This document shows positions 1-64,000 of a stretch of 64,000 nucleotides of DNA, in pieces; position 1 is the first letter of the stretch, and the number at the start of each line of letters is the position of its first letter. Source of the DNA: an uncultured Bryobacterales bacterium (GTDB taxonomy: Bacteria > Acidobacteriota > Terriglobia > Bryobacterales > UBA6623); contig CAYWUV010000006.1 of NCBI GenBank assembly GCA_964461235.1, forward strand, positions 11,468 to 75,467. The letters run 5' to 3'. The notes beneath the pieces are model-generated. The model worked only from the letters and a program-made list of their open reading frames with translations, made no database searches and was not told the origin of the DNA. Both the position numbers and the translations under genes were made by a program.

Positions 1-311
1 TTGACTCCCGCGCAGTTGACCAGAATGTCAACCCGGGAATGCGTGCCGTCGACCGAATCCCGCAGGGCCTCGAACGACGACCTGGACGTCACGTCGACCG
101 CCCTGAACTCGGCCGACCCGCCTGCTTCCCGGATCGCTCCCGCACGGGCCTCGCCCCGCTCGGCCGAGCGGCCTGCGACAACAACGTGCGCCCCGGCCCC
201 GGCCAGCCCGTCGCAGAGAGCCCCCCCGAGGACGCCCGTTCCTCCGATCACGACGGCCACGTCAGAATCCAGGCCGAAGAGTCCTTGCAGGAATGCTGCC
301 GAATTGCTCAT
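1..311 (-). CDS. short-chain dehydrogenase/reductase (SDR), N-terminal part; the gene runs off the window
   Basis: Not in the ORF track. The reverse complement from the ATG at 311 reads MSNSAAFLQGLFGLDSDVAVVIGGTGVLGGALCDGLAGAGAHVVVAGRS...RVDILVNCAGV. This shows the Rossmann TGxxxGxG and NxAG motifs typical of SDRs. Confidence 0.8.
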   Translation of the reverse strand, partial: MSNSAAFLQGLFGLDSDVAVVIGGTGVLGGALCDGLAGAGAHVVVAGRSAERGEARAGAIREAGGSAEFRAVDVTSRSSFEALRDSVDGTHSRVDILVNCAGV

Positions 312-326
312 CTCATCGTTACCTTG

Positions 327-716
327 TCACGTTCTCAGAGGTGAGCGCAAACCTGGCCAGGGACGGGTCTGGGCGATGCGGGGGTAGCGGCTGAACGTGC
401 CTCGTGCTTCGATGCATTCGAGCCGAGTCCGAACTTCGCGTTCGATCTCGTCCGTCCGCACGCCGTCCCATTCGGGCAGGTAGGCCTGGAGCTTGCGGAG
501 GCCCTTGCGCAATTGCCGGGTCGTGCCGTTCCGGTTGTTGCGGCTGTGGTGATAGAAGCCCACCGCGAAGTGGATCAGCGCCTGCAAGAACCAGCGGTCG
601 GGCTGCTGCGAGTCGGTCCAGACCTCTTCGAGCACCTCGTGACATTCGAAGAACTCCTCAGCGTTGAAGAGGTCGATGCCCCGCTGGAACAGGACGCGTG
701 GATCGCCGCCAGACAT
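327..716 (-). CDS. DUF309 domain protein
   Basis: ORF 327..728. The sequence FNAEEFFECHEVLEEVW...ALIHFAVGFYHHSRNN matches the DUF309 helical pattern. The start is ATG at 716 or 728. It lies 15 nt upstream of the SDR start on the same strand. Confidence 0.7.
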   Translation of the reverse strand: MSGGDPRVLFQRGIDLFNAEEFFECHEVLEEVWTDSQQPDRWFLQALIHFAVGFYHHSRNNRNGTTRQLRKGLRKLQAYLPEWDGVRTDEIEREVRTRLECIEARGTFSRYPRIAQTRPWPGLRSPLRT

Positions 717-765
717 TGAACCGCACATTCAGGATAGGCCGGCACTCGGGCTACACTCGTAATCG

Positions 766-3258
766 GTGACACACCGAACGCTTCCCCTCTGTGTCCTCTT
801 GATCGCCGGGCTGCTGCGTGCCCAGCCCACGCCCCTTGGAGGCACTGCGGAACTGCACGAGTTGCTCGACCGCCTCAATACGGTCGGCACCGTGCTGATG
901 CTCGGGGCCCATCCGGACGACGAGAACACTGCCGTGATGGCCTACTTTGCCCGGGGACGTCACCTCCGGACCGTGTACTTTTCGGCCACCCGGGGCGAAG
1001 GCGGCCAGAACCTGATCGGGACCGAGCAGGGGAGCCTGATGGGTGTCATCCGGACCCACGAACTCCTCGAGGCCCGGCGCATCGACGGCGGTGAGCAAGC
1101 CTTCGCAAGCGTCGTGGACTTCGGCTATTCCAAGACTCCGGAGGAGACGTTGAGCACTTGGGGCGAGGAGACGCTCTTGCGCGACATGGTCCGCGTGATC
1201 CGTACGGTCCGACCGGACGTCATCGTGTCCCGATTCGCTCCTAGGCCGGGCAGTGGGGGGCACGGACACCACACCGCAGTGGGCTGGACCGGACCGACCG
1301 CATACGATGCGGCTGCCGATTCCTCCAAGTTCCCGGAACTGGGCTTGCCAGCCTGGCGTGCGCACCGTTACATGTACAACGTTCCGACGTTCACCAGGCA
1401 GATGGAACAGCAAGCGGCTCAGATCCCTGGGCGGCTTCGAGTGGACACCGGCGTTTACGATCCGGTCCTTGGCAAGTCGTACGCCGAGATCGCGGGGGAG
1501 AGCCGCAGCATGCATCGGAGCCAGGCCATGGGCACGAGCCAGCGCAAGGGAAGCGCCGCGGCCTATTTCGAATTCGTGGCCGGGGCGGAGGCGCTCGAAG
1601 ATCCGCTGGAAGGAGTCGACACGAGTTGGAAGCGGATCAAGGGCGGCGAATCGGTGGGCCGGCACCTGGCGCTGGCGCGAGACGGCCTGGACCCTAGGAA
1701 GCCGAGGGAAATCCTGCCTCACCTTCTCGCCGCATACGACCAGTTGGATTCGCTCTCGGGACCCGAAGTGGACTACAAGCGGGGGGAACTCGTCAGGGCG
1801 ATCGAAATCGCTTCCGGGCTCTGGCTGGACGCAACGGCCGAGAGATGGAATGCCGTACCGGGGTCCGGGCTCCAGGTCACCGTGCAAGCGGTACGGCGTT
1901 CGGAGTTTCCCTGGACCTGGAGGGCTACGAGATTGGAAGGTATCGCCGTTGCCTCGATCGAGGGCGGGTCCGAACTGGCGCCCAATCGCGTAGTCGAGCG
2001 GCAAACACGCGTGGTTGTCCCTGAAGGGGCCTGCTATTCGCAGCCTCACTGGCTGCGGACCGAGGAGGCCAACGTCCGCTGCCAGGAGCCTGCCGGCACG
2101 CCCGGCCCGAGCACGACGCTGCACGCTGTGTTCGAGCTCGAGACGCCGGGTGGCATCGTTGTCGAATCGACTAGGCCGGTGATGTACCGCTGGGTGGACC
2201 CGTCGGTCGGAGAACGGTCAAGGCCCTTGGTTCTCGTTCCTGCGGTGGCCGTCGGTTTCACGAGCGAGAACCGCATCTTTCCTGACACCACGCCGACGGA
2301 GATTCCAGTGCGGCTCTCCTCCAATACGAGCAATGCGGTCGCTACGGTCCGACTCGAGGCTCCTCAGGGATGGTCCGTTTCCCCTGCGGCAATCGACATC
2401 ACATTCAGTCGGCAGGGACAGGAAGAAACCGCGACATTCGAGCTCACCCCTCCCTCGCGGCCATCGGGCGGCGAATTGAAGGCCTCCGTGACGGTGGACG
2501 ACAAGACTATTCGCTCGGGGATGCAGACGATCGAGTACGGGCACATTCCGACCACGCCGGTATTCCCAGAAGCAACGATGCGAATCGAGCGTGTGGAGGT
2601 GAAATCTCTAGCGAACGAGGTCGGCTATGTCATGGGTGCCGGTGACAAGATTCCCGAAGCCTTGAGGCAAATGGGCGCTGAGGTAACTTTGCTGACTGCC
2701 GACGACCTAGCGACTGGCGATCTTGCGCGCTTTGACGCTGTCGTTACCGGGGTGCGGGCGCTGAATACCCGTCCGGACCTGCAGGCAGCACGGGAACGCG
2801 TTTTCGAATACGTGGAGAACGGCGGCACTCTCGTGGTGCAGTACAACACCGTCTCATTCCGCAGGAGAAGGCCCGGACGCGGGAACGAAGCTACCCTCTC
2901 CCCGTACCCCATGACGGCGTCCCGTCTGCGGGTGACCGACGAGCGGGCGGAGGTACGCTTTGTTGCGGAAAATCACCCGCTCCTCCAGGTTCCGAACCAG
3001 ATCACGGCGGCTGATTTCGACGGCTGGGTGCAGGAGCGAGGGCTCTACTTCATGTCCAACTGGGATGAGCGCTATGACGCGGTGATCGCATGCAACGATC
3101 CGGGCGAGGATTCGCTTGAGGGCGGAATGCTATACGCACGCCATGGCAAGGGAGCGTACGTCTTCACAGCCTACTCTTGGTTCCGCCAGCTCCCTGCAGG
3201 TGTGCCGGGTGCATACCGGATCTTCGCGAACCTCATCAGCGCCGGCGGGACGCGCTGA
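766..3258 (+). CDS. PIG-L/LmbE-family deacetylase with a large C-terminal extension; secreted
   Basis: 830-aa ORF with a GTG start and an N-terminal signal-like LCVLLIAGLL. The motif LMLGAHPDDENTAV...SATRGEGGQN is the PIG-L HPDD(E) zinc-site motif. The C-terminal ~250 aa resemble a ThuA/class-I amidotransferase-like fold (inference). Confidence 0.8.
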   Translation: MTHRTLPLCVLLIAGLLRAQPTPLGGTAELHELLDRLNTVGTVLMLGAHPDDENTAVMAYFARGRHLRTVYFSATRGEGGQNLIGTEQGSLMGVIRTHELLEARRIDGGEQAFASVVDFGYSKTPEETLSTWGEETLLRDMVRVIRTVRPDVIVSRFAPRPGSGGHGHHTAVGWTGPTAYDAAADSSKFPELGLPAWRAHRYMYNVPTFTRQMEQQAAQIPGRLRVDTGVYDPVLGKSYAEIAGESRSMHRSQAMGTSQRKGSAAAYFEFVAGAEALEDPLEGVDTSWKRIKGGESVGRHLALARDGLDPRKPREILPHLLAAYDQLDSLSGPEVDYKRGELVRAIEIASGLWLDATAERWNAVPGSGLQVTVQAVRRSEFPWTWRATRLEGIAVASIEGGSELAPNRVVERQTRVVVPEGACYSQPHWLRTEEANVRCQEPAGTPGPSTTLHAVFELETPGGIVVESTRPVMYRWVDPSVGERSRPLVLVPAVAVGFTSENRIFPDTTPTEIPVRLSSNTSNAVATVRLEAPQGWSVSPAAIDITFSRQGQEETATFELTPPSRPSGGELKASVTVDDKTIRSGMQTIEYGHIPTTPVFPEATMRIERVEVKSLANEVGYVMGAGDKIPEALRQMGAEVTLLTADDLATGDLARFDAVVTGVRALNTRPDLQAARERVFEYVENGGTLVVQYNTVSFRRRRPGRGNEATLSPYPMTASRLRVTDERAEVRFVAENHPLLQVPNQITAADFDGWVQERGLYFMSNWDERYDAVIACNDPGEDSLEGGMLYARHGKGAYVFTAYSWFRQLPAGVPGAYRIFANLISAGGTR

Positions 3259-3911
3259 GGCCAGTCCCGGTCGGAGTCAGTTCGTTTCATAGGACCCTCG
3301 GTGTGCCGAATTCAGGGCGAGATCGCCGATGCGACGTTCCCCAAGCTACGCTCCGCTACCGGGAGGACGCACTTCGCACCGCCAACCCAGAGTCCCGTCA
3401 GCTTCGGACAGTTCGTGGCCGAGAGTCCGCGCATTGCTCAGGGGCTGAGCGGGCACAATCGTAGAGTCCGCTCAACCAACCAAGGCTGAGGGCTCACAGC
3501 CTCTCAGGGCTTCGGTCAGGGCAGGTCCGGGATCGTGCCGGAAGCGCCGGGCCCGCAGCCAACTGCCGCTGACCTCCAAGACAGGCCCGTCGCGAGGCTC
3601 GAGGCGATTCGGGCTTACTCCGTCCAGTTGCACGTCGCGCGGCTCGCCACCCCTCGCGACTGCGTCGTCAAACTCCCATGCTGACTCGCTTGGCATTGCG
3701 GCCGTTGATGGCCTCGGTTGCGATCGCCGTCGGGTCCGTCCGGAAGCAGCGCCGCCCTCCCGGGAACTCGACTGCGGGCAGCACTCACAAGATCAACGTG
3801 CGAACCTCGACCCGGGGGGATGGTGGTGCGTCGATCACCCGGCCGGGATGGACGTTTCGCCAGTCAACCTGTGGGCGTTCGAGCGGAATCCGTCACGACG
3901 GTTCGGCCGGA

Positions 3912-4268
3912 TCAGAGGAGTTCGACTCCCTCCGAGAGAGCGCGGGCGACGAATGAATTCCCGTCTGCGAGCATCTTCTCGAGTTCCGATTGCGTGTACG
4001 CGAACACATCGACACCGAGCCCCACCCCGGCGGGAGCGTACCGGACGAACCGATCCGGAAACGGCAGGTCTGTGTGGCTGACCACGACCAATAGGTCCGC
4101 ATCGCTTCCGGGGCCCGCAGTACCCCGAGCCAGCGACCCGAATAGGATCACGCGGTCAATCTCAGGGCAAGTGCTCTTCTGCGCTTCCATCGCCGCCCGA
4201 ATCTCGTGAATCGCCCGGTCCCGGTCCAAAGAGAAGACCCTCACAGAATTCGAGGATCTCTCTTGCAT
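3912..4268 (-). CDS. minimal nucleotidyltransferase (MNT), partner of the HEPN protein
   Basis: C-terminal 118 aa of ORF 3912..4622. The motif ILFGSLARGTAGPGSDADLLVV is the GS...DxD nucleotidyltransferase motif. The start is uncertain: ATG 4268, GTG 4244 or TTG 4229. Confidence 0.75.
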   Translation of the reverse strand: MQERSSNSVRVFSLDRDRAIHEIRAAMEAQKSTCPEIDRVILFGSLARGTAGPGSDADLLVVVSHTDLPFPDRFVRYAPAGVGLGVDVFAYTQSELEKMLADGNSFVARALSEGVELL

Positions 4269-4614
4269 TAGCGATCGCACGTTCCGCTTCTCCACTCGTA
4301 TAGTATTCGAACGGTGCGCCCTGCGGGTATGAGTTGGGGTAGCGGGATCCAATGTAGTGCTTGTCCAGGTCCGCTGCGGCTTGCTCGATGCTTGGCTTGA
4401 GCGTGACGGATTCGGGCAGGCTCCCGAGCAGATCCTTGACGGAGTGTCCCCAAGCGTCGTATCCCATTCGCTGGTGGACGGCCTTGAGGATTTTCTCCGC
4501 ACCTTGGTGAGCAGCGAAGCAGGCCCACGCGAAGTCGCCTGATTCGGCGGACAGCCGAGCGTGCCGTAGGTCGTGTTTCCCTTGCTGGAGCCAGTCCTCG
4601 TGGCGAAGGGCCAT
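4162..4614 (-). CDS. HEPN domain protein
   Basis: ORF 4162..4701, probable start MALRHEDWLQQGKHDL at 4614. The sequence ACFAAHQGAEKILKAV...LDKHYIGSRYP is typical of classical HEPN (PF05168-like). Its 3' end overlaps the MNT frame. Confidence 0.75.
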   Translation of the reverse strand: MALRHEDWLQQGKHDLRHARLSAESGDFAWACFAAHQGAEKILKAVHQRMGYDAWGHSVKDLLGSLPESVTLKPSIEQAAADLDKHYIGSRYPNSYPQGAPFEYYTSGEAERAIANAREILEFCEGLLFGPGPGDSRDSGGDGSAEEHLP

Positions 4615-4621
4615 GGTGCCA

Positions 4622-5206
4622 TTATCGGCTGCTACGGAATGACAACGGGTTCGGGGCCAAGGCGGGAGCGGGACAGGCAAATGGGAGCGCTCTTGATTCA
4701 CAAGCAGCTCGTGCAGCGCGTGAACGGGATGGAACTGCAGACTCGACAGCGCCGAGAGCGATGATTCGCCGCATCCAAGCGAACCAAGGATATTGGCGAG
4801 CCTCTCCGACCAAGTGCACCAGGACGCTATTGCGTTCTACGACCGAATGTTCGACAAGTGTCGGCTCCGAAACATCATCGAGCGGTCCGACGAAGCGGCG
4901 TACACGCTGCATAATCCCGGTGTCGCTGACGGCAAGCAGGCCTTCATCGATTCCTCCGAGCCCATCGCGATGGAGTACCCGGCTGACCGAGTAGCGTTTT
5001 AGTCCGCCATCGCCGAGGGCGGCCTTGTTGACCTGCACCGCTATCAGCATCGGCCCGGCGACCGAGACGACGCCCGAATCGACACCCTTCGGTGCGACAA
5101 AGCAGACAGAATCATGGAGCGTTGGGAGTGCTGCGGGTCGTTCCTGCCAACGCGGCAAACGGCATCGGGATGTTCTGGGCAGCTGGAACGCTGTCCGCCC
5201 GCTCAA
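4622..5206 (-). CDS. hypothetical protein, possible Mrr-like PD-(D/E)xK nuclease fold
   Basis: 194-aa ORF with coding-like third-position GC over the first ~150 codons. The sequence KGVDSGVVSVAGPMLIAVQVNK resembles the D-x-G-[IV]-D ... Q-x-K core of Mrr_cat restriction endonucleases. The stop lies 7 nt before the HEPN start. The C-terminal ~40 aa look low-complexity. Confidence 0.4.
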   Translation of the reverse strand: MSGRTAFQLPRTSRCRLPRWQERPAALPTLHDSVCFVAPKGVDSGVVSVAGPMLIAVQVNKAALGDGGLKRYSVSRVLHRDGLGGIDEGLLAVSDTGIMQRVRRFVGPLDDVSEPTLVEHSVVERNSVLVHLVGEARQYPWFAWMRRIIALGAVESAVPSRSRAARAACESRALPFACPAPALAPNPLSFRSSR

Positions 5207-5504
5207 GCCGGAGCCAACCGCCTCTCAGGTCCGAAACGCGCGTCGCAGGCTTGCTGGATCAGCGGTTCTCGTCGTGCTCGGAATTGGGAATTGGACTCGA
5301 CTCCACGAGGTATTGGGATCTGCACTTACACGAAGATTGGGGTTCCTTGGCCGAGCTGAGTAGCCTTCCTTTTTCGGTCACCGCCACCAATCGGCTATCC
5401 ATTGTCCTGGCCTGCGCCGGTTCGCAGGGCAGCGGTGCCTGGTGCCACCAGCGACCGCTCGCATCGGGCCATGGCAGTCCGTTCCTCGAATGTAGAATGG
5501 GGCA

Positions 5505-8141
5505 GTGACTCGCCTCTGGCCGATCCTGCTCTTCGCAGCCTGGCCGCTGGTGGCCGCGACCCCGGAGTCCGAGTTCTTCGAGTCCAAGATCCGTCCCATT
5601 CTCGCCGGGCGCTGCTACGGCTGCCACTCGGAGAACGCGACCGCGGGCCTCCGGCTCGACTCCCGGGAAGGGCTTCTCAAGGGGGGCAGGTCCGGGCCGG
5701 CGATACGGCCCGGAAATCCCGACGGCAGCATCCTGCTGCATGCGGTCAATGGCATCAGGGGCCGGATGGAAATGCCACCGTCCGGAGTTCGACTCCAAGC
5801 CCATCAGGTCGAGGCCCTCGCCGAATGGATCGCGATGGGAGCTCCCTGGCCGATGTCCCCTCGAGAGTTCTTCCGGGCCCGGGTCCGGCCGATCATCGAC
5901 GCCAAGTGCCTCGGGTGCCATGTCGCGGAGCCCCAGGGAGGCCTGCGGATGGACTCCCGGGAGGCTCTCCTTCAGGGAGGGAAGTCCGGTCCGGCCTTGG
6001 TGGCGGGCGATCCCGAGGCCAGCCTTCTCGTCCAGGTGGTTCGCCAGGACCACGAGCTCCAGATGCCGCCGACCGGACCGCTTCCTCAGAACGAAGTCAA
6101 CGACTTGGTCCGATGGGTTTCGGAAGGGGCCGTCTGGGAGGATGCCCCGCCTGCCCTGGAGGAATACGCCATCAGCGATCAACACCGGAAGCACTGGGCC
6201 TTCCAACCCCTGCCAACGGGGCCTGTTCCCGTGCCGGCGGCCGGCAAACTCGCTGGGAGTCCGATCGACCGATTCATTCTCTCCAGGCTCGAGGCGGAAG
6301 GTCTGGAGGCATCCCCGCTGGCGGACAAGCGATCCCTGATCCGGCGGGTCACTTACGACCTGACCGGCCTGCCGCCGACTCCGGACGAAACGGACGCATT
6401 CTTGGCCGACGACTCTCCGAGTGCCTACAGGGAGCTGGTCGACCGTCTGCTGGAGTCGCCCCGCTACGGCGAGCGGTGGGGCCGGCACTGGCTCGACCTC
6501 GTGCGGTACGCGGATACCGCTGGCGATTCGGGCGACTTTCCGGTTCCGGAAGCGTACAAGTACCGCGACTACGTCATTGCCTCCTTCCAGAACGACAAGC
6601 CTTTCGACGAATTCATCCGCGAGCAGATCGCCGGGGACCTGCTGGAGTCCGATAGCGAGGAGGATCGATGGAGCCGACTGGTCGCGACCGGCTACTTGGC
6701 GATCTCGCGGCGCATCGGGGTCAGCCCCCACAGGCTGCGGCATATCACGCTCGAGGACACGATTGACAACCTGGGAAAGACCTTTCTTGGACTGAGCGTC
6801 CAGTGCGCGCGGTGCCACGACCATAAGTTCGATCCGATTCCCACGGCCGACTACTACCGTCTCTATGGGATTTTCGACAGCTCGGTGTTTCCGTTTCCGG
6901 GAGCCGAGCACCTGCCCTACCGCAGCGACTTCGTGTACCGCGTGGGGAAGGGGAAGGCGAGGCAGATCATGGCCTCGTATTCGGCGGAACTGACCCGCTG
7001 GAACGACAAGGAGCGAGCGAAGTTCCGGGAGTACCAGTCCTTTCAGAACAAGCTGATTACGACGCCGGGTCGCAATCGCGAGGTGGTCTGGGCGGAGTTG
7101 CAGGAATTGCGCGACGAGCGGGCCGTCTTCGCCCGCACCGAGCCGCCCCTGGAGACGGCGTACGCGATCAGCGAGGGCATCCCGAAGGACTCCGCCATCC
7201 ACGTGGCTGGCGATCCGAAGTTCCCCGGTCCGACGGTCCGGAGGGGCTTCCTGCAGATCCTGGGAGGTGCCACGGTCCCCGAGGGCTACCAGGGAAGCGG
7301 CCGACGGCTGCTGGCTGATTGGATCGCGGATGCCGGCAACCCTCTCACGGCCAGGGTGATGGCAAACCGCGTGTGGCACCACCACTTCGGGGCCGGCCTG
7401 GTACGCACGACGAGCGATTTCGGAGTGCGCGGCACGCCTCCGTCCCACCCGCCACTTCTGGACTACTTGGCCCGCTACTTCATTGACAGCGGTTGGTCCG
7501 TGAAGGCGTTGCACCGGCTGATCCTGCATTCGCGCACGTACCGGCAGGCGAGCTTCGACACGGACGCCAACTTCGAGAAGGATCCGCAGAACCGGCTGCT
7601 CTGGAAGTTCAACCGCCGAAGGCTAGATGCAGAGCAGATTCGGGATTCGATCCTATCCTTCAGCGGCGACTTGGACCTGTCGCAGGCCGGCAGGCATCCG
7701 TTCCCGCACCGGCAGACGTACTTCTATCGCCAGCACGAGCCGTTCTCGGAGTTCTTTTCCACGAACCGCCGCTCGGTGTACATCATGCAGCCACGCATCC
7801 AGAAGCACCCGTACCTGGACCTGTTCGACGGGCCGGACGGCAACCTGCCCATGAGCGAGCGGAAGTCGACAACTACGACCTTGCAGGCGCTGTATCTCAT
7901 GAATTCGGAATTCATCCACCGGCAATCACAGACCATGGCCGAACGGTGGAGTGTGACCACGGCCGGGCCGGACGGTTTCCTGGAGAGGGCGACGAATACC
8001 GTATTCGGCCGGCCGCCTCTGCCGGACGACTACCTGCAGGCACGCGCGTACTTCGGAGAAGCGGCCGGCGGCCAGGAGCAGAAACGCGCGGGATTCCTGC
8101 GCGCGATGCTGGCCAGCAACGAGTTCCTGTTCGTCGACTGA
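5505..8141 (+). CDS. PSCyt1/PSCyt2(DUF1549)/PSD1(DUF1553) domain protein
   Basis: 878 aa with a signal peptide. Two CxxCH-like cytochrome-type motifs are present (RCYGCHS, KCLGCHV). DUF1549-type LIRRVTYDLTGLPPTPDE and DUF1553-type RVMANRVWHHHFG...QALYLMNSEF are also present. Confidence 0.9.
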   Translation: MTRLWPILLFAAWPLVAATPESEFFESKIRPILAGRCYGCHSENATAGLRLDSREGLLKGGRSGPAIRPGNPDGSILLHAVNGIRGRMEMPPSGVRLQAHQVEALAEWIAMGAPWPMSPREFFRARVRPIIDAKCLGCHVAEPQGGLRMDSREALLQGGKSGPALVAGDPEASLLVQVVRQDHELQMPPTGPLPQNEVNDLVRWVSEGAVWEDAPPALEEYAISDQHRKHWAFQPLPTGPVPVPAAGKLAGSPIDRFILSRLEAEGLEASPLADKRSLIRRVTYDLTGLPPTPDETDAFLADDSPSAYRELVDRLLESPRYGERWGRHWLDLVRYADTAGDSGDFPVPEAYKYRDYVIASFQNDKPFDEFIREQIAGDLLESDSEEDRWSRLVATGYLAISRRIGVSPHRLRHITLEDTIDNLGKTFLGLSVQCARCHDHKFDPIPTADYYRLYGIFDSSVFPFPGAEHLPYRSDFVYRVGKGKARQIMASYSAELTRWNDKERAKFREYQSFQNKLITTPGRNREVVWAELQELRDERAVFARTEPPLETAYAISEGIPKDSAIHVAGDPKFPGPTVRRGFLQILGGATVPEGYQGSGRRLLADWIADAGNPLTARVMANRVWHHHFGAGLVRTTSDFGVRGTPPSHPPLLDYLARYFIDSGWSVKALHRLILHSRTYRQASFDTDANFEKDPQNRLLWKFNRRRLDAEQIRDSILSFSGDLDLSQAGRHPFPHRQTYFYRQHEPFSEFFSTNRRSVYIMQPRIQKHPYLDLFDGPDGNLPMSERKSTTTTLQALYLMNSEFIHRQSQTMAERWSVTTAGPDGFLERATNTVFGRPPLPDDYLQARAYFGEAAGGQEQKRAGFLRAMLASNEFLFVD

Positions 8142-8274
8142 CGTCCATCATCGACCTTCGGGTCCCGAGCCCGGTGCGCGACGCTCACGACCGCGACAGC
8201 CTGATCCGGCTAACGCGATCGGGCCCAGTTCGGGCAGTCGAACGGCTACAATCGGACCGAGGCGCACGAGACCC

Positions 8275-9345
8275 ATGACCCGAACGAGAGCTCTTCATAT
8301 CACGGCGACCGCCGTGTTGATCTGCGCGATGCCCGCAGTAGGACAGTCCACAATTCCTTGGAAAATCCACGATACGACCCGACCCGCTCCGCGCAAGGTC
8401 GTGTCCGATGTCAAGTTGCCACTGCCGCCGCCGTCTGATGCGGTGGTGCTGTTCGACGGAACGGACCTGTCCAAGTGGCGCGCGGCCGATGGCAGTGCAG
8501 CCAAGTGGGAGATCAGGGACGGCAGCTTGGCAGCGGTGCCCGGCGGCGGTCCCCTGTTCACCCATGCCGGTTTCGGAGACATCCAGCTGCACATCGAATG
8601 GGCGGCGCCAACTCCGGCCCGTGGCAAGGGGCAGGGCCGCGGCAACAGTGGCGTATTCCTGATGGGCAAGTACGAGGTCCAGGTGCTGGACTCGCATGAG
8701 AACACCACCTATCCGGACGGTCAGGCCGCCGCCGTCTACGGCCAGTACCCCCCGCTTGTCAACGCCAGCCGGCCGGCCGGCGAATGGCAGGCGTACGACA
8801 TCGTGTTCCGACGCCCCCGCTTCCGAACCGACGGGTCCGTCGGCCAGCCCGCCCGGATCACGGTCTTTCATAACGGCGTGCTCGTCCAGGACAACTCCGA
8901 GATCTGGGGTCCGACCTCCTGGCTGAAGCACTTGCCGTACGAGTCCCATCCGGACCGTCTCCCGCTCTCGCTGCAGGATCACGGCAATCCAGTGCTGTAC
9001 CGCAACATCTGGCTCCGCGAGCTCGAGGAGGAGCCGCGGCCCGGTCCCGGCCGGTACCAGACGAAGCCCATACTTACGATGACGCCGCCGATGCTGGACC
9101 GCTATGTCGGGAAGTATGCCCAGGACGTGGGCATGCCCGTGATCGTCAGCCGGGAAGGCGGGACGCTCTACGCCACCTTCGGCCTGCTGCCGCCGCTGGA
9201 ACTGCTGCCGCACTCGAAGGAGGAGTTCTCGCTGCGCTGGACGGCTGCGACAGTGATGTTCGAACTGGATGGGGACGGCAAGCCGACTTCCCTGAAGTTC
9301 CATATCGGCGGCGACGTCCGGCCAGCGGCCAGGACGAGCGACTGA
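8275..9345 (+). CDS. DUF1080 (3-keto-disaccharide hydrolase-like) domain protein; secreted
   Basis: 356 aa with a signal peptide. The sequence WEIRDGSL...FGDIQLHIEW...GNSGVFLMGKYEVQVLDS...LQDHGNPVLYRNIWLREL matches the DUF1080 jelly-roll pattern. Confidence 0.8.
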   Translation: MTRTRALHITATAVLICAMPAVGQSTIPWKIHDTTRPAPRKVVSDVKLPLPPPSDAVVLFDGTDLSKWRAADGSAAKWEIRDGSLAAVPGGGPLFTHAGFGDIQLHIEWAAPTPARGKGQGRGNSGVFLMGKYEVQVLDSHENTTYPDGQAAAVYGQYPPLVNASRPAGEWQAYDIVFRRPRFRTDGSVGQPARITVFHNGVLVQDNSEIWGPTSWLKHLPYESHPDRLPLSLQDHGNPVLYRNIWLRELEEEPRPGPGRYQTKPILTMTPPMLDRYVGKYAQDVGMPVIVSREGGTLYATFGLLPPLELLPHSKEEFSLRWTAATVMFELDGDGKPTSLKFHIGGDVRPAARTSD

Positions 9346-9473
9346 CAGGCCTGGTTCCGGTGTAGGGCTCCCCTTGGGGAATCCGGACGTTCCGACGTTC
9401 TCGGCCACCCTTGGGGCCGGCCCGGCAGGGGACCGTCGGTGGCTAAACTGGTCCCGAACCAGCCGCTGGAGAA

Positions 9474-10955
9474 ATGCAGATGCAATCGCGTTCGGTCCTC
9501 ACGTCACTCCTCGCCCTTTCGATCGGACTCTTTTCCTGCTCGCCGAGCCAGACTGGGGACCCGGAGGCCGATGGCACGGGGCGGCCGAACTTCATCATCG
9601 TCTTCGCGGACGACCAGGGCTACGGCGACTTGGGCGTGTTCGGGGCTACGGACTTCGAGACACCCCGGATCGACCGGATGGCCCGCGAGGGCATGAAGTT
9701 CACTGACTTCTACGCCCAGCCCGTCTGCGGGCCCTCGCGCACTGCCCTGCTGACGGGATGCTATCCAATCCGGGTTGCGGAATTCGGTAACGAGAAGAAC
9801 AACTTTCCGTACGTGCATGGGGAGGAGATCCTGCTGCCCAAGGTGCTGCAGGATCTCGGCTACGCGACCGGAATGGTCGGAAAGGTGGATATCACCAAGC
9901 GTCGTACCGGTTTCAAGCCCGAACTGAACCCGGTCCGCAGGGGCTTCGACTACTGGTTCGGCGTGGTTGGCGCCAACGACAGCGGGCGGGTGCACTGGGT
10001 CTATCGCAACGAGGACCGGATCCAGGAATCCGCTGGTGTGGACGACTTGACGAGGCGTTATACGGACGAGTCCCTGGCGTTCATTCGCAACAATCGGGAC
10101 CGGCCGTTCTTCCTGTACATCGCCCACACCATGGCGCATGTCGTGCTCGGCGTGACGGAGCCCTTCCGCGACAGGTCGGAGCGCGGCCTTTACGGCGATG
10201 TGATCGAGGAACTGGACGCCAGCACTGGGGAGATTCTGGATTTGCTGGCCGAACTCGGACTCGACCAACGCACGATCGTCGTTTATACCTCCGACAACGG
10301 CCCCTGGAGCAATCATTCCCTGCCGCAGTACACAGCGGCGATCACCGAGCATGCCGGCTCATCCGGACCCCTACGAGGTGCGAAAGGCACGACTTGGGAG
10401 GGCGGCATCCGAGTGCCGACGGTCGTGTGGGGCCCCGGCTTCATCCCGGCCGGGTCGGAATCCAGCGAGGTTGCCTCGACGATGGACCTGCTGCCGACCT
10501 TCATCAACCTGGCCGGCGGCGAACTGCCGGCCGACCGCACGATCGACGGGCGGGACATCTCTCCGCTGATGTTCGGTGAGCCAGGCGCGACCAGCCCTCA
10601 CGAGGCGTTCTATTACTATCGCGAGACGCACCTCGACGCGGTCCGAAGCGGCCCGTGGAAGCTGGTATTCCCGCGCCCGGGGCGGGACGACTCGGAATGG
10701 CTGCTCTCCAAGACCGGTGCCTTCCTCGGAGAACTGCTTGAGCCTGTGACCGAACTTGAGCTGTATGACCTCGAAGCGGACATCGGGGAGCAGAACAACG
10801 TCGCCGCCGAGCATCCGGACGTGGTGGAGCGCTTGGAAGCCCTGGCCGACAGGGCTCGAGGGGAGCTGGGCGACTACGACCGGATTGGCAGCGGGGTCCG
10901 TTTCTTCGAGGAAGGGCCCAAATGGCCTCGTCGCCAGCAGTGGATGCAGCAGTAG
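9474..10955 (+). CDS. sulfatase (arylsulfatase family), lipoprotein-type signal
   Basis: 493 aa. FIIVFADDQGYGDLG and PVCGPSRTALLTGCYP give the C-x-P-x-R formylglycine motif. The N-terminal LFSC is a lipobox. Confidence 0.9.
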   Translation: MQMQSRSVLTSLLALSIGLFSCSPSQTGDPEADGTGRPNFIIVFADDQGYGDLGVFGATDFETPRIDRMAREGMKFTDFYAQPVCGPSRTALLTGCYPIRVAEFGNEKNNFPYVHGEEILLPKVLQDLGYATGMVGKVDITKRRTGFKPELNPVRRGFDYWFGVVGANDSGRVHWVYRNEDRIQESAGVDDLTRRYTDESLAFIRNNRDRPFFLYIAHTMAHVVLGVTEPFRDRSERGLYGDVIEELDASTGEILDLLAELGLDQRTIVVYTSDNGPWSNHSLPQYTAAITEHAGSSGPLRGAKGTTWEGGIRVPTVVWGPGFIPAGSESSEVASTMDLLPTFINLAGGELPADRTIDGRDISPLMFGEPGATSPHEAFYYYRETHLDAVRSGPWKLVFPRPGRDDSEWLLSKTGAFLGELLEPVTELELYDLEADIGEQNNVAAEHPDVVERLEALADRARGELGDYDRIGSGVRFFEEGPKWPRRQQWMQQ

Positions 10956-11156
10956 GGGCTGGGTCGGGACTTCATCCAGGCCGATTGGCCGAAAACCAGT
11001 TGGACTCACGGGTGCAATCGCCGGTCTTGGGTGCGTATCGGGCATCTTGTTCGCGTAGTCGTGACAAGCCGAGAGCCCCGCTTCGACACGAGTAGTCCAA
11101 TCAGAGCAACCCCAGTTGAGCAACGTAACCGGCTTCAGCCGGTGGTGACTTGCCGC

Positions 11157-12416
11157 CTAGGTCGCGGAGTCGTCCTTCATCCCGGGTGCCATCCTGCCCC
11201 GTCGGGCGTCCGATTCAACGGGCTGGACGCGAGCTTCCTCCCAGCGTGTTACGACGACAGGCGCCGCGCAGTGGCTCGCGACGTTCACGCTGGTCCGAAT
11301 CGGGTCGATCAGCGCATCGATGCCGAGCAGCACCCCCAGGCCCTCCATCGGCAGACCCTGGCCCTCGAACACTGCCGCAAGGATCACGAAGTTGGCGCGA
11401 GGCACTCCAGCCACGCCCTTGCTGGTCAGCTTCAGAGTGAGCAGTATCATCGCCTGACGCTCCCAGGAAAGCTCGATTCCTGCCGCCTGCGCCACAAAGA
11501 GCGTTCCCATGGCTAGGTGGATAGTGCTGCCGTTCAGGTTCAGGCTGAGGCTCAAGGGGGCGACAACGCCCAGGATGCGGCGCGGCACGCCGTACCGCTG
11601 CAAGTTCTCGAGCGTCTGGGGCAGGGCTGCGGCGCTCGAGGTTGTCGCGAATCCGACGAGGAACGGCTCACGCGCGAAGTGGGCGAACTTGCGCAAGGGG
11701 ACGCGGCACAGTGCCAGGCCGCCAGCAAGCACAATGACTAGGAAGGCACCCTGGACGATCCACGCTATGGCCGTGAACTCTGCAAGGCCTCCTAGGGTCG
11801 CTCCGCCCTCGGCGGCTACGGCGTTCGCCGCAGCCGAGAACACTGCGACCGGAGCTAGGTACATCACGTAGTCGGTGTAGCGGAAGGCCACTTCCGCTAA
11901 AGCGTCGGCAAAGTCCACTACGGGGCGGGCCCGCTCGCCCACCGCCAGGCACGCGATTCCGAAGAGGAAGCAGAAGACGACGATCTGCAGGACATCCCCC
12001 CTGGCCAGGGCATCGACGATGCTCGTGGGCACGGCGTTCTCGAGCGCATCGGCTAGGTCGGCGGTCTCCTGCGACTCCGAGCCCGGCTGGACGGCGAGTG
12101 ACAGACCCTTGCCGGGACCCGTCAGCTCCACGGCAAACCAACCCATGAGCAGGGCTACGGTCGTCGCAGCTTCGAAGCAAGCCGCGGACTTCCATCCCAA
12201 TCGGCCCAGAGCACCGAGGGAGCCGGCGCGGGCAATCGCGCGGATCAGCACTCCGACCAGTACAGGGGCGATGATCGACCGAATCAGCCGAAGGAACAGG
12301 GTGCTGAGGAACTGGATCCGCTCCGCCCAGTCCGGGGAGGCGAGACCGAGGCAGATGCCCGCCGCCATGGCGACCAGGATCCAGGAAGCGAGCGAGAGCT
12401 GGAACAGGCCGCGCAC
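11157..12416 (-). CDS. dicarboxylate/amino acid:cation symporter (DAACS/GltP family)
   Basis: 419 aa, polytopic membrane protein. It shows conserved DAACS stretches (FLRLIRSIIAPVLVGVLI, SSAAALPQT, NLNGSTIHLAMGTLFVAQA). Confidence 0.85.
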   Translation of the reverse strand: MRGLFQLSLASWILVAMAAGICLGLASPDWAERIQFLSTLFLRLIRSIIAPVLVGVLIRAIARAGSLGALGRLGWKSAACFEAATTVALLMGWFAVELTGPGKGLSLAVQPGSESQETADLADALENAVPTSIVDALARGDVLQIVVFCFLFGIACLAVGERARPVVDFADALAEVAFRYTDYVMYLAPVAVFSAAANAVAAEGGATLGGLAEFTAIAWIVQGAFLVIVLAGGLALCRVPLRKFAHFAREPFLVGFATTSSAAALPQTLENLQRYGVPRRILGVVAPLSLSLNLNGSTIHLAMGTLFVAQAAGIELSWERQAMILLTLKLTSKGVAGVPRANFVILAAVFEGQGLPMEGLGVLLGIDALIDPIRTSVNVASHCAAPVVVTRWEEARVQPVESDARRGRMAPGMKDDSAT

Positions 12417-12498
12417 GGAAGGATTGGGGGCGTTCCAGCGTACCAGCCCGACGCTTGGCAGGTTCCTCCGGTTCCCTACCCGGCCGTGGTCGGGAGAG

Positions 12499-13002
12499 CT
12501 ACTGCTCGTCGGCCGAGGGTCCGTACATGCCCGGAATGGCTACGTCGTTGATTCTCAGGTACACGCTCAGTTGCGCCCTGTGGTGAATGATGTGGTTCAG
12601 AACCATCGACTTCAGCACCGTGATTCGAGGCATCGTGAAGATCGGGTTCCCCCGCATTTTCAGAGTCCAGTCGACGCGCATCGCGTCGTCATCCAGCTTT
12701 GCGATCGCCTCCTTCGCTTGGGCGACTTGGCTGTCGAAGAACTCAAGAGTCGCCTCGCGGCTGGATGCTTCGAATGGCTCGAAAGGCCTCCCCTCGGGGG
12801 GCTGGATGTCCAGTTCGACCCGTTCCGCGGTAGGCACCCCCCATCCGGCCATTTCCGCTACATGGCCAGCAAGGCGTCCCATGGACATGGATCTTTCGTG
12901 CGGCTTGTAGTCCAGCGCTTCGTCGGGAACGCATTCCAGCATTCTCCTTGTGTTGCGCATCTCGTGGTCGAATTCGGCAAGGAAGACTTGGGCGATCGTC
13001 AT
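12499..13002 (-). CDS. DinB-family protein
   Basis: ORF 12499..13035, likely start MTIAQVFLAEFDHE at 13002. The four-helix DinB pattern includes LDYKPHERSMSMGRLAGHV and NHIIHHRAQL. Confidence 0.75.
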   Translation of the reverse strand: MTIAQVFLAEFDHEMRNTRRMLECVPDEALDYKPHERSMSMGRLAGHVAEMAGWGVPTAERVELDIQPPEGRPFEPFEASSREATLEFFDSQVAQAKEAIAKLDDDAMRVDWTLKMRGNPIFTMPRITVLKSMVLNHIIHHRAQLSVYLRINDVAIPGMYGPSADEQ

Positions 13003-13103
13003 ACCGGGGATTATAGACCGCAGGCCAGGGACCATCAGCTACGGGGCCTGATCGAGGACCCGACGATTCTGCATCAGCCGCCCGGTCCCCGTTCGGGACG
13101 TGA

Positions 13104-13931
13104 TTATGTACCTGCCCGCTTCCCTGCACGTAGCTGGCGATTCACCTCGAACAGCGCGATTCCCGTCGCGACCGAAACGTTGAGAGACGAGATGCTGCCC
13201 ACCAGCGGAATGCGGACAAGGAAGTCGCATCGCTCCGCCACCTTCGCTCGGAGGCCTCGGCTCTCGCCTCCCATCACGAGCGCGCTCCGACTCGCGTATT
13301 CGACAGCGTCGTAGTCGACTTTGGCCTCTTCATCGAAGCCGTACAGCCAGAAGCCCGATTCCTTCATTTGCTCGAGCGACCGTCCAAGGTTCTTGACCCG
13401 GACTACCGGAAGGGACTCCAGCGCTCCCGCAGCGGCCTTTGCCGTCGCCTCCGTCAGGCTCGCCGACCGTCTCTCCGGTATTACCGCAGCTGCGGCGCCG
13501 GCACCGTCCGCGGTTCGGATGATCGCGCCGAGGTTGTGCGGATCCTGGACCGAGTCAAGCACGACGAGCGTGCATTCCTCGCCCGCGCTTTCGAGGACTC
13601 CGTCGAGTGTTCGGAACGGGCTTGCTGTCGAGAGGGCAACGACGTTCTGGTGGGCACTTGTACCCGCGAGGCGCTGCATGGCCGAGCGCGATTCGAACCG
13701 AACGGGAATTCCGATCCGGCGGCATTCGTCGATTAACGGGAGCAGCCTGGCGTTCCTGGCGCCTTGGGTGACGACAACACTGTCGATTCCCGTGCCGGAC
13801 TCCCCCGCCGAGCGTAGCGCGGCCGAGACCGCGTGAATGCCGACCAATCGCCGCATGGCCTGAGGCTCATGATAGAGCGAAGTCGCTTCAGCGGAGGCGT
13901 TGCGCTCGAAGTCGCTGCTGTCGTGGGTCAA
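13104..13931 (-). CDS. rlmB: 23S rRNA (guanosine-2'-O)-methyltransferase, RlmB/TrmH (SpoU) family
   Basis: VVLDSVQDPHNLGAIIRTADGAGA, LVMGGESRGLR and SLNVSVATGIALFE are the SpoU motifs. The true start may be MRRLVGIHAV at 13856. Confidence 0.8.
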   Translation of the reverse strand: MTHDSSDFERNASAEATSLYHEPQAMRRLVGIHAVSAALRSAGESGTGIDSVVVTQGARNARLLPLIDECRRIGIPVRFESRSAMQRLAGTSAHQNVVALSTASPFRTLDGVLESAGEECTLVVLDSVQDPHNLGAIIRTADGAGAAAAVIPERRSASLTEATAKAAAGALESLPVVRVKNLGRSLEQMKESGFWLYGFDEEAKVDYDAVEYASRSALVMGGESRGLRAKVAERCDFLVRIPLVGSISSLNVSVATGIALFEVNRQLRAGKRAGT

Positions 13932-14031
13932 GTGCGACTGGCATGGGCGTTGATGTCAAGGTGACCATCCGATTTGGGCCGCACCGGCATCACCCGTCTC
14001 CGGCCAAGGGCTGTGAGGCGCCGGGGCCGCG

Positions 14032-15868
14032 TCAAGCAAGGATCTTGTGCAGGAGCTGGTCCTCCACGTCGGTCAGCCGATAGCTCCGTCCGCTGTAGGT
14101 GAAGGTCAGGCGCTCGTGATCCAAGCCGAGCAATTGGAGGATCGTGGCACGGAAATCATGCACCGAAACAGGGTCCACGGCTGCCTTGGAGCCGAGTTCG
14201 TCGGACTCGCCGTACGACACACCCCCCTTGATGCCGCCGCCGGCCATCCAGGCAGTGAAGCAATGCGGATTGTGATCGCGCCCGGGCGTTGAGGTGCCGA
14301 TCTGGGCGACGGGGAGGCGGCCGAACTTGCCTCCCCAGATCAGTCGCCGGAGGTATCAACCTTGAAGACGCTCCTGATCATGATCATGCGGTGCAGCCGC
14401 TTCAGTTGCCAGCCGTTCTGAGTGAGGTCCCGAGCCAGCCAGTCGACTGGTTCCAGGTGGGTCGGACCCGCGCCCATCTTCCCGAAACTGCTTGGCGTAG
14501 TCACGATTCCCGTGCCGAAATGGTAGTGCCAAAGCCGATTGACGATGACCCGCGGCAGCAGCGCCCCCGCACCGGATTCCGGATCTGTCAGCCACTTGGC
14601 CGGGGAGGCCCTGGGAAATCCGCCGCGCTCCCAGCCGAGTGGCGGCTTCCTGACCCAGTCTCCGGGTTCCATGCCCCGGCGGGTCAGGACCGGCAAGACC
14701 TGCCGCTGGGCGGGCTCCGGTTTCAGGTCCACGTCGCCGCGCCGCAGCACGAAGGTCGGCTCGTAGAAGTGCGGATAGCCCCTTCCGTTGGCGTAGTGGC
14801 GTGGCTTGGAGAATCCCTCCGCTGTCGCCTGGACCTTCGTGAAGGAAGGCATTGGAATGCGAGATTCGTGCTCGCGGATCGCCGCACTCGCCTCCATCCC
14901 GCTTTGGAAGCCCCCTTCCCCGACCGCGAACGCGGGTTCGGCAGAGTCCGTCACGGATAGCCGGAGGCACCCCAAGCTGAAATTCGAGTTGTAGCCGAAG
15001 GCCGCCCTCGAAACTCACCGGCTCCTTGAAATCAAAGACGGTCGCATGGTCCGAGCCGATTCCTGCGGGAGGAAGTGCCCACCCGCTTCGGTTGCTGCCG
15101 TCGTCGATGACCAAGGAGGCGGAGGCGTAGCCCGCTTCCAGTTGGCCTGTTGCCCGCGCACTCCCCAACTCGATCTCTACGGGCTCGGCGCGGGGTTCGG
15201 ACCTCGGCTGGGCCTCCGCAGAAACGAGGCCGAGGAGAGACTTGCCGTCGTGCGAGCGGCCAGGGCCGTTGAACGGCAATGACGGGTGCGTCAGGGCCTC
15301 GACCCTGAGGGCTCGAAGGTCCTTCGCGGAGATGTTCGGCGGAGACGGTGTAGGTATCGAAGTTGACGTTGTCTCCGCTGATCAGGATCGAGCCGTCCTC
15401 GAGCTTGTCCGCCTTCGCCTCGCTGACGGACTTGATGTCAACGATGTCCAGGACCTGCCATTCATCGGCGCTGGAACCGGGAGCCCCGTCCCGGAGCCAT
15501 TGGTCGAACGCCTCGCCGCCCAGGTCGCGCTCGATTTGACCGAAGCGCCGAGCTTGCCGCTCGCTCCCAGGGACCCTCGGCGACCTCAGGTCCAGCCCGC
15601 CCAGTACTTGTCCGCTTCCATGACATCCAAGGCAGCTGTCCAGAAACAGCGGCCGGACTTCGTCGCGAAACACCTCTAACCCCTCGGCCATGCGCTCGGC
15701 GTGGTCGTCGCCGACTTGCTCCTCTAGTGCCGAGGTGCCGAGAAACGCGAAGGCCAGCAGGGCGCTGCTCCCAGCATGCCAACGCCTCGCGGACCCAAGG
15801 GTTCCCGTTCGTCCGGCTCTGGATAGACTGCCGGCAAGTTGGCTGGGATCCTCGTGAATCCCTGCCAA
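14032..15868 (-). pseudogene. decayed PSCyt1/DUF1553-type gene fused by deletion to the C-terminal ~105 codons of a DUF1501 gene
   Basis: Recognisable sequence is spread over at least three reading frames. Frame 1 carries the signal peptide plus FRDEVRPLFLDSCLGCHG. Frame 2 carries LPFNGPGRSHDGKSLLGLV. Frame 3 carries RVIVNRLWHYHFGTGIV...WQLKRLHRMIM. At ~14340 this joins directly to LIWGGKFGRLP...GRDHNPHCFTAWMAGGGIKGG...RLTDVEDQLLHKILA, a DUF1501 C-terminus. Confidence 0.8.
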
Positions 15869-16248
15869 CGACTCGGCCTAGGGGCGACCTTCGCCGTCCG
15901 CCGAAGCCTCCAGTTGCCGCACGGCGCCTCCTACGTATAGGCCCCGCTTTTCCCGCCAAGACGGCCCAGCGAACGACACTTTCTTGAATCGTCATTGAAC
16001 CTCGAACTACAGAATGCGCGACCCTTCCGCGTGCCGTACAGGCGCACCTCCAGGTCCTGACTTGGCCCCGAGGGCGGACACCAGGAATTCGAACCAGAGT
16101 TTCCAAGGGTCGGGGGCCATACCCTTTAGGAGGACAGCACGGATACGAAGAAAACACGAATATCTTGCAGGGGATTCGGCGGCCAAGATCGCCCTGACCC
16201 AGGGGTTTCCTATAATGGGATGCCTCCTTCCTCCACCGTTTCCCTCGG

Positions 16249-17421
16249 ATGCTGCGTTTCGTCACAGCCGGCGAGTCTCACGGCGAGACGCTCGTCGCCA
16301 CCCTTTCCGGCATGCCCGCCGGCGTTCCCGTTGATCTGGCCAGGGTCAACCGCGACCTCTGGCGCCGCCAGCAGGGTTACGGGCGTGGCGGTCGGATGAA
16401 GATCGAAAGCGACACGGCGCACGTCGTCTCCGGTGTTCGACACGGCAAGACGATCGGCTCGCCGATCGCGGTCCTGCTCCGGAACCGGGATTGGAGAAAC
16501 TGGACCGAGACACTTCCGGTCGAGGACTACGAGGGGTCCGGAGAGCACTCCAAGCCCGTCAACCGCCCGAGGCCCGGGCACGCCGACCTTGCGGGATGCA
16601 TCAAGTACAACTATCCGGAGGCCCGCTACATCCTAGAGCGTGCCAGCGCCCGGGAGACCGCCGCTCGTGTCGCCATGGGCGGCTTCGCGAAACTCCTGCT
16701 CTCGGAATTCGGCATCGAGATTCTGAGTCACGTTGTCGCGGTGGGCGGAGTGGAGTTGGAGCGTCCCGCCACCTGGGAGGAACTCCAGGATCTGGCGTCG
16801 AAGGACGAGGTGCTTCTCAACTGCGTTGATCCAGAAACGGAGCAGCGGATGAAGGCGGCCGTGGACGAGGCCTATAGCACCGGCGACACCCGTGGCGGAG
16901 TGTTCGAGGTCATTGTCCGGGGCGCTCCGCCCGGGCTCGGATCTCATACAAGCTGGGATTCAAAGCTGGACGGGAGACTGGCCCAGGCGATCGTCTCAAT
17001 GCAGGCGGTAAAGGGCGTGGAGATCGGTTCGGCGTCCCTCGCAGCGGCCTCACCCGGCTCCAAGGTGCAGGACACCATCCACTACAACAAGCGGCTGCGC
17101 GAATTCTATCGTGGCTCCAACAAGGCTGGCGGTCTCGAAGGCGGCATCACTAACGGACAGGATGTTGTCGTGCGCGGGTACCTGAAGCCGATCTCAACGC
17201 TGCGCCGGCCCTTGGAATCGGTTGACCTGCCAACCCGCGAGCCAGCGGTTGCGGCCTACGAGCGCTCCGACGTGGCGGTGGTGCCTGCAGCCGGGGTGAT
17301 CGGAGAGGCGATGGTCGCCCTGACCGTAGCCCAGGCATTCCTCGAGAAATTCGGCGGCGACTCGCTGGGCGAGATCCGCCGCAACTACGACGGATACGCC
17401 GAACAGATCCGGAAGTTCTAG
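16249..17421 (+). CDS. aroC: chorismate synthase
   Basis: 390 aa. MLRFVTAGESHGETLVATLSGMPAG...RPGHADL is the canonical AroC N-terminus. Confidence 0.95.
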   Translation: MLRFVTAGESHGETLVATLSGMPAGVPVDLARVNRDLWRRQQGYGRGGRMKIESDTAHVVSGVRHGKTIGSPIAVLLRNRDWRNWTETLPVEDYEGSGEHSKPVNRPRPGHADLAGCIKYNYPEARYILERASARETAARVAMGGFAKLLLSEFGIEILSHVVAVGGVELERPATWEELQDLASKDEVLLNCVDPETEQRMKAAVDEAYSTGDTRGGVFEVIVRGAPPGLGSHTSWDSKLDGRLAQAIVSMQAVKGVEIGSASLAAASPGSKVQDTIHYNKRLREFYRGSNKAGGLEGGITNGQDVVVRGYLKPISTLRRPLESVDLPTREPAVAAYERSDVAVVPAAGVIGEAMVALTVAQAFLEKFGGDSLGEIRRNYDGYAEQIRKF

Positions 17422-17451
17422 CGCGGAGTTCTTGGCGTTTCTGCGAGCGGG

Positions 17452-18024
17452 ATGGCTGACCGGATGAACGAGTCGAGTGATCGGGAGAGGCTGAAGGGGA
17501 TACTCCAGAGTCACTCGATCAAGCGGGGGGACTTCGTCCTAGCCTCCGGCGAAAAGAGCAACGTATACGTCGATTGCCGCCTGACGACCTTGCGGGGAGA
17601 AGCGATGCCGCTTGTCGGCCGACTGGTTCTGGACAGGATCCGTGGCAGAGGCTGGAATCCGGAGGCTGTCGGGGGGCTGACGATGGGAGCCGACCCTGTC
17701 GCATGCGCGGTCGCCCGCGAATCCCAGGAAACGCCTGACCCGGTCAATGCCTTCGTCGTGCGCAAGGAGGAAAAGGGACACGGCCGTAAGCGTCAGGTTG
17801 AAGGTCTGGCAAGTACGGAAGGCGTGCGATGCGTGGTACTCGACGACGTCTGCACCACCGGCGGTTCGACCGTTCGGGCAGTCCGTCGAGTCAGGGCTGC
17901 CGGCATGGAGGTCCTGGGGGCCTGCTGCATGGTGGATCGCGAGCAGGGAGCCGCCGAGGCTCTCGAGGCCGTGGGATGCTCGCTCGAGGCGCTCTTCACC
18001 ATGCGCGAGCTGCTGGCCGGCTGA
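17452..18024 (+). CDS. pyrE: orotate phosphoribosyltransferase
   Basis: 190 aa. FVLASGEKSNVYVDCR and the PRPP loop VVLDDVCTTGGST are present. Confidence 0.9.
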   Translation: MADRMNESSDRERLKGILQSHSIKRGDFVLASGEKSNVYVDCRLTTLRGEAMPLVGRLVLDRIRGRGWNPEAVGGLTMGADPVACAVARESQETPDPVNAFVVRKEEKGHGRKRQVEGLASTEGVRCVVLDDVCTTGGSTVRAVRRVRAAGMEVLGACCMVDREQGAAEALEAVGCSLEALFTMRELLAG

Positions 18025-18197
18025 GGGCCGGTCCGGATCCGCGCACGTCGAGCCCCGACCGTGTTCTTGATGCAGGTCGGAGGCTCGCAGGCCCCGACGC
18101 CGGGTTCTGCCGCACGCCCTGCTATCATGATGATCCACGAAGGACGGGCGCCCGCCGGGCGGTGCTCGCAGCCCGCCCGGCAGCGCTTTCGAATCGC

Positions 18198-20675
<2,478 letters not shown>

Positions 20676-20853
20676 CTACGCAGGCCCGGCTTAGCGTAAT
20701 CCCTCAACTCAGCCCGCCGCGTGCGGCTTCCACCCGCATAGCGCTGCAATGCGATTTGCCCCAGTCTCCCCGGATAGGGTCCCGCCAAGGGATCGGTGCG
20801 CCGTTGCGGGAACGAGCCGCCGGCGATTCCAGTTGTCGCGGGCCAAGCACGGC

Positions 20854-22371
20854 CTATAGCTCCGGAAAGACGCCTGCCAGCCGGGGGTACAGTTCCTGGA
20901 ACACGGCATACGACCGGGCGTAGGTTTCTGCGAGTGTCCCATCAGGCTCTGTCCGTCGCTCCTCCGCGATCATCGTCCGGCAGGCTTCCTCGACCGAGCC
21001 GACATGACCCGTCCCGGCCATTGCCAGCAGAGCGGCTCCGTACGCGGAGCCCTCTTGCGTCTGCAGGGTCGCGATCGGCTTCTGGAAGACGTTCGCGAGG
21101 ATGCTCCGCCACAGCGAGGACTTCGCCCCTCCGCCTGAAGCCCTCACCGAGGAGACTTCCGCGCCCAGGGACTCGATGATGCCGAGACAGTCGTTCAGGC
21201 TGTAAGCCACCCCTTCGAGGATCGAGCGAACGAGGTGGCCTCGAGTGTGCTTCGCTGTGACCCCAATCCAGCCCCCACGGGCATAGGGGTCGAGGTGAGG
21301 GGTGCGCTCTCCCATGAGGTACGGGAGCCAGATCAGTCCCTCCGCGCCCGGAGGCACGTCCTCCGCCTCGGCGGTCAGCAGGTCGTAGATTTCGACGCCC
21401 TGGTCCTTCGCGGCATCCGCGAGCCCCGTCGCAAGCTGGTTCCGGAACCACTGCAGGCTCAGGCCGGCACCCTGCGTTACCCCCATGATGTGCCACTTGC
21501 CCGGCACCGCGTGGCAGAACGTGTGCACCCTTCCCGCCGGATCGTAGGCTGCCTCGTCCAAGTGCGAGAACACCACTCCCGACGTTCCGATAGTGCAGGA
21601 GACCAGACCGGATTCCACGATTCCGTTGCCGACCGCGCTGGCCGCTTGGTCGCCCGCACCCCCGACGACCGGAGTTCCGGCGGCGAGGCCGGTCTGCCTC
21701 GCGGCCTCCGCCGATACCGAGCCGGTCCGTTCCGGGGATTCCACGACCTCCGGTAGGATCGAGGCGTCGATACCGAGCTTGTCGATCAGAGGTCTCGCCC
21801 AGTGGCGCCCGACAACATCGAACAATGCTGTCCCGGAAGCGTCAGAGACCTCGCTCGCGAACTCGCCAGTCAGCATGAACCGGATGTAGTCCTTGGGCAG
21901 CAGCATCTTCCGGACGCGCTCGTAGCTCGCCGGATCGTGGTCGCGGACCCAGAGCAGCTTCGGGGCTGTGAAGCCCGTTAGCACCGGGTTGGCAGTCTGT
22001 TGGAGTACCATTTCCGGCCCGGCCTCCGTGTTGATCCAGTCGACCTGCTCCTGGCTGCGCTGGTCGCACCAGATGAGGGCAGGCCGAAGGACTTGGCTGT
22101 CGGAGTCCAGCAGGGTCAGGCCGTGCATCTGCCCCGAGAGACCGATGCCGGCAATGTCGCGGCCGCTCACGCCGGCCCGGGCCAAGACGCCTCGTACCGC
22201 CTCGCGGGCCGCGTTCCACCAATTCTCCGGCCGTTGCTCCGCCCAGAGAGGGCGTTCCATCCGAATGTCTTCGTGCGCGGCCGTCACCCCACACGCAACG
22301 CTGCCATCGGCCCGAACGAGAAGGGCGCGGGACCCTCCAGTGCCGATGTCGATTCCCAGCCAGTGACTCAT
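20854..22371 (-). CDS. xylB: xylulokinase (FGGY family)
   Basis: Real start is MSHWLGIDIGTGGSRALL at 22371 inside track ORF 20854..23211. It shows the FGGY kinase pattern. An ATGA start/stop overlap links it to the upstream plsC. Confidence 0.85.
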   Translation of the reverse strand: MSHWLGIDIGTGGSRALLVRADGSVACGVTAAHEDIRMERPLWAEQRPENWWNAAREAVRGVLARAGVSGRDIAGIGLSGQMHGLTLLDSDSQVLRPALIWCDQRSQEQVDWINTEAGPEMVLQQTANPVLTGFTAPKLLWVRDHDPASYERVRKMLLPKDYIRFMLTGEFASEVSDASGTALFDVVGRHWARPLIDKLGIDASILPEVVESPERTGSVSAEAARQTGLAAGTPVVGGAGDQAASAVGNGIVESGLVSCTIGTSGVVFSHLDEAAYDPAGRVHTFCHAVPGKWHIMGVTQGAGLSLQWFRNQLATGLADAAKDQGVEIYDLLTAEAEDVPPGAEGLIWLPYLMGERTPHLDPYARGGWIGVTAKHTRGHLVRSILEGVAYSLNDCLGIIESLGAEVSSVRASGGGAKSSLWRSILANVFQKPIATLQTQEGSAYGAALLAMAGTGHVGSVEEACRTMIAEERRTEPDGTLAETYARSYAVFQELYPRLAGVFPEL

Positions 22372-23132
22372 GCTGTTCCATCCCCTTCCGCGCCATGGTC
22401 TCCGACCGGCGCTCGTGCGGCAAGCCCCGTGACCTCCGCGCGCAGTTCCTGCGTGAGCGCTCTCGCGGTCAGACGGTCCCGCTCTCTTGTGTGGATCGGT
22501 TTCCCGATCCTGAGTTCCACGATTCCGGGCCTCAGGTGCCAGGACCCCGGAGGGAGGATGCTCCCGCTCCCGGCGATCGCCATCGGCACGATCGGCACCC
22601 CGGCTTCGATCGCAATGTGGGCGGCTCCGGTCTTGAACTGCCGCATCGACGTCCCCCGCCGCCGGCCGCCTTCCGGGAAGACCAGCACCGAGAGCCCGCC
22701 GCCTACCCGACGCGCTGCTGACTCGATGTTCCGCGCTGCGCGCCGCGGATTCTCGCGATCGACTGGAAGGTGGCCAGCGCGGCTCAAGTGCCAGCCGATG
22801 AACGGAATCGTCCAGAGGCCTGATCGGGCCAGGATTCGGAAGTTGCGGGGCATAAAGCCGAACATGAGCGGGGTGTCGATCAGGCTGAAGTGGTTCGAAG
22901 CGAAGACGTAGGGCTGATTCGCGTCCAAGTGCCCGCCCCCGAGAACTCTCACGTCCACGAGGAACACCCCCATGAGCATGCGTCCCCACCGGCGCGCCAC
23001 CCGATGCTGGAGTTCGCCGGTACTGTCCACTGCCGACGACAGCAGCGAGAGAAGCCCCATTACGGTGGTGATGGCACCCAGCATCGGGATCATCCAGCAC
23101 ACGGACCGGAGAAAGCTGAAGGTCTCGCGCAT
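22368..23132 (-). CDS. plsC: 1-acyl-sn-glycerol-3-phosphate acyltransferase
   Basis: 254 aa. The acyltransferase motifs NHFSLIDTP (NHxxxxD) and VFPEGGR are present, with an N-terminal TM helix. Confidence 0.8.
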   Translation of the reverse strand: MRETFSFLRSVCWMIPMLGAITTVMGLLSLLSSAVDSTGELQHRVARRWGRMLMGVFLVDVRVLGGGHLDANQPYVFASNHFSLIDTPLMFGFMPRNFRILARSGLWTIPFIGWHLSRAGHLPVDRENPRRAARNIESAARRVGGGLSVLVFPEGGRRRGTSMRQFKTGAAHIAIEAGVPIVPMAIAGSGSILPPGSWHLRPGIVELRIGKPIHTRERDRLTARALTQELRAEVTGLAARAPVGDHGAEGDGTA

Positions 23133-23150
23133 CCCGAGGAACCGTTGATT

Positions 23151-24434
23151 CTATCCGAGCATTTCCCGCGCTTCGCCCACGAGGAAGATCGAGCCCGCGA
23201 CGACAATCCACCCGCCCGGGGCCACCCGTCTCTCGGCCAGCCGCAACGCGGCACCGACGTCGGGTGCGGTCTCTACGGACGGATGGTGGTGACCCACGGC
23301 AGCCAGCAGCCCTCGCGGGCTCACCGACCGCTCCACCTTGGAGCGTGTGAGCACGACGCGGTCCGCGACCGGGAACATCCAGGCCGCGATCTCATCGACG
23401 GCCTTGTCGCGCGAGGATCCGTAGATGAGCGTAACGTCGCGCCCCGCGGATTCCCGTGCCACGAACTCAGCCAGGGCTCGGGCGCCCTCGGGGTTGTGTG
23501 CAGCATCCAGCAGGAAGCGAGGGGGCGTGCCCGCGAATTCAAGCCTGCCCGGCCACTGCACTTGACTCAGTCCTCGTTCGATGTGGCGCGATGAAATACT
23601 GAGGACGTCCAAGGCCGCGACGGCTGTCAGGGCATTATCAACTTGGTGCCGGCCCGCCAGCCCGACCCGGACGGCAACTGCGCTGGCGCGTCCGACCGCG
23701 TCGAATCGCCATCGCCCAGACTCGCTCGAGGCGTTACGCACCTCCCAGTCCGTCTCCACGTCGTGGACCTCCGCGCCTGCCTCTCGGCAGCACCGTAGGA
23801 GGACTCCGCGAGCCGCCGCGGCCTGCCTTCCGATCACGGCACGGCACCCGGGCTTGACGATCGCTCCCTTCTCTGCGGCGATTTGCTCCAGTCGCCTGCC
23901 GAGGTACCGCTCGTGATCGTGATCGATCTGCGTAAATACGACCAATTCGGGAGCGACCACGTTGCTCGCATCGAGCCTGCCCCCGAGACCGGTCTCCATG
24001 ATCCGGACATCGGCACCGGCTTGTTCGAACAGCACGAGTGCCACCGCTGTCGCGGACTCGAAGAACGTGGGGTGGGCGGCCGCGCCATGCATTGCGGCAA
24101 TGCGCTCGTTGGCCTTGCGTACCGGAGCGACGGCCCTCGCCAAGGTCTCGTTGGAGACCGGCTTCCCGTCTAGCAGGAAGCGCTCGTTGATGCGCGACAG
24201 GTGCGGGGACGTGTACAGGCCCGTCGAGTAGCCCGCCGCCCTGAGGCCGGACTCGATCATGGCGGAGGTGGAGCCCTTGCCGTTGGTCCCGGCGACGTGG
24301 ACGATACCGGGAGCGCGCTCCGGGCTTCCGAGTTCGCGGACTAGCCGCTGCATGCGTTCCAGCCCGAACGATTGCGTGCGAATCGAGCTGGGCAGGGAAT
24401 AGAGATAGCGAACGGAAGGGTCTAGCGGTTCCAT
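23151..24434 (-). CDS. folC: bifunctional folylpolyglutamate synthase/dihydrofolate synthase
   Basis: 427 aa. VHVAGTNGKGSTSAMIESGL...YTSPHL is the Mur-ligase P-loop as found in FolC. Confidence 0.85.
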   Translation of the reverse strand: MEPLDPSVRYLYSLPSSIRTQSFGLERMQRLVRELGSPERAPGIVHVAGTNGKGSTSAMIESGLRAAGYSTGLYTSPHLSRINERFLLDGKPVSNETLARAVAPVRKANERIAAMHGAAAHPTFFESATAVALVLFEQAGADVRIMETGLGGRLDASNVVAPELVVFTQIDHDHERYLGRRLEQIAAEKGAIVKPGCRAVIGRQAAAARGVLLRCCREAGAEVHDVETDWEVRNASSESGRWRFDAVGRASAVAVRVGLAGRHQVDNALTAVAALDVLSISSRHIERGLSQVQWPGRLEFAGTPPRFLLDAAHNPEGARALAEFVARESAGRDVTLIYGSSRDKAVDEIAAWMFPVADRVVLTRSKVERSVSPRGLLAAVGHHHPSVETAPDVGAALRLAERRVAPGGWIVVAGSIFLVGEAREMLG

Positions 24435-24440
24435 GCGAGC

Positions 24441-25274
24441 CTATGCCGCGGGCCCACGGAAGAACTCCAAGGCGTTTCCGATGAACTGCTTGAGTTCGGA
24501 TCGAGCGACCACGGCATCCAGCATGCCATGCTCAAGGAGGAATTCGGACCGCTGGAAGCCCTTCGGCAGCTTCTGGCGTATCGTCTGCTCGATCACTCGC
24601 GGCCCGGCGAATCCGATCAACGCTCCCGGCTCCGCGATGTTCAAGTCTCCAAGCATCGCGAAGCTCGCCGTCACGCCACCGGTGGTCGGATCTGTCAGCA
24701 CGCTGATGTACGGGACCTTCGAGCGGTCCAGGTTCTTCAGGGCGGCCGAGACCTTGGCCATCTGCACGAGGCTCACCATGCCCTCCATCATGCGCGCGCC
24801 GCCAGAGGCGGACACGATGATGAGCGGCTTGCGGTCCCGGGCAGCCAGTTCCGCGGCCCGCGTGAGCTTCTCGCCGACGACCGCCCCCATGCTGCCACCA
24901 ATGAAGCCATATTCCATGGCGCACAGGACCACTTCGTAGCCCTCGAGCTTTCCGAGCGCGCAAATTAGCGCGTCGTCGAGCCCGGTTCGCTCCTTGGCGT
25001 CACGGAGGCGGTCTTCATAGGGCCTGCGGTCCTCGAACTGCAGGGCGTTCGTGGAGCGCAGGTTCCCGCAGATCTCCTCCCACTTCCCGTCGTCCAGGAG
25101 CATCTCCAGCCGCTGCCGGGCGTTGAGCTTGAAATGAAACCCGCACTGGCCGCAGACCATCGCCTGTGCTTCCAGGTCCTTCTTCCAGATCGGGGTGGGG
25201 CAGGAATCGCACTTGATCCAGAGACCTTCCGTACGGACCCGCTTGGGTTCGTGCTCCTTTCGGAACCAAGCCAT
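24441..25274 (-). CDS. accD: acetyl-CoA carboxylase carboxyltransferase beta subunit
   Basis: Likely start MAWFRKEHEPK at 25274. It has the N-terminal Zn ribbon CDSCPTPIW...CGQCGFH and a carboxyltransferase domain. Confidence 0.9.
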   Translation of the reverse strand: MAWFRKEHEPKRVRTEGLWIKCDSCPTPIWKKDLEAQAMVCGQCGFHFKLNARQRLEMLLDDGKWEEICGNLRSTNALQFEDRRPYEDRLRDAKERTGLDDALICALGKLEGYEVVLCAMEYGFIGGSMGAVVGEKLTRAAELAARDRKPLIIVSASGGARMMEGMVSLVQMAKVSAALKNLDRSKVPYISVLTDPTTGGVTASFAMLGDLNIAEPGALIGFAGPRVIEQTIRQKLPKGFQRSEFLLEHGMLDAVVARSELKQFIGNALEFFRGPAA

Positions 25275-25281
25275 TGCAAAG

Positions 25282-25306
25282 GGACGCCCCGCCACGCGGG
25301 GCGTCC
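25282..25306 (-). promoter_or_regulatory. perfect 11-bp GC-rich hairpin 7 nt upstream of the accD start codon
   Basis: GGACGCCCCGC-cac-GCGGGGCGTCC: stems 25282..25292 and 25296..25306, with a 3-nt loop. On the mRNA strand it is followed by CUUUGCA then AUG. Confidence 0.4.
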
Positions 25307-25773
25307 AACATCCTTCGATCATAGCCATTGGGGTGCTCGCTCCGAAAGGCTAGGCGAGGCGGGTCCTCGTGACGGCTGTGCCTCGCGGAGCGGCGATTCG
25401 TCCGCACCCGAGCCCCGGATCGGTCACGAACTGCGGTCCGGCTGTGAGACTCCGAACCGATGAGACCCGTCAGTCGCAGCCTCCTTGTGATCTACGGGGC
25501 ACTCAGGCGGCACCGCCGAGCGGTTGATGTGAGGCCGCAGGTTCGTTCAACTGCGCCATGAACATCGATCGGAAGCGCGACGGCCCATCACCGCAGCGAG
25601 GAAACGGCAGAACCGACTGCTAGGGGCGCTTGGTTCCGAATTCAGAGACTCCCGCGAACCGCCTTGCCACGAAGGACTTGTTCGGAACTCGAGGATTGAT
25701 CATCCTGTCGAGTCTCGAAGACGCCGGGAACTCGCTGCACAGCAAGTCTCCGGGCAGCGGCCCGCGCCGGCTG

Positions 25774-26877
25774 TCAGGCTGCGTGCTGCTGGTGTTGCGG
25801 ACGACTGTCGTCTTGAACCCCACCGGGCAATCGACCAGCCTCCCCGAGCGGCCCCTGAGCGGCCCCGGGCCCGCGCCGCTGAGCCACCGGGCCTGTCTCG
25901 GATTCGGCGAACAGGCTCTGCTGGACTCGTCCAAGGATGCCTCCGGCAGGATCTACGGCGAAAGGGATCGCGCTGGCGAGACCGTACTTGCTGCGAATCC
26001 CCTCCACCCTTGCTTGGAGCCAGTCCTGATAATCCCTTGCCACGTAGGAGCGGGAGCGGTAGTGCGACCGATACCGTTCGGCGATCTTCGGGAACCATTG
26101 TTCGAGAACAGGCAACAGCCGCCGCCTAGCCGCCTCCTTCAGAAAGAGAGGGTTGGCCGTCCAGTACTGAGCGTCCGCCCGCTTCGCCTGTTCGGCGACA
26201 GCACCCAGGATGTCCGCGCTATCGGTCAGAAGCGGCAGCACGGGTGCGCTGAACACACCGGCCCGAACGCCTCGCCAGCGCAACTGGCGGACGGTTTCGA
26301 TCCGCATTTCGGGCCTGACGGCGCGTGGCTCCAGCAGCCGGGCCAGCGCATCGTCCATGGTCGTGACGGTCATGTTGACGCGCAGGTCGTTCTGCGCGGC
26401 GATCTTGCCTAGCAGGTCGAGATCCCGCAGGATCAGGTCCGATTTCGTCGTGATGCCGATCCGGAGCCCCGAGGCGCGGGAGAAAGCCTCGAGAATCCCC
26501 CGAGTGGTTTCAAACCTCCGTTCCGCCGGCTGGTACGGGTCGGTTCCGGTGCCGAGGGCGATCGGGCCGTCGACACCCCGGCGCAGTTCCTGTTCCAGGA
26601 TCTCCCTGGCCCTCTCCTTCGAGAAGATGAGGGTGTCGAAGTCAGCGGGATCGTCGAGCCCGAGATACGTGTGCGTGTACGGCGCATAGCAATAGTGGCA
26701 ACCGATCTCACACCCCCGGTACGGGTTAACCGTCCACCGGAAGGGCATCTGCGGGTTGGAGCAGCGATTGAGGATGCTCTTTGACGGTAGGCTCCGATAC
26801 TCGACGTGCCGCTTCGTAGCGAGTCTGGTTCCGCTGGCGGCAAGGGCAGCGATCCCTACGAGATTTTGACCGGTCAT
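25774..26877 (-). CDS. radical SAM protein (SplB/Rv2578c-like)
   Basis: 367 aa. NPYRGCEIGCHYCYA is the CxxxCxxC 4Fe-4S/SAM motif. Confidence 0.8.
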   Translation of the reverse strand: MTGQNLVGIAALAASGTRLATKRHVEYRSLPSKSILNRCSNPQMPFRWTVNPYRGCEIGCHYCYAPYTHTYLGLDDPADFDTLIFSKERAREILEQELRRGVDGPIALGTGTDPYQPAERRFETTRGILEAFSRASGLRIGITTKSDLILRDLDLLGKIAAQNDLRVNMTVTTMDDALARLLEPRAVRPEMRIETVRQLRWRGVRAGVFSAPVLPLLTDSADILGAVAEQAKRADAQYWTANPLFLKEAARRRLLPVLEQWFPKIAERYRSHYRSRSYVARDYQDWLQARVEGIRSKYGLASAIPFAVDPAGGILGRVQQSLFAESETGPVAQRRGPGAAQGPLGEAGRLPGGVQDDSRPQHQQHAA

Positions 26878-27053
26878 ACTATTATATTCGTATTTTATTC
26901 GCTATCAGTCAAGTCCGATGGCGATTCTTGGAGCCGTTGGCTCAGTTTTCTGCCGGCACATGCAAGGAATCGCCAGCGGTATTCGAAACGGTCTGCGCCG
27001 ATCCGGGAGCTCCCCGGGGACACGGTGGCCTGGCGAGTGCGGGCGCTAGCCTG

Positions 27054-28238
27054 CTAGGCCCGATGTGATCGCAGGATTCGGAGCATCCTCCTCAGGGGTT
27101 CGGCCGCTCCCCAGAGGAGTTGGTCGCCGACGGTGAATGCACCCAGGAAGGAGGGTCCCAGATTCAGTTTCCGGACCCTGCCGACGGCGATTTCGAGCGT
27201 GCCGGCCACGGCTGCGGGAGTGAGGTGCTGCAGCGTCGCTTCGCGAGAATTGTCCACGATCCGCACCCACGGATTGCCCTCCCTTATCAGATCCAGAGCC
27301 TCAGCCACCGGCACTTCCCGCGCGAGCTTGATGCATAGGGCCTGACTGTGGCAGCGAAGGGCGTCGATGCGAGCGCAGGTCCCGTCGATCTTGACAGGCT
27401 GGTCAGCCCCGAGTAACCGGCTCGCCTCGACGCTCGCTTTCCATTCCTCCCGCGTCTGGCCGTCTTCCATGGCCGTGTCGATCCAAGGCAGCACGCTGCA
27501 AGCGAGGGGAGCTCCGAGTTCGGCGAGCGGAAGCGAGGCGGCTCGCTGGGCGCGGGTGATCGCTTCTGCGGTCTCCGGCGTCGTGAGGCTGTCGAGTTCC
27601 TCTTCGGAGAGTGCAATCTGGCGCAGCTGACGCGCTAGTTCAGTGAGTTTCCGGGCACCGGCTCCGGAAACGGCCTGATAGGTCATGGTGCTCATCCATT
27701 CGATGAGACCGGCCCGGTACAGTCCGACGGTCGCCATGAGGAGCAGGCTGACCGTGCAGTTTGCGCCGATGAAGTTCCGGCAACCGTCGTGAAGCCGCTG
27801 TCGGATCTGGTCGCCGTTGACGGGGTCCAGGACAAGAGTCGCATCCTCTCGCAACCGGAGCTTGGAAGCAGCGTCAATCCAGTACCCGTCCCAGCCAGCT
27901 TCCCTGAGCTGGTCGAATACTCCTGTGGTATAGCCGCCTCCCTGGCAGCTCAGCACCACGTCGCAGCGCCGCAACTCGGTGATACTGCTGGCATCCTTCA
28001 AGACTCCCGATATGCTCCCCTCGGGGGCCGGGCTCCCGGCGTTCGAGGTGCTGAAGAACTCGACCTCCAGACCTTGCAGGTCTTGTTCGGTCCGCATCCG
28101 CTCCAGAAGGACGCTGCCCACCATGCCCCGCCAGCCGACAAATCCTACGCGCAAGTCGATGCCCCCCGAACCCGAATCTCTCGCCAAGCGAGAGGAAGTA
28201 GGGTCTGAATTGATGATAAAGTGTTTAAGATGAGTCAC
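27054..28238 (-). CDS. asd: aspartate-semialdehyde dehydrogenase (E. coli-type)
   Basis: VGFVGWRGMVGSVLLERM...FFSTS matches the Asd N-terminus. The first ~28 codons from ATG 28238 are AT-rich and atypical. A TTG at 28154, preceded by GGGGGG, is a plausible true start. Confidence 0.9.
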   Translation of the reverse strand: MTHLKHFIINSDPTSSRLARDSGSGGIDLRVGFVGWRGMVGSVLLERMRTEQDLQGLEVEFFSTSNAGSPAPEGSISGVLKDASSITELRRCDVVLSCQGGGYTTGVFDQLREAGWDGYWIDAASKLRLREDATLVLDPVNGDQIRQRLHDGCRNFIGANCTVSLLLMATVGLYRAGLIEWMSTMTYQAVSGAGARKLTELARQLRQIALSEEELDSLTTPETAEAITRAQRAASLPLAELGAPLACSVLPWIDTAMEDGQTREEWKASVEASRLLGADQPVKIDGTCARIDALRCHSQALCIKLAREVPVAEALDLIREGNPWVRIVDNSREATLQHLTPAAVAGTLEIAVGRVRKLNLGPSFLGAFTVGDQLLWGAAEPLRRMLRILRSHRA

Positions 28239-28478
28239 TTAAAGGAGATTCAATGACTCACCTCGTACAAGTTCACTCTACCATGCCCGAGGTTTGCCAG
28301 TAGGTGCACCGGTGGTGTGTGCCGGCTCGCGCGGATGATCGAACTGCGTGTTCGGCGCTGGTTGCGACGAAGAGCAGCGGGTCCAAGGGGCGTGCTCCCG
28401 CCGGCCACGAAGAGCGCGTCCCTCGGTTCGATTGGCTACCGCGACCTAGGCGTAAGATGCCGGCTGCTCGCGTCGCCG

Positions 28479-28709
28479 CTATTCGGCCGCGCTTTCCTGG
28501 GCGCCAGCTCCCTGCCACGCACTGATCTTCAAGCGACGGCACACCCAGCACAACCCGTCCGAGGTGGCTGTGGCCCCCGGCGTCGAGCAGACTCGGCAGG
28601 GGAATTCGCTGACCGGCTGGGATGGAAAGACGTGCTCCGTGACAGCTTCGATGATGGGCCCGGCAACGACCGGGGCATCCAATGATTCGGACTTGCTGAT
28701 CTTGGCCAT
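28479..28709 (-). CDS. small zinc-ribbon-like protein (76 aa)
   Basis: CRVC-x13-CWVC arrangement and coding-like third-position GC. It lies between DUF1501 and asd on the same strand. I recognise no family. Confidence 0.4.
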   Translation of the reverse strand: MAKISKSESLDAPVVAGPIIEAVTEHVFPSQPVSEFPCRVCSTPGATATSDGLCWVCRRLKISAWQGAGAQESAAE

Positions 28710-28782
28710 CGCTCGAATCGTCCGTTCCAGCCCTCAGTATAGGGTCTTTGGTGGTCCCGGGTCTATCAGTCAGTCGGGCCCT

Positions 28783-30207
28783 TCAAGCCAGCAGTTTCGT
28801 CACGACGTGTCCCCCGACGTCCGTCAAACGGAAGTCCCGGCCCTGATGGCGGTAGGTCAGAAGCTCGTGATCGAACCCAAGGCAGTGCAGCAGAGTGGCT
28901 TGCAGGTCGTGCACGTGAACTTTGTCTTCGACGGGCTTGAGTCCGATGTCGTCGGTCTTGCCGACAACTCGGCCTCGTGCGATTCCGCCTCCCGCCAGCC
29001 ACATGCTGAAACAGTCCGGGTGGTGGTCCCGACCGGGAGCCTCGTCCTTGCGGTCCACCTGCGCCATCGGAGTTCGCCCAAATTCGCTCGCCCAGATCAC
29101 GAGCGTTGTGTCCAGCAGGCCCCGCTGCTTGAGGTCCTGCACAAGGGCCGCGCTGGGCCGATCGACGGCTGCGCAATTGCCGGCATGCCCCTTGTCGAGT
29201 TCCTTGTGGTCGTCCCAGTCACCGTGCGTGAGCATCACGAAGCGCACGCCCCGCTCCACCATGCGCCTCGCCAGCAGGCAGTTCGTCGCATAGGCATGAG
29301 TCGGTTCCTGGCCGACACCGTAGGATTCCAGCACATGCTTCGGTTCGTCCCCGAAATCGAGCAGCTGGGGGACGGCGATCTGCATCCGGAACGCGAGTTC
29401 GTAGGATGCGATGCGCGCCGCGATCTCCCTGTCACCGGTCCGCGCCAGCCGGTGTTCGTTCAATCGCCGAACCGCGTCAAGGCGAGCTCTCTGCAGTTCG
29501 TTGGTGATTCCTTCGGAGTTCGAGACGTAGAGGATCGGATCCCCGACGGACCGGAACCGAGTTCCCTGGTACGCGGAGGGCAGGAAACCGTTCGACCAGA
29601 TGTTGGAGCCTGCGTTCGGTCCCTTGCCGGATCCCAGGACCACGAAGCCCGGTAGGTCGCGGGACTCGCTTCCCAGCCCATAGGCCACCCAGGAACCGAT
29701 CGACGGCCGTCCGAACTGGGTGACGCCCGTGGAAAGCAGCAGGGCGCCGGGATCATGGTTGAACGCCTCCGAGTTCATTGTGCGGATCATGCAGATGTCG
29801 TCGGCGCAGCTTCCCAAGTGCGGCAGCCAGTCCGAGAATTCGATGCCGCTCTGTCCGTACGGCCGGAACTGCCTGGCGCTCGGCATGATCGTGGCGTTCG
29901 GCTTGATGAAGGCGAGCTTCAGGTCCTTGGTCAGGGAGGGCGGGAGTGCCTGGCCGTCCCACTTCGTGAGACCGGGCTTGGGGTCGAAGAGGTCCAGCTG
30001 GCTAGGAGCTCCCGACTGGTAGATCAGGATGGCGTTCGTCGCCTTGGGCTCGAAATGCGGCTGCTTCACCGTCATCGGGCCGGCCGTCTCCGCTGAGTGG
30101 CCATCGAGGCAGAGCAGGTGTGCGAGTGCCGCCGTTCCGAGGCCGCCGGAGCAACTGGCGAGGAAACGGCGGCGGTCCAGGGTGCGCTGGCAGGCAATCG
30201 GATGCAT
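28783..30207 (-). CDS. DUF1501 domain protein (sulfatase-like fold), Tat signal
   Basis: Likely start MHPIACQRTLDRRRFLASCSGGLGTAALA at 30207, which carries a twin-arginine motif. The C-terminus is FGRTP...GRDHHPDCFSMWLAGGGI...RLTDVGGHVV. Confidence 0.9.
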   Translation of the reverse strand: MHPIACQRTLDRRRFLASCSGGLGTAALAHLLCLDGHSAETAGPMTVKQPHFEPKATNAILIYQSGAPSQLDLFDPKPGLTKWDGQALPPSLTKDLKLAFIKPNATIMPSARQFRPYGQSGIEFSDWLPHLGSCADDICMIRTMNSEAFNHDPGALLLSTGVTQFGRPSIGSWVAYGLGSESRDLPGFVVLGSGKGPNAGSNIWSNGFLPSAYQGTRFRSVGDPILYVSNSEGITNELQRARLDAVRRLNEHRLARTGDREIAARIASYELAFRMQIAVPQLLDFGDEPKHVLESYGVGQEPTHAYATNCLLARRMVERGVRFVMLTHGDWDDHKELDKGHAGNCAAVDRPSAALVQDLKQRGLLDTTLVIWASEFGRTPMAQVDRKDEAPGRDHHPDCFSMWLAGGGIARGRVVGKTDDIGLKPVEDKVHVHDLQATLLHCLGFDHELLTYRHQGRDFRLTDVGGHVVTKLLA

Positions 30208-30212
30208 GAGGC

Positions 30213-32861
30213 TCACTCCCTCGAAAGGAATTCGTCCAGGTTGAGCAACGCGCTGCCCATCACAACCCAGGTCGCGCCGTCGATCGGTGCGATGCCCGGC
30301 AGGTCGAAGCCGAAGAGCTGCTTGACGGATTCCGGCGTACGCTCGAGAATCGCCCGCTGTCGAGCCCACGAGGACTGGAGGGAGTCCATCTCGGCAGGGT
30401 CCGGGTCGCGCGTCAAGCAGAGCCGGAAGACCTGGGTCAGCCGTTCGGACAGATCTCCTTCGAACTCGGTCACGACACGAACCGCCAGGGCCTGCGCGGC
30501 CTCCAGGAAGACTGGATCATTCAGCAGGTTCAAGGCCTGGAGTGGGGTGTTCGTGCGTCCCCGTCGGCATGCGGTTTCGTAAGTGTCGGGCATGTCGAAG
30601 GCACTCAGCAAGGGGTACGGGGACATTCTCTGGTACTGGATGTACATGCCGCGGCGATAGCGGTCCGGACCTTCGCTGGGAACCCAGCCGCCGTCTCCGG
30701 AGCTTCCCATTCGCCGCGCTCCCTCCGGCTGCGGAGGCCGCACGCTGCGGCCGCCGACCCGAGTGTCGAGCAGTCCGCTGACGGCGAGGGTCGAGTCCCT
30801 GATCAGTTCGGCGGGAAGGCGCATGCGGACTTGCCTGGCCAGCAGCACGTTCTCCGGATCCCGGATCTCCAGATCCGTACGGGCGTCGGAGGACTGGCGA
30901 TAGGTGGCCGACGTCACGATACTTTTCACCAGTCGCTTCCAGCTCCAGCCTCCCTCGGCAAACTCGGAGGCGAGCCAGTCCAGCAACTGCGGGTGGGACG
31001 GCTTTTCCCCTTGGGTGCCGAGGTTCTCCGAGGTCAGAGCCAGGCCTCTCCCGAAGAGTTCCTGCCAGATCCGGTTTGCGGCGACTCGCGCTGTCAGGGG
31101 ATTGTCCCTTGAGACCAGCCAGTTGGCAAGGTCGATCCTTGTGACAGTCCCGGCACCTGGGCGGGGGGCGACCCATTCCGGGACTCCGGGATCCACGCGG
31201 ATGCCAGGCGCCTTGTAGCTTCCTCCGAGGTAGACATGGGTCTGCCGAGGTTGTTCTTCGAGGTGTACCGCCTGTGCCTCGCCGAAGGGCGGCAGGGACC
31301 TGTCCAGTTCCTTCAGCTTCTCCGACAGATCCTCGTATCCGAGCCGATCGTACTCCTCCTTCGAAAGGACGCGCTTGTACTCCCTGACAAAGAAGTCAGT
31401 CAGGGCCTTCTCGTGGCGCACGGAACGGCGATCCGGAGGGGTGCGGATGATACGCTCCCCGAGATTTACGTAGGTCCGGAGCTCGTCGAACGTCACGTCC
31501 CACTCGGCCGACTCGCCCGGGTTTTCCGCCGCCCATAGCACCTTCTTCTCCCAAGGTGGCTTGCGTTCGAACACGCCGTGCTCCGTGAGCAATCGGTGTC
31601 GTTGTTGCTGGTAAGCGGGAAGGGCCGCCAGATAGGGCCCGCGTTCGCCCGGCAGCGGCGCGTCGATGTCGACTTCCTCGAGATCGTTGAAGAATGCGAA
31701 CAGCTGGTAGTACTCCTTCTGTGTGAGGGGGTCGTACTTGTGGTCGTGGCACTGGGCACACCCGACGGTCAGTCCCAGCCAGACAGTGCTCACGGTATTC
31801 GTTCGGTTCACGACCTGCTCGAACCGCCATTCCTCCGGGTCCGAGCCGCCTTCCGTGTTCGTCGGGGTGTTGCGGTGGAAGCCTGTCGCAACGTGCTGGC
31901 TTACGGTCCGGCCCGGAAGGATGTCGCCCGCGATCTGCTCCAACGTGAACTGATCGAAAGGCATGTCCTGATCGAAGGCCTCGATGACCCATTGCCGGTA
32001 GCGCCATGCGTGGGGACGGAAGTTATCGCCTCGGAACCCGTCGCTGTCCGCGTATCGCGCGAGGTCGAGCCAGAATCGGGCCCACTTTTCCGCGTAATGA
32101 GGGGAGTCCAGCAAACGGTCGACCAGCCGATCGTACGCTCCCGGGCCCTCGTCCTTGAGGAACGCCTCGAGTTCCAGGAGTGTCGGCGGGAGACCAGTCA
32201 GGTCCAGGCTGAGGCGTCGCAGCTGGGTCTCCCTCGGCGCTGCCGGTGACGGTTCCAGCCCTTCCCGCTCAAGGCGAGCGAGCACGAAACGGTCGATGTC
32301 GTTGGAAGGCCAGGAGCGATCCTTGACCGGGGGGGGCGATGGCCGGGAGAGCGGCTGGAATGACCAGTGAGAGAGTCGCTGGTACTTCGTCTCGGAGTCC
32401 GGGTCTCCGGAATCCGCCCACTCCGCTCCTTGGTCGATCCAAGCCCGCAGCAGTGCAATCTCGGTTCGGGTCAGGCTCTCACCGGCCGGGGGCATGACCT
32501 TGCCGTCGATCAGGCCCGCGACCATCAGGACGAGCTTGCTCTCGGCGCTGTTTCCAGGGAGGATGACGGGACCGCCATAGCTCCCGCGCAGCGCATCGGT
32601 CCCGCGGTCCAGCCGGAGTCCCTGCATTTGCTGCGCCTCGCCGTGGCAGATGTGGCATTTGCCTGCGAGGATCGGCTCGATGTCTTGCCGAAAGTCTACG
32701 ACGCCGCTTGAAGGCGGGGGAAGAGGGGAAGCATCCGGGCCGGTCCCCGGTGCGCCGGACCCTTGCGGGGTGGCGGAGGCCAGCGCCATTACGAACAGGC
32801 ACAGGCTTGCCTTGCGGGTTCCACAGCGCGTTCTCCAACTGCTGAAACGAATGAGGGCCAT
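30213..32861 (-). CDS. PSCyt1/DUF1549/DUF1553 domain protein
   Basis: Likely start MALIRFSSW at 32861 inside ORF 30213..33074. Motifs present are ILAGKCHICHG, LRRLSLDLTGLPPT, CAQCHDHKYDP and RVAANRIWQELFG. The stop lies 5 nt before the DUF1501 start. Confidence 0.9.
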   Translation of the reverse strand: MALIRFSSWRTRCGTRKASLCLFVMALASATPQGSGAPGTGPDASPLPPPSSGVVDFRQDIEPILAGKCHICHGEAQQMQGLRLDRGTDALRGSYGGPVILPGNSAESKLVLMVAGLIDGKVMPPAGESLTRTEIALLRAWIDQGAEWADSGDPDSETKYQRLSHWSFQPLSRPSPPPVKDRSWPSNDIDRFVLARLEREGLEPSPAAPRETQLRRLSLDLTGLPPTLLELEAFLKDEGPGAYDRLVDRLLDSPHYAEKWARFWLDLARYADSDGFRGDNFRPHAWRYRQWVIEAFDQDMPFDQFTLEQIAGDILPGRTVSQHVATGFHRNTPTNTEGGSDPEEWRFEQVVNRTNTVSTVWLGLTVGCAQCHDHKYDPLTQKEYYQLFAFFNDLEEVDIDAPLPGERGPYLAALPAYQQQRHRLLTEHGVFERKPPWEKKVLWAAENPGESAEWDVTFDELRTYVNLGERIIRTPPDRRSVRHEKALTDFFVREYKRVLSKEEYDRLGYEDLSEKLKELDRSLPPFGEAQAVHLEEQPRQTHVYLGGSYKAPGIRVDPGVPEWVAPRPGAGTVTRIDLANWLVSRDNPLTARVAANRIWQELFGRGLALTSENLGTQGEKPSHPQLLDWLASEFAEGGWSWKRLVKSIVTSATYRQSSDARTDLEIRDPENVLLARQVRMRLPAELIRDSTLAVSGLLDTRVGGRSVRPPQPEGARRMGSSGDGGWVPSEGPDRYRRGMYIQYQRMSPYPLLSAFDMPDTYETACRRGRTNTPLQALNLLNDPVFLEAAQALAVRVVTEFEGDLSERLTQVFRLCLTRDPDPAEMDSLQSSWARQRAILERTPESVKQLFGFDLPGIAPIDGATWVVMGSALLNLDEFLSRE

Positions 32862-34167
32862 TGTCCGACGCTGGGCTCTCGAATCCGAGAGCCGCTTCAC
32901 GCACCCGCCCACAATATACCCCTTGGGTCCGGGGTTCGGATACCTCGGTCGACGTGAAGTCGACCCGAGGCTCGCTCGAGCGCTGATCGATGACAGGCCC
33001 ACGCACGAGCGAGAAACTCCGACGCAGGGTCCCAAATGACTGGTGGCGGACGGGGGTAATGGCGCTTGGCACAAGTCAGATTGGTGGCCTGTTCCGAAAT
33101 GCGCTTGCTGAACCTGTTAGGAATGCCGATCTTGGCCCCGTTGGGCACGGACGCGACGGGGCCCATTGGGGGAAGCTGCCAATGCGGAAGACCGCAGCGT
33201 CGATTCCAGTGTTGGTTCGGGTCTCCCTTGCGCGGACTAATAGAGGTCGGAATCCGGTCTATGAGTGGAGCCGGGTTCGTGACTGGCTTTGCGGGCAGCA
33301 GCTGGTTGTGAGGCAATTCAAGGACATCGTCCCAGACGTGGTCATCGCCCACGTGACCGGCAATGCCACCGGACTCGCGGTCCGCCCCCGAACCGCCATG
33401 AACCCGGGATTCCCAGTTCGCACATTCGATCTGTCTCCCGGCGTGAATGAGTGCGCTACCAGGTTCTGTTCGGTGCGGGCCTTGAATCCGGTGCAGTCGC
33501 CCGCGGTCCTACATAGTGCCTGCGACAAAACCCCCGGATTTTGAGCCGGAAGCCATGGGAATACTATATCATGTCCTCATTGTGGATCGACCATACAACA
33601 TGTAGTATTCGTGCTTGACTGACTGCTGAGTTAGGATCTGCGAATGTTTGCACGAATCCGTCCGAACCGGTTGGATTCCCGGCAAACCCCGGTCTGCCAA
33701 CCAAATATTCGCTCCGGGGATCTGGACATAACTTTCCTGCGACCAACAAGATGCGAGTTCTGTCGCAACCACTACATAGCGTTCCAGCGGTCGCATGAGC
33801 ATCGCTCAACGAGCACTGACACGTCCTCTCGGGCAGTAGGGCTACGTGTGAGCATCTGCTGCGGGGAAGGCGCAGGTAATCGGCGAGTTCCGGCGAGCGA
33901 TCCGCAGACCATGGAGCAGGAGCGCCAGATGCACCACCTAGAATCCGGCGGAACGTCGCACCGTTTCCTCGTGGTCCAAGCTGCCGTCCAAACCGAATTG
34001 AGGGTCAGACCCCATCGCCTCAAGGCGATTCACCACCGACCTCGTCGCCAGCAAGCCTTCGACACTTGAAGCCAGCCGGCGTGCACTTTGGCAATACCCC
34101 GCAGGGTCGGGACCAAGGACTGAAGGCATCCATCTGCACATCGCGACGAGTCGAGGCGAATTGTGGC

Positions 34168-35922
34168 TCAGTCAGGGGAAACCCTATGGGCGGGCATCGA
34201 AGCTACCACGACCTGGTCGAGTTGCGTATCCCAGAAGTAATAGATTCGAAGGCAATGCCTAGGGTCGTGAGACGTGCCTTGCCGAAGGTGCCATTCAACC
34301 TTCCTCGGCTCTCCCTGCCACTTCACTGTGAAGCTGTCGGAGCCGCATCGCTCATTACTGAGGCCTTCGGCTCCGGGAACCGGTCCCCGCAGGTCTTCCC
34401 CTCGACCGTTTAGCCGAGCATCCCTGTAGCTCGTTGCAAGCCACTGTAGGCCCCGTGTAGCCGTCTCCACATCCTCGTACTGCGCCCGAGGGAGGTCTCG
34501 CCTGACCGGGGTTATCAGCATCAATCGTCCACTCAGTTCGGTGTCGCACCATCCGATGACCCGATCCCAGGAGTCCGGGAGAGGCCTTGTGGCCGCTAGT
34601 GAGGCTTTTAACCCTGCGATCCGCTCGTCTCGTTCAGCCAAGGAGTGCTGAAGTTGCCGGTTCTTGCTTACGAGCTCCTTGTTCCGTTCCCGGGCAGTTT
34701 TGAGCTTCCGCGTGAGACCTTTTCGATCAGCTTCTATCTTTGAGAGCTTCCGGTTCAGGTCGACGAACTCTGGGTCCCCGTGGGTCCCTTTCTTGGGGCG
34801 AGTGTACTCGCGTGAGGCACGCCCGATCTGGCTTCGAATTGGTTCGAGGAATCGGGTCCAATGGCGTGCCACCCAATCTCCCACTCGGTCCCGTACTGGA
34901 GCTGTCGTTCGCGTTCCTTTGTCGCTGCCTGTCGAATCGGCATTGCCAACGGTTGAGGCCGGCGTGCCTCCCAACTCCCCGGACCGTTTCTTGAGTCTGG
35001 CTGCCTTATGCTCCAACGCCCCGTATGGCAGTCGCCCTCCGTTCTTCCGGTATGAATTCGCACTCTCTCGAGCGACGAGGCGCAAGAGCGACAGCCAAGA
35101 TTGCTCGACCTCATCCGAACTCGGATCCCGCCCCGAGCAATGTAATCTGTGGCGGCCGGGATCCGTGTCTTTCTCTAGGCCCGGCAGGTAGACCCGCACA
35201 GCGCCGTTAAAGACTGCCAGCTTCCTGCCGACACCCTGCGTAAAGAGCCTGCTTTGCGATGAGGCCATAACGGATACGTGCGCCAGACCGTTCGCCGCTT
35301 TCGCGAAGGACCAGGGATCAAAGCGAGTGGACGACGCACGGTCAGCGCCTTTGTTCATGCTGACGATGACGACGGGCCTGTTGCGCTCTCGGTCCAGAAG
35401 CTGCGTGACTAGGTTTCGCGTCTGTTCCTCGGATCGGATCAGTGAAACCTCAGATCTCGAATCGGTGATTGTCGAGTAAAGATTGCAGAAGGCCTCAACA
35501 GCTGCAGCCAAGCCGGCCTCGCGGCCTGAGTGCGGGAATTTGTGGGAGGGGATCTCGGCCAGCAGACGGAAGCCTACTCGGTCTACAGTGCCGTGGCGGC
35601 AGGTCACCATCGCTTCTGTGATCAGGCATGTTCCTTCGACCTGCTCAATGGGATCGTCGAGCCAGCACGCCCATATGTCGTCATCACCTTCCTTGACGGA
35701 CGCGGAGAGAAAGGTACGGCTACCATGCCTCGCTATGCATTCGTCGGAATCTCCCGTGCTCTCCGGAAGAGTGGTTCCGAACCGCTTCTCGAACCAAGCG
35801 AGCACACGGGAGCGCACGGATTCGGCGGTTTCTCTCCCGCCGCCCGCTTCGATGAAACCAAGTACGATGAACGGCTCGTCCCTGATATTTGCAGCTGCGT
35901 CACTCGCGTTCGGAAGACCCAC
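34168..35922 (-). CDS. large orphan protein (584 aa) of unknown function: N-terminal globular region, central coiled coil, distinct C-terminal domain
   Basis: A single uninterrupted ORF. Third-position GC is clearly lower than in neighbouring housekeeping genes (rough manual count). The coiled-coil stretch is LNRKLSKIEADRKGLTRKLKTARERNKELVSKNRQLQHSLAERDERIAGLK. The C-terminus is VEWHLRQGTSHDPRHCLRIYYFWDTQLDQVVVASMPAH. I recognise no family. Confidence 0.7.
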   Translation of the reverse strand: MGLPNASDAAANIRDEPFIVLGFIEAGGGRETAESVRSRVLAWFEKRFGTTLPESTGDSDECIARHGSRTFLSASVKEGDDDIWACWLDDPIEQVEGTCLITEAMVTCRHGTVDRVGFRLLAEIPSHKFPHSGREAGLAAAVEAFCNLYSTITDSRSEVSLIRSEEQTRNLVTQLLDRERNRPVVIVSMNKGADRASSTRFDPWSFAKAANGLAHVSVMASSQSRLFTQGVGRKLAVFNGAVRVYLPGLEKDTDPGRHRLHCSGRDPSSDEVEQSWLSLLRLVARESANSYRKNGGRLPYGALEHKAARLKKRSGELGGTPASTVGNADSTGSDKGTRTTAPVRDRVGDWVARHWTRFLEPIRSQIGRASREYTRPKKGTHGDPEFVDLNRKLSKIEADRKGLTRKLKTARERNKELVSKNRQLQHSLAERDERIAGLKASLAATRPLPDSWDRVIGWCDTELSGRLMLITPVRRDLPRAQYEDVETATRGLQWLATSYRDARLNGRGEDLRGPVPGAEGLSNERCGSDSFTVKWQGEPRKVEWHLRQGTSHDPRHCLRIYYFWDTQLDQVVVASMPAHRVSPD

Positions 35923-36230
35923 CGTTCTATCAGACTGGCATATCGTCCGCCTGTGGTCGGCAGTAGGCCCGGACGGGCTCGACCAGCCCTCCGTTTCCGC
36001 CTACATTGGATCGGCCCGCGGGTAGGAAGGAGTACAAGCCATCCACCGTCATGGAGCCATTGTTCAAGGATGACCGGCCTCGCAAGCGTTGGCTCAGGCG
36101 TCACCGGAGGCTACTCTCGACGAGCTTGTTTTCGGACCGCGGTGCCAGCAGCCCAGATAGGCCGGCAGTCGCGCCGATCCGAGCACGCCATTACTAGCTG
36201 TCACGGAACGTTCCGCGCACTATCCACAGC

Positions 36231-37496
36231 GTGTCGCGCCGCCAGCGGCGCGCGCTTGGTGCCGGGCCTGGCGTCGAGTGGTGCCGGCCTCCGTACAATG
36301 TTGCCGTGCACAGAATCGTTATCCTGCTGGCAATGACGTCGATCGTGGGGCACGGACAGGTCCGAGAGTTCACGATCCAGGTCGACGACTCCGTTCTGGC
36401 CGATCTGAAGGCTCGGCTCGAGCGAACCCGCCTGCCCGACCAGATCCCGGGTTCGGGCTGGGACTACGGCTCGGACCGTGCCTATATGGACGAGCTCCTG
36501 GAGTACTGGAGGACCGAATACGACTGGCGCCGGCACGAGGCGGAACTCAACGCGCTCCCGCATTTCAAGGCCCGCATTGATGGCATCGACCTGCATTTCG
36601 TACACGTGCGTTCCAAGGAGCCCGATGCAATTCCCCTGGTCATCACCCACGGCTGGCCCGGCTCCGTATACGAGTTCATGGACGTGATCGGCCCCTTGAC
36701 CGATCCGGTTACCCACGGAGGCAAGGCAGGGGACGCCTTCCACCTGGTCCTGCCATCGATGCCCGGCTATGGATTCTCCGGGCCCTCCCGGGAGAGGGGC
36801 ATGAGCGTCGATCGGGTTGCGGATGTTGTGGCGGGGCTCATGGGGGAACTGGGCTATGAACGGTACGGGGCCCAGGGCGGCGACTGGGGTTCGGGCGTTT
36901 CGTCGTGGCTGGCCCGGGAGCATCCGGCCCGCGTCATCGGCATCCACCTCAACATGGTCGGCGGAGGCGCGCCCGGGGGAATGGAGGATCCCGAGGCCGG
37001 TATACCGGAGTGGGAGTTGAAGCGTCACAAGGAGCGAGCGGAGTGGTGGCGGGGCGAGAACGCCTACGGCAACATCCAGGGCACCAAGCCCCTGACCCTC
37101 GCCTACGGATTGAACGATTCGCCGGCCGGGTTGGCGGCGTGGATCGTGGAGAAGTTCCGAGCCTGGAGCGACTGCGGCGGAGTCGTCGAAAGCCGCTTCA
37201 CCAAAGACCAGCTGCTGACGAACACCATGCTCTACTGGGTGACCCAAAGCATGCCGTCGGCCGTGCGACTCTACTACGAGTCCCGGCGCAGCGGTCGCCA
37301 GTCCGGCCGCGTGGAAGTGCCCACTGCCGTTGCTGTCTTCCCCGGTGAGATCTTCTTCTCCCCGCGCAAGTGGGTCGAGGCTCGTTACAACGTGACGCAG
37401 TGGACTGAAATGCCCCGTGGGGGCCACTTCGCCGCGATGGAAGAGCCCGAGCTGTTGGTGGAGGACGTGCGGAAGTTCTTCCGAACCCTGCGGTAG
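36231..37496 (+). CDS. epoxide hydrolase (microsomal EH N-terminal domain plus alpha/beta hydrolase)
   Basis: LPHFKARIDGIDLHFVHVRS...PLVITHGWPGSVYEF is the EH N-terminal/HGWP pattern. The true start is probably GTG 36306 or ATG 36333. Confidence 0.8.
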   Translation: MSRRQRRALGAGPGVEWCRPPYNVAVHRIVILLAMTSIVGHGQVREFTIQVDDSVLADLKARLERTRLPDQIPGSGWDYGSDRAYMDELLEYWRTEYDWRRHEAELNALPHFKARIDGIDLHFVHVRSKEPDAIPLVITHGWPGSVYEFMDVIGPLTDPVTHGGKAGDAFHLVLPSMPGYGFSGPSRERGMSVDRVADVVAGLMGELGYERYGAQGGDWGSGVSSWLAREHPARVIGIHLNMVGGGAPGGMEDPEAGIPEWELKRHKERAEWWRGENAYGNIQGTKPLTLAYGLNDSPAGLAAWIVEKFRAWSDCGGVVESRFTKDQLLTNTMLYWVTQSMPSAVRLYYESRRSGRQSGRVEVPTAVAVFPGEIFFSPRKWVEARYNVTQWTEMPRGGHFAAMEEPELLVEDVRKFFRTLR

Positions 37497-37515
37497 CCCA
37501 AGCCCGACGAGCCGG

Positions 37516-38865
37516 TCATTCGGCGGCCAGCATAGCGAGCTTGGCCTGAATCTCGGCCTCCGGCATCCAATGCCCCCGGACCATGACGCCTGCCCTGTGC
37601 GCCACGTTCGCCACGTCATCGAGTGGATTGGCGTCGAGGAGGATGAGATCGCCACGCCGGCCGACCTCGACAATTCCGAATTCGTCGCTCCCGAAGTGCT
37701 CGGTCGCGTTCTTGGTTGCGGATTCGAGGATCTCGAACGGTGTGAGGCCGGCGGCGGCCATGACTCGCATCTCCCGGTGGATGGAGAAGCCCGGTACGCT
37801 GAAGATCTGTGGTGCGTCCGTGCCGAACACGATGCGGGCCCCGCCCTCCTGCAGAGCTTTCAGCAGAGTCTTCCGGATCTCGATCACCCGCGCCCCGGCT
37901 TCGGGGTTGAGGCGTTCGCGTCGTTCCTTCTGTGACTCAGACCATCGGTCGACCATGGCCTTGGGCAAGTATTCGAGGCCGTCGATGGCCATGTAGTGCT
38001 CCAAGGGGAGGTCGGCGTTGAATGTCTCCCACAGGGCCATCGTGGGCACCGCGGAGGCGTTCGCCAGCTTCGTCGCGTCGACGAGTGCCGGGATCTTGGC
38101 CTCGTCCAGGTGGAGCGCCAGTTCACGGGAGCGCGTTGCGGCATCCGCGTTCCGGATTGGCGAGTCGTCGGACTCCAGGGCTTCCAAGTAGTTGTCGAGG
38201 TGGTCGACACTGCCCTGCCCGGCCGCGAGCGCGTGCAGCAGGCCGACCGCGTTCGGGACATGTCCGCCGAACGGGATGCCGGCTTCTCCGGCCTCCTCTG
38301 CGATGGCGTCGTAGGCCTCTACGCTCAGCCCCTCGAGGATCTTGAGCAAGTCATAGCCGGCCTCTTTCTGGTCGCGCACCTGCTGGCGGGCAGTCTCCGG
38401 GGTCTGATCCTCGCTCGCGCGGAACGGCGGTCCGGCCGCGAAAATCGTCGGACCCATTCGGACGCCGTCCGCGATCTGCTGGCGCAGTTCCAAGTGGAAC
38501 GGTTGCCCGATCATCCCGCGAACTGTGGTGACGCCGTTCGACAGGAACAGGTACAGGATGCGGTCAACCTCTTCCGGTGCGGCGTCCCCGCCGGGCAGGT
38601 GTCCGTGCATCTCCGTGAAGCCCGGTAGCAGGAACTTGCCTTGGCCGTCAATGACGTCGGCGCCGCGGGGGACACTCAGATCACTTGCCGGCCCCATAGC
38701 GGCGATGCGTCCCTCAGAGACCACGACCGTGTAGGCTTCCAGCGCACCCTCCTGATCCATGGGCAGGACGGTGACGTTTTCGAAAGCAACCGTGCCCTCT
38801 GGCGCGGTCTGGCAGCCGAGGACGATGCCGATCGCCGTCAGCAAAGCAAGGATTCTGACAATCAT
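37516..38865 (-). CDS. amidohydrolase-family metallohydrolase, lipoprotein
   Basis: Real start is MIVRILALLTAIGIVLGCQ at 38865 (lipobox, AGAGG 6 nt upstream) inside track ORF 37516..39600. LLPGFTEMHGHL and VFGTDAP are amidohydrolase metal-site patterns. Confidence 0.8.
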   Translation of the reverse strand: MIVRILALLTAIGIVLGCQTAPEGTVAFENVTVLPMDQEGALEAYTVVVSEGRIAAMGPASDLSVPRGADVIDGQGKFLLPGFTEMHGHLPGGDAAPEEVDRILYLFLSNGVTTVRGMIGQPFHLELRQQIADGVRMGPTIFAAGPPFRASEDQTPETARQQVRDQKEAGYDLLKILEGLSVEAYDAIAEEAGEAGIPFGGHVPNAVGLLHALAAGQGSVDHLDNYLEALESDDSPIRNADAATRSRELALHLDEAKIPALVDATKLANASAVPTMALWETFNADLPLEHYMAIDGLEYLPKAMVDRWSESQKERRERLNPEAGARVIEIRKTLLKALQEGGARIVFGTDAPQIFSVPGFSIHREMRVMAAAGLTPFEILESATKNATEHFGSDEFGIVEVGRRGDLILLDANPLDDVANVAHRAGVMVRGHWMPEAEIQAKLAMLAAE

Positions 38866-38933
38866 GGGGACCTCTGTGTTCTGACAGGAAGATTCTAACC
38901 TTCCCATCGGAGTCTTTCTCCCCAACCCCCAGG

Positions 38934-39413
38934 TCAATCCTCGGGTTCGTGGAAATTGGCAACCATGTACTCGTGGTACGGACCGCGGAGAAATCGAAGG
39001 AAAACCTCGTTGACGAGCTTCAGGCCCTTGCTGACCAGGTAGTCCCAGTCCCGGTCGAGGCTCTGCGCGCGAACTGTCACGTTTCCTCGTCGGTTCGTGC
39101 TGCGAAGTGCGATGCGATCCGGATCGATCCGGCGGTGGCCGGGTAGCCCGGGCTGCTCGAGCCCTCTCAGGAACCGCTTGAAGTCCTTGTAGAGCGCTGA
39201 GTGGAGGCCCACGCTGGGTAGCAGATCCCGGAACTCGAGCGTGCCGCTCTTCGGATCGAACACGGCCCGAACCGGCCGCTCCTTGAGCCAGACTAGGGAG
39301 CAATCCAGGCGGCCGCGTTTGCGGGCAGAAGTGAACGAGCGGAAGATACCTCGGTCGGCGCGCTCGCGCAGGAATCCCTCTACGGCATCGGCCGGAGCGC
39401 ACCCGTCTGCCAT
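38934..39413 (-). CDS. hypothetical protein (159 aa), translationally coupled to the upstream TPP enzyme
   Basis: Start [18 protein letters not shown] at 39413. The sequence TGATG places the upstream stop and this ATG on a shared A. No signal peptide is present and I recognise no family. Confidence 0.6.
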   Translation of the reverse strand: MADGCAPADAVEGFLRERADRGIFRSFTSARKRGRLDCSLVWLKERPVRAVFDPKSGTLEFRDLLPSVGLHSALYKDFKRFLRGLEQPGLPGHRRIDPDRIALRSTNRRGNVTVRAQSLDRDWDYLVSKGLKLVNEVFLRFLRGPYHEYMVANFHEPED

Positions 39414-41362
39414 CAGTGGTAGTACGCCATGCACCCGGGCTCGACTTTCTGCAGGAGACCCGGCGGGTAGTCGCGGGCGCTCCAGAACTCCTTGATCGCT
39501 TGGCAGTTGACGACCGTTGAGACCCCCTCGGATGCTGCCAGCTCGTAGCTCCGCCGCAGGGCGGGTGCGAAGTCGCTGGCTTGGGTGACGTATTCGCCAC
39601 GCGCTCCGAGCGCCTCGCCGATCTTCTCGTAGCGGAGGTTCTCCTGGAACAAATACATGTGCTGCGCCTTGGCCGTTCCGCTCCGTCCTCCGCTTTCGCC
39701 GCCCCGCCAAACGCCCCAAGCGTTGTTGTTGTAGACGACGAGGACCGCCGGAATTCGGTACTTACTCAGCGTCTCCACCTCCATCCCCGAGTAGGCGAAG
39801 CCCGCGTCGCCCGTTACTGCGAGGACCGGGGATCCCTTGTAGGGCGCCTGAGGTCCGGTGCCTTGCTGGACCGAAGCGCCCACGCCCACGGTGTATCCGA
39901 TGTCCGGTCCGATGGCTCCGTACTGATAGGCGCCGTTACAGATCTGGCCGGGCCGGAAGGCGCGCAGGCGCCGGCGCGTGTAGCGCGCGATTCCGTAGCC
40001 GCCCGACACAACGGTGGTTTGCTCCCGCGGGATGCTGCTGTTGTAGAGCAGGTCCGAGATTCCCTTCGCGATCACCGCCGGATGGACACACTCGGCGTGC
40101 TCGCTGTATTGCAGGCCGAGCTTGTAATGCTCGTCGTTCTCGGCTTCGAAGGCGGCCCGGGCCGCCGCTAGCTCGTCTCGCCAGGCCGGGCGCTTTCTGC
40201 TGGGAAGCTCCTCGGCCAGCGCCTCCAGGGCCGCCTTCTCGCAGCTGACGATCCCGAGATCGATCGGGAGATTGCGGCCGATATCGGCCGCTTCCGGGTC
40301 AATCCGCAGGTAGGTGGCGTCCGGGTCAAAGGAGTACTCGCCGATATTCGGCATGCAGTACTGGCCGACCAGAGCGACGAGGTCAGCGCTGAGCAGGGCG
40401 TCCGGCGCCGTGCTGGCGGACAGAGGGTGATCGTCGCTGAAGTGCCCTCGGCTCGGCCCCGACTCGACCACGGCAATGTCCCCTTTTTCAGCGACAGCCC
40501 TGAGGGCGTCCCAGGCCTTGCTGTAGAACACCCCGGCGCTGGCAACGATGATCGGCCGCTCCGCCTTGTCGATCAAGGCGACCGCCTTCGCGATGTCCTT
40601 TGGCGAGGGATGCGGCCTCGAGTCGGTCCGGTACTTCGACTTGTCATGGAAGTACCTCAGATCCTCGGAGCTCTCGAACCGGTTTCGCGCGACCTCACCC
40701 GGGAAGTCGAGATGGACCGGCCTCGGGATGCCCGTCTTCAGCTGGCGAAAGGCATAGCCCGCGTACTCGTGGACGCGCTCCGGGTTGATCAGGCGCTTCC
40801 CGTACTTCTTCATGCCCTCGGTCGTGGGCTGCTGGTACACCCGCTGGATGCCGTGCTCGGTGTCTTCCAGCCCCAGCGTCATGTTGCTCGCAAGCACCAG
40901 CAGGGGCGACCGCGCCGCGTTCGCGCACGCGACGTTCATGATCATGTTGGTGAATCCGGGCCCCTCCGTACCGGACGCGGCGGCCACCTCGCCGGTCACG
41001 CGGGCGAAGCCGTCCGCGGCGGCGCACATCATGCCTTCGGTGCGCCCGCCGTAGCACGGGATTCCCTCGGAGGCGATGGCGTTGATGACGACGTAGTTGC
41101 CCGGGGCGCAGAAGAGGGCTGCGAGGCCTTCCTCCTTGCAGGCCTTGGCGAACACCTGGGCGCCCGTCATCGGGAAGACGGCGGGGTTGGCATCCTCCGA
41201 GAGGCTTGCAGGCACTTCCTTCGGGATCTGGATATTCGGGTCGCGACGCTCTGTGGTGGAGGCTTGCGTCGCCGCGCCGGCCGCGACCGCAGCGGCAGCG
41301 CCCTTCGCCACGAAATTCCGCCTGGACACCGGGGCTACCGACCCGTCCTGCTTGCTTGGCAT
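39413..41362 (-). CDS. thiamine-pyrophosphate-dependent enzyme (acetolactate synthase/POX superfamily) with an N-terminal twin-arginine signal
   Basis: 649 aa. The N-terminal [23 protein letters not shown] matches S-R-R-x-F-[LV]-K followed by a hydrophobic region. The TPP motif [34 protein letters not shown] follows the GDG-x24-27-NN pattern. Confidence 0.85.
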
Positions 41363-41397
41363 GGTTGATTCCCTTCCGGCTGCGCTTGTCTACGCCC

Positions 41398-41910
41398 CTA
41401 TCTCTGGCTCTTGACGGGCCGCAATTCCGCCGGCCCGATGCTGCGCACGTAGTGCACCAGTTCCCAGACTTGGTCGTCCGTCAACTGCTTGCCGAATGGC
41501 GGCATGTCGTGGCCTGCCCCGTCGCGGACCGAGACGAAGAGCTCGCCATCGGTACGGCCGTAACGCCATTGATTCGGGTCCCGCAGGCTGGGTGCCTCGA
41601 AGTCGGGGTTCGCCTGCGCCCGGCCGTCCGCTCCATGGCAGTACTGGCACAGGCGCAGGTAGGTCTTGCGCCCTTCCTTGGCGACGGCGGCCGAATACGC
41701 CACCGGATTTCGGAGCTTGCTGGCCTCCTCCGCAGACGGTCGCTCGGCTCCGAGCAGGGCTTGGGGCATGCACGCGAGCGCGAATAGCGTGCAAGATCCG
41801 GCCAGCCACCTTGGCGTGCTCGTGCGAGCCAATGGTTCGGGCCGGTTCGGAACGGGCACGCCAATGCCCCGCATCCGATAGCTTAGTCTCGGCTGGCCGC
41901 CGCTCCGCAT
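41398..41910 (-). CDS. class I c-type cytochrome (mono-haem)
   Basis: CQYCH is a haem-binding site and GHDMPPFG is a distal Met region. A signal-like WLAGSCTLFALACMPQALLGA is present. The start may be MRGIGV at 41874. Confidence 0.8.
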   Translation of the reverse strand: MRSGGQPRLSYRMRGIGVPVPNRPEPLARTSTPRWLAGSCTLFALACMPQALLGAERPSAEEASKLRNPVAYSAAVAKEGRKTYLRLCQYCHGADGRAQANPDFEAPSLRDPNQWRYGRTDGELFVSVRDGAGHDMPPFGKQLTDDQVWELVHYVRSIGPAELRPVKSQR

Positions 41911-42106
41911 CCGGCATCGACAGCATACCGGAGGTACGGGATCGCTGCCAAGGCGGCCGCATGCCGGCCCCAGACGAAAAACGCCGGCCCGCTTGCGCGG
42001 GCCGGCGTAGGAAAAAGGTGCCGGAGGGGTGGTTTCAGGGGTCTTGGTTGAGGATTATAGTATGCGTTGGTGGGGTTGACCCCCCCGGCAGTCATTACGA
42101 TACAGG

Positions 42107-42158
42107 AATTCATATGAATTGGCAAGCGGAAATTCAAAAAACTGTAGATTTTTTCCGC
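42107..42158. promoter_or_regulatory. AT-rich intergenic segment with a 14-bp perfect palindrome and a 7-bp inverted repeat
   Basis: AATTCATATGAATT lies at 42107..42120. GCGGAAA (42126..42132) pairs with TTTCCGC (42152..42158). The segment is ~200-250 bp upstream of the cytochrome c start. Confidence 0.3.
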
Positions 42159-42255
42159 AACACGGTCGCAAATGATGCAATCAACTGAAATTAAGTCACT
42201 TATCTAGCAAGTGGCGTGCGTGGGAGATTGCCGTTGAATGTCCGCAGTGTGGAAT

Positions 42256-43074
42256 TCAGCGCGGAACGAGCGCAACCGGCCGGATCGGCGAGCCGGTTCC
42301 TCCCAGGATTCGCAACGGAGAGCCGGCGAACAGGAACTCGCTGACTCGTTCCGAGGAGAGTCCCTCGAGATCCAGTGCCTCGATGATGTGAATTCCGCTC
42401 TCCACCAGCAGGTGGACATGCACCGGCATCGTCGGTGCAGGCTGGAACTCGAAAGCGATGGTGTCGGAGCCTCCCGCGAACACCCCTTTCCGGCTCAGCC
42501 ACTCCGCGGCCTCGCGGTTCACGCCGGGGCAGCGCAGGCCGTTAATGAACCGGCCCGGCTCGTTCCAGTACTGCGCCCAGCCGGTCCGGATGAGCACGAT
42601 GTCGCCTGGCTCTGCTTCGATCTCCGCGCGATTCATGGCCGACTCAAGGCAGTCGGCGTCCACGACGAAGTCCTCGGGCAGCACGTCGAGGCCCTGGGCG
42701 GCGGCGACGTCGACAAGGATTCCGCGGCGGAAGATGGGCTTGATCGTATCGACATTGTGCTCGGAAAGACCGGAGCTATAGGACTGGCAGCCGAGGGCGT
42801 CGGCCCCTCCGAACAGCCTGCCTTGGAAGGCAAAGTGGCAGAGCGCGTCGATATGGGTGCCAACGTGGCCTCCGAGGGCAATCGATTCCGCTGCCGCACT
42901 GACGTCGTGGCGGGAGAACTCGCCGTGGGCCTTGCTCAGCCCGTACAGGAACGGTGGGTGATGCGGATGGTGCGGCATGCCCACGTAGTAGGGCTGAGCC
43001 AGGTCAATCGTCCGGCATTCCCGAAGGTTTTCCAGCAGGTCTCGCATTGCCGTGCATTCTACCCGCGCGGGCAC
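42256..43074 (-). CDS. cyclase-family protein (kynurenine formamidase-like)
   Basis: 272 aa. GGHVGTHIDALCHF is the HxGTHxDxPxH-type motif. An alternative start is MRDLLENL at 43047. Confidence 0.8.
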   Translation of the reverse strand: MPARVECTAMRDLLENLRECRTIDLAQPYYVGMPHHPHHPPFLYGLSKAHGEFSRHDVSAAAESIALGGHVGTHIDALCHFAFQGRLFGGADALGCQSYSSGLSEHNVDTIKPIFRRGILVDVAAAQGLDVLPEDFVVDADCLESAMNRAEIEAEPGDIVLIRTGWAQYWNEPGRFINGLRCPGVNREAAEWLSRKGVFAGGSDTIAFEFQPAPTMPVHVHLLVESGIHIIEALDLEGLSSERVSEFLFAGSPLRILGGTGSPIRPVALVPR

Positions 43075-43516
43075 GGAGGTCCCGCCCGACCTGCTCGGAG
43101 TTGCTACGATGACGGGTTCCGGTAGTCCTCATCTCCAAGAACTCGGTGCACCAAACGGCGTGCGCTGTCCGCGATCTTCACGACTCAGACACGGTCAGGA
43201 TGATGTACGCGGAAGCGTTCAAACCCCGTGCGGATACCGCTTGGGACAACGCTGCGAACGGAGTCGATGATGCTCGGGAGACAGCGGGGCCGGAAGTCCA
43301 GTAGCCGAAGGAGAGTCCCTTGTGGGTAGCGTCCATCTAGGCCCAGCCGGTCCGCAAGGAAGGATTCCGGAGCGAGAACGGCCCGAATCCCCAAGCCCAA
43401 GCATCGACCAAGACGGGCAACGTGGTCGTGGGTGTCCACCAGGCTTGCCGACCACAGCCGGCACTGCCAGACGTTCCACTGCCGTGGGGCAGAGGAACCA
43501 CGAGAGTATCTCCGCA

Positions 43517-44212
43517 GTGCGGTCGGTTTCATCTGCAGTTCCGTTCCGGTGCGGCCTCGCAGGGAAGAGGAACTTCGCGCTGGGGCTGTTCCTGCTGATA
43601 ACGGGATCGCTCGCGGCAGAAGATCTTGAATCCTGGTCAGAAGCCAGGCTCAAGGTTCTCGATACGGGTCGTGTCGAACTGACAGTCGGTGGCGTCGCCC
43701 GCGTCCGGGACTCGCTGGGCAGTCTCTACGATCGGCGGGCTACGGCCGAGGCGGGCGTCGCGCTCACCGATCGCTTCCGTGCCAGGCTCGGCTATGTCTT
43801 GCGGCATCACGACCCACGACGATTCGGCTTCGGCTCGGACCACCGGTTCGTCGCGGGCCTGACGTACCCGATCCTCCAGCAGTCCGTCTCGGTGGAAGGG
43901 ACCACTCTCTACGAGCGCCATGTTGGCCAGCCGGACGTCCCCGATTTCAATCGCTACCGCCAGCAGGTCGACGTTGAGCAGGTCAGCGCCAGGGTGTCCC
44001 CGTGGCTGCATCAGTCGCTGGCCTTTGAACGCGAGGGTTTCTTTCGATCCCGGTCAAGGGCCGGTTTCCGGTGGCGCATTGCGTCTGGCCATTCGCTTCG
44101 GTGCGCGTATCAGTTCGAGTCTATCGACTCTGGTACCTCCCGGCGTCCCCGGCATGCCATCATTTCGGAGTGGAGATACGATCTGGTTCCAATAGAAAGG
44201 GGCCTGCGGTAG
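43517..44212 (+). CDS. DUF2490-like outer-membrane beta-barrel protein
   Basis: C-terminal ~230 aa of ORF 43322..44212. A GTG at 43517 gives the signal peptide KRNFALGLFLLITGSLAA. The rest has an alternating beta-strand pattern. The family assignment is from memory and uncertain. Confidence 0.5.
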   Translation: MRSVSSAVPFRCGLAGKRNFALGLFLLITGSLAAEDLESWSEARLKVLDTGRVELTVGGVARVRDSLGSLYDRRATAEAGVALTDRFRARLGYVLRHHDPRRFGFGSDHRFVAGLTYPILQQSVSVEGTTLYERHVGQPDVPDFNRYRQQVDVEQVSARVSPWLHQSLAFEREGFFRSRSRAGFRWRIASGHSLRCAYQFESIDSGTSRRPRHAIISEWRYDLVPIERGLR

Positions 44213-44386
44213 TTCGCAACGCCGTCTCGACAAAGTGGGTGACCGGTTATCTCGGCCGTTCAATGTGAGCTGCCCGCCGCTTGATTCTGGGAAGCGGATG
44301 GCCTGTTAGTCCGGTCCGGTCGTACCAGCAGGCGGTATGATGATTTCGGAGCTGCGCATAGGCACCCTGGCGACACAGGCCGCGGT

Positions 44387-45154
44387 GTGCGGGCGTCCAG
44401 CCCGGTAGTGTCCATGAATTCAAGCTTTAGCGGGCAATCTGTCCCCGTCGACAAGCGCTTTGTCCTCTGCTATGCACCGGCAGCCGCGCACGAGGACTGG
44501 GACAAGTCCTATTACGCCGCTGCCCGTGCGCGCGAAGCGCTGGCAGCGATCCGCGACGATCTCGAATCGTTCTTCTGGCGCTTCGTCGTGACCCGACGGG
44601 TCGTCCCCGGCGCCCTGTCCCTTTTGGCTGCGATCGCGGTTCTCGCGTGGTGGGCCCTTTCCACCTTCGGACGGTGGACCGAGCTGGGATTCGCTGTGCG
44701 GTACCTCCCTCCGTTCGTCGCCTTGGTGTTCCTCGTGATCGCGAGCTCGCGCCTCGCGGCGTTCCGCAAGCGTCTCTCGATGTGGAGAGGTTCCTGCAAG
44801 GCGGTAGTCGCCGACGAGCTGGCCGCGATTCGCGAAATCGTCGAGACTCTCCCGGAAGACCCGGACGCGGAAGAGGCCGCCGAGGTCGTGCGACGGGAAT
44901 GCCCGGGCCCGATTTCCGAAATCGCCTTTTACGGCCACAACTTCAAGGCGTTCACGTATATGGATTTCGTGCTCAGCCCGAAGCTGCGGCACCCTGCCGA
45001 GAAGGCCGACCTGCCGCAGAAGCACAGTCTGTACCGCGACGCCTACTACGTGGGGGACGTGGTCTACGACAACTGGCGGATGTTCCAGAAGGACCGCCGG
45101 GCGCACGTGGACCCAAGGTTCGTGGGCAGTGGCGGCCGCCGGGGCGTGATCTAG
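44387..45154 (+). CDS. hypothetical membrane protein (two predicted TM helices)
   Basis: 255-aa ORF with hydrophobic stretches VVPGALSLLAAIAVLAWWAL and LPPFVALVFLVIASSRLAAF. I recognise no family. An alternative start is at 44414. Confidence 0.5.
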   Translation: MRASSPVVSMNSSFSGQSVPVDKRFVLCYAPAAAHEDWDKSYYAAARAREALAAIRDDLESFFWRFVVTRRVVPGALSLLAAIAVLAWWALSTFGRWTELGFAVRYLPPFVALVFLVIASSRLAAFRKRLSMWRGSCKAVVADELAAIREIVETLPEDPDAEEAAEVVRRECPGPISEIAFYGHNFKAFTYMDFVLSPKLRHPAEKADLPQKHSLYRDAYYVGDVVYDNWRMFQKDRRAHVDPRFVGSGGRRGVI

Positions 45155-46326
45155 CTTCCTGACTCCCGGGACCTGCGCAGGACCACGAGGGGGTGTTCCC
45201 GGTCCGTCAGGGGGAAGTCCTTGACCGCGTGGCCCAGCTGCGACGCATACATGCCCTGGGTCATCTCAATGGTCCAGCGCCCTGCACGCTCGCTGCAAGC
45301 GGGCTCCCGGTTCTGCTCGATGGAATCGAGCAGGTCTTCCACCATCAGGGCGTTCGCCGTCAGGTAGCGGTCGTCGCCGAAACTGCGGTGCTCAGGTTCG
45401 AGCGGCTCCCACTCATTGTCGTTGTCGGGTATCCACGCGGGGCTGCGCAGGATGAAGCCTTCCGAGTCCGCCCCGTAGATCTGATTGGGCAGGAAAATCC
45501 GCCCCTTGGTGCCGTAGACATGGGTGCCGAAGCGCCACGGGTGCGTCACGCCGGACTTCTTCGTGCCGAAGAAGCCATGCCGGCCGCTCCCGAAGGAGAA
45601 CATCGCACTCATCTGACGTCCGGCCACCGGCCCGATGGGCTCCCTGGGCTTGGTCAGGTGGTCGAACTCGAGTTCTTGGCCGTCCGTAGTGACATGCGCG
45701 AAGACCCACTGCGGATCGCCCAGGACCGCCCGCATCATGTCGAAAATGTGCGATCCCAGTACGACTAGGTCCTCCCCGCCCGCCCGGAAGTCTTCCTTGC
45801 CGCGGCCGCGAACCTCGTGGATTTCGCCGATCTCGCCCGCCGAGATCAGTGCGAGAGCCTTCAAGGTGAAGGGGGATCGGCGCATTTGATGCGCGATCTG
45901 GACCCTAACCCCGGCCTCGCGAATCGCCTTGACCATCCGGTCAGCGTCGGTGAGTGTTCCCGCGAACGGCTTCTCCAAGTACATATGACAGCCGGCCCGG
46001 GCGGCAGCCGTGACCATCTCCAGCCGCTGGTCGGTGTGCCGGGGGCAGATGCTGACGATGTCCGGCTTCTCCCTGTCCAGCAACTCGCGGTAGTCGGCGT
46101 ACGCCTTCCCCGCGCCAGTACGCTCCTGTGCTCTGGCCCGGCCCTCGGAGTCGGGGTCGGCCACTGCGACGACCTGGGTCTGCGGGAATGCAGGCCACAC
46201 GTCGCCGATCCCATGGCCGTAGTTTCCGCGGCCTGTATGGCCAATCACGCCCACCCGGTAGCGGGGCGCGGCGCGGAGGGGAACGGCCGCCGCGCCGGAG
46301 GCGGCCAGGAAGTGCCTGCGGAGCAT
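45151..46326 (-). CDS. Gfo/Idh/MocA-family oxidoreductase with Tat signal
   Basis: 391 aa. MLRRHFLAASGAAAVPLRAA is a twin-arginine signal. YRVGVIGHTGRGNYGH is a Rossmann N-terminus. Confidence 0.85.
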   Translation of the reverse strand: MLRRHFLAASGAAAVPLRAAPRYRVGVIGHTGRGNYGHGIGDVWPAFPQTQVVAVADPDSEGRARAQERTGAGKAYADYRELLDREKPDIVSICPRHTDQRLEMVTAAARAGCHMYLEKPFAGTLTDADRMVKAIREAGVRVQIAHQMRRSPFTLKALALISAGEIGEIHEVRGRGKEDFRAGGEDLVVLGSHIFDMMRAVLGDPQWVFAHVTTDGQELEFDHLTKPREPIGPVAGRQMSAMFSFGSGRHGFFGTKKSGVTHPWRFGTHVYGTKGRIFLPNQIYGADSEGFILRSPAWIPDNDNEWEPLEPEHRSFGDDRYLTANALMVEDLLDSIEQNREPACSERAGRWTIEMTQGMYASQLGHAVKDFPLTDREHPLVVLRRSRESGS

Positions 46327-46395
46327 GGCCCGACTATACCAGCAGGGGGTCCCGGAAGGGGCCGGGACACAATCGCCGGGCCGGGGGCCGTGGGG

Positions 46396-46839
46396 CTATT
46401 CTTCGGGGTGGACCACCGCCTTGCCGGCGGCCTTCCAGGCCTCGATGCCCCCTGACTGGATCTCGCCCTCGTAGCCGTTGTCGCGAAGGATGGCCGCCGC
46501 ACGGGAGGCCCTGCCGCCGCGCCGTCAATAGGCCACGATCGGCTTGTCCGTCGGGACTTCCGCCAGTCGCGCCTCCAGCTCGTCGATGGGAATGTGCAAG
46601 TAGCCCTCGATCGCCCCGTCCGTGACGAGTTCCTCGTGAGTCCGCACGTCCAGAAGAGTGATCTCCTCGCCGGCTGCCAGTCGTGCCGACACCTGCTCCA
46701 CGTCCAGCTCCGTCGCTTCGACCGGCGGACTCTCCGCTGGCTCCGTTGCGGCAGCATCCTCGGGTTCCGGCGCGCCTTGGCAGGCCACCACCGTCAAGGC
46801 GAATGCCGCTAGAATTGCTGCCCGGATTACGCGTCTCAT
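46396..46839 (-). CDS. rhodanese-domain lipoprotein with an in-frame TGA (46525..46527) at the catalytic Cys position: selenocysteine candidate or fresh pseudogene
   Basis: ORF 46525..46839 ends ...DKPIVAY-TGA. The same frame continues RRGGRASRAAAILRDNGYEGEIQSGGIEAWKAAGKAVVHPEE-TAG (stop at 46396..46398). This is the rest of a rhodanese domain. The N-terminal lipobox is LTVVAC. Confidence 0.7.
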
Positions 46840-46852
46840 GGAACGCTCCTTT

Positions 46853-47755
46853 CTAGGCTCCCCAGCCCCGTGTCGAGGCCTCGGGGATCTTTCGGATCAG
46901 GTCCGCTAGCTCGTACCTGTTCTCGGCTCCGATCGTGAAGCAGTCGATGCAGTCCAGCGCCATCGCGTGCTGCAACGCTTCGCCGACGCGGTTGCGCAGG
47001 ACTCCTTCGCCGAGGATCTTCATGCCGATCACGCCCTTGCCGGCGGCCTTGATCTTGCACAACTCCTCGACCACGGTCGCCGGGTCGGCGTCCATCCTCG
47101 CACCGACCGCGTTGACACGTGCCAAGTCCACGTCAATGAACTCCTGCTTGTGCACCTGCTGGAGTGCCGGAAGGGAGTGGCACGAGATACCCCGGGACCG
47201 AACGAGTCCCTTCTGCTTGTATTCGTTGATCACATCCATCGCGCCAGCGCGCTGGACGGGCCAGTCCTGCTCCTGGACCGCATGCAGCAGGAGCAAGTCG
47301 ATGTAGTCCGTCCCCAGCTCCCTCCGGAAGCGCTCGATATCGTCGCGCATGCCCTTGGCCGTCTTCGAGGTGGACTTGGTCATGATGACCACCTTTTCGC
47401 GGGGGATGTGCTGGAGCGCAGTCTTGAGGTGCGGATGGCTGCCGTAGCCGTCCGCGGTGTCCCAGAAGGTGACGCCGTTGTCGAAGCCGAATTGGTAAAG
47501 GTCGACGATACCGCGAACTCCGAGCTTGCGCGTCTGGTTGGACGCCCCCCGGAATCCGCTCGTCCCTGTTCCCATGGCGAGCCTCGACGGACGCAGGCCG
47601 TGCGGTCCAAGAGAGACCGTGTCCTGGGCATACCGTCTCGTCGGGTTCTCGGAATAACCCGTCGTAGCCCCGAACAGATGCTGCTGGACAGCGGCTACCG
47701 GGGCTCCGGCGGCCAGAGCATGACGAATGAAGTCCCGTCGCTTCATGGTGGACAT
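46853..47755 (-). CDS. aldo/keto reductase with Tat signal
   Basis: 300 aa. MSTMKRRDFIRHALAAGAPVAA is a twin-arginine signal. The AKR pattern is FWDTADGYG...IDLLLLH. Confidence 0.85.
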   Translation of the reverse strand: MSTMKRRDFIRHALAAGAPVAAVQQHLFGATTGYSENPTRRYAQDTVSLGPHGLRPSRLAMGTGTSGFRGASNQTRKLGVRGIVDLYQFGFDNGVTFWDTADGYGSHPHLKTALQHIPREKVVIMTKSTSKTAKGMRDDIERFRRELGTDYIDLLLLHAVQEQDWPVQRAGAMDVINEYKQKGLVRSRGISCHSLPALQQVHKQEFIDVDLARVNAVGARMDADPATVVEELCKIKAAGKGVIGMKILGEGVLRNRVGEALQHAMALDCIDCFTIGAENRYELADLIRKIPEASTRGWGA

Positions 47756-47907
47756 CCGGTAGTCAGGCTATCACACCGGCAGGACTCAGTATGCGCAATC
47801 GCCCGGCGGACTCGCCATGGAGCAGACGGGCCGAGCCGGGACGCTACGAGTGCTGGAATGCGGCGGGCGTCTTGCCGGGACGCCCGTCGCGGGATCGATC
47901 CGTGCAG

Positions 47908-48696
47908 CTAGTCGCTGGGGGTGATTCGCAGGTTGCGGTAGTGGGCTACTGTCGAGCCCTCCAGCCAAAGGGCCACTTGCCCGGTCGCGTCGGCACCCGA
48001 CTTCACGTCATTCACGATCAGCGTCGGCTGCTCGGCCCCGTTGACATGGATGCGGGCCTTCTCGCCGTCTACCACGATCTTGATGGGGATCCACTCGCCC
48101 GGGACGATGTCCGCGTACGTTTCGTACTTGCTCGGCGTCTCGCTACGGAAGCGGTACCAGGTCCACTCCGGGTGCGAAATGTACTGCACCGTATGATTGC
48201 GCCGCTCCTGGTCGTCGGCCCGGCCATTGGTGGGCCGGAGATAGAAGCAGTCGTAGGTCTTGCGATCATCCTGAATCCTCCAGGCGATGCCCACGAAACC
48301 GCGCGCACCGCCTTGGGCTCCCGGTGCCGGCTGCCCGGACACTTCCACCTCAATCGTGCCATTGCCGAATTCCACATCCTCGACGATCGCGAGATGGTTC
48401 GTGCGGAGGCTCTCGAACGTGCCCGGGCCTCTCGGCTGCTCGCCCCGAGCCCGCATGGCTGCCAACATCTCCTGGCGTTTGGCCGCGGCCGCTTTCAGAA
48501 CCTCCGGGTCGCCACTGACCTTTAGTCCCTTCTTTCCGTCCAGAGTGTCGGCAACAGCTTCCACGTTGACAAGTTCGAGCCCTTCCGGCGAGTCCAGGGC
48601 TAGGTCGGCCGCGAGGCCTGGAAAGGCGACCAGGGCCAAGGCCAGTGCCGCCAGCGCTAGGTAGATACGGTGGTTGTTCGTCACGATGGTCTCCAA
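47908..48696 (-). CDS. secreted LamG/concanavalin-A-like (DUF1080-related) jelly-roll protein
   Basis: 262 aa with a signal peptide. The pattern FGNGTIEVEV...GFVGIAWRIQD...YDCFYLRP...IHVNG...VALWLEGSTVAHYRNLRI is present. The family assignment is approximate. Confidence 0.55.
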   Translation of the reverse strand: METIVTNNHRIYLALAALALALVAFPGLAADLALDSPEGLELVNVEAVADTLDGKKGLKVSGDPEVLKAAAAKRQEMLAAMRARGEQPRGPGTFESLRTNHLAIVEDVEFGNGTIEVEVSGQPAPGAQGGARGFVGIAWRIQDDRKTYDCFYLRPTNGRADDQERRNHTVQYISHPEWTWYRFRSETPSKYETYADIVPGEWIPIKIVVDGEKARIHVNGAEQPTLIVNDVKSGADATGQVALWLEGSTVAHYRNLRITPSD

Positions 48697-48709
48697 GGGC
48701 GGTGGGGGA

Positions 48710-49243
48710 TCATTCGCTCCAGGGTGGCGTCACCCCGTTGACGCGGAAGTAGGCGATGCTCTGCCCGAGATGCTCGCTCAGATGGTTCATCGCGATCGAC
48801 AGCGCCCCACGCGTCGTCGTGTCGCTGCCGAACATCCTCATGGCCTTCTCGGCGTCGGCCGGGGAGACCTTTCCGATGGCTCCTGCCAAGTGCTCGAACG
48901 ACATCTTCAAGCGTTCCTCAATCTGCGCCTTGTCGGTCGTTGAACTCTGCAGCCCGCGGAGGTCGAGCCCCTCGGGCGGGGCTGTTCCGAAGGCTCGTGC
49001 GACGAGGTAGTTGGCACTGGCGACATGCAAGAGTATTTCGCTCACGGAGCGCACACCCTCGCTGGGTCGGTAGGTGAACTTGTCGGCGGGCATGGTGCCG
49101 GCCAGACCTGTAAACTTCTCTTCCAGTTGCGCCAGCCGGCCTTTCGCTTCTTCCAGAAAGGCGTGGCTGTCCGCGATCGCGACCGGCGTCACGGCCAGTG
49201 CAAAGGCGCAAAGCAAAGCGGTTCTGCGGAACAAATCCATCAT
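48710..49243 (-). CDS. DinB-family protein with signal peptide
   Basis: Likely start MMDLFRRTALLCAFALAVTPVAIA at 49243. SVSEILLHVASANY and MNHLSEHLGQSIAY are DinB histidine motifs. Confidence 0.7.
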   Translation of the reverse strand: MMDLFRRTALLCAFALAVTPVAIADSHAFLEEAKGRLAQLEEKFTGLAGTMPADKFTYRPSEGVRSVSEILLHVASANYLVARAFGTAPPEGLDLRGLQSSTTDKAQIEERLKMSFEHLAGAIGKVSPADAEKAMRMFGSDTTTRGALSIAMNHLSEHLGQSIAYFRVNGVTPPWSE

Positions 49244-49390
49244 GAGTGTTTCCTCCAGTTTGGTTTCTTGTGCGAATCGTCGCCCGGTCCCCGGATGACG
49301 GGAGGGCACGCCGGATGTATCCGGCTTGACTACCCCAACAGCATAGGCAGTGACCGAATCAGCAAGGTTACATTCCGACCTTGGTCCCGT

Positions 49391-49654
49391 TCACCCGTAG
49401 CCGAGGTCCTCAGAGAATTCCAGGATGGCTCCGCACAGACCGCACACCTCGCTACCGCAGTGCTCGCAGGTGCATGCGTCCGGTCCACTCTTGGTGCAGG
49501 CCGGGCAATACAAGTCTGCTAGGCGGTGTTGGGGCCCTTCGCGGCCGGTGCGCATCGGTGGGAGAGGCTGCTTGCAGTCGCCGCACGTGATTGGACTCCC
49601 GCTCGTCACAGACCGTGGTACCGGCAACCAGGCACCATGCCCGTAGTTTCGCAA
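49391..49654 (-). CDS. small Cys-rich (multi-CxxC) protein
   Basis: CGDC...CPAC...CTCEHC...CGLC spacing and coding-like third-position GC in the 3' two-thirds. The start is uncertain. I recognise no family. Confidence 0.35.
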   Translation of the reverse strand: MRNYGHGAWLPVPRSVTSGSPITCGDCKQPLPPMRTGREGPQHRLADLYCPACTKSGPDACTCEHCGSEVCGLCGAILEFSEDLGYG

Positions 49655-49743
49655 GCCGGACCGGCGTCTGCTTCAATTGGATGCAAGGGCGCCTTGGCTC
49701 CGCCCGCGAATGGACGCGGCGTTCCGGCGGCGGAAGACCGGAC

Positions 49744-50781
49744 ATGGCAGCTTCTGCAACCAGATGCGGCTTCTTTCCTGCGGCCGTCGTCGCCGGAGCG
49801 CTTGTCTCTGGATGCGCCGCGCCGGGCGACGAATCCGAGGCGGATGTACGCTATTCGCGCAACCGAGTGGAGCTCTACGCCGGGCTCGAGCACGACGCTC
49901 CGGTCCTGTCCGTTCTCGGGTTCGACTCCGAGTTGACGGTGCTGGACACGCATCGCAGCTTCGTCCGCGTTCGGACAGAGTCCGGATTGCTGGGCTGGGT
50001 GCCCGGGGCAATGCTGCTCGATGGGGCCTTGCGCAGGGAACTCGAGCTGCTGACGCGGCGCTCCGCCGCGCTGCCGAGCCAGGGCTCGGCCAGGGCGCGG
50101 GACACCTTGAACGTCCATACCGAACCGTACCGCTGGGCTCCGACGTTCTATCAGCTGGCCAAGGACGAGGGCTTCCAGATCCTTGACAGGATGCTGGTCG
50201 ACCGGCTCCCGGCCGCCGCCGCCGAGTCCCGCGCAAGTTTCCAGCCCACGGGCGAGGACTATTGGTACCTCGTGCGCATTCCGGACGTTGGTGCCTCCGG
50301 GTGGCTGCTCGCCAACATGGTCTATCCCGACATACCCATCGACGTTGCGGCGCTGGCTGCGGGCCGGTCGATCGTCGCGCACTTCCGGATCGAGGTGGGA
50401 GCGGGGGAGGGGGCGGCGCAGGGGGTGCCGGTATGGATCTGGTTCCAATCGAGCGGGCCCGGCCAGGTCCATGACTTCGACCGCCTCACGGTACTCCGGA
50501 GGGATACCCGGCGAGACCGCTATATCGTGATCCGCCAGACGTCGAACCTGAGCGGCTACCTGCCTGTCGACCTGCTGCCGGAATTCCAGGCCGACCGCGG
50601 CGTCGGGACGGGGATCCACGTTCTGGTCGAGCAGGGCGGCCAACTGTATCGGCGCACCTACGCACAGGTCGGAACCCGTTCCCTGTATTTAGGTCAGGAA
50701 CGTGCCTCGGCCCTGCCGCACCTGATCCCCCCAGGTGGTTTCGGGAGGCGGTACGACAGGAGCCAACTGGCGGGCTACTGA
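49744..50781 (+). CDS. SH3b-domain lipoprotein
   Basis: Start MAASATRCGFFPAAVVAGALVSGC (lipobox) at 49744 inside ORF 49591..50781. SFVRVRTESGLLGWVPGAML is a bacterial SH3-like motif. Confidence 0.6.
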   Translation: MAASATRCGFFPAAVVAGALVSGCAAPGDESEADVRYSRNRVELYAGLEHDAPVLSVLGFDSELTVLDTHRSFVRVRTESGLLGWVPGAMLLDGALRRELELLTRRSAALPSQGSARARDTLNVHTEPYRWAPTFYQLAKDEGFQILDRMLVDRLPAAAAESRASFQPTGEDYWYLVRIPDVGASGWLLANMVYPDIPIDVAALAAGRSIVAHFRIEVGAGEGAAQGVPVWIWFQSSGPGQVHDFDRLTVLRRDTRRDRYIVIRQTSNLSGYLPVDLLPEFQADRGVGTGIHVLVEQGGQLYRRTYAQVGTRSLYLGQERASALPHLIPPGGFGRRYDRSQLAGY

Positions 50782-50881
50782 CTCTTCAGACCGCGCTTCT
50801 GAACCCCTGAAATCTTGGTCTTCAGATTGATAAGTTCATATATTTCAATGAGTTGATTCGTTTGCTGGTATATTGGTTGGG

Positions 50882-51916
50882 ATGCGGGAGCGGTTTCTTC
50901 GCGCCTGTGCCCGAGAGGATACGGACTGTCCGCCGGTCTGGTTCATGCGCCAGGCTGGGCGCTACATGCCCGAGTACCGGCAACTGCGCCGGAGCCACTC
51001 CATTCTGGAGATCTGCAAGTCGCCAAGACTCGCAGCAGATGTCACCCAGCAGCCGATCGACACCCTCGATGTCGACGCTGCGATCATTTTCGCGGATCTC
51101 CTGCTGCCCTTGGAGGCGATGGGGCTCCGGGTCGAATTCGTCAGTGGCGACGGCCCGAGAATCGACCCGCCCGTACGGTCCGGCGCTGACGTCCGCAGAC
51201 TCGAGACGGGACGCGCAGCCGAACTGGGCTACGTGGGGGAGGCCATTTCTTTGGCGCGTCGGCAGCTGGCGGACCGCGTGCCGGTCATTGGGTTCGTCGG
51301 CGCCCCATTCACGCTCGCCAGCTACATGATCGAGGGGGGCGGATCCCGTCACTACGCGAGGACCAAGGGCCTGATGTGGGGAGAGCCCGCGCTCTGGCGG
51401 GAGCTCATGGAGAAGACCGTCGAGGTGCTCGTTCCTTATGCCGCCTCGCAGGTGGCGGGCGGAGCCTGCGCGATTCAGGTCTTCGACAGCTGGGTCGGGG
51501 CGCTGTCTCCAAGCGACTACGCACGGTTCGCCCTTCCTCATTCCCGAGCCCTGATCCGCCGCGTGCAGGCGGAGGGCGTGCCTGTCATCCATTTCGGCAC
51601 TGGCAACGGAGCCTACCTCGAGTTGTTCCGGCAGGCCGGCGGCGATGTCCTGGGACTGGACTGGCGGGTGGATCTGGGCTCTGCGTGGGACCGGGTCGGG
51701 ACGGAGGTGGCCGTCCAGGGGAATCTGGATCCGATCGCCCTGCTCGCGCCCTTGCCGGAACTGCGTGCCAAGGTTGCTACCGTCCTGGATGCCGCAGCGG
51801 GTCGCCCCGGCCACATCTTCAACCTCGGTCACGGCATCATTCCGGAGACGCCTGTCGACCACGTTCGTGCCGTGGTGCAGATGGTTCGCGAGCACGCCCG
51901 CGAATCGGCCGCATGA
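50882..51916 (+). CDS. hemE: uroporphyrinogen decarboxylase
   Basis: MRERFLRACAREDTDCPPVWFMRQAGRYMPEYR is the canonical HemE N-terminus. The track ORF starts at TTG 50873; the ATG at 50882 is more likely. Confidence 0.9.
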   Translation: MRERFLRACAREDTDCPPVWFMRQAGRYMPEYRQLRRSHSILEICKSPRLAADVTQQPIDTLDVDAAIIFADLLLPLEAMGLRVEFVSGDGPRIDPPVRSGADVRRLETGRAAELGYVGEAISLARRQLADRVPVIGFVGAPFTLASYMIEGGGSRHYARTKGLMWGEPALWRELMEKTVEVLVPYAASQVAGGACAIQVFDSWVGALSPSDYARFALPHSRALIRRVQAEGVPVIHFGTGNGAYLELFRQAGGDVLGLDWRVDLGSAWDRVGTEVAVQGNLDPIALLAPLPELRAKVATVLDAAAGRPGHIFNLGHGIIPETPVDHVRAVVQMVREHARESAA

Positions 51917-53313
51917 CGAGCGTCGCGGTTGTCGGGGGCGGCGTCTCCGGGCTGGCCGCGGCCTACTACTTGGTCCGCCAGCGGATCCCGTGCACACTCT
52001 TCGAGCGGGAGGCGCGCACGGGGGGCCTCGTCCGCACGGAACGGGCCCACGGCTGTCTGGTCGAGGCCGGGCCGGACAGCTGGCTGGCCGAGAAGCGCTG
52101 GATGCGGTCGTTTGTCGAGGAACTCGGGCTGGGCGGGCAGGTCATCGGGTCCAATGACCGCCTCAGGAGGACCTTCGTTGTCCGAAACCGACGGCTTGTT
52201 CCCCTACCGGACAGCATGCGCATGCTGGCTCCGGCGAAACCGTGGCAGATCCTGACCACTCGTCTGTTCGGCCCCGTCACGAAGGTCCGGATGGCTGCGG
52301 AGTGGTTCCGTCGTCCCGGGGAGAGGCCCGAGCGCTCCGTTGCGGACTTTGTCCGCGACCACTTCGGAAGCGAGGCCGTCGACTATTTGGCGCAGCCAAT
52401 GATGGCCGGAGTGTATGGCGCGCAACCCGAAGACCTCTCGGCCCCGCTGGTCATGCCGCGGTTCGTGGAATACGAGCGGCGCTACGGGAGCATCCTGCGA
52501 GGCACGTTCCGGAACCGCCGCCAGCGGACGGGAGATCCGTTATTCCTGAGCCTTCGGGGGGGCATGGGCACGCTCATTGGTGCGCTGGAACGCCGGATCG
52601 ACGGCCACTGCGAGATCGTGCACCGTCCCGTGCTCCGGCTGCAACGGCGGGACGGTCGCTGGAGCCTCGGCTTGGACGAGGGGTCCTTCGAGGCCGATAT
52701 CGTGATCCTGGCGATTCCAGCGCACGAATCGGGCCGCTTGCTGCAGGCGGTCGCCCCGGCCTTGGCCAGGGACCTCTGCGCGATTCGCTACTCCTCCTCG
52801 GCTGTGGTGGCACTCGCGTATGCGAGGGCCGGATTCGGCCACCCGCTCGATGGCTTCGGATTCCTGGTGCCCAGCGTGGAACGTGCCAGCGTCGCGGCCT
52901 GCACGTGGGTCGGCACGAAATTCGAGGGACGGACGGATCCCGGCAGGGTGCTGCTGCGGGCATACCTGACGGGCGATCGCGCCGAGGAGATGATGCAAGC
53001 CGACGACCGCGTAGCTACGAGCTGGGTGGAACCGGAACTGCGCGGATGGATGGGCTTCGGAGGGCCGCTCGTTGGCAGCCGGGTGTATCGATGGAAGAGG
53101 TCGATGCCGGCGTACGGCGTGGGCCACGAACAACTCGTACGCTCGATCGACGAAGGGCTGGAGGCCCTGCCCGGCATGCTGCTGGCGGGGAACGGTTACA
53201 CGGGTTTGGGGATCCCGGACTGCATTCGCCGCAGCCAAGAGTTGGCGCAGACCGTTGTTGCGGCTCGGGGCGGCCGTGGTCGGCAGGATCTCATGCAGGA
53301 CAGCGCCGGATAG
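51913..53313 (+). CDS. hemY: protoporphyrinogen/coproporphyrinogen oxidase (HemY-type FAD oxidase)
   Basis: Real start MTSVAVVGGGVSGLAAAYYL (FAD GxGxxG) is at 51913, in an ATGA overlap with the hemE stop. It lies inside track ORF 51376..53313. Confidence 0.85.
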   Translation: MTSVAVVGGGVSGLAAAYYLVRQRIPCTLFEREARTGGLVRTERAHGCLVEAGPDSWLAEKRWMRSFVEELGLGGQVIGSNDRLRRTFVVRNRRLVPLPDSMRMLAPAKPWQILTTRLFGPVTKVRMAAEWFRRPGERPERSVADFVRDHFGSEAVDYLAQPMMAGVYGAQPEDLSAPLVMPRFVEYERRYGSILRGTFRNRRQRTGDPLFLSLRGGMGTLIGALERRIDGHCEIVHRPVLRLQRRDGRWSLGLDEGSFEADIVILAIPAHESGRLLQAVAPALARDLCAIRYSSSAVVALAYARAGFGHPLDGFGFLVPSVERASVAACTWVGTKFEGRTDPGRVLLRAYLTGDRAEEMMQADDRVATSWVEPELRGWMGFGGPLVGSRVYRWKRSMPAYGVGHEQLVRSIDEGLEALPGMLLAGNGYTGLGIPDCIRRSQELAQTVVAARGGRGRQDLMQDSAG

Positions 53314-54586
53314 CCATGATGGTCATGTCGTCGGCCTGCGGCGCCTCGCCCCGAAACTCGGTGACTTCGTGCAGGAGCGCCTCCAGCATCGGTTCCGGGG
53401 CGAGGGTCGCGGCGTTTGCCGCCGACGTGCGCAACCGCTCGTCAGTGAACTCCTCGAGGCGCTCGTTCATCGCTTCGCTGAACCCGTCGCTGTAGATCAA
53501 GAGGGTCTGTCCCGGCCGGAACTCCACCTCGCCCCGCTGGTACGTGAAGCCTGGCACGACTCCCAGCACGGGACCGCCTGTCTCCAGCAAGACCATGCCG
53601 TCACCGTCCGAAAGCATGACCGGGGGATTGTGACCCGCGTTGCAGTACTCGAGTCGGTGCGCGGACGTGTCGAGCACGGCGTAGAACATCGTCACGAACT
53701 TGTCGGAGTCCGTGCTCGCGTGCAGCATGTCGTTCGAGCGGGCGACGCAGGCTTCCACGTCCGCGACCATCCGGCTCTGACCCCGAATCGTGGCCTGCAC
53801 GTTCGACATCAGCAGCGCCGCCGTGATGCCCTTGCCCGAGACATCGGCCACGCAGAGCCCGATCCGACTCTCTCCCAGCGCGAGAAAGTCGAAGTAGTCC
53901 CCTCCCACGCGCTTGGCCGGCTCGGAGAGGCCGGCGATCTCGTAGCCGGCCACTTCGGGCGGGCCCTTCGGGAGCAGGGTCTTCTGGATCTCCCGGGCCA
54001 GGCGGAGTTCCTCCTGGAGGATTTCGAGCGCCTTCTGCTCCTCCATCAGGCGAGCGTTCTCCACAACCTGCGCAGATTGAGTGGCGATGATGCTCAGCAG
54101 CCGCTGGTCCCCGGCGCTGAACCCGCCCCCTCCCTTCTTGTTGAACACGTTGACCACCCCGATCAGGCGGCCCTTCAGCTTCATGGGCACGGCGAGCAGG
54201 GACCGGATGCCGTTCCGACCGGAAGGGACACGGAAGCGCGTTTCCTGGTCAAAGTCGTCCACCACTAGCGGCTTCTGGTTCTTGAGCATCCAGCCCGTGA
54301 TCTGGTCGCCGAGCCGCATCGGAATCTCTCCGGCGTTGACATCGACCTCCCGGACCATGGTCTTGAGCGGCGAGCCGGACTCAAGCTTGTCGAACAGCAG
54401 CACGGCTCCCTGCTCGACCTTCAGGTGCTTGACGCACTTCTGCACGATGAGGCCGACGGTCTCGTCCAGGGACGAAGTGGAGGAGACTGCGGTCGAGACC
54501 TCGTTCAGGATCGAGAGCTCCTCGATGGCCAGCCTGAGGCGCGTATTCTCGGCTTGGAGCCGCTCAACCAGCTTCCTTTCGTCCAT
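53291..54586 (-). CDS. GAF-domain PP2C/SpoIIE-family protein phosphatase
   Basis: 431 aa. A central GAF-like region is followed by GGDYFDFL...CVADVSGKGITAALLMS...IYSDGFSEA, the SpoIIE/PP2C motifs. Confidence 0.85.
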   Translation of the reverse strand: MDERKLVERLQAENTRLRLAIEELSILNEVSTAVSSTSSLDETVGLIVQKCVKHLKVEQGAVLLFDKLESGSPLKTMVREVDVNAGEIPMRLGDQITGWMLKNQKPLVVDDFDQETRFRVPSGRNGIRSLLAVPMKLKGRLIGVVNVFNKKGGGGFSAGDQRLLSIIATQSAQVVENARLMEEQKALEILQEELRLAREIQKTLLPKGPPEVAGYEIAGLSEPAKRVGGDYFDFLALGESRIGLCVADVSGKGITAALLMSNVQATIRGQSRMVADVEACVARSNDMLHASTDSDKFVTMFYAVLDTSAHRLEYCNAGHNPPVMLSDGDGMVLLETGGPVLGVVPGFTYQRGEVEFRPGQTLLIYSDGFSEAMNERLEEFTDERLRTSAANAATLAPEPMLEALLHEVTEFRGEAPQADDMTIMAIRRCPA

Positions 54587-54756
54587 CGGGCAGCCCGCGC
54601 ACGGGCTAGAACTGAAGGTACGGGTTAGGGTTCGGGCGTGTCAACCAGACCGTTTCGAGGAACCGGTGCGCGGTCGGACCGGGAACGCAGGATGGTTCCT
54701 CGGATGAAGCGGATTCCCGCAATTGCTCCGATCGGATGCCCCGGCCCCGCCGGAAC

Positions 54757-56229
54757 CTATTCGGCGCGCCGACGTCTCGCGTCGATCCCCAGCCGCTGGA
54801 TTTTCTGGTTCAGCGTCGATAGTGCCACATGCAGGGCCTTGGCGGTCTCCGTCTGGTTGTATCCGTGCCTTTCCAGTTCCTCGACCAGGATTCGGCGTTC
54901 GTAGTCCTCGACCAGCTTGGCGAGGCTCTCGCCAGTCCGTCCGGGCACAGCGGGGACCTGTGCCCTCCGGGTTGAAGGGTGCGCGCCGGCGATCTCCGCC
55001 GGCAGAACCTCGGGGCCGAGTTCCTCCTGGGTCGCCAGCACGACCGCCCGCTCGACGACGTTGCGCAGTTCTCGCACGTTGCCCGGCCAGTCGTGTGCCA
55101 TCAGGATCCGCCGGGCCTGGGGAGTGAAGCGGAGCGTCGAATGGCCGTCTTGGTCAAGGAAGTGGTTGTGCTCGCGGTGGCACACCTGTGTGAGGAACTC
55201 CTCCACGAGCAGAGGTACGTCCTCGATGCGGTCGCGGAGGGGGGGCACCTCGATTCCGATCACGTTCAGCCGGTAATAGAGGTCGCGACGGAATTGGCCC
55301 TGTTCGACTGCCTCGGTCAGGTTCGTGTTGGTCGCCGCAAGGATCCGCACGTCGATCCGCACCGGCTCGTCCGAGCCTACCGGCACGAACTCCCTCTCCT
55401 GGATGACCCGCAGCAGCCTCAGCTGGGTCTCGGCCGTGAGATTCCCGATCTCGTCCAGGAAGACGGTTCCGCCGTCGGCGATCTCGAAACATCCCGGGCG
55501 GTCGCGGACTGCCCCGGCGAAGGCTCCCTGGATATGGCCGAAAAGCGTCGACTCGAGCATGTCGTTCGGGATCCGACCCGAGTTGACCGTGACAAAGGGC
55601 TTTTCGGCCCTTGGGGAAGCCTTGTGGATAGCTCGCGCCACGACCTCCTTGCCCGCACCGCTCTCCCCGGAAATCAGCACGGTCGACGTAGTTCGGGCGA
55701 CCTGATGAATGAGTACGAATACGTCCAGCATCGCCTCGGACTTGCCGATGAGATTGTCTAGCGGGCCCGCCATTCCCAGCTCGCTTCGGAGCCGGGCGTT
55801 CTCCCTCTCCAGCCTCCTCCGTTCGAGGGTCTGCCCGATCTCCAGCAGCAGCTTGCTGTTGTTCCAGGGCTTGGTCAGGAAATTCGTCGCGCCCAGCCGC
55901 GTGGCCTCGACCGCCACGTCGATCGAGCCGTAGGCCGTGACCATCAGGACGGGCAGGTCGCGGTCGATCTTCCGGATGTCCTTGAGCGCCTCGAGCCCCG
56001 AGCGGTCCGGCAGCATCAGGTCCAGCAGAACCAGGTCGCAGGTATTGCGGGCGATGGCTTCCAGGCATTCGCCCGTCGTGCCGGCCGGTGTCACGTCATA
56101 TCCGGCATCCTCGAGGATCAGCCGCAATGTATCGACGATCGCGGGCTCGTCGTCGACGACCAGGATGCGGGGCCGGGACCGTTCTGCATCAACCGCGGTT
56201 TCGTCAGGCATGCTCCGGTTGCACGGCAA
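54757..56229 (-). CDS. sigma-54-dependent response regulator (NtrC family)
   Basis: The REC domain reads ILVVDDEP...DLVLLDLMLPD. The AAA+ sigma-54 module has GESGAGKE and GAFAGA (GAFTGA variant). A C-terminal Fis-type HTH is present. Confidence 0.9.
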   Translation of the reverse strand: MPCNRSMPDETAVDAERSRPRILVVDDEPAIVDTLRLILEDAGYDVTPAGTTGECLEAIARNTCDLVLLDLMLPDRSGLEALKDIRKIDRDLPVLMVTAYGSIDVAVEATRLGATNFLTKPWNNSKLLLEIGQTLERRRLERENARLRSELGMAGPLDNLIGKSEAMLDVFVLIHQVARTTSTVLISGESGAGKEVVARAIHKASPRAEKPFVTVNSGRIPNDMLESTLFGHIQGAFAGAVRDRPGCFEIADGGTVFLDEIGNLTAETQLRLLRVIQEREFVPVGSDEPVRIDVRILAATNTNLTEAVEQGQFRRDLYYRLNVIGIEVPPLRDRIEDVPLLVEEFLTQVCHREHNHFLDQDGHSTLRFTPQARRILMAHDWPGNVRELRNVVERAVVLATQEELGPEVLPAEIAGAHPSTRRAQVPAVPGRTGESLAKLVEDYERRILVEELERHGYNQTETAKALHVALSTLNQKIQRLGIDARRRRAE

Positions 56230-59065
56230 GCGGGAACCGGAGTTCGAACGCCGTTCCGTTGCCGGGCTGGCTCGTTACCGCAATCGTACCGGAGTGCTCC
56301 CTGACGATGCCGTAGCTCACGGCCAGGCCCAGGCCTGTTCCCTGGCGGGCGTTCTTCGTCGTGAAGAAGGGATCGAAGATGCGGCGCTGGTCCTCGGGGG
56401 CGATACCCACCCCGGTGTCGGCGACCCGGACGTTGACTGACGGTGCTTCGGACGACTCGGCGACGCGGCCGGCGATGCGCAAGGTGCCGCCTCCGGGCAT
56501 TGCGTCGCGGGCATTGAGGATCAGGTTCAGGAACACCTGCTGGAGCCGGTTTCGGCTTGCCAGCACGTAGGCCTCTTCGCCGAGGTCCAGCTCGACCTCG
56601 ACGCGGGCCTGCCGCAACTGCGGTGCGACCAGCTCCACGGTATCCCGGACAATGCGAGCGATATCACAGCGCGACATCGCCGTGCTCGGAGTGCGCGAGA
56701 AATCCAGCAGCGAGTTGACGATCTCGCTGGCCCGAAACGTCTGCTCCGTCACCTTTCCGAGCATGCGCTCCTCGTCGCTTCCCTGGGCCACCTTGGCGGC
56801 GAGCATCTGCGAGTAGCTGGAGATCACCGCAAGCGGAGTATTGACCTCGTGTGCGACTCCCGCCGCGAGCAGCCCGACCGAACTGAGCTTGTCGGCCTGC
56901 ACGACGCGCTCTTCGAGCTCAACCCGTTCCGTCACGTCGTCGAGGATCACCAGCTGGCCCACCCGCTGGAAACGCTTGTCGATCAGAGGCGCGACCGCGA
57001 CATTGACGATCCGTTCGGAGTGGCTGCCCGGGTCGTTCGTACGGAACTCGACCGGAAACTCGGATGACCGCAGACGGAACTTCGCAATACTGCCGGCCCC
57101 CTTCCCGTCCTGGCACCCGGTGATGCGGCGGGCCAGTTCTGCGGGCAGGAGCTCGTCCAGCCGGCGTCCGCGGGCCTGGTCCCGCGAAATGTGCAGGGCG
57201 AGCTCCAGGTGCGTGTTCCAGCTCTGGACCCGGCGTTCGCTGTCGAGGACCAAAATGCCGACGGAAAGGGACTCGACAATGTTCTCGTTGTAGTCCTTCA
57301 GCCGCTGGAGCTCTTCCGCCCGCGCCTGGATGTCGGAGTACAGGCGGGCGTTCTCCAAGGCGATCGCGAATGGCGACGACAGCGCTTGGACCAGCGAAAG
57401 GTCGTCGCTGTTCAGGAACCGTCCGTCTTCCGTGAGGCCCAGCCCGATCCAGGCGAGCGTCTGCTCCCGGGTACGGCACGGAACGAAGTGGCGGCACTCC
57501 AGCTGCGCGAGCGCGGGAGGCAGCGCAGTGTCCAGCGCGCCGGTGACGAACACCGGGCCGCCTTCGCGTGAGGCCCGATTCGCCAGGGGCTCTGCGTCCA
57601 GCAGCGGTTTAGGTCCCTCGTTCCCGTTCCGGGCCGGCGGGACCATCCGGTACAGAGACCGGGGGCCGGCGGAATCCTCCGCTCGAACGAGTACGGCGAT
57701 CCGCGTCACGCCCAGAGCGCGACTCAAGCGGCCGCGCACGGCGGCCACCATGCGGTCCGGGTCGGTCTCGGAGGCAATCTCGGTCGCGAAAGCCGTCAGG
57801 GCCTGACGCTCCTCGAACCGGTTGCGATGGGCGCGCCGCTCGAGGGAGGTGCTCAGCCAGCTGCAGAGCGGCCGGAACAGGCCCGCAGCCAACGCCAGAG
57901 AACCCAGCCAGACAAGCGGCCCGTAGCTGTCCAGCCAGGCCGCTGGAATGCCGCTCCGGAACAGAGCCAGGTACCCTGCCGACAGCAGGATTGCTGCAGT
58001 GGCCGCCGCTGCGGCGGTCCGCCTCCAGATGATCTCGAGGTCCAGCAAGCGATAGCGGACCAACGCGACCGCAATGGACAGCGGGAGCGCGGCGAGCGAG
58101 AAGACCGAGAAGGCTTGGTTGGCGCTCGGCACCGTTCCCGCGGCGAACGGAACCGCATAGAGCAGGGTGAACGGGGCGACGCTCGCGAGCGTTCCGCCCA
58201 GGAGCCACTTCGCTTGCAGCTCTTGCACGGGATCGGAGCAGCCGCGGGCCCGCATCCGCACGAACCCGCCCGCCGCGACCAAGTTGACGGCCAGCAGTCC
58301 CAGAGGCGCGGTCGAGAAGAAACTCAGCAGTGACGGATCACTGATGCCGCCCGACACCCAGCCTCCCGCAGCCGCGTGATGCGCGGCCCCGACCGCGACT
58401 GCGAGACCGTAAGCGGCCCGCACCAGGCTCCGCTGAAGTGCCTCGCCGCCCGGGAACCGCGAGCAGAAATCCAGGAAGAGCGGCGGCATCAGCAGGAGCG
58501 CCCAAGAGTCGATCCAGTAGACGAGGCGGTCCAGGCCCTCGAGCCTCCCGGACGCACTCAGCGCGTACACCGAGAGGGAGGCCAGGCAGAACGCGAAAAA
58601 GCGATGAACGGCGGGGCTCGGTGGGCATCGTCGCCAGACCCAGGCCCCGATGACCGCGTAGATCCACCCCAGCACGAACAAGAAGGTGCCGACGGCGCCG
58701 TGGCTGGAACTCGCACCGACGACCACCGATACGTACAGGGGCTGGCCTGACCGCTCGATCAGGTACTCCGTCCGGTTCCACGCCCCGACCTCGTACAGGA
58801 TGCGCGTCACGTCGAGAGCCTCCGTGACCGGGCGACCGGCGATCGATCGCAAGATGTCGCCCGGGCGCAGCCCCACCGGCGCGCCCGGGCTTTCCGAGGC
58901 GACCCGGGAAGCGGCAACACCCGCGTCCGAGTCGCGCCACACGACTCCGTCCTCCGGCACCTCGAAGCGGCCTCGCTCGACCCAGTTGCCGAGCGACAGC
59001 GCGGCCAGGGCCGCAAGGGCGACCCACGGCGCGCATCGCTTCGTTATTTCGCGAGACTGAACCAT
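56204..59065 (-). CDS. sensor histidine kinase: N-terminal PDZ-like domain, multi-TM region, GAF, PAS, HisKA, HATPase
   Basis: 953 aa. GLRPGDILRSIAGRPV is a PDZ-like motif. Roughly 8-10 hydrophobic helices follow. The H-box is GVAHEVNTPL, with N/G boxes LNLILNARDA and GTGLGLAVSYG. It overlaps the RR gene by 26 nt. Confidence 0.85.
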   Translation of the reverse strand: MVQSREITKRCAPWVALAALAALSLGNWVERGRFEVPEDGVVWRDSDAGVAASRVASESPGAPVGLRPGDILRSIAGRPVTEALDVTRILYEVGAWNRTEYLIERSGQPLYVSVVVGASSSHGAVGTFLFVLGWIYAVIGAWVWRRCPPSPAVHRFFAFCLASLSVYALSASGRLEGLDRLVYWIDSWALLLMPPLFLDFCSRFPGGEALQRSLVRAAYGLAVAVGAAHHAAAGGWVSGGISDPSLLSFFSTAPLGLLAVNLVAAGGFVRMRARGCSDPVQELQAKWLLGGTLASVAPFTLLYAVPFAAGTVPSANQAFSVFSLAALPLSIAVALVRYRLLDLEIIWRRTAAAAATAAILLSAGYLALFRSGIPAAWLDSYGPLVWLGSLALAAGLFRPLCSWLSTSLERRAHRNRFEERQALTAFATEIASETDPDRMVAAVRGRLSRALGVTRIAVLVRAEDSAGPRSLYRMVPPARNGNEGPKPLLDAEPLANRASREGGPVFVTGALDTALPPALAQLECRHFVPCRTREQTLAWIGLGLTEDGRFLNSDDLSLVQALSSPFAIALENARLYSDIQARAEELQRLKDYNENIVESLSVGILVLDSERRVQSWNTHLELALHISRDQARGRRLDELLPAELARRITGCQDGKGAGSIAKFRLRSSEFPVEFRTNDPGSHSERIVNVAVAPLIDKRFQRVGQLVILDDVTERVELEERVVQADKLSSVGLLAAGVAHEVNTPLAVISSYSQMLAAKVAQGSDEERMLGKVTEQTFRASEIVNSLLDFSRTPSTAMSRCDIARIVRDTVELVAPQLRQARVEVELDLGEEAYVLASRNRLQQVFLNLILNARDAMPGGGTLRIAGRVAESSEAPSVNVRVADTGVGIAPEDQRRIFDPFFTTKNARQGTGLGLAVSYGIVREHSGTIAVTSQPGNGTAFELRFPLAVQPEHA

Positions 59066-59348
59066 GCGGGGTAACGGTCGGCGGCACCCGTAGGCGGCGC
59101 AGACCGCACCTCCCTAACACTATAGGCCAGAACGAGCCTGTCCGCCAAGCCGGATCGGCTCGATAAATCCTTATTTCTCTGTTGGTTGCAGCCCAACTCC
59201 GGTAGTATTGCTTCCAGAATTCGGATCCCGTTTATGGAATCCCGTAGAATCCGCTCCGGACGTTCGACGCAGGCTGTTCCCGGACCGGATGCCCCGCGAT
59301 TTGCCCCGGGGCGGAACCGATACATGCCGAGGAGTCGAGGAATCAGGA

Positions 59349-60653
<1,305 letters not shown>

Positions 60654-60930
60654 CTAGCGCGGCACGCGGCCGTTCCGCAGCCCTAGCCCGGAAATCGCAC
60701 CAACTCTCCAGAACAGCGGAACCAGAGGTTGATTGCGGACACTTCGCCCCAGAATCGTGGATTGTCTGGAGGATAAACAGCCTCTCTCGCTCGGATCGTC
60801 TGCTACACGTTGCCTTAGCCTTCCTCCAGGGTCGTCGCGAAGGGTTGGCCAGGCCTTTGGACAGCGTATTCGCGCTCGCTGCGCACAGCTCCCCCGTCCG
60901 CCCCTCTCGTTTCGGGCTGCCCCGGTCCGA

Positions 60931-62666
60931 CTAGGTCACTGCCAGCCCTCGCAGCCGTGCCAGACAGTGCGCGAACAGCTCCTGCCGCGGGCACAGCGAC
61001 GACAGCGACACCCACACCCTCCGCACGCTCACCTTGACCACTCCGGCCACTTTCAGCAACCGCGTGCGGATCGTCCCGAACTGCGCCTTCGCCAGCTCCG
61101 TCCCCGCCAGCGCCCGGCTCCGGATCACCTCCAGCAGCGCCGCCGCGAACAGCGCCCAGTGCAGCCGCAACTGGTTCGCCCGCAGCGTCGCCGTCGACGT
61201 GCGGTCCGCGAACAGGTCCAGTTGCTGCTCCTTGATCCGGTTCTCCATGTCCCCCCGCGCGCAGTACAGCTGCTCGTACAACTCCCGCGTCCCGAACCGC
61301 TGCTTCTCCAGGCTCGTCACCACGAAGCGCACATTGTTGTTGCGCGACTCCCCCGGCAACCATTCCGCCTTGCCCACCACCCGCCGCTTCCGGCTCCAGC
61401 TCTCCCGCGTGCGGTAGCGGAAATCCCGGTACCGCCGGGACTTCTCCCCGTTCCTCAGCCCCCGCCGCCGCGAACGCTCCTGCTGCTGCTTCACCGCCTG
61501 CTTCCAGCGCGCGTTCTGCGCCAGCCCCAAGATGTAGTCCACCCCCTCTCGCCCCTCGCACCATGCCATCAGATCCTCCCGGCAGAACCCCGCGTCCCCC
61601 CGCACGATCACCCCACCTCCGGCCAGCGCTCCCGGACCCGCCCCACGATCCGTTCCAACTCCTCCACCACCCCTTCCGCCTGTAGAGAGTCACATTATTC
61701 TGACGCCTCAGTCTCAGATTATTCCGGCAGCAGTTGAGCTGGGATTCTCGGTTTGATTGGCTCCTGCCGGAAGAGGAATAGGCCTGCGACTGCCTGAAGG
61801 CACCTGTAGGATTTGGACTTACAAGCCTGTCGAAGAAGCAACCGTGTCCGAAATAAACTGATTTCCAACCTCTTTGTCGTCAATTTAATTCGAGAAAAAA
61901 TGGCCGTTTTCGGTCAGGATAATGTGAATTTCTACACGCCGGATCCACGCTCGACGGCCGCAACTGCCCGCTCAAAACCTGCCGCCCGCCCGTCACGTAC
62001 AGCGGCAGGTAGCAGTAGCAGTCGTAGTAGCCGTGGAAGTGGCGCCCTTCCTGCTCCCCGTGCAGCGGGTCGTGGGTCGCGTCCACGTCCAGCACGATCT
62101 CGTCCGGCTCTGCCGCCTGCTGGTCCGAACCGGTCCACCAGCAGCGTGTCGAGCCGCCGCGGAGCGGCCACGATGCGCTTGTAGCGGTCCTGCTCGGCCT
62201 GCTCGGGACGGCCCAGATCCAGCCGGTTGAGCGTACTGGAGCCAGCCAGCGGATGACCGCGGTCGCGCTAAAACACCCGCTGCTGGCCGGTCATGTCGTC
62301 GCAGTCCAGAGCCAGGGCCAGCAGGCTGTCGTCGCGCAGGCTGTCATGGTCGTTGACATCCTCATAGCCGAACGCGAGCCCGTACAGGCGCTGGGCGATC
62401 AGGCTGCGCAGGTCATGCTCGACGCGGGTCGGGTTGCGGTAATCGTGGAAGCAGGCGGCCATGCGGCCGGTCAGGTCGATGGCGCGGTCGGCGGCCTGGA
62501 GCAGGACGGCCCCAGCGTCGGAGGACATACGGCCGCCGTCGAAGCGGGCGACCACCTTGCGGCGGCCGCACTGGGGGAGGTCGATTGTGGTACAGTGTGC
62601 AAGCATGAAACGTGGTAGCTGGTAAGCATGTAACTTACTGGAAACAAACATCTTACCATAAATCAA
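60931..62666 (-). pseudogene. IS1380-family DDE transposase, inactivated
   Basis: Fragments are 62268..62666 (FDGGRMSSDAGAVLL), 61880..62095 (LDVDATHDPLHGEQEGRHFHGYYDCYCYLPLYV) and 60931..61611 (VRGDAGF...YCARGDMENRIKEQQLDLFADRTS). Four defects are visible: an in-frame TAG at 62268..62270, a frameshift around 62100-62135, the element inserted at 61681..61926, and a 1-nt frameshift in the C/G run at 61611..61614. Confidence 0.8.
61681..61926. mobile_element. MITE-like non-autonomous element nested in the transposase gene
   Basis: The 24-bp imperfect terminal inverted repeats are TGTAGAGAGTCACATTATTCTGAC (61681..61704) and GTCAGGATAATGTGAATTTCTACA (61903..61926), 21/24 complementary. It is flanked by direct CGCC copies (61677..61680 and 61927..61930). 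It is AT-rich with no ORF. Removing it plus one CGCC restores the frame ...SSVDPA-EGVVEELERIV... Confidence 0.65.
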
Positions 62667-62732
62667 CGCCTCACGTACACCCCCCGTGGTGAGATATCCG
62701 GGCTAGGATCCTCAGGAGGGGTAGAGGATCCT

Positions 62733-63014
62733 CTATGCGCAGACGGAATCCGAGCACTGTGCCGTGCCGGTCTCAATCACTCGCCATGGCGGGAGTTCGT
62801 ACATTACTGAGTGGTTGCTTGAACAGTTCTCGGCTGCAAGACCGATGCGGCGGTCGCCAATTCGAGCCTCTAGGGTATTCGTGTCAACACAAGCGAGTAC
62901 GAGCGGGGGCTCACTGGGTTCACTAGGTGAGTCACCGACAGTGTAGGCAATTGCTTGCTTTTTGTCTTGGGCAGCGGAATGATCTGGCTGCGAAAGTGGA
63001 GCGGCGCAGGCCAT
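62733..63014 (-). CDS. hypothetical small protein
   Basis: 93-aa ORF in a lower-GC region immediately downstream of ORF 63100..63411. The in-frame upstream codons read RRIRTTLTLTTLTLVS, which is signal-like, but no ATG/GTG/TTG start precedes them. No family is recognised, so the call is weak. Confidence 0.3.
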   Translation of the reverse strand: MACAAPLSQPDHSAAQDKKQAIAYTVGDSPSEPSEPPLVLACVDTNTLEARIGDRRIGLAAENCSSNHSVMYELPPWRVIETGTAQCSDSVCA

Positions 63015-63099
63015 GGATACCAGTGTTAACGTGGTGAGGGTCAGTGTTGTCCGAATCCTTCGTGTCTCCTCATGTGCGTGGTAGGAAACCGCTAGAGAG

Positions 63100-63411
63100 C
63101 TAGGAAGCCGAGCGGAACAACTGGGCGATGGCGGCTGCGATTAGGGCGGCGAAGCCGAAGCCGAGCAGCCAGCGCTGTATAGTTAGCTCGGAACGCATCG
63201 CGTCGAGCTTCGCTTCGAAGCGTGCGATAAGGTTGGCGGCGGCCATGTTCTGCAACTCCTGAATGAAAGTATACGCTTGCTCGTCGTCGAGTCCTAGCTG
63301 GCGGAGCAGCAGGAAAAGGCGCTTGTCGTCGGGAACCGGGAGATCGGCCACGAAGACCAGCGTAGCGCGGCTACTCCAGCAGTGCCGATTCAGGGAGCGC
63401 TCACACCCCAT
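63100..63411 (-). CDS. hypothetical protein with coiled-coil segment and C-terminal TM helix
   Basis: 103-aa ORF. The sequence is LGLDDEQAYTFIQELQNMAAANLIARFEAKLDAMRSELTIQRWLLGFGFAALIAAAIAQLF. I cannot confidently assign a family. Confidence 0.45.
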   Translation of the reverse strand: MGCERSLNRHCWSSRATLVFVADLPVPDDKRLFLLLRQLGLDDEQAYTFIQELQNMAAANLIARFEAKLDAMRSELTIQRWLLGFGFAALIAAAIAQLFRSAS

Positions 63412-63448
63412 CCGCAGTCCGATAATCGTCCTGCCCGGTAGTAGCTCA

Positions 63449-64000
63449 AATGGACGAGTTCAAATTCAAGAGCCCAAGATTCGAAGCTCTCTTTGAACGT
63501 GAAATGGAGGATGGGTTAGAAGCCTACGAATTGCGACAGATCCTCAAAAGGGCTCAGATCCAGCAAATCCAGAAGGACGATAACTGCACGGAGCAGGAGG
63601 CGGCCAAAAGATGGGTGGTCGCCCGTGAGATGCGGATCCGTCGTGTATGGACTTTGGTCGAGTCCGAGCGTGGGGTGGAGTGCTTGAGGGAGGATGCAGA
63701 GCGGATCGTTCGCCGGGCGGAGTGGGATCAGGCTAAGAACCTGAGAAGCCGACTCCCGAACGACGACTCAACGACGAGGAAGCGAATACACGCGCCTGGC
63801 TTGTTTTCGTCCCAGCCGTACCTGCGAATGCTGGCGGGCATTGCCATGTTCGTAGTGCCGACCGGTGTGGTAGCGGAGGCCGGATGGCCGGGCCTCGCAG
63901 CGCTAGCTGTGATCGGGGTAGCGGGGTACTTGGTCGACCGGCACTGTAGCGGCTTGTTTCAGCGGGTGGGCGAACTGGCGTGGTTTACTGTCTTCGTTTG
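63449..64000 (+). CDS. hypothetical membrane protein, 5' part; runs off the window
   Basis: Not in the ORF track. ATG at 63449 opens a frame with no stop to the window end (184 codons): MDEFKFKSPRFEALFEREMEDGLEAYELRQILKRAQ...MLAGIAMFVVPTGVVAEAGWPGLAALAVIGVAGYLV. GC is lower than the window average. Confidence 0.45.

Follow-up and report, generated by a model that had tools for sequence, protein, structure and literature searches.

ThDP-dependent enzymes of the ALS/POX/Oxc superfamily are known from textbooks as cytoplasmic. PoxB/POX are the model for oxidation of an enamine by a ThDP enzyme of this superfamily, with electrons delivered to the respiratory chain and a carboxylic acid and CO2 released; PoxB itself is cytoplasmic, sits peripherally on the membrane's inner face, uses FAD and reduces quinone. 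To our knowledge, all characterised oxidising members of the superfamily (POX, PoxB) use FAD, and we know of no precedent within it for direct transfer from ThDP to haem. Flavin-free one-electron oxidation of ThDP intermediates through a ThDP radical is known from oxalate oxidoreductase and pyruvate:ferredoxin oxidoreductase which, unlike the enzyme described here, belong to an unrelated fold family, employ a [4Fe-4S] relay, are cytoplasmic and are oxygen-sensitive. In the periplasm, the FAD-glucose, fructose and gluconate dehydrogenases, alongside which NicA2-CycN was compared, are three-subunit flavoprotein-cytochrome c dehydrogenases, and the glucose-fructose oxidoreductase of Zymomonas is exported by Tat because of its tightly bound non-metal organic cofactor. 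In the full-text literature searched (Tat, thiamine/ThDP, periplasm, cytochrome c, acetolactate synthase), no characterised periplasmic ThDP enzyme was found, in line with an earlier reading of the present locus made from its sequence only (the sequence-only reading), which was aware of none; the scytonemin enzyme ScyA is predicted to be cytoplasmic (PMC2726228).

The locus lies in a stretch of 64,000 nucleotides (the window) from an uncultured Bryobacterales bacterium, and the features used below are the following:

38934-41910, minus strand: operon of three co-directional genes (cytochrome c, ThDP enzyme, 159-aa protein)
41981..42008, minus strand: terminator-like hairpin, stem of 12 bp with 11 G-C pairs, followed by a T run
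41922..41951, minus strand: sigma-70-like promoter match TTGGCA-18-TATGCT just 5' of the cytochrome c ORF, a consensus match only
41398..41910, minus strand: mono-haem class I cytochrome c, from the ORF and Pfam
41746-41811, minus strand: hydrophobic export leader RWLAGSCTLFALACMPQALLGA, cytochrome c residues 34-55
41635-41649, minus strand: CQYCH haem site, cytochrome c residues 88-92
41503-41505, minus strand: Met of HDMPPF, cytochrome c residue 136
39413..41362, minus strand: ThDP-dependent enzyme precursor, 649 aa, Pfam TPP_enzyme_N, M and C
41258..41362, minus strand: predicted Tat signal peptide of the ThDP enzyme, residues 1 to about 35, from motif, Tat models and conservation
41303-41326, minus strand: SRRNFVAK motif; an Ala-rich h-region and a cleavage-type A-T-Q-A site come after it
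41171..41257, minus strand: subfamily-specific N-terminal extension of the mature ThDP enzyme, I-x-I-P-x-E-x-P ... P-A-x-F-P-M
41036-41038, minus strand: catalytic Glu109 (E109) of the ThDP enzyme
39722-39811, minus strand: GDA-X24-NNN ThDP motif, ThDP enzyme residues 518-547
39416..39505, minus strand: conserved C-terminal tail of the ThDP enzyme, CQAIKEFW...YPPG..., with aromatic residues at the end
38934..39413, minus strand: 159-aa accessory protein, its start overlapping the ThDP stop
39333-39359, minus strand: YADRG-x-F-x-x-F of the 159-aa protein, invariant family-wide
39123-39137, minus strand: HRRID of the 159-aa protein, at its family-wide invariant P-x-HRR
45151-46326, in the window: Tat-signal GFO/IDH/MocA genes

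The hairpin ends the upstream transcription unit and forms the 5' boundary of the module. All gene features described in the sequence-only reading were recovered at their positions, including the 35 nt between the cytochrome c stop and the ThDP ATG and the single A shared by the ThDP-gene TGA and the small-protein ATG (TGATG, at 39413). The mono-haem cytochrome c with its CQYCH site and signal peptide was likewise present at 41398-41910; it matches Pfam Cytochrome_CBB3 (E 5.5e-14), exceeds the cut-offs of both PF13442 and PF00034, and combines the single CxxCH, the Met136 region and the export leader of class I c-type cytochromes. The leader is of Sec type and precedes the conserved mature start ERP. 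A public gene caller starts this protein at M48 (41769), giving 123 aa, a call that is probably wrong because it would remove the leader; the real start is probably 41910, 41874 or a nearby TTG, and not 41769.

Conservation was assessed over 80 orthologous loci. Of these, 69-79 contain all three genes, and the trio is shared by Acidobacteriota (Bryobacterales, Thermoanaerobaculia, Holophagales) and marine Gammaproteobacteria, so that the co-occurrence on which the sequence-only reading had made its proposal depend is borne out across two phyla. A cytochrome c homologue was found in 78 loci, in every case with a hydrophobic leader and CxxCH; the small protein was found in 74 and is missing only at actual or probable contig ends and in one further locus (L035). 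The trio is still present where the ThDP enzyme has only 54% identity, there next to tatABC (L087), and at 42% identity the ThDP–small protein pair is kept on a contig too short to show the cytochrome c (L088). In most loci the cytochrome c and ThDP genes are separated by -3 to 57 nt; in Thermoanaerobaculia the cytochrome c stop overlaps the ThDP start, and in Bryobacterales the ThDP stop overlaps the small-protein start. Judged by spacing and conservation, the three genes are one operon inherited as a unit. All other neighbouring genes change from lineage to lineage, and amidohydrolase, cyclase, epoxide hydrolase and GFO genes were rejected as universal parts of the module because they are conserved only within Bryobacterales. 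PQQ dehydrogenase genes flanking some loci were tried as XoxF/MxaF-type enzymes (methanol dehydrogenase with formaldehyde oxidation) and fell short of the cut-off (253 vs 480 bits, and lower), so that no inference of substrate is justified from them. The gene context names no substrate for the ThDP enzyme.

We propose that the operon builds a periplasmic cytochrome-c-linked dehydrogenase around the ThDP enzyme, a reading for and against which we consider the chances evenly balanced. Folding, dimerisation and the binding of ThDP-Mg2+ by the ThDP enzyme would take place in the cytoplasm, since in this superfamily the cofactor sits at a dimer interface and the periplasm has no loading route; the enzyme would then leave in folded form via Tat. 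In the periplasm it would attack the carbonyl of a 2-oxo acid, an aldehyde, or an alpha-hydroxyketone/1,2-dicarbonyl; C1/C2 compounds such as glyoxylate, oxalate or formaldehyde would suit its Oxc/HACL/BAL ancestry. The dedicated cytochrome c would oxidise the ThDP-bound carbanion/enamine in two one-electron steps, with no flavin indicated in the reaction, the acyl-ThDP product would be hydrolysed to the carboxylic acid, and the reduced cytochrome c would pass its electrons to the aerobic respiratory chain, with the 159-aa protein as a presumed obligatory partner. It is the co-conservation and the tight or overlapping spacing of the two genes that suggest the cytochrome c as the direct electron acceptor of the ThDP enzyme. 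In its fullest and more tentative form, which we regard as possible and rather less than probable, the proposal describes a flavin-free ThDP dehydrogenase in which single electrons pass directly from the ThDP enamine/radical to a periplasmic c-type haem, serviced by a new family of Tat-substrate-specific chaperones with a secretion-chaperone-like fold.

Compared with PoxB, the present enzyme shows no sign of flavin, is predicted to be exported by Tat, and has as its presumed acceptor a soluble or anchored c-type cytochrome. The flavoprotein-cytochrome c dehydrogenases are alike in having a Tat-exported catalytic subunit of about 60-65 kDa with an organic cofactor and a cytochrome c of its own; here, however, ThDP takes the place of FAD as the cofactor, it is the large and not the small subunit that bears the Tat signal, the cytochrome is mono-haem, and there is no sequence relationship. 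The Zymomonas oxidoreductase offers a precedent for Tat export due to a bound organic cofactor, although that cofactor is NADP and the enzyme has neither a cytochrome partner nor an accessory protein. With a conserved branch that Tat exports and that has a cytochrome c to itself, ThDP chemistry would reach the periplasm, and ThDP would join the cofactors that justify Tat export. Were the cytochrome c the direct acceptor, a flavin-independent path from ThDP carbanion to haem would follow, and a flavin-free ThDP-to-haem enzyme, if real, would add a new class to the respiratory dehydrogenases. The module occurs commonly among sponge-associated Acidobacteriota and among pelagic Gammaproteobacteria (OM182, Pseudohongiellaceae), and it may therefore bear on the marine turnover of small carbonyl compounds, which marine and sponge-associated bacteria would, on the dehydrogenase proposal, burn outside the cytoplasm.

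The proposal would also give a role to a widespread family of 'hypothetical proteins', which comprises about 160 sequence clusters and accompanies the ThDP enzyme exclusively. The 159-aa protein has no match in Pfam, NCBIfam or PDB sequences, and outside the module no sequence relatives could be detected; its N-terminus is not hydrophobic, and no signal peptide was found in it or in any orthologue examined. Its model (pLDDT 89) has a predicted alpha-beta4-alpha-beta2-alpha2 fold, for which type III secretion chaperones were the best, albeit weak, matches (E 0.017, TM 0.46/0.53; the class I chaperones of this kind are alpha-beta-beta-beta-alpha-beta-beta-alpha), and no REMP families (TorD/DmsD, NapD) were among the fold matches. 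An ALS regulatory small subunit was considered and rejected, there being no ACT or ALS_ss_C match and a topology that is not ACT-like; with the acetolactate synthase large-subunit model TIGR00118, the ThDP enzyme reaches 149 against a cut-off of 538. For this protein a cytoplasmic export/maturation chaperone, holding the precursor until it is assembled, is slightly favoured. Tat maturation proteins (TorD/DmsD, NapD, HyaE) are likewise small and signal-less, and their genes share an operon with that of a cofactor-containing Tat substrate, which, as here, they often overlap; however, the predicted fold differs from the all-helical TorD and the ferredoxin-like NapD, and no sequence match to any of them was found in Pfam, NCBIfam or PDB. 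The protein could instead be a third subunit that lacks a signal and hitch-hikes on the ThDP enzyme for export, serving as a docking, stabilising or electron-path element, an alternative that we rate as quite plausible if somewhat short of an even chance. Translational coupling suggests synthesis at 1:1, length and motifs (YADRGxF, PxHRR) are strictly conserved in all of the about 160 family members, and the size and three-part architecture agree with those of FAD-GDH/FDH-type complexes, the small subunit of the FAD-GDH type being about 18 kDa and thus comparable. Against a co-exported subunit are the absence of any cofactor-binding motif from the protein, the secretion chaperones as its nearest fold, its much faster evolution than that of the enzyme (31-35% vs 66% identity between phyla), and odd cysteine counts in 39/65 sequences. 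The last are a weak hint that the small protein resides in the cytoplasm; cysteine parity and pI were examined as localisation hints and form a minor argument. The choice between chaperone and subunit touches only this sub-claim, as a hitch-hiking subunit fits either catalytic model. The weakness of the small-protein fold match, and the poor quality of the ThDP monomer model described below, count against the dehydrogenase proposal as a whole.

In the ThDP enzyme, PF02776, PF00205 and PF02775 each score over their gathering thresholds, giving the three-domain layout of the POX/ALS type. An exhaustive search with the enzyme showed scores dropping from 820/711/513 bits to 214 bits and, by this gap, it is a sharply separated subfamily of its own. 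The nearest group is the flavin-free oxalyl-CoA decarboxylase/2-hydroxyacyl-CoA lyase-synthase/benzaldehyde lyase group (Oxc/HACL/HACS/BAL), with Oxc/HACL/BAL closest on three measures (HMM 169-190 bits, PDB sequence E 3e-42, Foldseek E 3e-28). The likeness comprises the three-domain layout, the catalytic Glu, the GDx...NN motif and the lack of any flavin sign; E109 and G518-D519-A520...N545-N547 are invariant family-wide and align with their Oxc counterparts, and most residues of the active-site region are also invariant within the family. The GDG...NN motif reported in the sequence-only reading thus stands as a retained diphosphate motif, but reads GDA and not GDG. However, identity to the group is only about 22-27%, and curated cut-offs are missed at least 3-fold (NF006721, 169 vs 557; TIGR03254, 159 vs 739; NF058623, 148 vs 600). 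The Tyr-Glu pair, which we take to be part of the Oxc active site, and R158/K220/R280 of Oxc, presumably its ADP ligands, are replaced, the latter aligning with I212, A276 and Y335; Oxc/HACL act in the cytoplasm on CoA thioesters, which the periplasm does not offer. Compared with the group, the enzyme adds the Tat signal, the N-terminal extension and the C-terminal tail, both conserved, as well as a cytochrome c of its own and a small partner protein. A monomer model calculated with AF2 from a 22-sequence alignment was poor (pLDDT 63), the middle and PP domains being good and the Pyr domain and loops poor, and was used solely for confirming the nearest structural family and not for inference on the cofactor site.

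This placement bears on a further explanation, in which the ThDP enzyme, once exported by Tat, works in the periplasm without redox chemistry, as a lyase, decarboxylase or carboligase of the kind of BAL, HACL and Oxc, and the cytochrome c accepts electrons from another periplasmic dehydrogenase of the same pathway, for example a PQQ- or NAD(P)-bound one that makes or consumes the carbonyl compound. All of the closest homologues are indeed non-redox and flavin-free. In OM182/Pseudohongiellaceae and other loci the module has PQQ dehydrogenase genes beside it, of which one (L081) ends 11 nt upstream of the cytochrome gene, and since such genes adjoin the module in marine Gammaproteobacteria, the cytochrome c could serve these dehydrogenases instead; genes for Tat-signal GFO/IDH/MocA proteins, aldo-keto reductase and 3-keto-disaccharide hydrolase are likewise found close by, both in the window and in certain other lineages. 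However, the cytochrome–ThDP linkage holds in Acidobacteriota, where no PQQ dehydrogenase adjoins the module, and extends to the gene overlap in Thermoanaerobaculia, and across the lineages of the 80 loci the cytochrome has no second dehydrogenase family conserved along with it. We regard the non-redox explanation as unlikely, yet worth serious consideration.

Less probable still, and in our view doubtful, is a periplasmic flavoenzyme like PoxB/POX, in which ThDP makes the enamine, FAD splits the electron pair and the cytochrome c takes the electrons. Such chemistry would be orthodox, POX/PoxB have the same three-domain architecture, and in the middle domain the first strand leads into a turn that contains some glycine (A-S-A-G / G-Q-G). 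However, the pyruvate oxidase model NF006377 gives 99.5 bits where its cut-off is 742, and more than 20 other families rank above it. The 50 best structural and 25 best PDB sequence matches are all flavin-free enzymes; FAD-binding glyoxylate carboligase first appears at rank 26 among the PDB sequence matches, and POX was not found among the 32 best of these or the 50 best fold matches. The motifs GGG and RFDDR, taken here as those of the ALS-type FAD site, were not found in the ThDP enzyme, with A-S-A-G and G-Q-Y-C-M-P in their place. The suggestion in the sequence-only reading that the enzyme is 'possibly flavo-' is therefore unsupported, its nearest relatives by HMM, PDB sequence and fold being flavin-free and the ALS-type FAD motifs absent. 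The enzyme shows no evident flavin and no other known relay for single electrons, a point that also weighs against the preferred dehydrogenase proposal.

Export of the ThDP enzyme is common to the readings of the catalysis set out above. The twin-arginine signal seen in the sequence-only reading was upheld: with TIGR01409 TAT_signal_seq the N-terminus gives 19.6 bits, above the cut-off of 16.7, and the RR motif, h-region and A-x-A-type site of Tat substrates are all found. Cytoplasmic homologues lack the N-terminal extension and begin at query residue 65-67, and it might be supposed that the RR stretch does not function as a signal and that the real start is Met65, giving an ordinary cytoplasmic ThDP enzyme; this is very improbable, since the upstream 64 codons are protein-conserved over 80 loci and two phyla with third-position changes in excess, the upstream ATG is preceded within a few bases by a Shine-Dalgarno-like GGAAGGG, and curated Tat models pass their cut-offs. 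Over codons 1-64, the difference rates against Bryobacterales orthologues are 0.285/0.231/0.556 for codon positions 1/2/3, and the leader therefore evolves as coding sequence. As the Tat signal is real and conserved, a start downstream of the twin arginines, which had been named as one case that would undo the earlier proposal, is excluded as far as sequence can tell, and the ThDP enzyme is most likely, as predicted, a Tat-exported periplasmic enzyme. A gammaproteobacterial orthologue (L038) passes both TIGR01409 (27.8) and PF10518 (27.8, cut-off 22.7). The SRRxF motif is present in 80/80 orthologous loci, a stricter motif search having given 79, with the motif of the remaining locus (L062) read directly from its sequence.

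The window (G+C about 64%; placed in Bryobacterales, Acidobacteriota, by protein and DNA matches) contains three co-directional minus-strand open reading frames (ORFs) exactly where the sequence-only reading had put them, an arrangement confirmed here as far beyond chance:

42008-41981, minus strand: strong terminator-like hairpin, just upstream of the cytochrome c gene
41951-41922, minus strand: promoter-like match, just upstream of the cytochrome c gene
41398-41910, minus strand: class I cytochrome c, with a single CQYCH (residues 88-92), the Met in HDMPPF and Pfam Cytochrome_CBB3/Cytochrom_C
39413-41362, minus strand: thiamine diphosphate (ThDP) enzyme of 649 aa, with all three ThDP-enzyme domains present
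38934-39413, minus strand: small protein of 159 aa, the A of its ATG being the A of the ThDP gene TGA stop

The ThDP ORF starts 35 nt downstream of the cytochrome c ORF, with GGAAGGG a few bases 5' of its ATG, and no terminator-like sites were found between the three genes.

Conservation of the trio was assessed by tblastn of the window proteins against 80 orthologous loci taken from species-representative genomes. The cytochrome c was found in 78 of the 80 loci and the small protein in 74, the latter being absent only at actual or probable contig ends and in L035, one locus of a complete genome. In unsupervised clustering of all ORFs, the three trio families were the only ones common to Bryobacterales and other lineages, besides overlapping-frame ORFs of the same genes and with the single exception of a cyclase family (20 Bryobacterales loci and 3 others). 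The module occurs in Bryobacterales, Thermoanaerobaculia, Holophagales, "Multivorans", Terriglobales-like genomes and marine Gammaproteobacteria (OM182/Pseudohongiellaceae type). The genes are closely spaced: in most loci the gap separating the cytochrome c and ThDP genes measures -3 to 57 nt, the two overlap in Thermoanaerobaculia, and in Bryobacterales the ThDP stop and the start of the small gene consistently overlap. Locus L087 (54% identity) keeps the full trio, inserted between ubiE-ubiJ-ubiB and hisIE-tatABC (5541-10813), and L088 (42% identity), a short contig without room to show a cytochrome c, keeps the ThDP-small pair, its downstream ORF of 153 aa matching the small-protein profile with a probability of 99.6%. 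Because the trio persists across lineages while all other neighbours change, the co-occurrence expected of a module was borne out. In L087 the Tat translocase genes tatA-tatB-tatC lie approximately 1.4 kb downstream of the trio. The trio tolerates insertions: in a few Bryobacterales genomes (L021 7950-10494; L022 1509-6001; L007, L009, L026) an additional 1-4.5 kb lies between the ThDP gene and either the cytochrome c gene or the small gene.

The N-terminus of the ThDP enzyme, which had been read as a twin-arginine signal, scored 19.6 bits with the TIGR01409 Tat-signal model (cut-off 16.7), and a gammaproteobacterial orthologue scored 27.8 bits with both TIGR01409 and Pfam PF10518 (cut-off for PF10518 22.7). 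All 80 loci carry an SRRxF-type motif with a hydrophobic stretch after it; a stricter motif search confirmed SRRxF in 79, and the N-terminal sequence of L062 shows it as well. Met65 would be the alternative start, since the alignments of cytoplasmic homologues begin only at query residue 65-67. However, codons 1-64 differ from those of Bryobacterales orthologues at rates of 0.285/0.231/0.556 at codon positions 1/2/3, indicating that they are translated and that constraint on them is somewhat relaxed, which a signal peptide would be expected to show. To the extent that sequence can tell, a start downstream of the RR pair, leaving the enzyme without a signal peptide, is excluded. A conserved extension (IxIPxExP...PAxFPM), specific to this ThDP subfamily, lies between the signal and the Pyr domain. 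The most distant member, P0179 (L088 175-2142, 42% identity), has Asp for the ThDP-activating Glu (GGRHDGAM) and, as called, a hydrophobic N-terminus (MAFPEEIFLKKAAVGAG...) without an RR pair; either the called start is wrong or export in this branch takes another route.

The public gene call for the cytochrome c begins at Met48 and gives 123 aa, so that the hydrophobic export leader is lost (window 41767-41769 versus 41872-41910; locus L085 6722-7093). Since a hydrophobic leader and CxxCH were found in all 78 cytochrome c orthologues, the true start lies upstream of Met48 (Met1, Met13 or a TTG), and this small cytochrome is likely to be systematically mis-annotated.

No curated NCBIfam model came near its cut-off for the window ThDP enzyme, the best scores being PRK05858 190 bits (cut-off 587), oxalyl-CoA decarboxylase 169 (557), Xsc 151 and ALS approximately 150, followed by HACL 148, GCL 137, IolD 103 and pyruvate oxidase 99.5 (742). 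When 1.84 billion cluster representatives were searched exhaustively, a sharply bounded subfamily emerged, with full-length representatives at 820, 711 and 513 bits and the next full-length proteins at 214 bits, with 31-33% identity and lacking the N-terminal 60 residues. By sequence, the solved structures closest to it are those of oxalyl-CoA decarboxylases, 2-hydroxyacyl-CoA lyases/synthases, BbmA and benzaldehyde lyase, none of which contains a flavin, and the top 50 fold matches of the monomer model, which is only moderately confident, comprise the same Oxc/HACL/BAL-type set. The motifs GGG and RFDDR of the ALS-type FAD site are absent from the window enzyme. Of the earlier interpretation, the predicted export and the co-conservation hold; its suggestion of a possible flavoenzyme is not supported. 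In an alignment to E. coli Oxc, I212, A276 and Y335 stand opposite Oxc R158, K220 and R280, its ADP-phosphate ligands, and I-Q-R stands opposite the active-site Tyr-Glu, so that the enzyme is not an Oxc and not evidently a relative that binds nucleotides. Across the family the catalytic Glu109 and the GDA-X24-NNN motif do not vary, for which reason the enzyme should be catalytically competent. The conserved C-terminal tail has an aromatic end (YYH; YYK in Gammaproteobacteria; YYW in P0179). By these sequence comparisons the enzyme is assigned to a new subfamily beside the Oxc/HACL/BAL clade, in none of the curated families.

The small protein had no match in Pfam, NCBIfam or PDB sequences, and when 5.8 billion proteins were searched with its profile, no more than 160 clusters came back; the ones listed have 147-182 residues, are 'hypothetical' if named and include no fusions. 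The ThDP gene is immediately upstream in every genomic context inspected. Family-wide invariant positions include YADRGxFxxF and PxHRR, and no Cys or His cluster suggesting a redox cofactor was seen in the family. The AlphaFold model is confident (pLDDT 89, pTM 0.85), with the topology alpha-beta4-alpha-beta2-alpha2; its best PDB fold matches, type III secretion class I chaperones (ExsC, SycT, InvB, SpcS) and the MotA double-wing domain, are weak (E 0.017, TM 0.46/0.53, none at E <= 0.001). No orthologue has a signal peptide, and odd cysteine counts in 39/65 sequences give a weak hint against residence in the oxidising periplasm. The protein diverges faster than the ThDP enzyme (31-35% versus approximately 66% identity between phyla). 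A cytoplasmic chaperone for export or maturation seems to us slightly more likely than a subunit exported by hitch-hiking.

Sequence and comparison of the loci establish that three genes are inherited as one unit: those of a ThDP enzyme that has a predicted Tat leader and appears catalytically competent, of a mono-haem cytochrome c with a leader of its own, and of a signal-less partner. ThDP sites of this superfamily lie at the dimer interface, Tat exports oligomers folded and cofactor-loaded, and the maturation and action of c-type cytochromes take place outside the cytoplasm. One-electron acceptors readily oxidise ThDP enamines, which are strong reductants, as in POX/PoxB via FAD, in PFOR/OOR via Fe-S clusters and in many ThDP enzymes with ferricyanide. 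The enzyme would be assembled with ThDP-Mg before it leaves the cytoplasm through Tat, with the small protein as helper or escort; once in the periplasm it would convert a carbonyl compound to a ThDP-bound carbanion, which the dedicated cytochrome c would oxidise, the product leaving as a carboxylic acid and the electrons passing to a terminal oxidase. That the exported enzyme reduces its own cytochrome c in this way has, in our estimation, about an even chance. A rather improbable alternative is that the enzyme is a non-redox lyase or decarboxylase and the adjoining cytochrome serves another dehydrogenase. Its flavin-free ancestry supports this reading, as do the PQQ dehydrogenase genes that lie directly beside the cytochrome gene in Gammaproteobacteria; however, the ThDP enzyme is the sole co-conserved redox partner of the cytochrome, and reduction of the cytochrome by the ThDP enzyme is preferred for that reason. 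As candidate substrates, C1/C2 carbonyls (glyoxylate, oxalate, formaldehyde) would fit the Oxc/HACL/BAL ancestry, and the GFO/IDH/MocA and 3-keto-disaccharide hydrolase genes that neighbour the module in two lineages would suit alpha-hydroxyketones and 1,2-dicarbonyls, 3-keto-sugars for example, a link that may be due to chance because both families are very abundant in such genomes.

As a working analogy proposed here, the module would resemble PoxB in coupling ThDP-dependent oxidation to respiration, but with the enzyme moved to the periplasm and without an evident flavin. Its architecture is like that of NicA2-CycN and of those Tat-dependent flavoprotein-cytochrome c dehydrogenases that have a third subunit of 18 kDa. 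In agreement with the sequence-only reading, which knew of no characterised example, no characterised periplasmic ThDP enzyme was found in full-text searches of the literature; ScyA, the sole ThDP enzyme discussed beside periplasmic steps, is predicted to be cytoplasmic (PMC2726228). The parts (ThDP enzyme, Tat signal, cytochrome c) are known; their combination and location, which an orphan partner family accompanies, are not known to have been described before.

The genes flanking the module vary as follows:

Bryobacterales: cyclase, amidohydrolase, epoxide hydrolase, Tat-signal GFO/IDH/MocA
Thermoanaerobaculia: penicillin amidase, TonB-dependent receptor, 3-keto-disaccharide hydrolase
Gammaproteobacteria: PQQ dehydrogenases, a Mo-hydroxylase

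In marine Gammaproteobacteria the flanking PQQ dehydrogenases are divergent, soluble and all under NCBIfam family cut-offs, and a xanthine-dehydrogenase-family molybdenum subunit also flanks the module (these neighbours: L047 3152-5176 and 9358-11346; L081 3627-5432; L068 8419-10833). Locus L081 has 11 nt between the end of its PQQ gene and the cytochrome c gene, and downstream of the small protein it encodes a flavin-type oxidoreductase of 643 aa. The window itself has a minus-strand run (45151-46326, 46853-47755, 47908-48696, 46525-46839):

45151-46326, minus strand: GFO/IDH/MocA oxidoreductase with a Tat-like N-terminus (MLRRHFLAASGAAA), below Tat-model cut-offs
within 45151-48696, minus strand: aldo-keto reductase with a Tat-like N-terminus (KRRDFIRHALAAGA), below Tat-model cut-offs
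within 45151-48696: 3-keto-disaccharide hydrolase (DUF1080)
within 45151-48696: leader-bearing rhodanese

This run of apparently periplasmic redox and sugar enzymes suggests a periplasmic 3-keto-sugar type pathway beside the module. Elsewhere the window encodes a sulfatase (9474-10955) and two PSCyt1/PSCyt2(DUF1549)/PSD1(DUF1553) cytochrome-like giants, one paired with a DUF1501 protein (5505-8141, plus strand; 28783-30369 and 30213-33074, minus strand), families typical of Planctomycetes-like genomes yet present in an acidobacterial window. A 584-aa ORF (34168-35922, minus strand) with a coiled-coil-like middle region and no Pfam match sits in the lowest-GC stretch (0.60 at 34-36 kb versus approximately 0.64-0.67 elsewhere), which may be foreign or mobile DNA.

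Follow-up and report, generated by a model that had tools for sequence, protein, structure and literature searches.

Rhodanese-related sulfurtransferases with selenocysteine (Sec) were first described from the Sargasso Sea (Zhang, Fomenko & Gladyshev, 2005), and a 2026 review lists 'rhodanese-like domain-containing protein' forms 2 and 4 with the motif UxxG and the Pfam domain PF00581 (PMC13188914). Representatives of these catalogued forms are MBM9537886.1 and MCY3690685.1. A further family of rhodanese-domain selenoproteins, form 3, is covered by a curated model of its own (NF041203, rhodanese_LYCAU, 'rhodanese-related (seleno)protein'). Among the Cys enzymes, PspE from E. coli and the polysulfide-sulfur transferase Sud from Wolinella (1qxn) are small, soluble periplasmic proteins with a single rhodanese domain and a single catalytic residue in a loop of the C-x-x-G-x-R type. 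The SECIS of E. coli fdhF carries G23/U24 in a GGUC loop and a bulged U17. In the bacterial consensus model (bSECIS; Zhang & Gladyshev, 2005, as summarised in PMC13188914), a loop of 3–9 nt with G in the first two loop positions is closed by an upper stem of 4–16 bp, the distance from UGA to loop is 16–37 nt, and the minimum free energy (MFE) is ≤ −7.5 kcal/mol.

Here we describe a gene from a Bryobacterales bacterium in which an in-frame TGA, judged from sequence comparison, is very probably the Sec codon of a membrane-anchored sulfur-transfer enzyme. The initial annotation had noted that rhodanese-related sulfurtransferases are among the families with predicted Sec/Cys pairs, and the catalogues have indeed listed such proteins since 2005. 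Rhodanese selenoproteins with Sec at the catalytic site (UxxG) are therefore not new as a class; the unannotated member from Bryobacterales is. The following features were located in the window, that is, in the whole 64-kb stretch of DNA analyzed.

46396..46839, minus strand: full predicted selenoprotein gene, 147 codons, with ATG at 46839, Sec-UGA as codon 105 and the true stop TAG at 46398..46396; same architecture in 31 orthologues
46525..46527, minus strand: in-frame UGA at the catalytic position (U105), predicted to be read as Sec; TGA in 31 Sec forms, TGC/TGT in 19 Cys forms
46396..46524, minus strand: post-UGA coding segment, 42 codons and TAG; encodes the loop RRGGRAS of the active site and the C-terminal portion of the rhodanese fold
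46426..46701, minus strand: rhodanese homology domain, residues 47–138 (Pfam PF00581; PDB rhodanese domains with E-values down to 2.6e-12)
46780..46839, minus strand: predicted lipoprotein signal peptide, lipobox VVAC with the Cys20 codon at 46782..46780, followed by a Pro/Glu/Ala-rich linker (pattern match)
46492..46510, minus strand: bSECIS-like apical hairpin with 5' arm GGCCUCC (46510..46504), loop CGUGC (46503..46499) and 3' arm GGCGGCC (46498..46492)
46846..46850, minus strand: Shine-Dalgarno-like AGGAG, 6 nt before the ATG, within the 13-nt gap behind the upstream aldo/keto reductase gene
46853..47755, minus strand: upstream aldo/keto reductase with twin-arginine signal KRRDFI (PF00248); conserved neighbour
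45151..46326, minus strand: downstream Gfo/Idh/MocA oxidoreductase with twin-arginine signal LRRHFL (PF01408/PF02894); conserved neighbour

As called, the minus-strand ORF (46839..46525) encodes 104 amino acids and ends in ...TDKPIVAY, directly followed by TGA (46527..46525). Past this TGA, the frame stays open for another 42 codons (RRGGRASRAAAILRDNGYEGEIQSGGIEAWKAAGKAVVHPEE) up to TAG (46398..46396), and the RNA segment 3' of the UGA reads CGGCGCGGCGGCAGGGCCUCCCGUGCGGCGGCC. This layout had been proposed in the initial annotation, and both its coordinates and the quoted RNA were exact. Similarly, the high third-position GC content that it noted past the TGA was recovered, with GC3 at 0.85 in the 40 codons that precede the TGA and at 0.93 in those that follow. 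Since 7 contigs, among them assemblies from three separate sequencing runs, carry the exact 104-aa product, a sequencing error at the TGA was ruled out. GenBank entries of this Bryobacterales family include MDE0127899.1, MDE0629057.1, and MDE0108075.1; GenBank and the gene callers stop at the TGA and give hypothetical proteins of 104/105 amino acids from which the catalytic site is absent.

The PF00581 domain spans the TGA (E = 1.6e-14, 54.6 bits at a cut-off of 22.2, model positions 2–102 of 102). In alignments to PDB domains the TGA column coincided with the catalytic Cys of 3tp9 (vYCRTGGRS) and 4ocg (iFCQVGLRG), which bears out the earlier placement of the TGA at the catalytic Cys codon. 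The active-site loop U-R-R-G-G-R fits the six-residue pattern C-x-x-G-x-R with U in the first place, and U-x-x-G was present in all Sec forms, with R/Q/N/M at +1, R/G at +2, and G at +3. At the N-terminus, the predicted signal peptide MRRVIRAAILAAFALTVVAC matches the lipobox pattern [LVI][ASTVI][GAS]C, a pattern match only. The lipobox Cys20 was invariant across a 38-sequence alignment, consistent with the lipoprotein assignment made at the outset; the loose lipobox pattern was matched by 41 of 55 family members, a few of these matches being plainly spurious.

In its motif and domain description, the Bryobacterales family resembles forms 2 and 4: a single PF00581 domain, predicted Sec in place of the catalytic Cys, U-x-x-G (here U-R-R-G), widespread Cys homologues, and a bSECIS-like hairpin just 3' of the UGA. 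Its own features are the host (Bryobacterales, Acidobacteriota), the lipoprotein signal peptide, an acidic/proline linker and, in one clade, flanking genes for Tat-exported oxidoreductases. The literature on rhodanese selenoproteins that we examined makes no mention of 'lipoprotein', 'periplasm' or 'Bryobacter'. Membership in NF041203 was rejected (27.2 bits, cut-off 115), as the CxU motif is absent and the Sec position differs. The PspE model NF007627 was matched with E = 9e-7, below its cut-off, and 1qxn with E = 1.5e-8. As the score of 29 bits is far under the equivalog cut-off of 102, the protein is not a PspE/GlpE orthologue. It shares with PspE and Sud the small size, the export (predicted here), the single rhodanese domain, and the single catalytic residue in its loop, whereas Cys and a soluble periplasmic state there are replaced by predicted Sec and a predicted lipid anchor here. 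No NCBIfam model reached its cut-off for this subfamily.

Comparison with homologues revealed TGA in the same column of 31 distinct orthologous genes from genomes and metagenomes of Bryobacterales/Acidobacteriota, while 19 Cys forms from sister lineages have TGC or TGT there. Complete Bryobacterales chromosomes with the TGA form include OZ245359.1, OZ241376.1, OZ242276.1, OZ252030.1, OY282420.1, and OZ252029.1, and the Cys form is present on the chromosome OZ244172.1. The initial annotation had suggested this alignment as a check, and its outcome favours Sec. With the same column affected in 31 distinct genes, the occurrence of TGA at the catalytic position of rhodanese is far beyond chance. 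The proteins of the TGA form diverge to about 45–50% identity, and ...VAY is the C-terminus of 23 aligned protein clusters, at the place where full-length homologues show YC. In a neighbour-joining tree the TGA genes form three clades, and Sec and Cys forms are interleaved within one order. The frame after the TGA is open for 41–52 codons in all Sec forms, with lengths matching those of the Cys forms. Downstream of the TGA pN/pS was 0.41, compared to 0.32 upstream; the post-UGA segment is under purifying selection. As far as sequences can tell, this is a Sec/Cys pair of the classic type and not a private mutation.

The hairpin GGCC(U)CC[CGUGC]GG(C)GGCC starts 14 nt past the UGA, and its loop starts 21 nt past it. 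It folds at −10.1 kcal/mol, with 6 regular pairs and one U.C mismatch. The initial annotation could not settle by eye whether a SECIS is present and proposed folding the region. By comparison, the conserved apical hairpin agrees with all constraints of the bSECIS model (loop of 5 nt with G in position 2 and then U, 6–7 pairs, 21 nt, −10.1 kcal/mol), while in its N1–N2 pairing the loop departs from the loop pattern that is commonest among bSECIS elements. In the alignment of Sec forms, 85% of the cells pair and both sides change in four of the seven pairs. These values were reached by none of 500 shuffles, and slid registers gave 44–60%. Covariation was seen at pairs 18–36 (GC/AU/GU), 21–33 (CG/UA/UG), 24–30 (CG/GC), and 22–32 (mismatch/GC/UG); it comprises few independent events, in the lineages L014, L032, L037, and L092.

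Sec and Cys forms were clearly set apart by this element. The loop CGUGC was present in 26 of 27 Sec forms and in 1 of 19 Cys forms, and all six regular pairs were formed in 24/27 and 1/19, respectively. Synonymous diversity was 0.25 in the hairpin codons versus 0.53–0.67 in the flanks. Codons +6 to +10 of the Sec forms appear frozen (GCC 24/25, UCC 22/25, CGU 25/25, GCG 23/25, and GCG 22/25); CGU at +8 was never used by Cys forms, and conserved residues flanking the hairpin have mixed codons. For a GC-rich sequence the hairpin alone is thermodynamically unexceptional (z = −0.44 for the 21-mer), and the plain MFE fold of 91 nt around the UGA was no better than shuffles (z = +0.76). The hairpin is visible only through comparative data, not through single-sequence folding. 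Two other structures were rejected: a helix from RNAalifold (columns 7–11 with 24–28 of the 27-sequence alignment), which lacks covariation and is broken in L037, and an extended lower stem from the window MFE fold (C4–G8 with U39–G43), which is not kept in L008–L012. Rfam yielded nothing relevant in the window at the gathering threshold, nor in 46380..46560 in a permissive scan.

The element has in common with fdhF and the bSECIS consensus that the hairpin lies within the ORF directly 3' of the UGA, that a small apical loop contains G and then U, that the upper stem has an unpaired U in its 5' strand, and that the spacing falls within 16–37 nt. It differs from fdhF in its loop, CGUGC instead of GGUC, and lies about one codon farther from the UGA. 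The unpaired U stands opposite a C (1x1 mismatch) rather than in a bulge, and is replaced by a regular pair in L014 and L037. In contrast to fdhF/bSECIS, no conserved lower stem and no match to an Rfam family were found here.

TGA terminates 28 of the 52 called neighbouring genes and is their commonest ordinary stop; therefore, no genome-wide reassignment of TGA has taken place. The initial annotation asked for the Sec-decoding machinery, and the answer is divided: none of it lies in the window, and SelB is present in close relatives. No sel genes were found in the 64-kb window, and ARAGORN detected no tRNA-Sec in the window or in 39 related loci. When 1.78 Mb of related loci were searched by tblastn, with SelA, SelB, and SelD of E. 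coli as queries, the sole match was a weak SelA-like PLP protein (L023). In close relatives, a full-length SelB (PF09106/PF09107) was located on the 5.79-Mb contig ena:ERZ24894574:ctg6951c, the same record as the TGA-rhodanese P0018; this SelB was reached through 50%-identity representatives. SelB also occurs on contigs of 6,185,587, 5,674,858, 5,890,997, and 4,444,042 bp, the sizes of the contigs of P0032, P0022, P0036, and L007, so that these four further pairings with a TGA-rhodanese rest on equal bp size. With Solibacter SelB as query, the best 120 matches were soil Solibacter-like throughout, and no rhodanese contig was represented among them. Solibacter usitatus, itself a member of the Bryobacterales, has entries for SelA, SelB, and an fdhA selenoprotein (Zhang 2006 supplement for SelA/SelB). 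A second Sec/Cys pair was not detected in the related loci scanned; only the rhodanese family survived the Sec/Cys-pair finder, the other 'all-Cys' candidates being rejected for GC periodicity out of frame. When the window was scanned by GC3 for further in-frame TGAs, only antisense artefacts came up.

The initial annotation left the choice between a UGA-Sec codon and a recent TGC-to-TGA nonsense mutation. The former is favoured by the conserved TGA, the hairpin, and SelB in relatives, and the latter was not upheld. A pseudogene would be an ordinary Cys-rhodanese gene in which the downstream frame has not yet decayed, and it would account for the single base between TGA and TGC, the truncated 104/105-aa hypothetical proteins in GenBank, and a window without Sec machinery. 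The TGA is, however, common to 31 distinct genes in three clades with protein identities down to about 45–50%, the downstream frame is free of stops and frameshifts and under purifying selection, and an RNA hairpin is conserved specifically in the Sec forms. Because of these comparative data (TGA genes, selection, hairpin) we reject the pseudogene, to which we assign a next to negligible probability. It is only slightly more credible, and still very improbable, that the UGA is a genuine terminator, with either a functional 104-residue fragment or a selenium-independent attenuator, and with the hairpin serving mRNA stability or regulation. Gene callers do end at the TGA, which in the related genomes is the commonest stop, but a product of 104 residues, or about 85 once the signal peptide is cleaved off, would have neither the active-site loop nor the final third of the rhodanese fold. 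Furthermore, the 42 downstream codons are constrained at the amino acid level and have the length of the Cys form, unlike an untranslated region, and spacing and loop of the hairpin are as expected for a SECIS.

Recoding of the UGA to a residue other than Sec (Cys, Trp, or another) could proceed through a selC*-type Cys tRNA, an opal-suppressing allo-tRNA or near-cognate read-through stimulated by the hairpin. Allo-tRNAs, possible nonsense suppressors, have been reported in Acidobacteria, as have selC* tRNA-Cys species that mimic tRNA-Sec (Mukai et al., PMC5389517), the latter from Firmicutes, Thermodesulfobacteria, Nitrospirae, and Proteobacteria and not from Acidobacteria. The inserted amino acid is beyond the reach of sequence analysis, and a tRNA-Sec was found neither in the window nor in the 39 related loci. 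Against this stand the position of the UGA at the catalytic Cys, a site at which Sec and Cys regularly replace one another, the fit of the hairpin to SelB-type bSECIS constraints, and the presence of SelB on the TGA-rhodanese contig of one relative, with four more via equal contig size; Cys inserted via UGA would also have no evident gain over the TGC of the sister lineages. We therefore regard recoding to another residue as unlikely. There is a similarly small chance that an acidobacterial allo-tRNA or a SelB-dependent Cys-tRNA reads the UGA and that the conditional full-length rhodanese acts as an order-wide regulated read-through switch.

Reading the UGA (46527..46525) as Sec, the gene product would in all likelihood be an exported lipoprotein of 147 residues, maturing to about 128, with a single rhodanese domain and a catalytic Sec. 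For SelB–hairpin binding, Sec insertion, export, lipidation, and the substrate alike, we infer the following course of events. The mRNA hairpin GGCCUCC-CGUGC-GGCGGCC, 14 nt past the UGA, would act as bacterial SECIS. SelB with GTP and Sec-tRNA(Sec) would bind its apical loop, with G-U at loop positions 2–3, and, competing with RF2, deliver Sec to the A site of the ribosome. Following Sec insertion, 42 more codons would be translated up to the true TAG stop, and the product would be exported, lipidated on Cys20, and anchored at the periplasmic face. The selenolate of the U-R-R-G-G-R loop probably takes up sulfane sulfur (or selenium) and hands it on via a Se-S intermediate. The chemistry would be akin to that of periplasmic PspE and Sud, with a catalytic residue that may be more nucleophilic and harder to inactivate by over-oxidation.

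The aldo/keto reductase gene is probably co-transcribed with the rhodanese gene. Among 23 Sec-form genome loci, 18 have it as the immediate upstream neighbour, compared to none of the 10 Cys-form loci. The Gfo/Idh/MocA oxidoreductase gene is found downstream in 16 of the 23 Sec-form loci. The neighbourhood comparison revealed no consistent partner gene around the deeper Sec lineages or the Cys forms. In a milder alternative to the read-through switch, the protein may be a true selenoprotein that works in a dedicated periplasmic module with the flanking Tat-exported aldo/keto reductase and Gfo/Idh/MocA oxidoreductase.

The finding does not overturn current understanding. It implies that the Sec-rhodanese of Bryobacterales is systematically misannotated, its members being stored in databases as truncated hypothetical proteins; a curated model could be built from the 31 Sec and 19 Cys sequences, with an exception for Sec. 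In 2006, the known selenoproteome of Acidobacteria comprised 3 families with 4 proteins, and the Sec-rhodanese would add one family to this small set. The near-invariant CGUGC loop is probably the recognition target of Bryobacterales SelB. For the biology of these bacteria, the gene points to a sulfur-transfer selenoenzyme predicted to sit on a lipid anchor outside the cytoplasm, and the interleaving of Sec and Cys forms within one order offers a natural system in which to ask why Sec is kept or replaced at the active site of a rhodanese.

The rhodanese gene is read from the reverse strand, and its reading frame is delimited by the following features.

46850 to 46846, reverse strand: Shine-Dalgarno-like AGGAG before the ATG
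46839, reverse strand: ATG of the rhodanese frame, 104 residues ending ...TDKPIVAY, then TGA at 46527 to 46525
46398 to 46396, reverse strand: TAG closing the post-TGA frame of 42 further codons, RRGGRASRAAAILRDNGYEGEIQSGGIEAWKAAGKAVVHPEE

Re-reading of the sequence returned the frame, the TGA and the continuation as the initial annotation had placed them, and the high third-position GC described beyond the TGA was reproduced (GC3 of 0.93 after and 0.85 before it). With Cys substituted at the TGA, the Pfam Rhodanese match spans this codon (residues 47–138, E=1.6e-14; 54.6 bits, cut-off 22.2). When aligned to solved rhodanese domains (3tp9 vYCRTGGRS, 4ocg iFCQVGLRG), the TGA takes the place of their catalytic Cys, as had been proposed. 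As the identical 104-residue product occurs on 7 contigs, assemblies of three separate sequencing runs among them, a read error was ruled out as the source of the TGA.

The N-terminus, MRRVIRAAILAAFALTVVAC, contains a lipobox whose Cys is invariant across 38 aligned homologues. Beyond it come a linker rich in Pro, Glu and Ala and one rhodanese domain, with U-R-R-G-G-R as a six-residue active-site loop of the sulfurtransferase type. The nearest solved or curated relatives are the rhodanese domains of MoeB/MoeZ, CoA-disulfide reductases, Sud, PspE, GlpE, and ChrE. All scores against the nearest curated rhodanese families were below the family cut-offs, and therefore no specific substrate can be assigned. 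The product would be an exported, lipid-anchored enzyme, which may transfer sulfur or selenium through an Se-S intermediate.

Protein searches revealed two kinds of close homologue, short (~25 clusters, 94–113 residues) and ~150 residues long. The short clusters stop at exactly ...VAY in 23 of 23 aligned, where the longer proteins read Y-C-x-x-G-G-R-A. The DNA of related loci was taken from genomes and metagenomes of Bryobacterales and other Acidobacteriota, mostly MAGs, with several megabase contigs or complete chromosomes. The initial annotation had left the choice between a selenocysteine codon and a recent nonsense mutation, with orthologue alignment among the checks it proposed. In such an alignment, the catalytic codon (position 105) is TGA in every short form, that is in 31 distinct genes whose frame stays open for 41–52 codons beyond it (Sec forms), and TGC or TGT in 19 distinct family members (Cys forms). 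In a neighbor-joining tree of the rhodanese genes from loci L001–L138, the Sec forms fall into three groups with Cys forms between them, and their protein identity to the gene studied here falls to about 45–50%. The tail downstream of the UGA has the same length as in Cys forms and a pN/pS of 0.41, compared to 0.32 in 39 upstream codons. A TGA shared at such depth of divergence, followed by an open and constrained tail, excludes the pseudogene reading.

Codon usage in 25 Sec forms first revealed an element downstream of the UGA. Counted from this codon, GCC at +6 (24 of 25), UCC at +7 (22), CGU at +8 (25), GCG at +9 (23), and GCG at +10 (22) are nearly fixed, whereas equally conserved flanking residues use mixed synonymous codons, such as Pro -9 (CCC 12, CCG 8, CCU 5) and Gly +3 (GGC 11, GGU 11, GGA 3). 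Synonymous diversity was 0.25 in the hairpin codons and 0.53–0.67 in the flanks. Cys forms encode the identical A-S-R-A-A residues with freely varying codons, and never with CGU at +8. The element is the following.

46510 to 46492, reverse strand: hairpin GGCCUCC [CGUGC] GGCGGCC, starting 14 nt past the UGA

Among 27 distinct Sec-form sequences, 85% of the hairpin cells pair, and all slid registers are only 44–60% paired. Both sides have changed in 4 of the 7 pairs (GC/AU/GU, CG/UA/UG, CG/GC, and a U.C mismatch to GC or UG), although this covariation is drawn from only a handful of lineages. None of 500 shuffles attained the observed values. Genes of the L037 type carry AGCCGCG[CGUGC]CGCGGCU, in which the 7-bp stem is perfect, three pairs are changed and the loop is unchanged. 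The loop CGUGC is found in 26/27 Sec forms versus 1/19 Cys forms, and the six regular pairs are all possible in 24/27 versus 1/19. One Cys form, at locus L085, retains the CGTGC loop sequence. The structure proposed by RNAalifold for the Sec forms displayed no covariation and was discarded.

The initial annotation had noted a GC-rich segment able to form stem-loops 3' of the UGA, with no canonical bacterial SECIS (bSECIS) evident by eye. A plain fold of 91 nt around the UGA was indeed unremarkable (z = +0.76), and the energy of the hairpin is ordinary for so GC-rich a sequence (z = -0.44), but the hairpin found by comparison agrees with the bSECIS model. This model specifies a loop of 3–9 nt, a stem of 4–16 bp, MFE <= -7.5 kcal/mol, a G within the first two loop positions, usually then G or U, and 16–37 nt between UGA and loop (PMC13188914). 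The hairpin lies within all of these constraints, with 6–7 pairs, a spacing of 21 nt, -10.1 kcal/mol, and a loop of 5 nt whose second base is G and whose third is U.

The hairpin position and loop are common to all three Sec clades despite the interleaved Cys forms, which hints that Sec was ancestral and was repeatedly replaced by Cys, or that genes were transferred. The Tyr codon immediately 5' of the UGA (46528..46530 in the window) was compared across L001–L094, in genomes that are GC-rich. It is TAT in all 24 Sec forms that have Tyr here and TAC in 9 of 10 tabulated Cys forms, a bias which suggests that the bases directly preceding the Sec codon are under selection. The UGA is directly followed by C in 18 genes and by A in 13, and in none by G or U, and the true stop is TAG in 26/31 Sec-form genes and TGA in only 4, both counts being phylogenetically non-independent. 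Neighboring genes, in contrast, end in TGA in 54% of cases.

Matches to sel genes, tRNA or Rfam were absent from the window and from 1.78 Mb of related loci, where a Sec/Cys-pair finder recovered the rhodanese family alone. An E. coli SelA query matched weakly at a Cys-form locus (L023, 12699..13442, reverse strand; 24% identity over 281 residues, E=7e-5), probably another PLP enzyme. Solibacter usitatus, a member of Bryobacterales, is represented in the supplementary data of Zhang et al., 2006 (PMC1794560) by sequences of SelA and SelB and by two selenoprotein entries for fdhA. Its SelA and SelB entries (supplement 3) have long spurious N-terminal extensions. That of SelA, GEWIRTTGLLVPNQALYQAEPRPE, resembles a translated tRNA-like stretch, and a tRNA gene, possibly selC, just upstream of selA would fit it.

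The Solibacter SelB query returned thousands of homologues, the best 120 all from soil Solibacter relatives. Representatives at 50% identity were then searched, and cluster look-ups led to P0270, named 'selenocysteine-specific translation elongation factor [Bryobacterales bacterium]'. With P0270 as query, full-length SelB with the SelB-specific PF09106 and PF09107 was found on five relevant contigs.

SelB proteins and TGA-rhodaneses on contigs of equal length
SelB P0511, contig of 6,185,587 bp: TGA-rhodanese P0032
SelB P0531, contig of 5,785,583 bp: TGA-rhodanese P0018
SelB P0542, contig of 5,674,858 bp: TGA-rhodanese P0022
SelB P0546, contig of 5,890,997 bp: TGA-rhodanese P0036
SelB P0559, contig of 4,444,042 bp: TGA-rhodanese L007, chromosome OZ241376.1

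For ena:ERZ24894574:ctg6951c, with SelB at 3.53 Mb and the TGA-rhodanese at 5.04 Mb, contig identity was confirmed from the record name; the other four pairings were made by equal length only. No selA, selD or tRNA-Sec was linked to selB in the SelB-positive relatives examined. On ctg6951c, genes for DDE transposases occur in the vicinity of the rhodanese locus and of selB alike (L166 3961..5844; L167 12165..13586, 20818..21905); the L166 copy and the one closing L167 are DruA-associated, and one of the DDE_Tnp_1_4 type adjoins selB.

The Sec/Cys pair, the constrained tail, the hairpin of the Sec forms and SelB in relatives together favor the selenocysteine option, and the in-frame UGA is very likely a selenocysteine codon. 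TGA terminates 28 of 52 called genes on a window-identical contig and relatives, so the codon is not reassigned genome-wide, and recoding at the rhodanese UGA must be a local event. Its decoding by something other than tRNA-Sec, such as an acidobacterial suppressor or allo-tRNA (PMC5389517), is improbable.

An aldo/keto reductase gene lies directly upstream in 18/23 Sec-form genome loci and 0/10 Cys-form loci, and a Gfo/Idh/MocA oxidoreductase gene downstream in 16/23 Sec-form genome loci. Both products carry a twin-arginine signal in the window, where 13 nt separate the reductase and rhodanese genes. The conserved trio (window 45151..47755, reverse strand; L001–L022, L166) has this order on ctg6951c as well, and upstream of it are genes for DUF1080 (3-keto-disaccharide hydrolase) and DinB. 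In the deeper Sec lineages and in every Cys form the gene has other surroundings, which argues against an obligatory partner. At two loci outside the main clade, one with a Sec form and one with a Cys form, a LysR-type regulator gene directly precedes the rhodanese gene (L026 8856..9743, L028 9028..9909); a low-molecular-weight phosphatase/ArsC-like gene is also close by in L026.

Three genes for rhodanese-related sulfurtransferase selenoproteins were predicted in Sargasso Sea DNA in 2005, and such proteins are abundant in Olavius symbionts. A 2026 review distinguishes five rhodanese forms, of which 2 and 4 have a UxxG motif within PF00581 (PMC13188914). Compared by motif, the present gene, with U-R-R-G, works like these two and should most probably be grouped with them. 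Membership in NF041203 was rejected, as the gene scores 27 bits where the cut-off is 115. GenBank entries MDE0127899.1, MDE0629057.1, and MDE0108075.1 (clusters of P0122 and P0134) are 104/105-residue 'hypothetical protein [Bryobacterales bacterium]' records ending at the Sec codon. With its Bryobacterales lipoprotein subfamily, the gene is a new and so far unannotated case of a known kind, the rhodanese selenoproteins, and its main value lies in annotation and in the study of Sec/Cys exchange.
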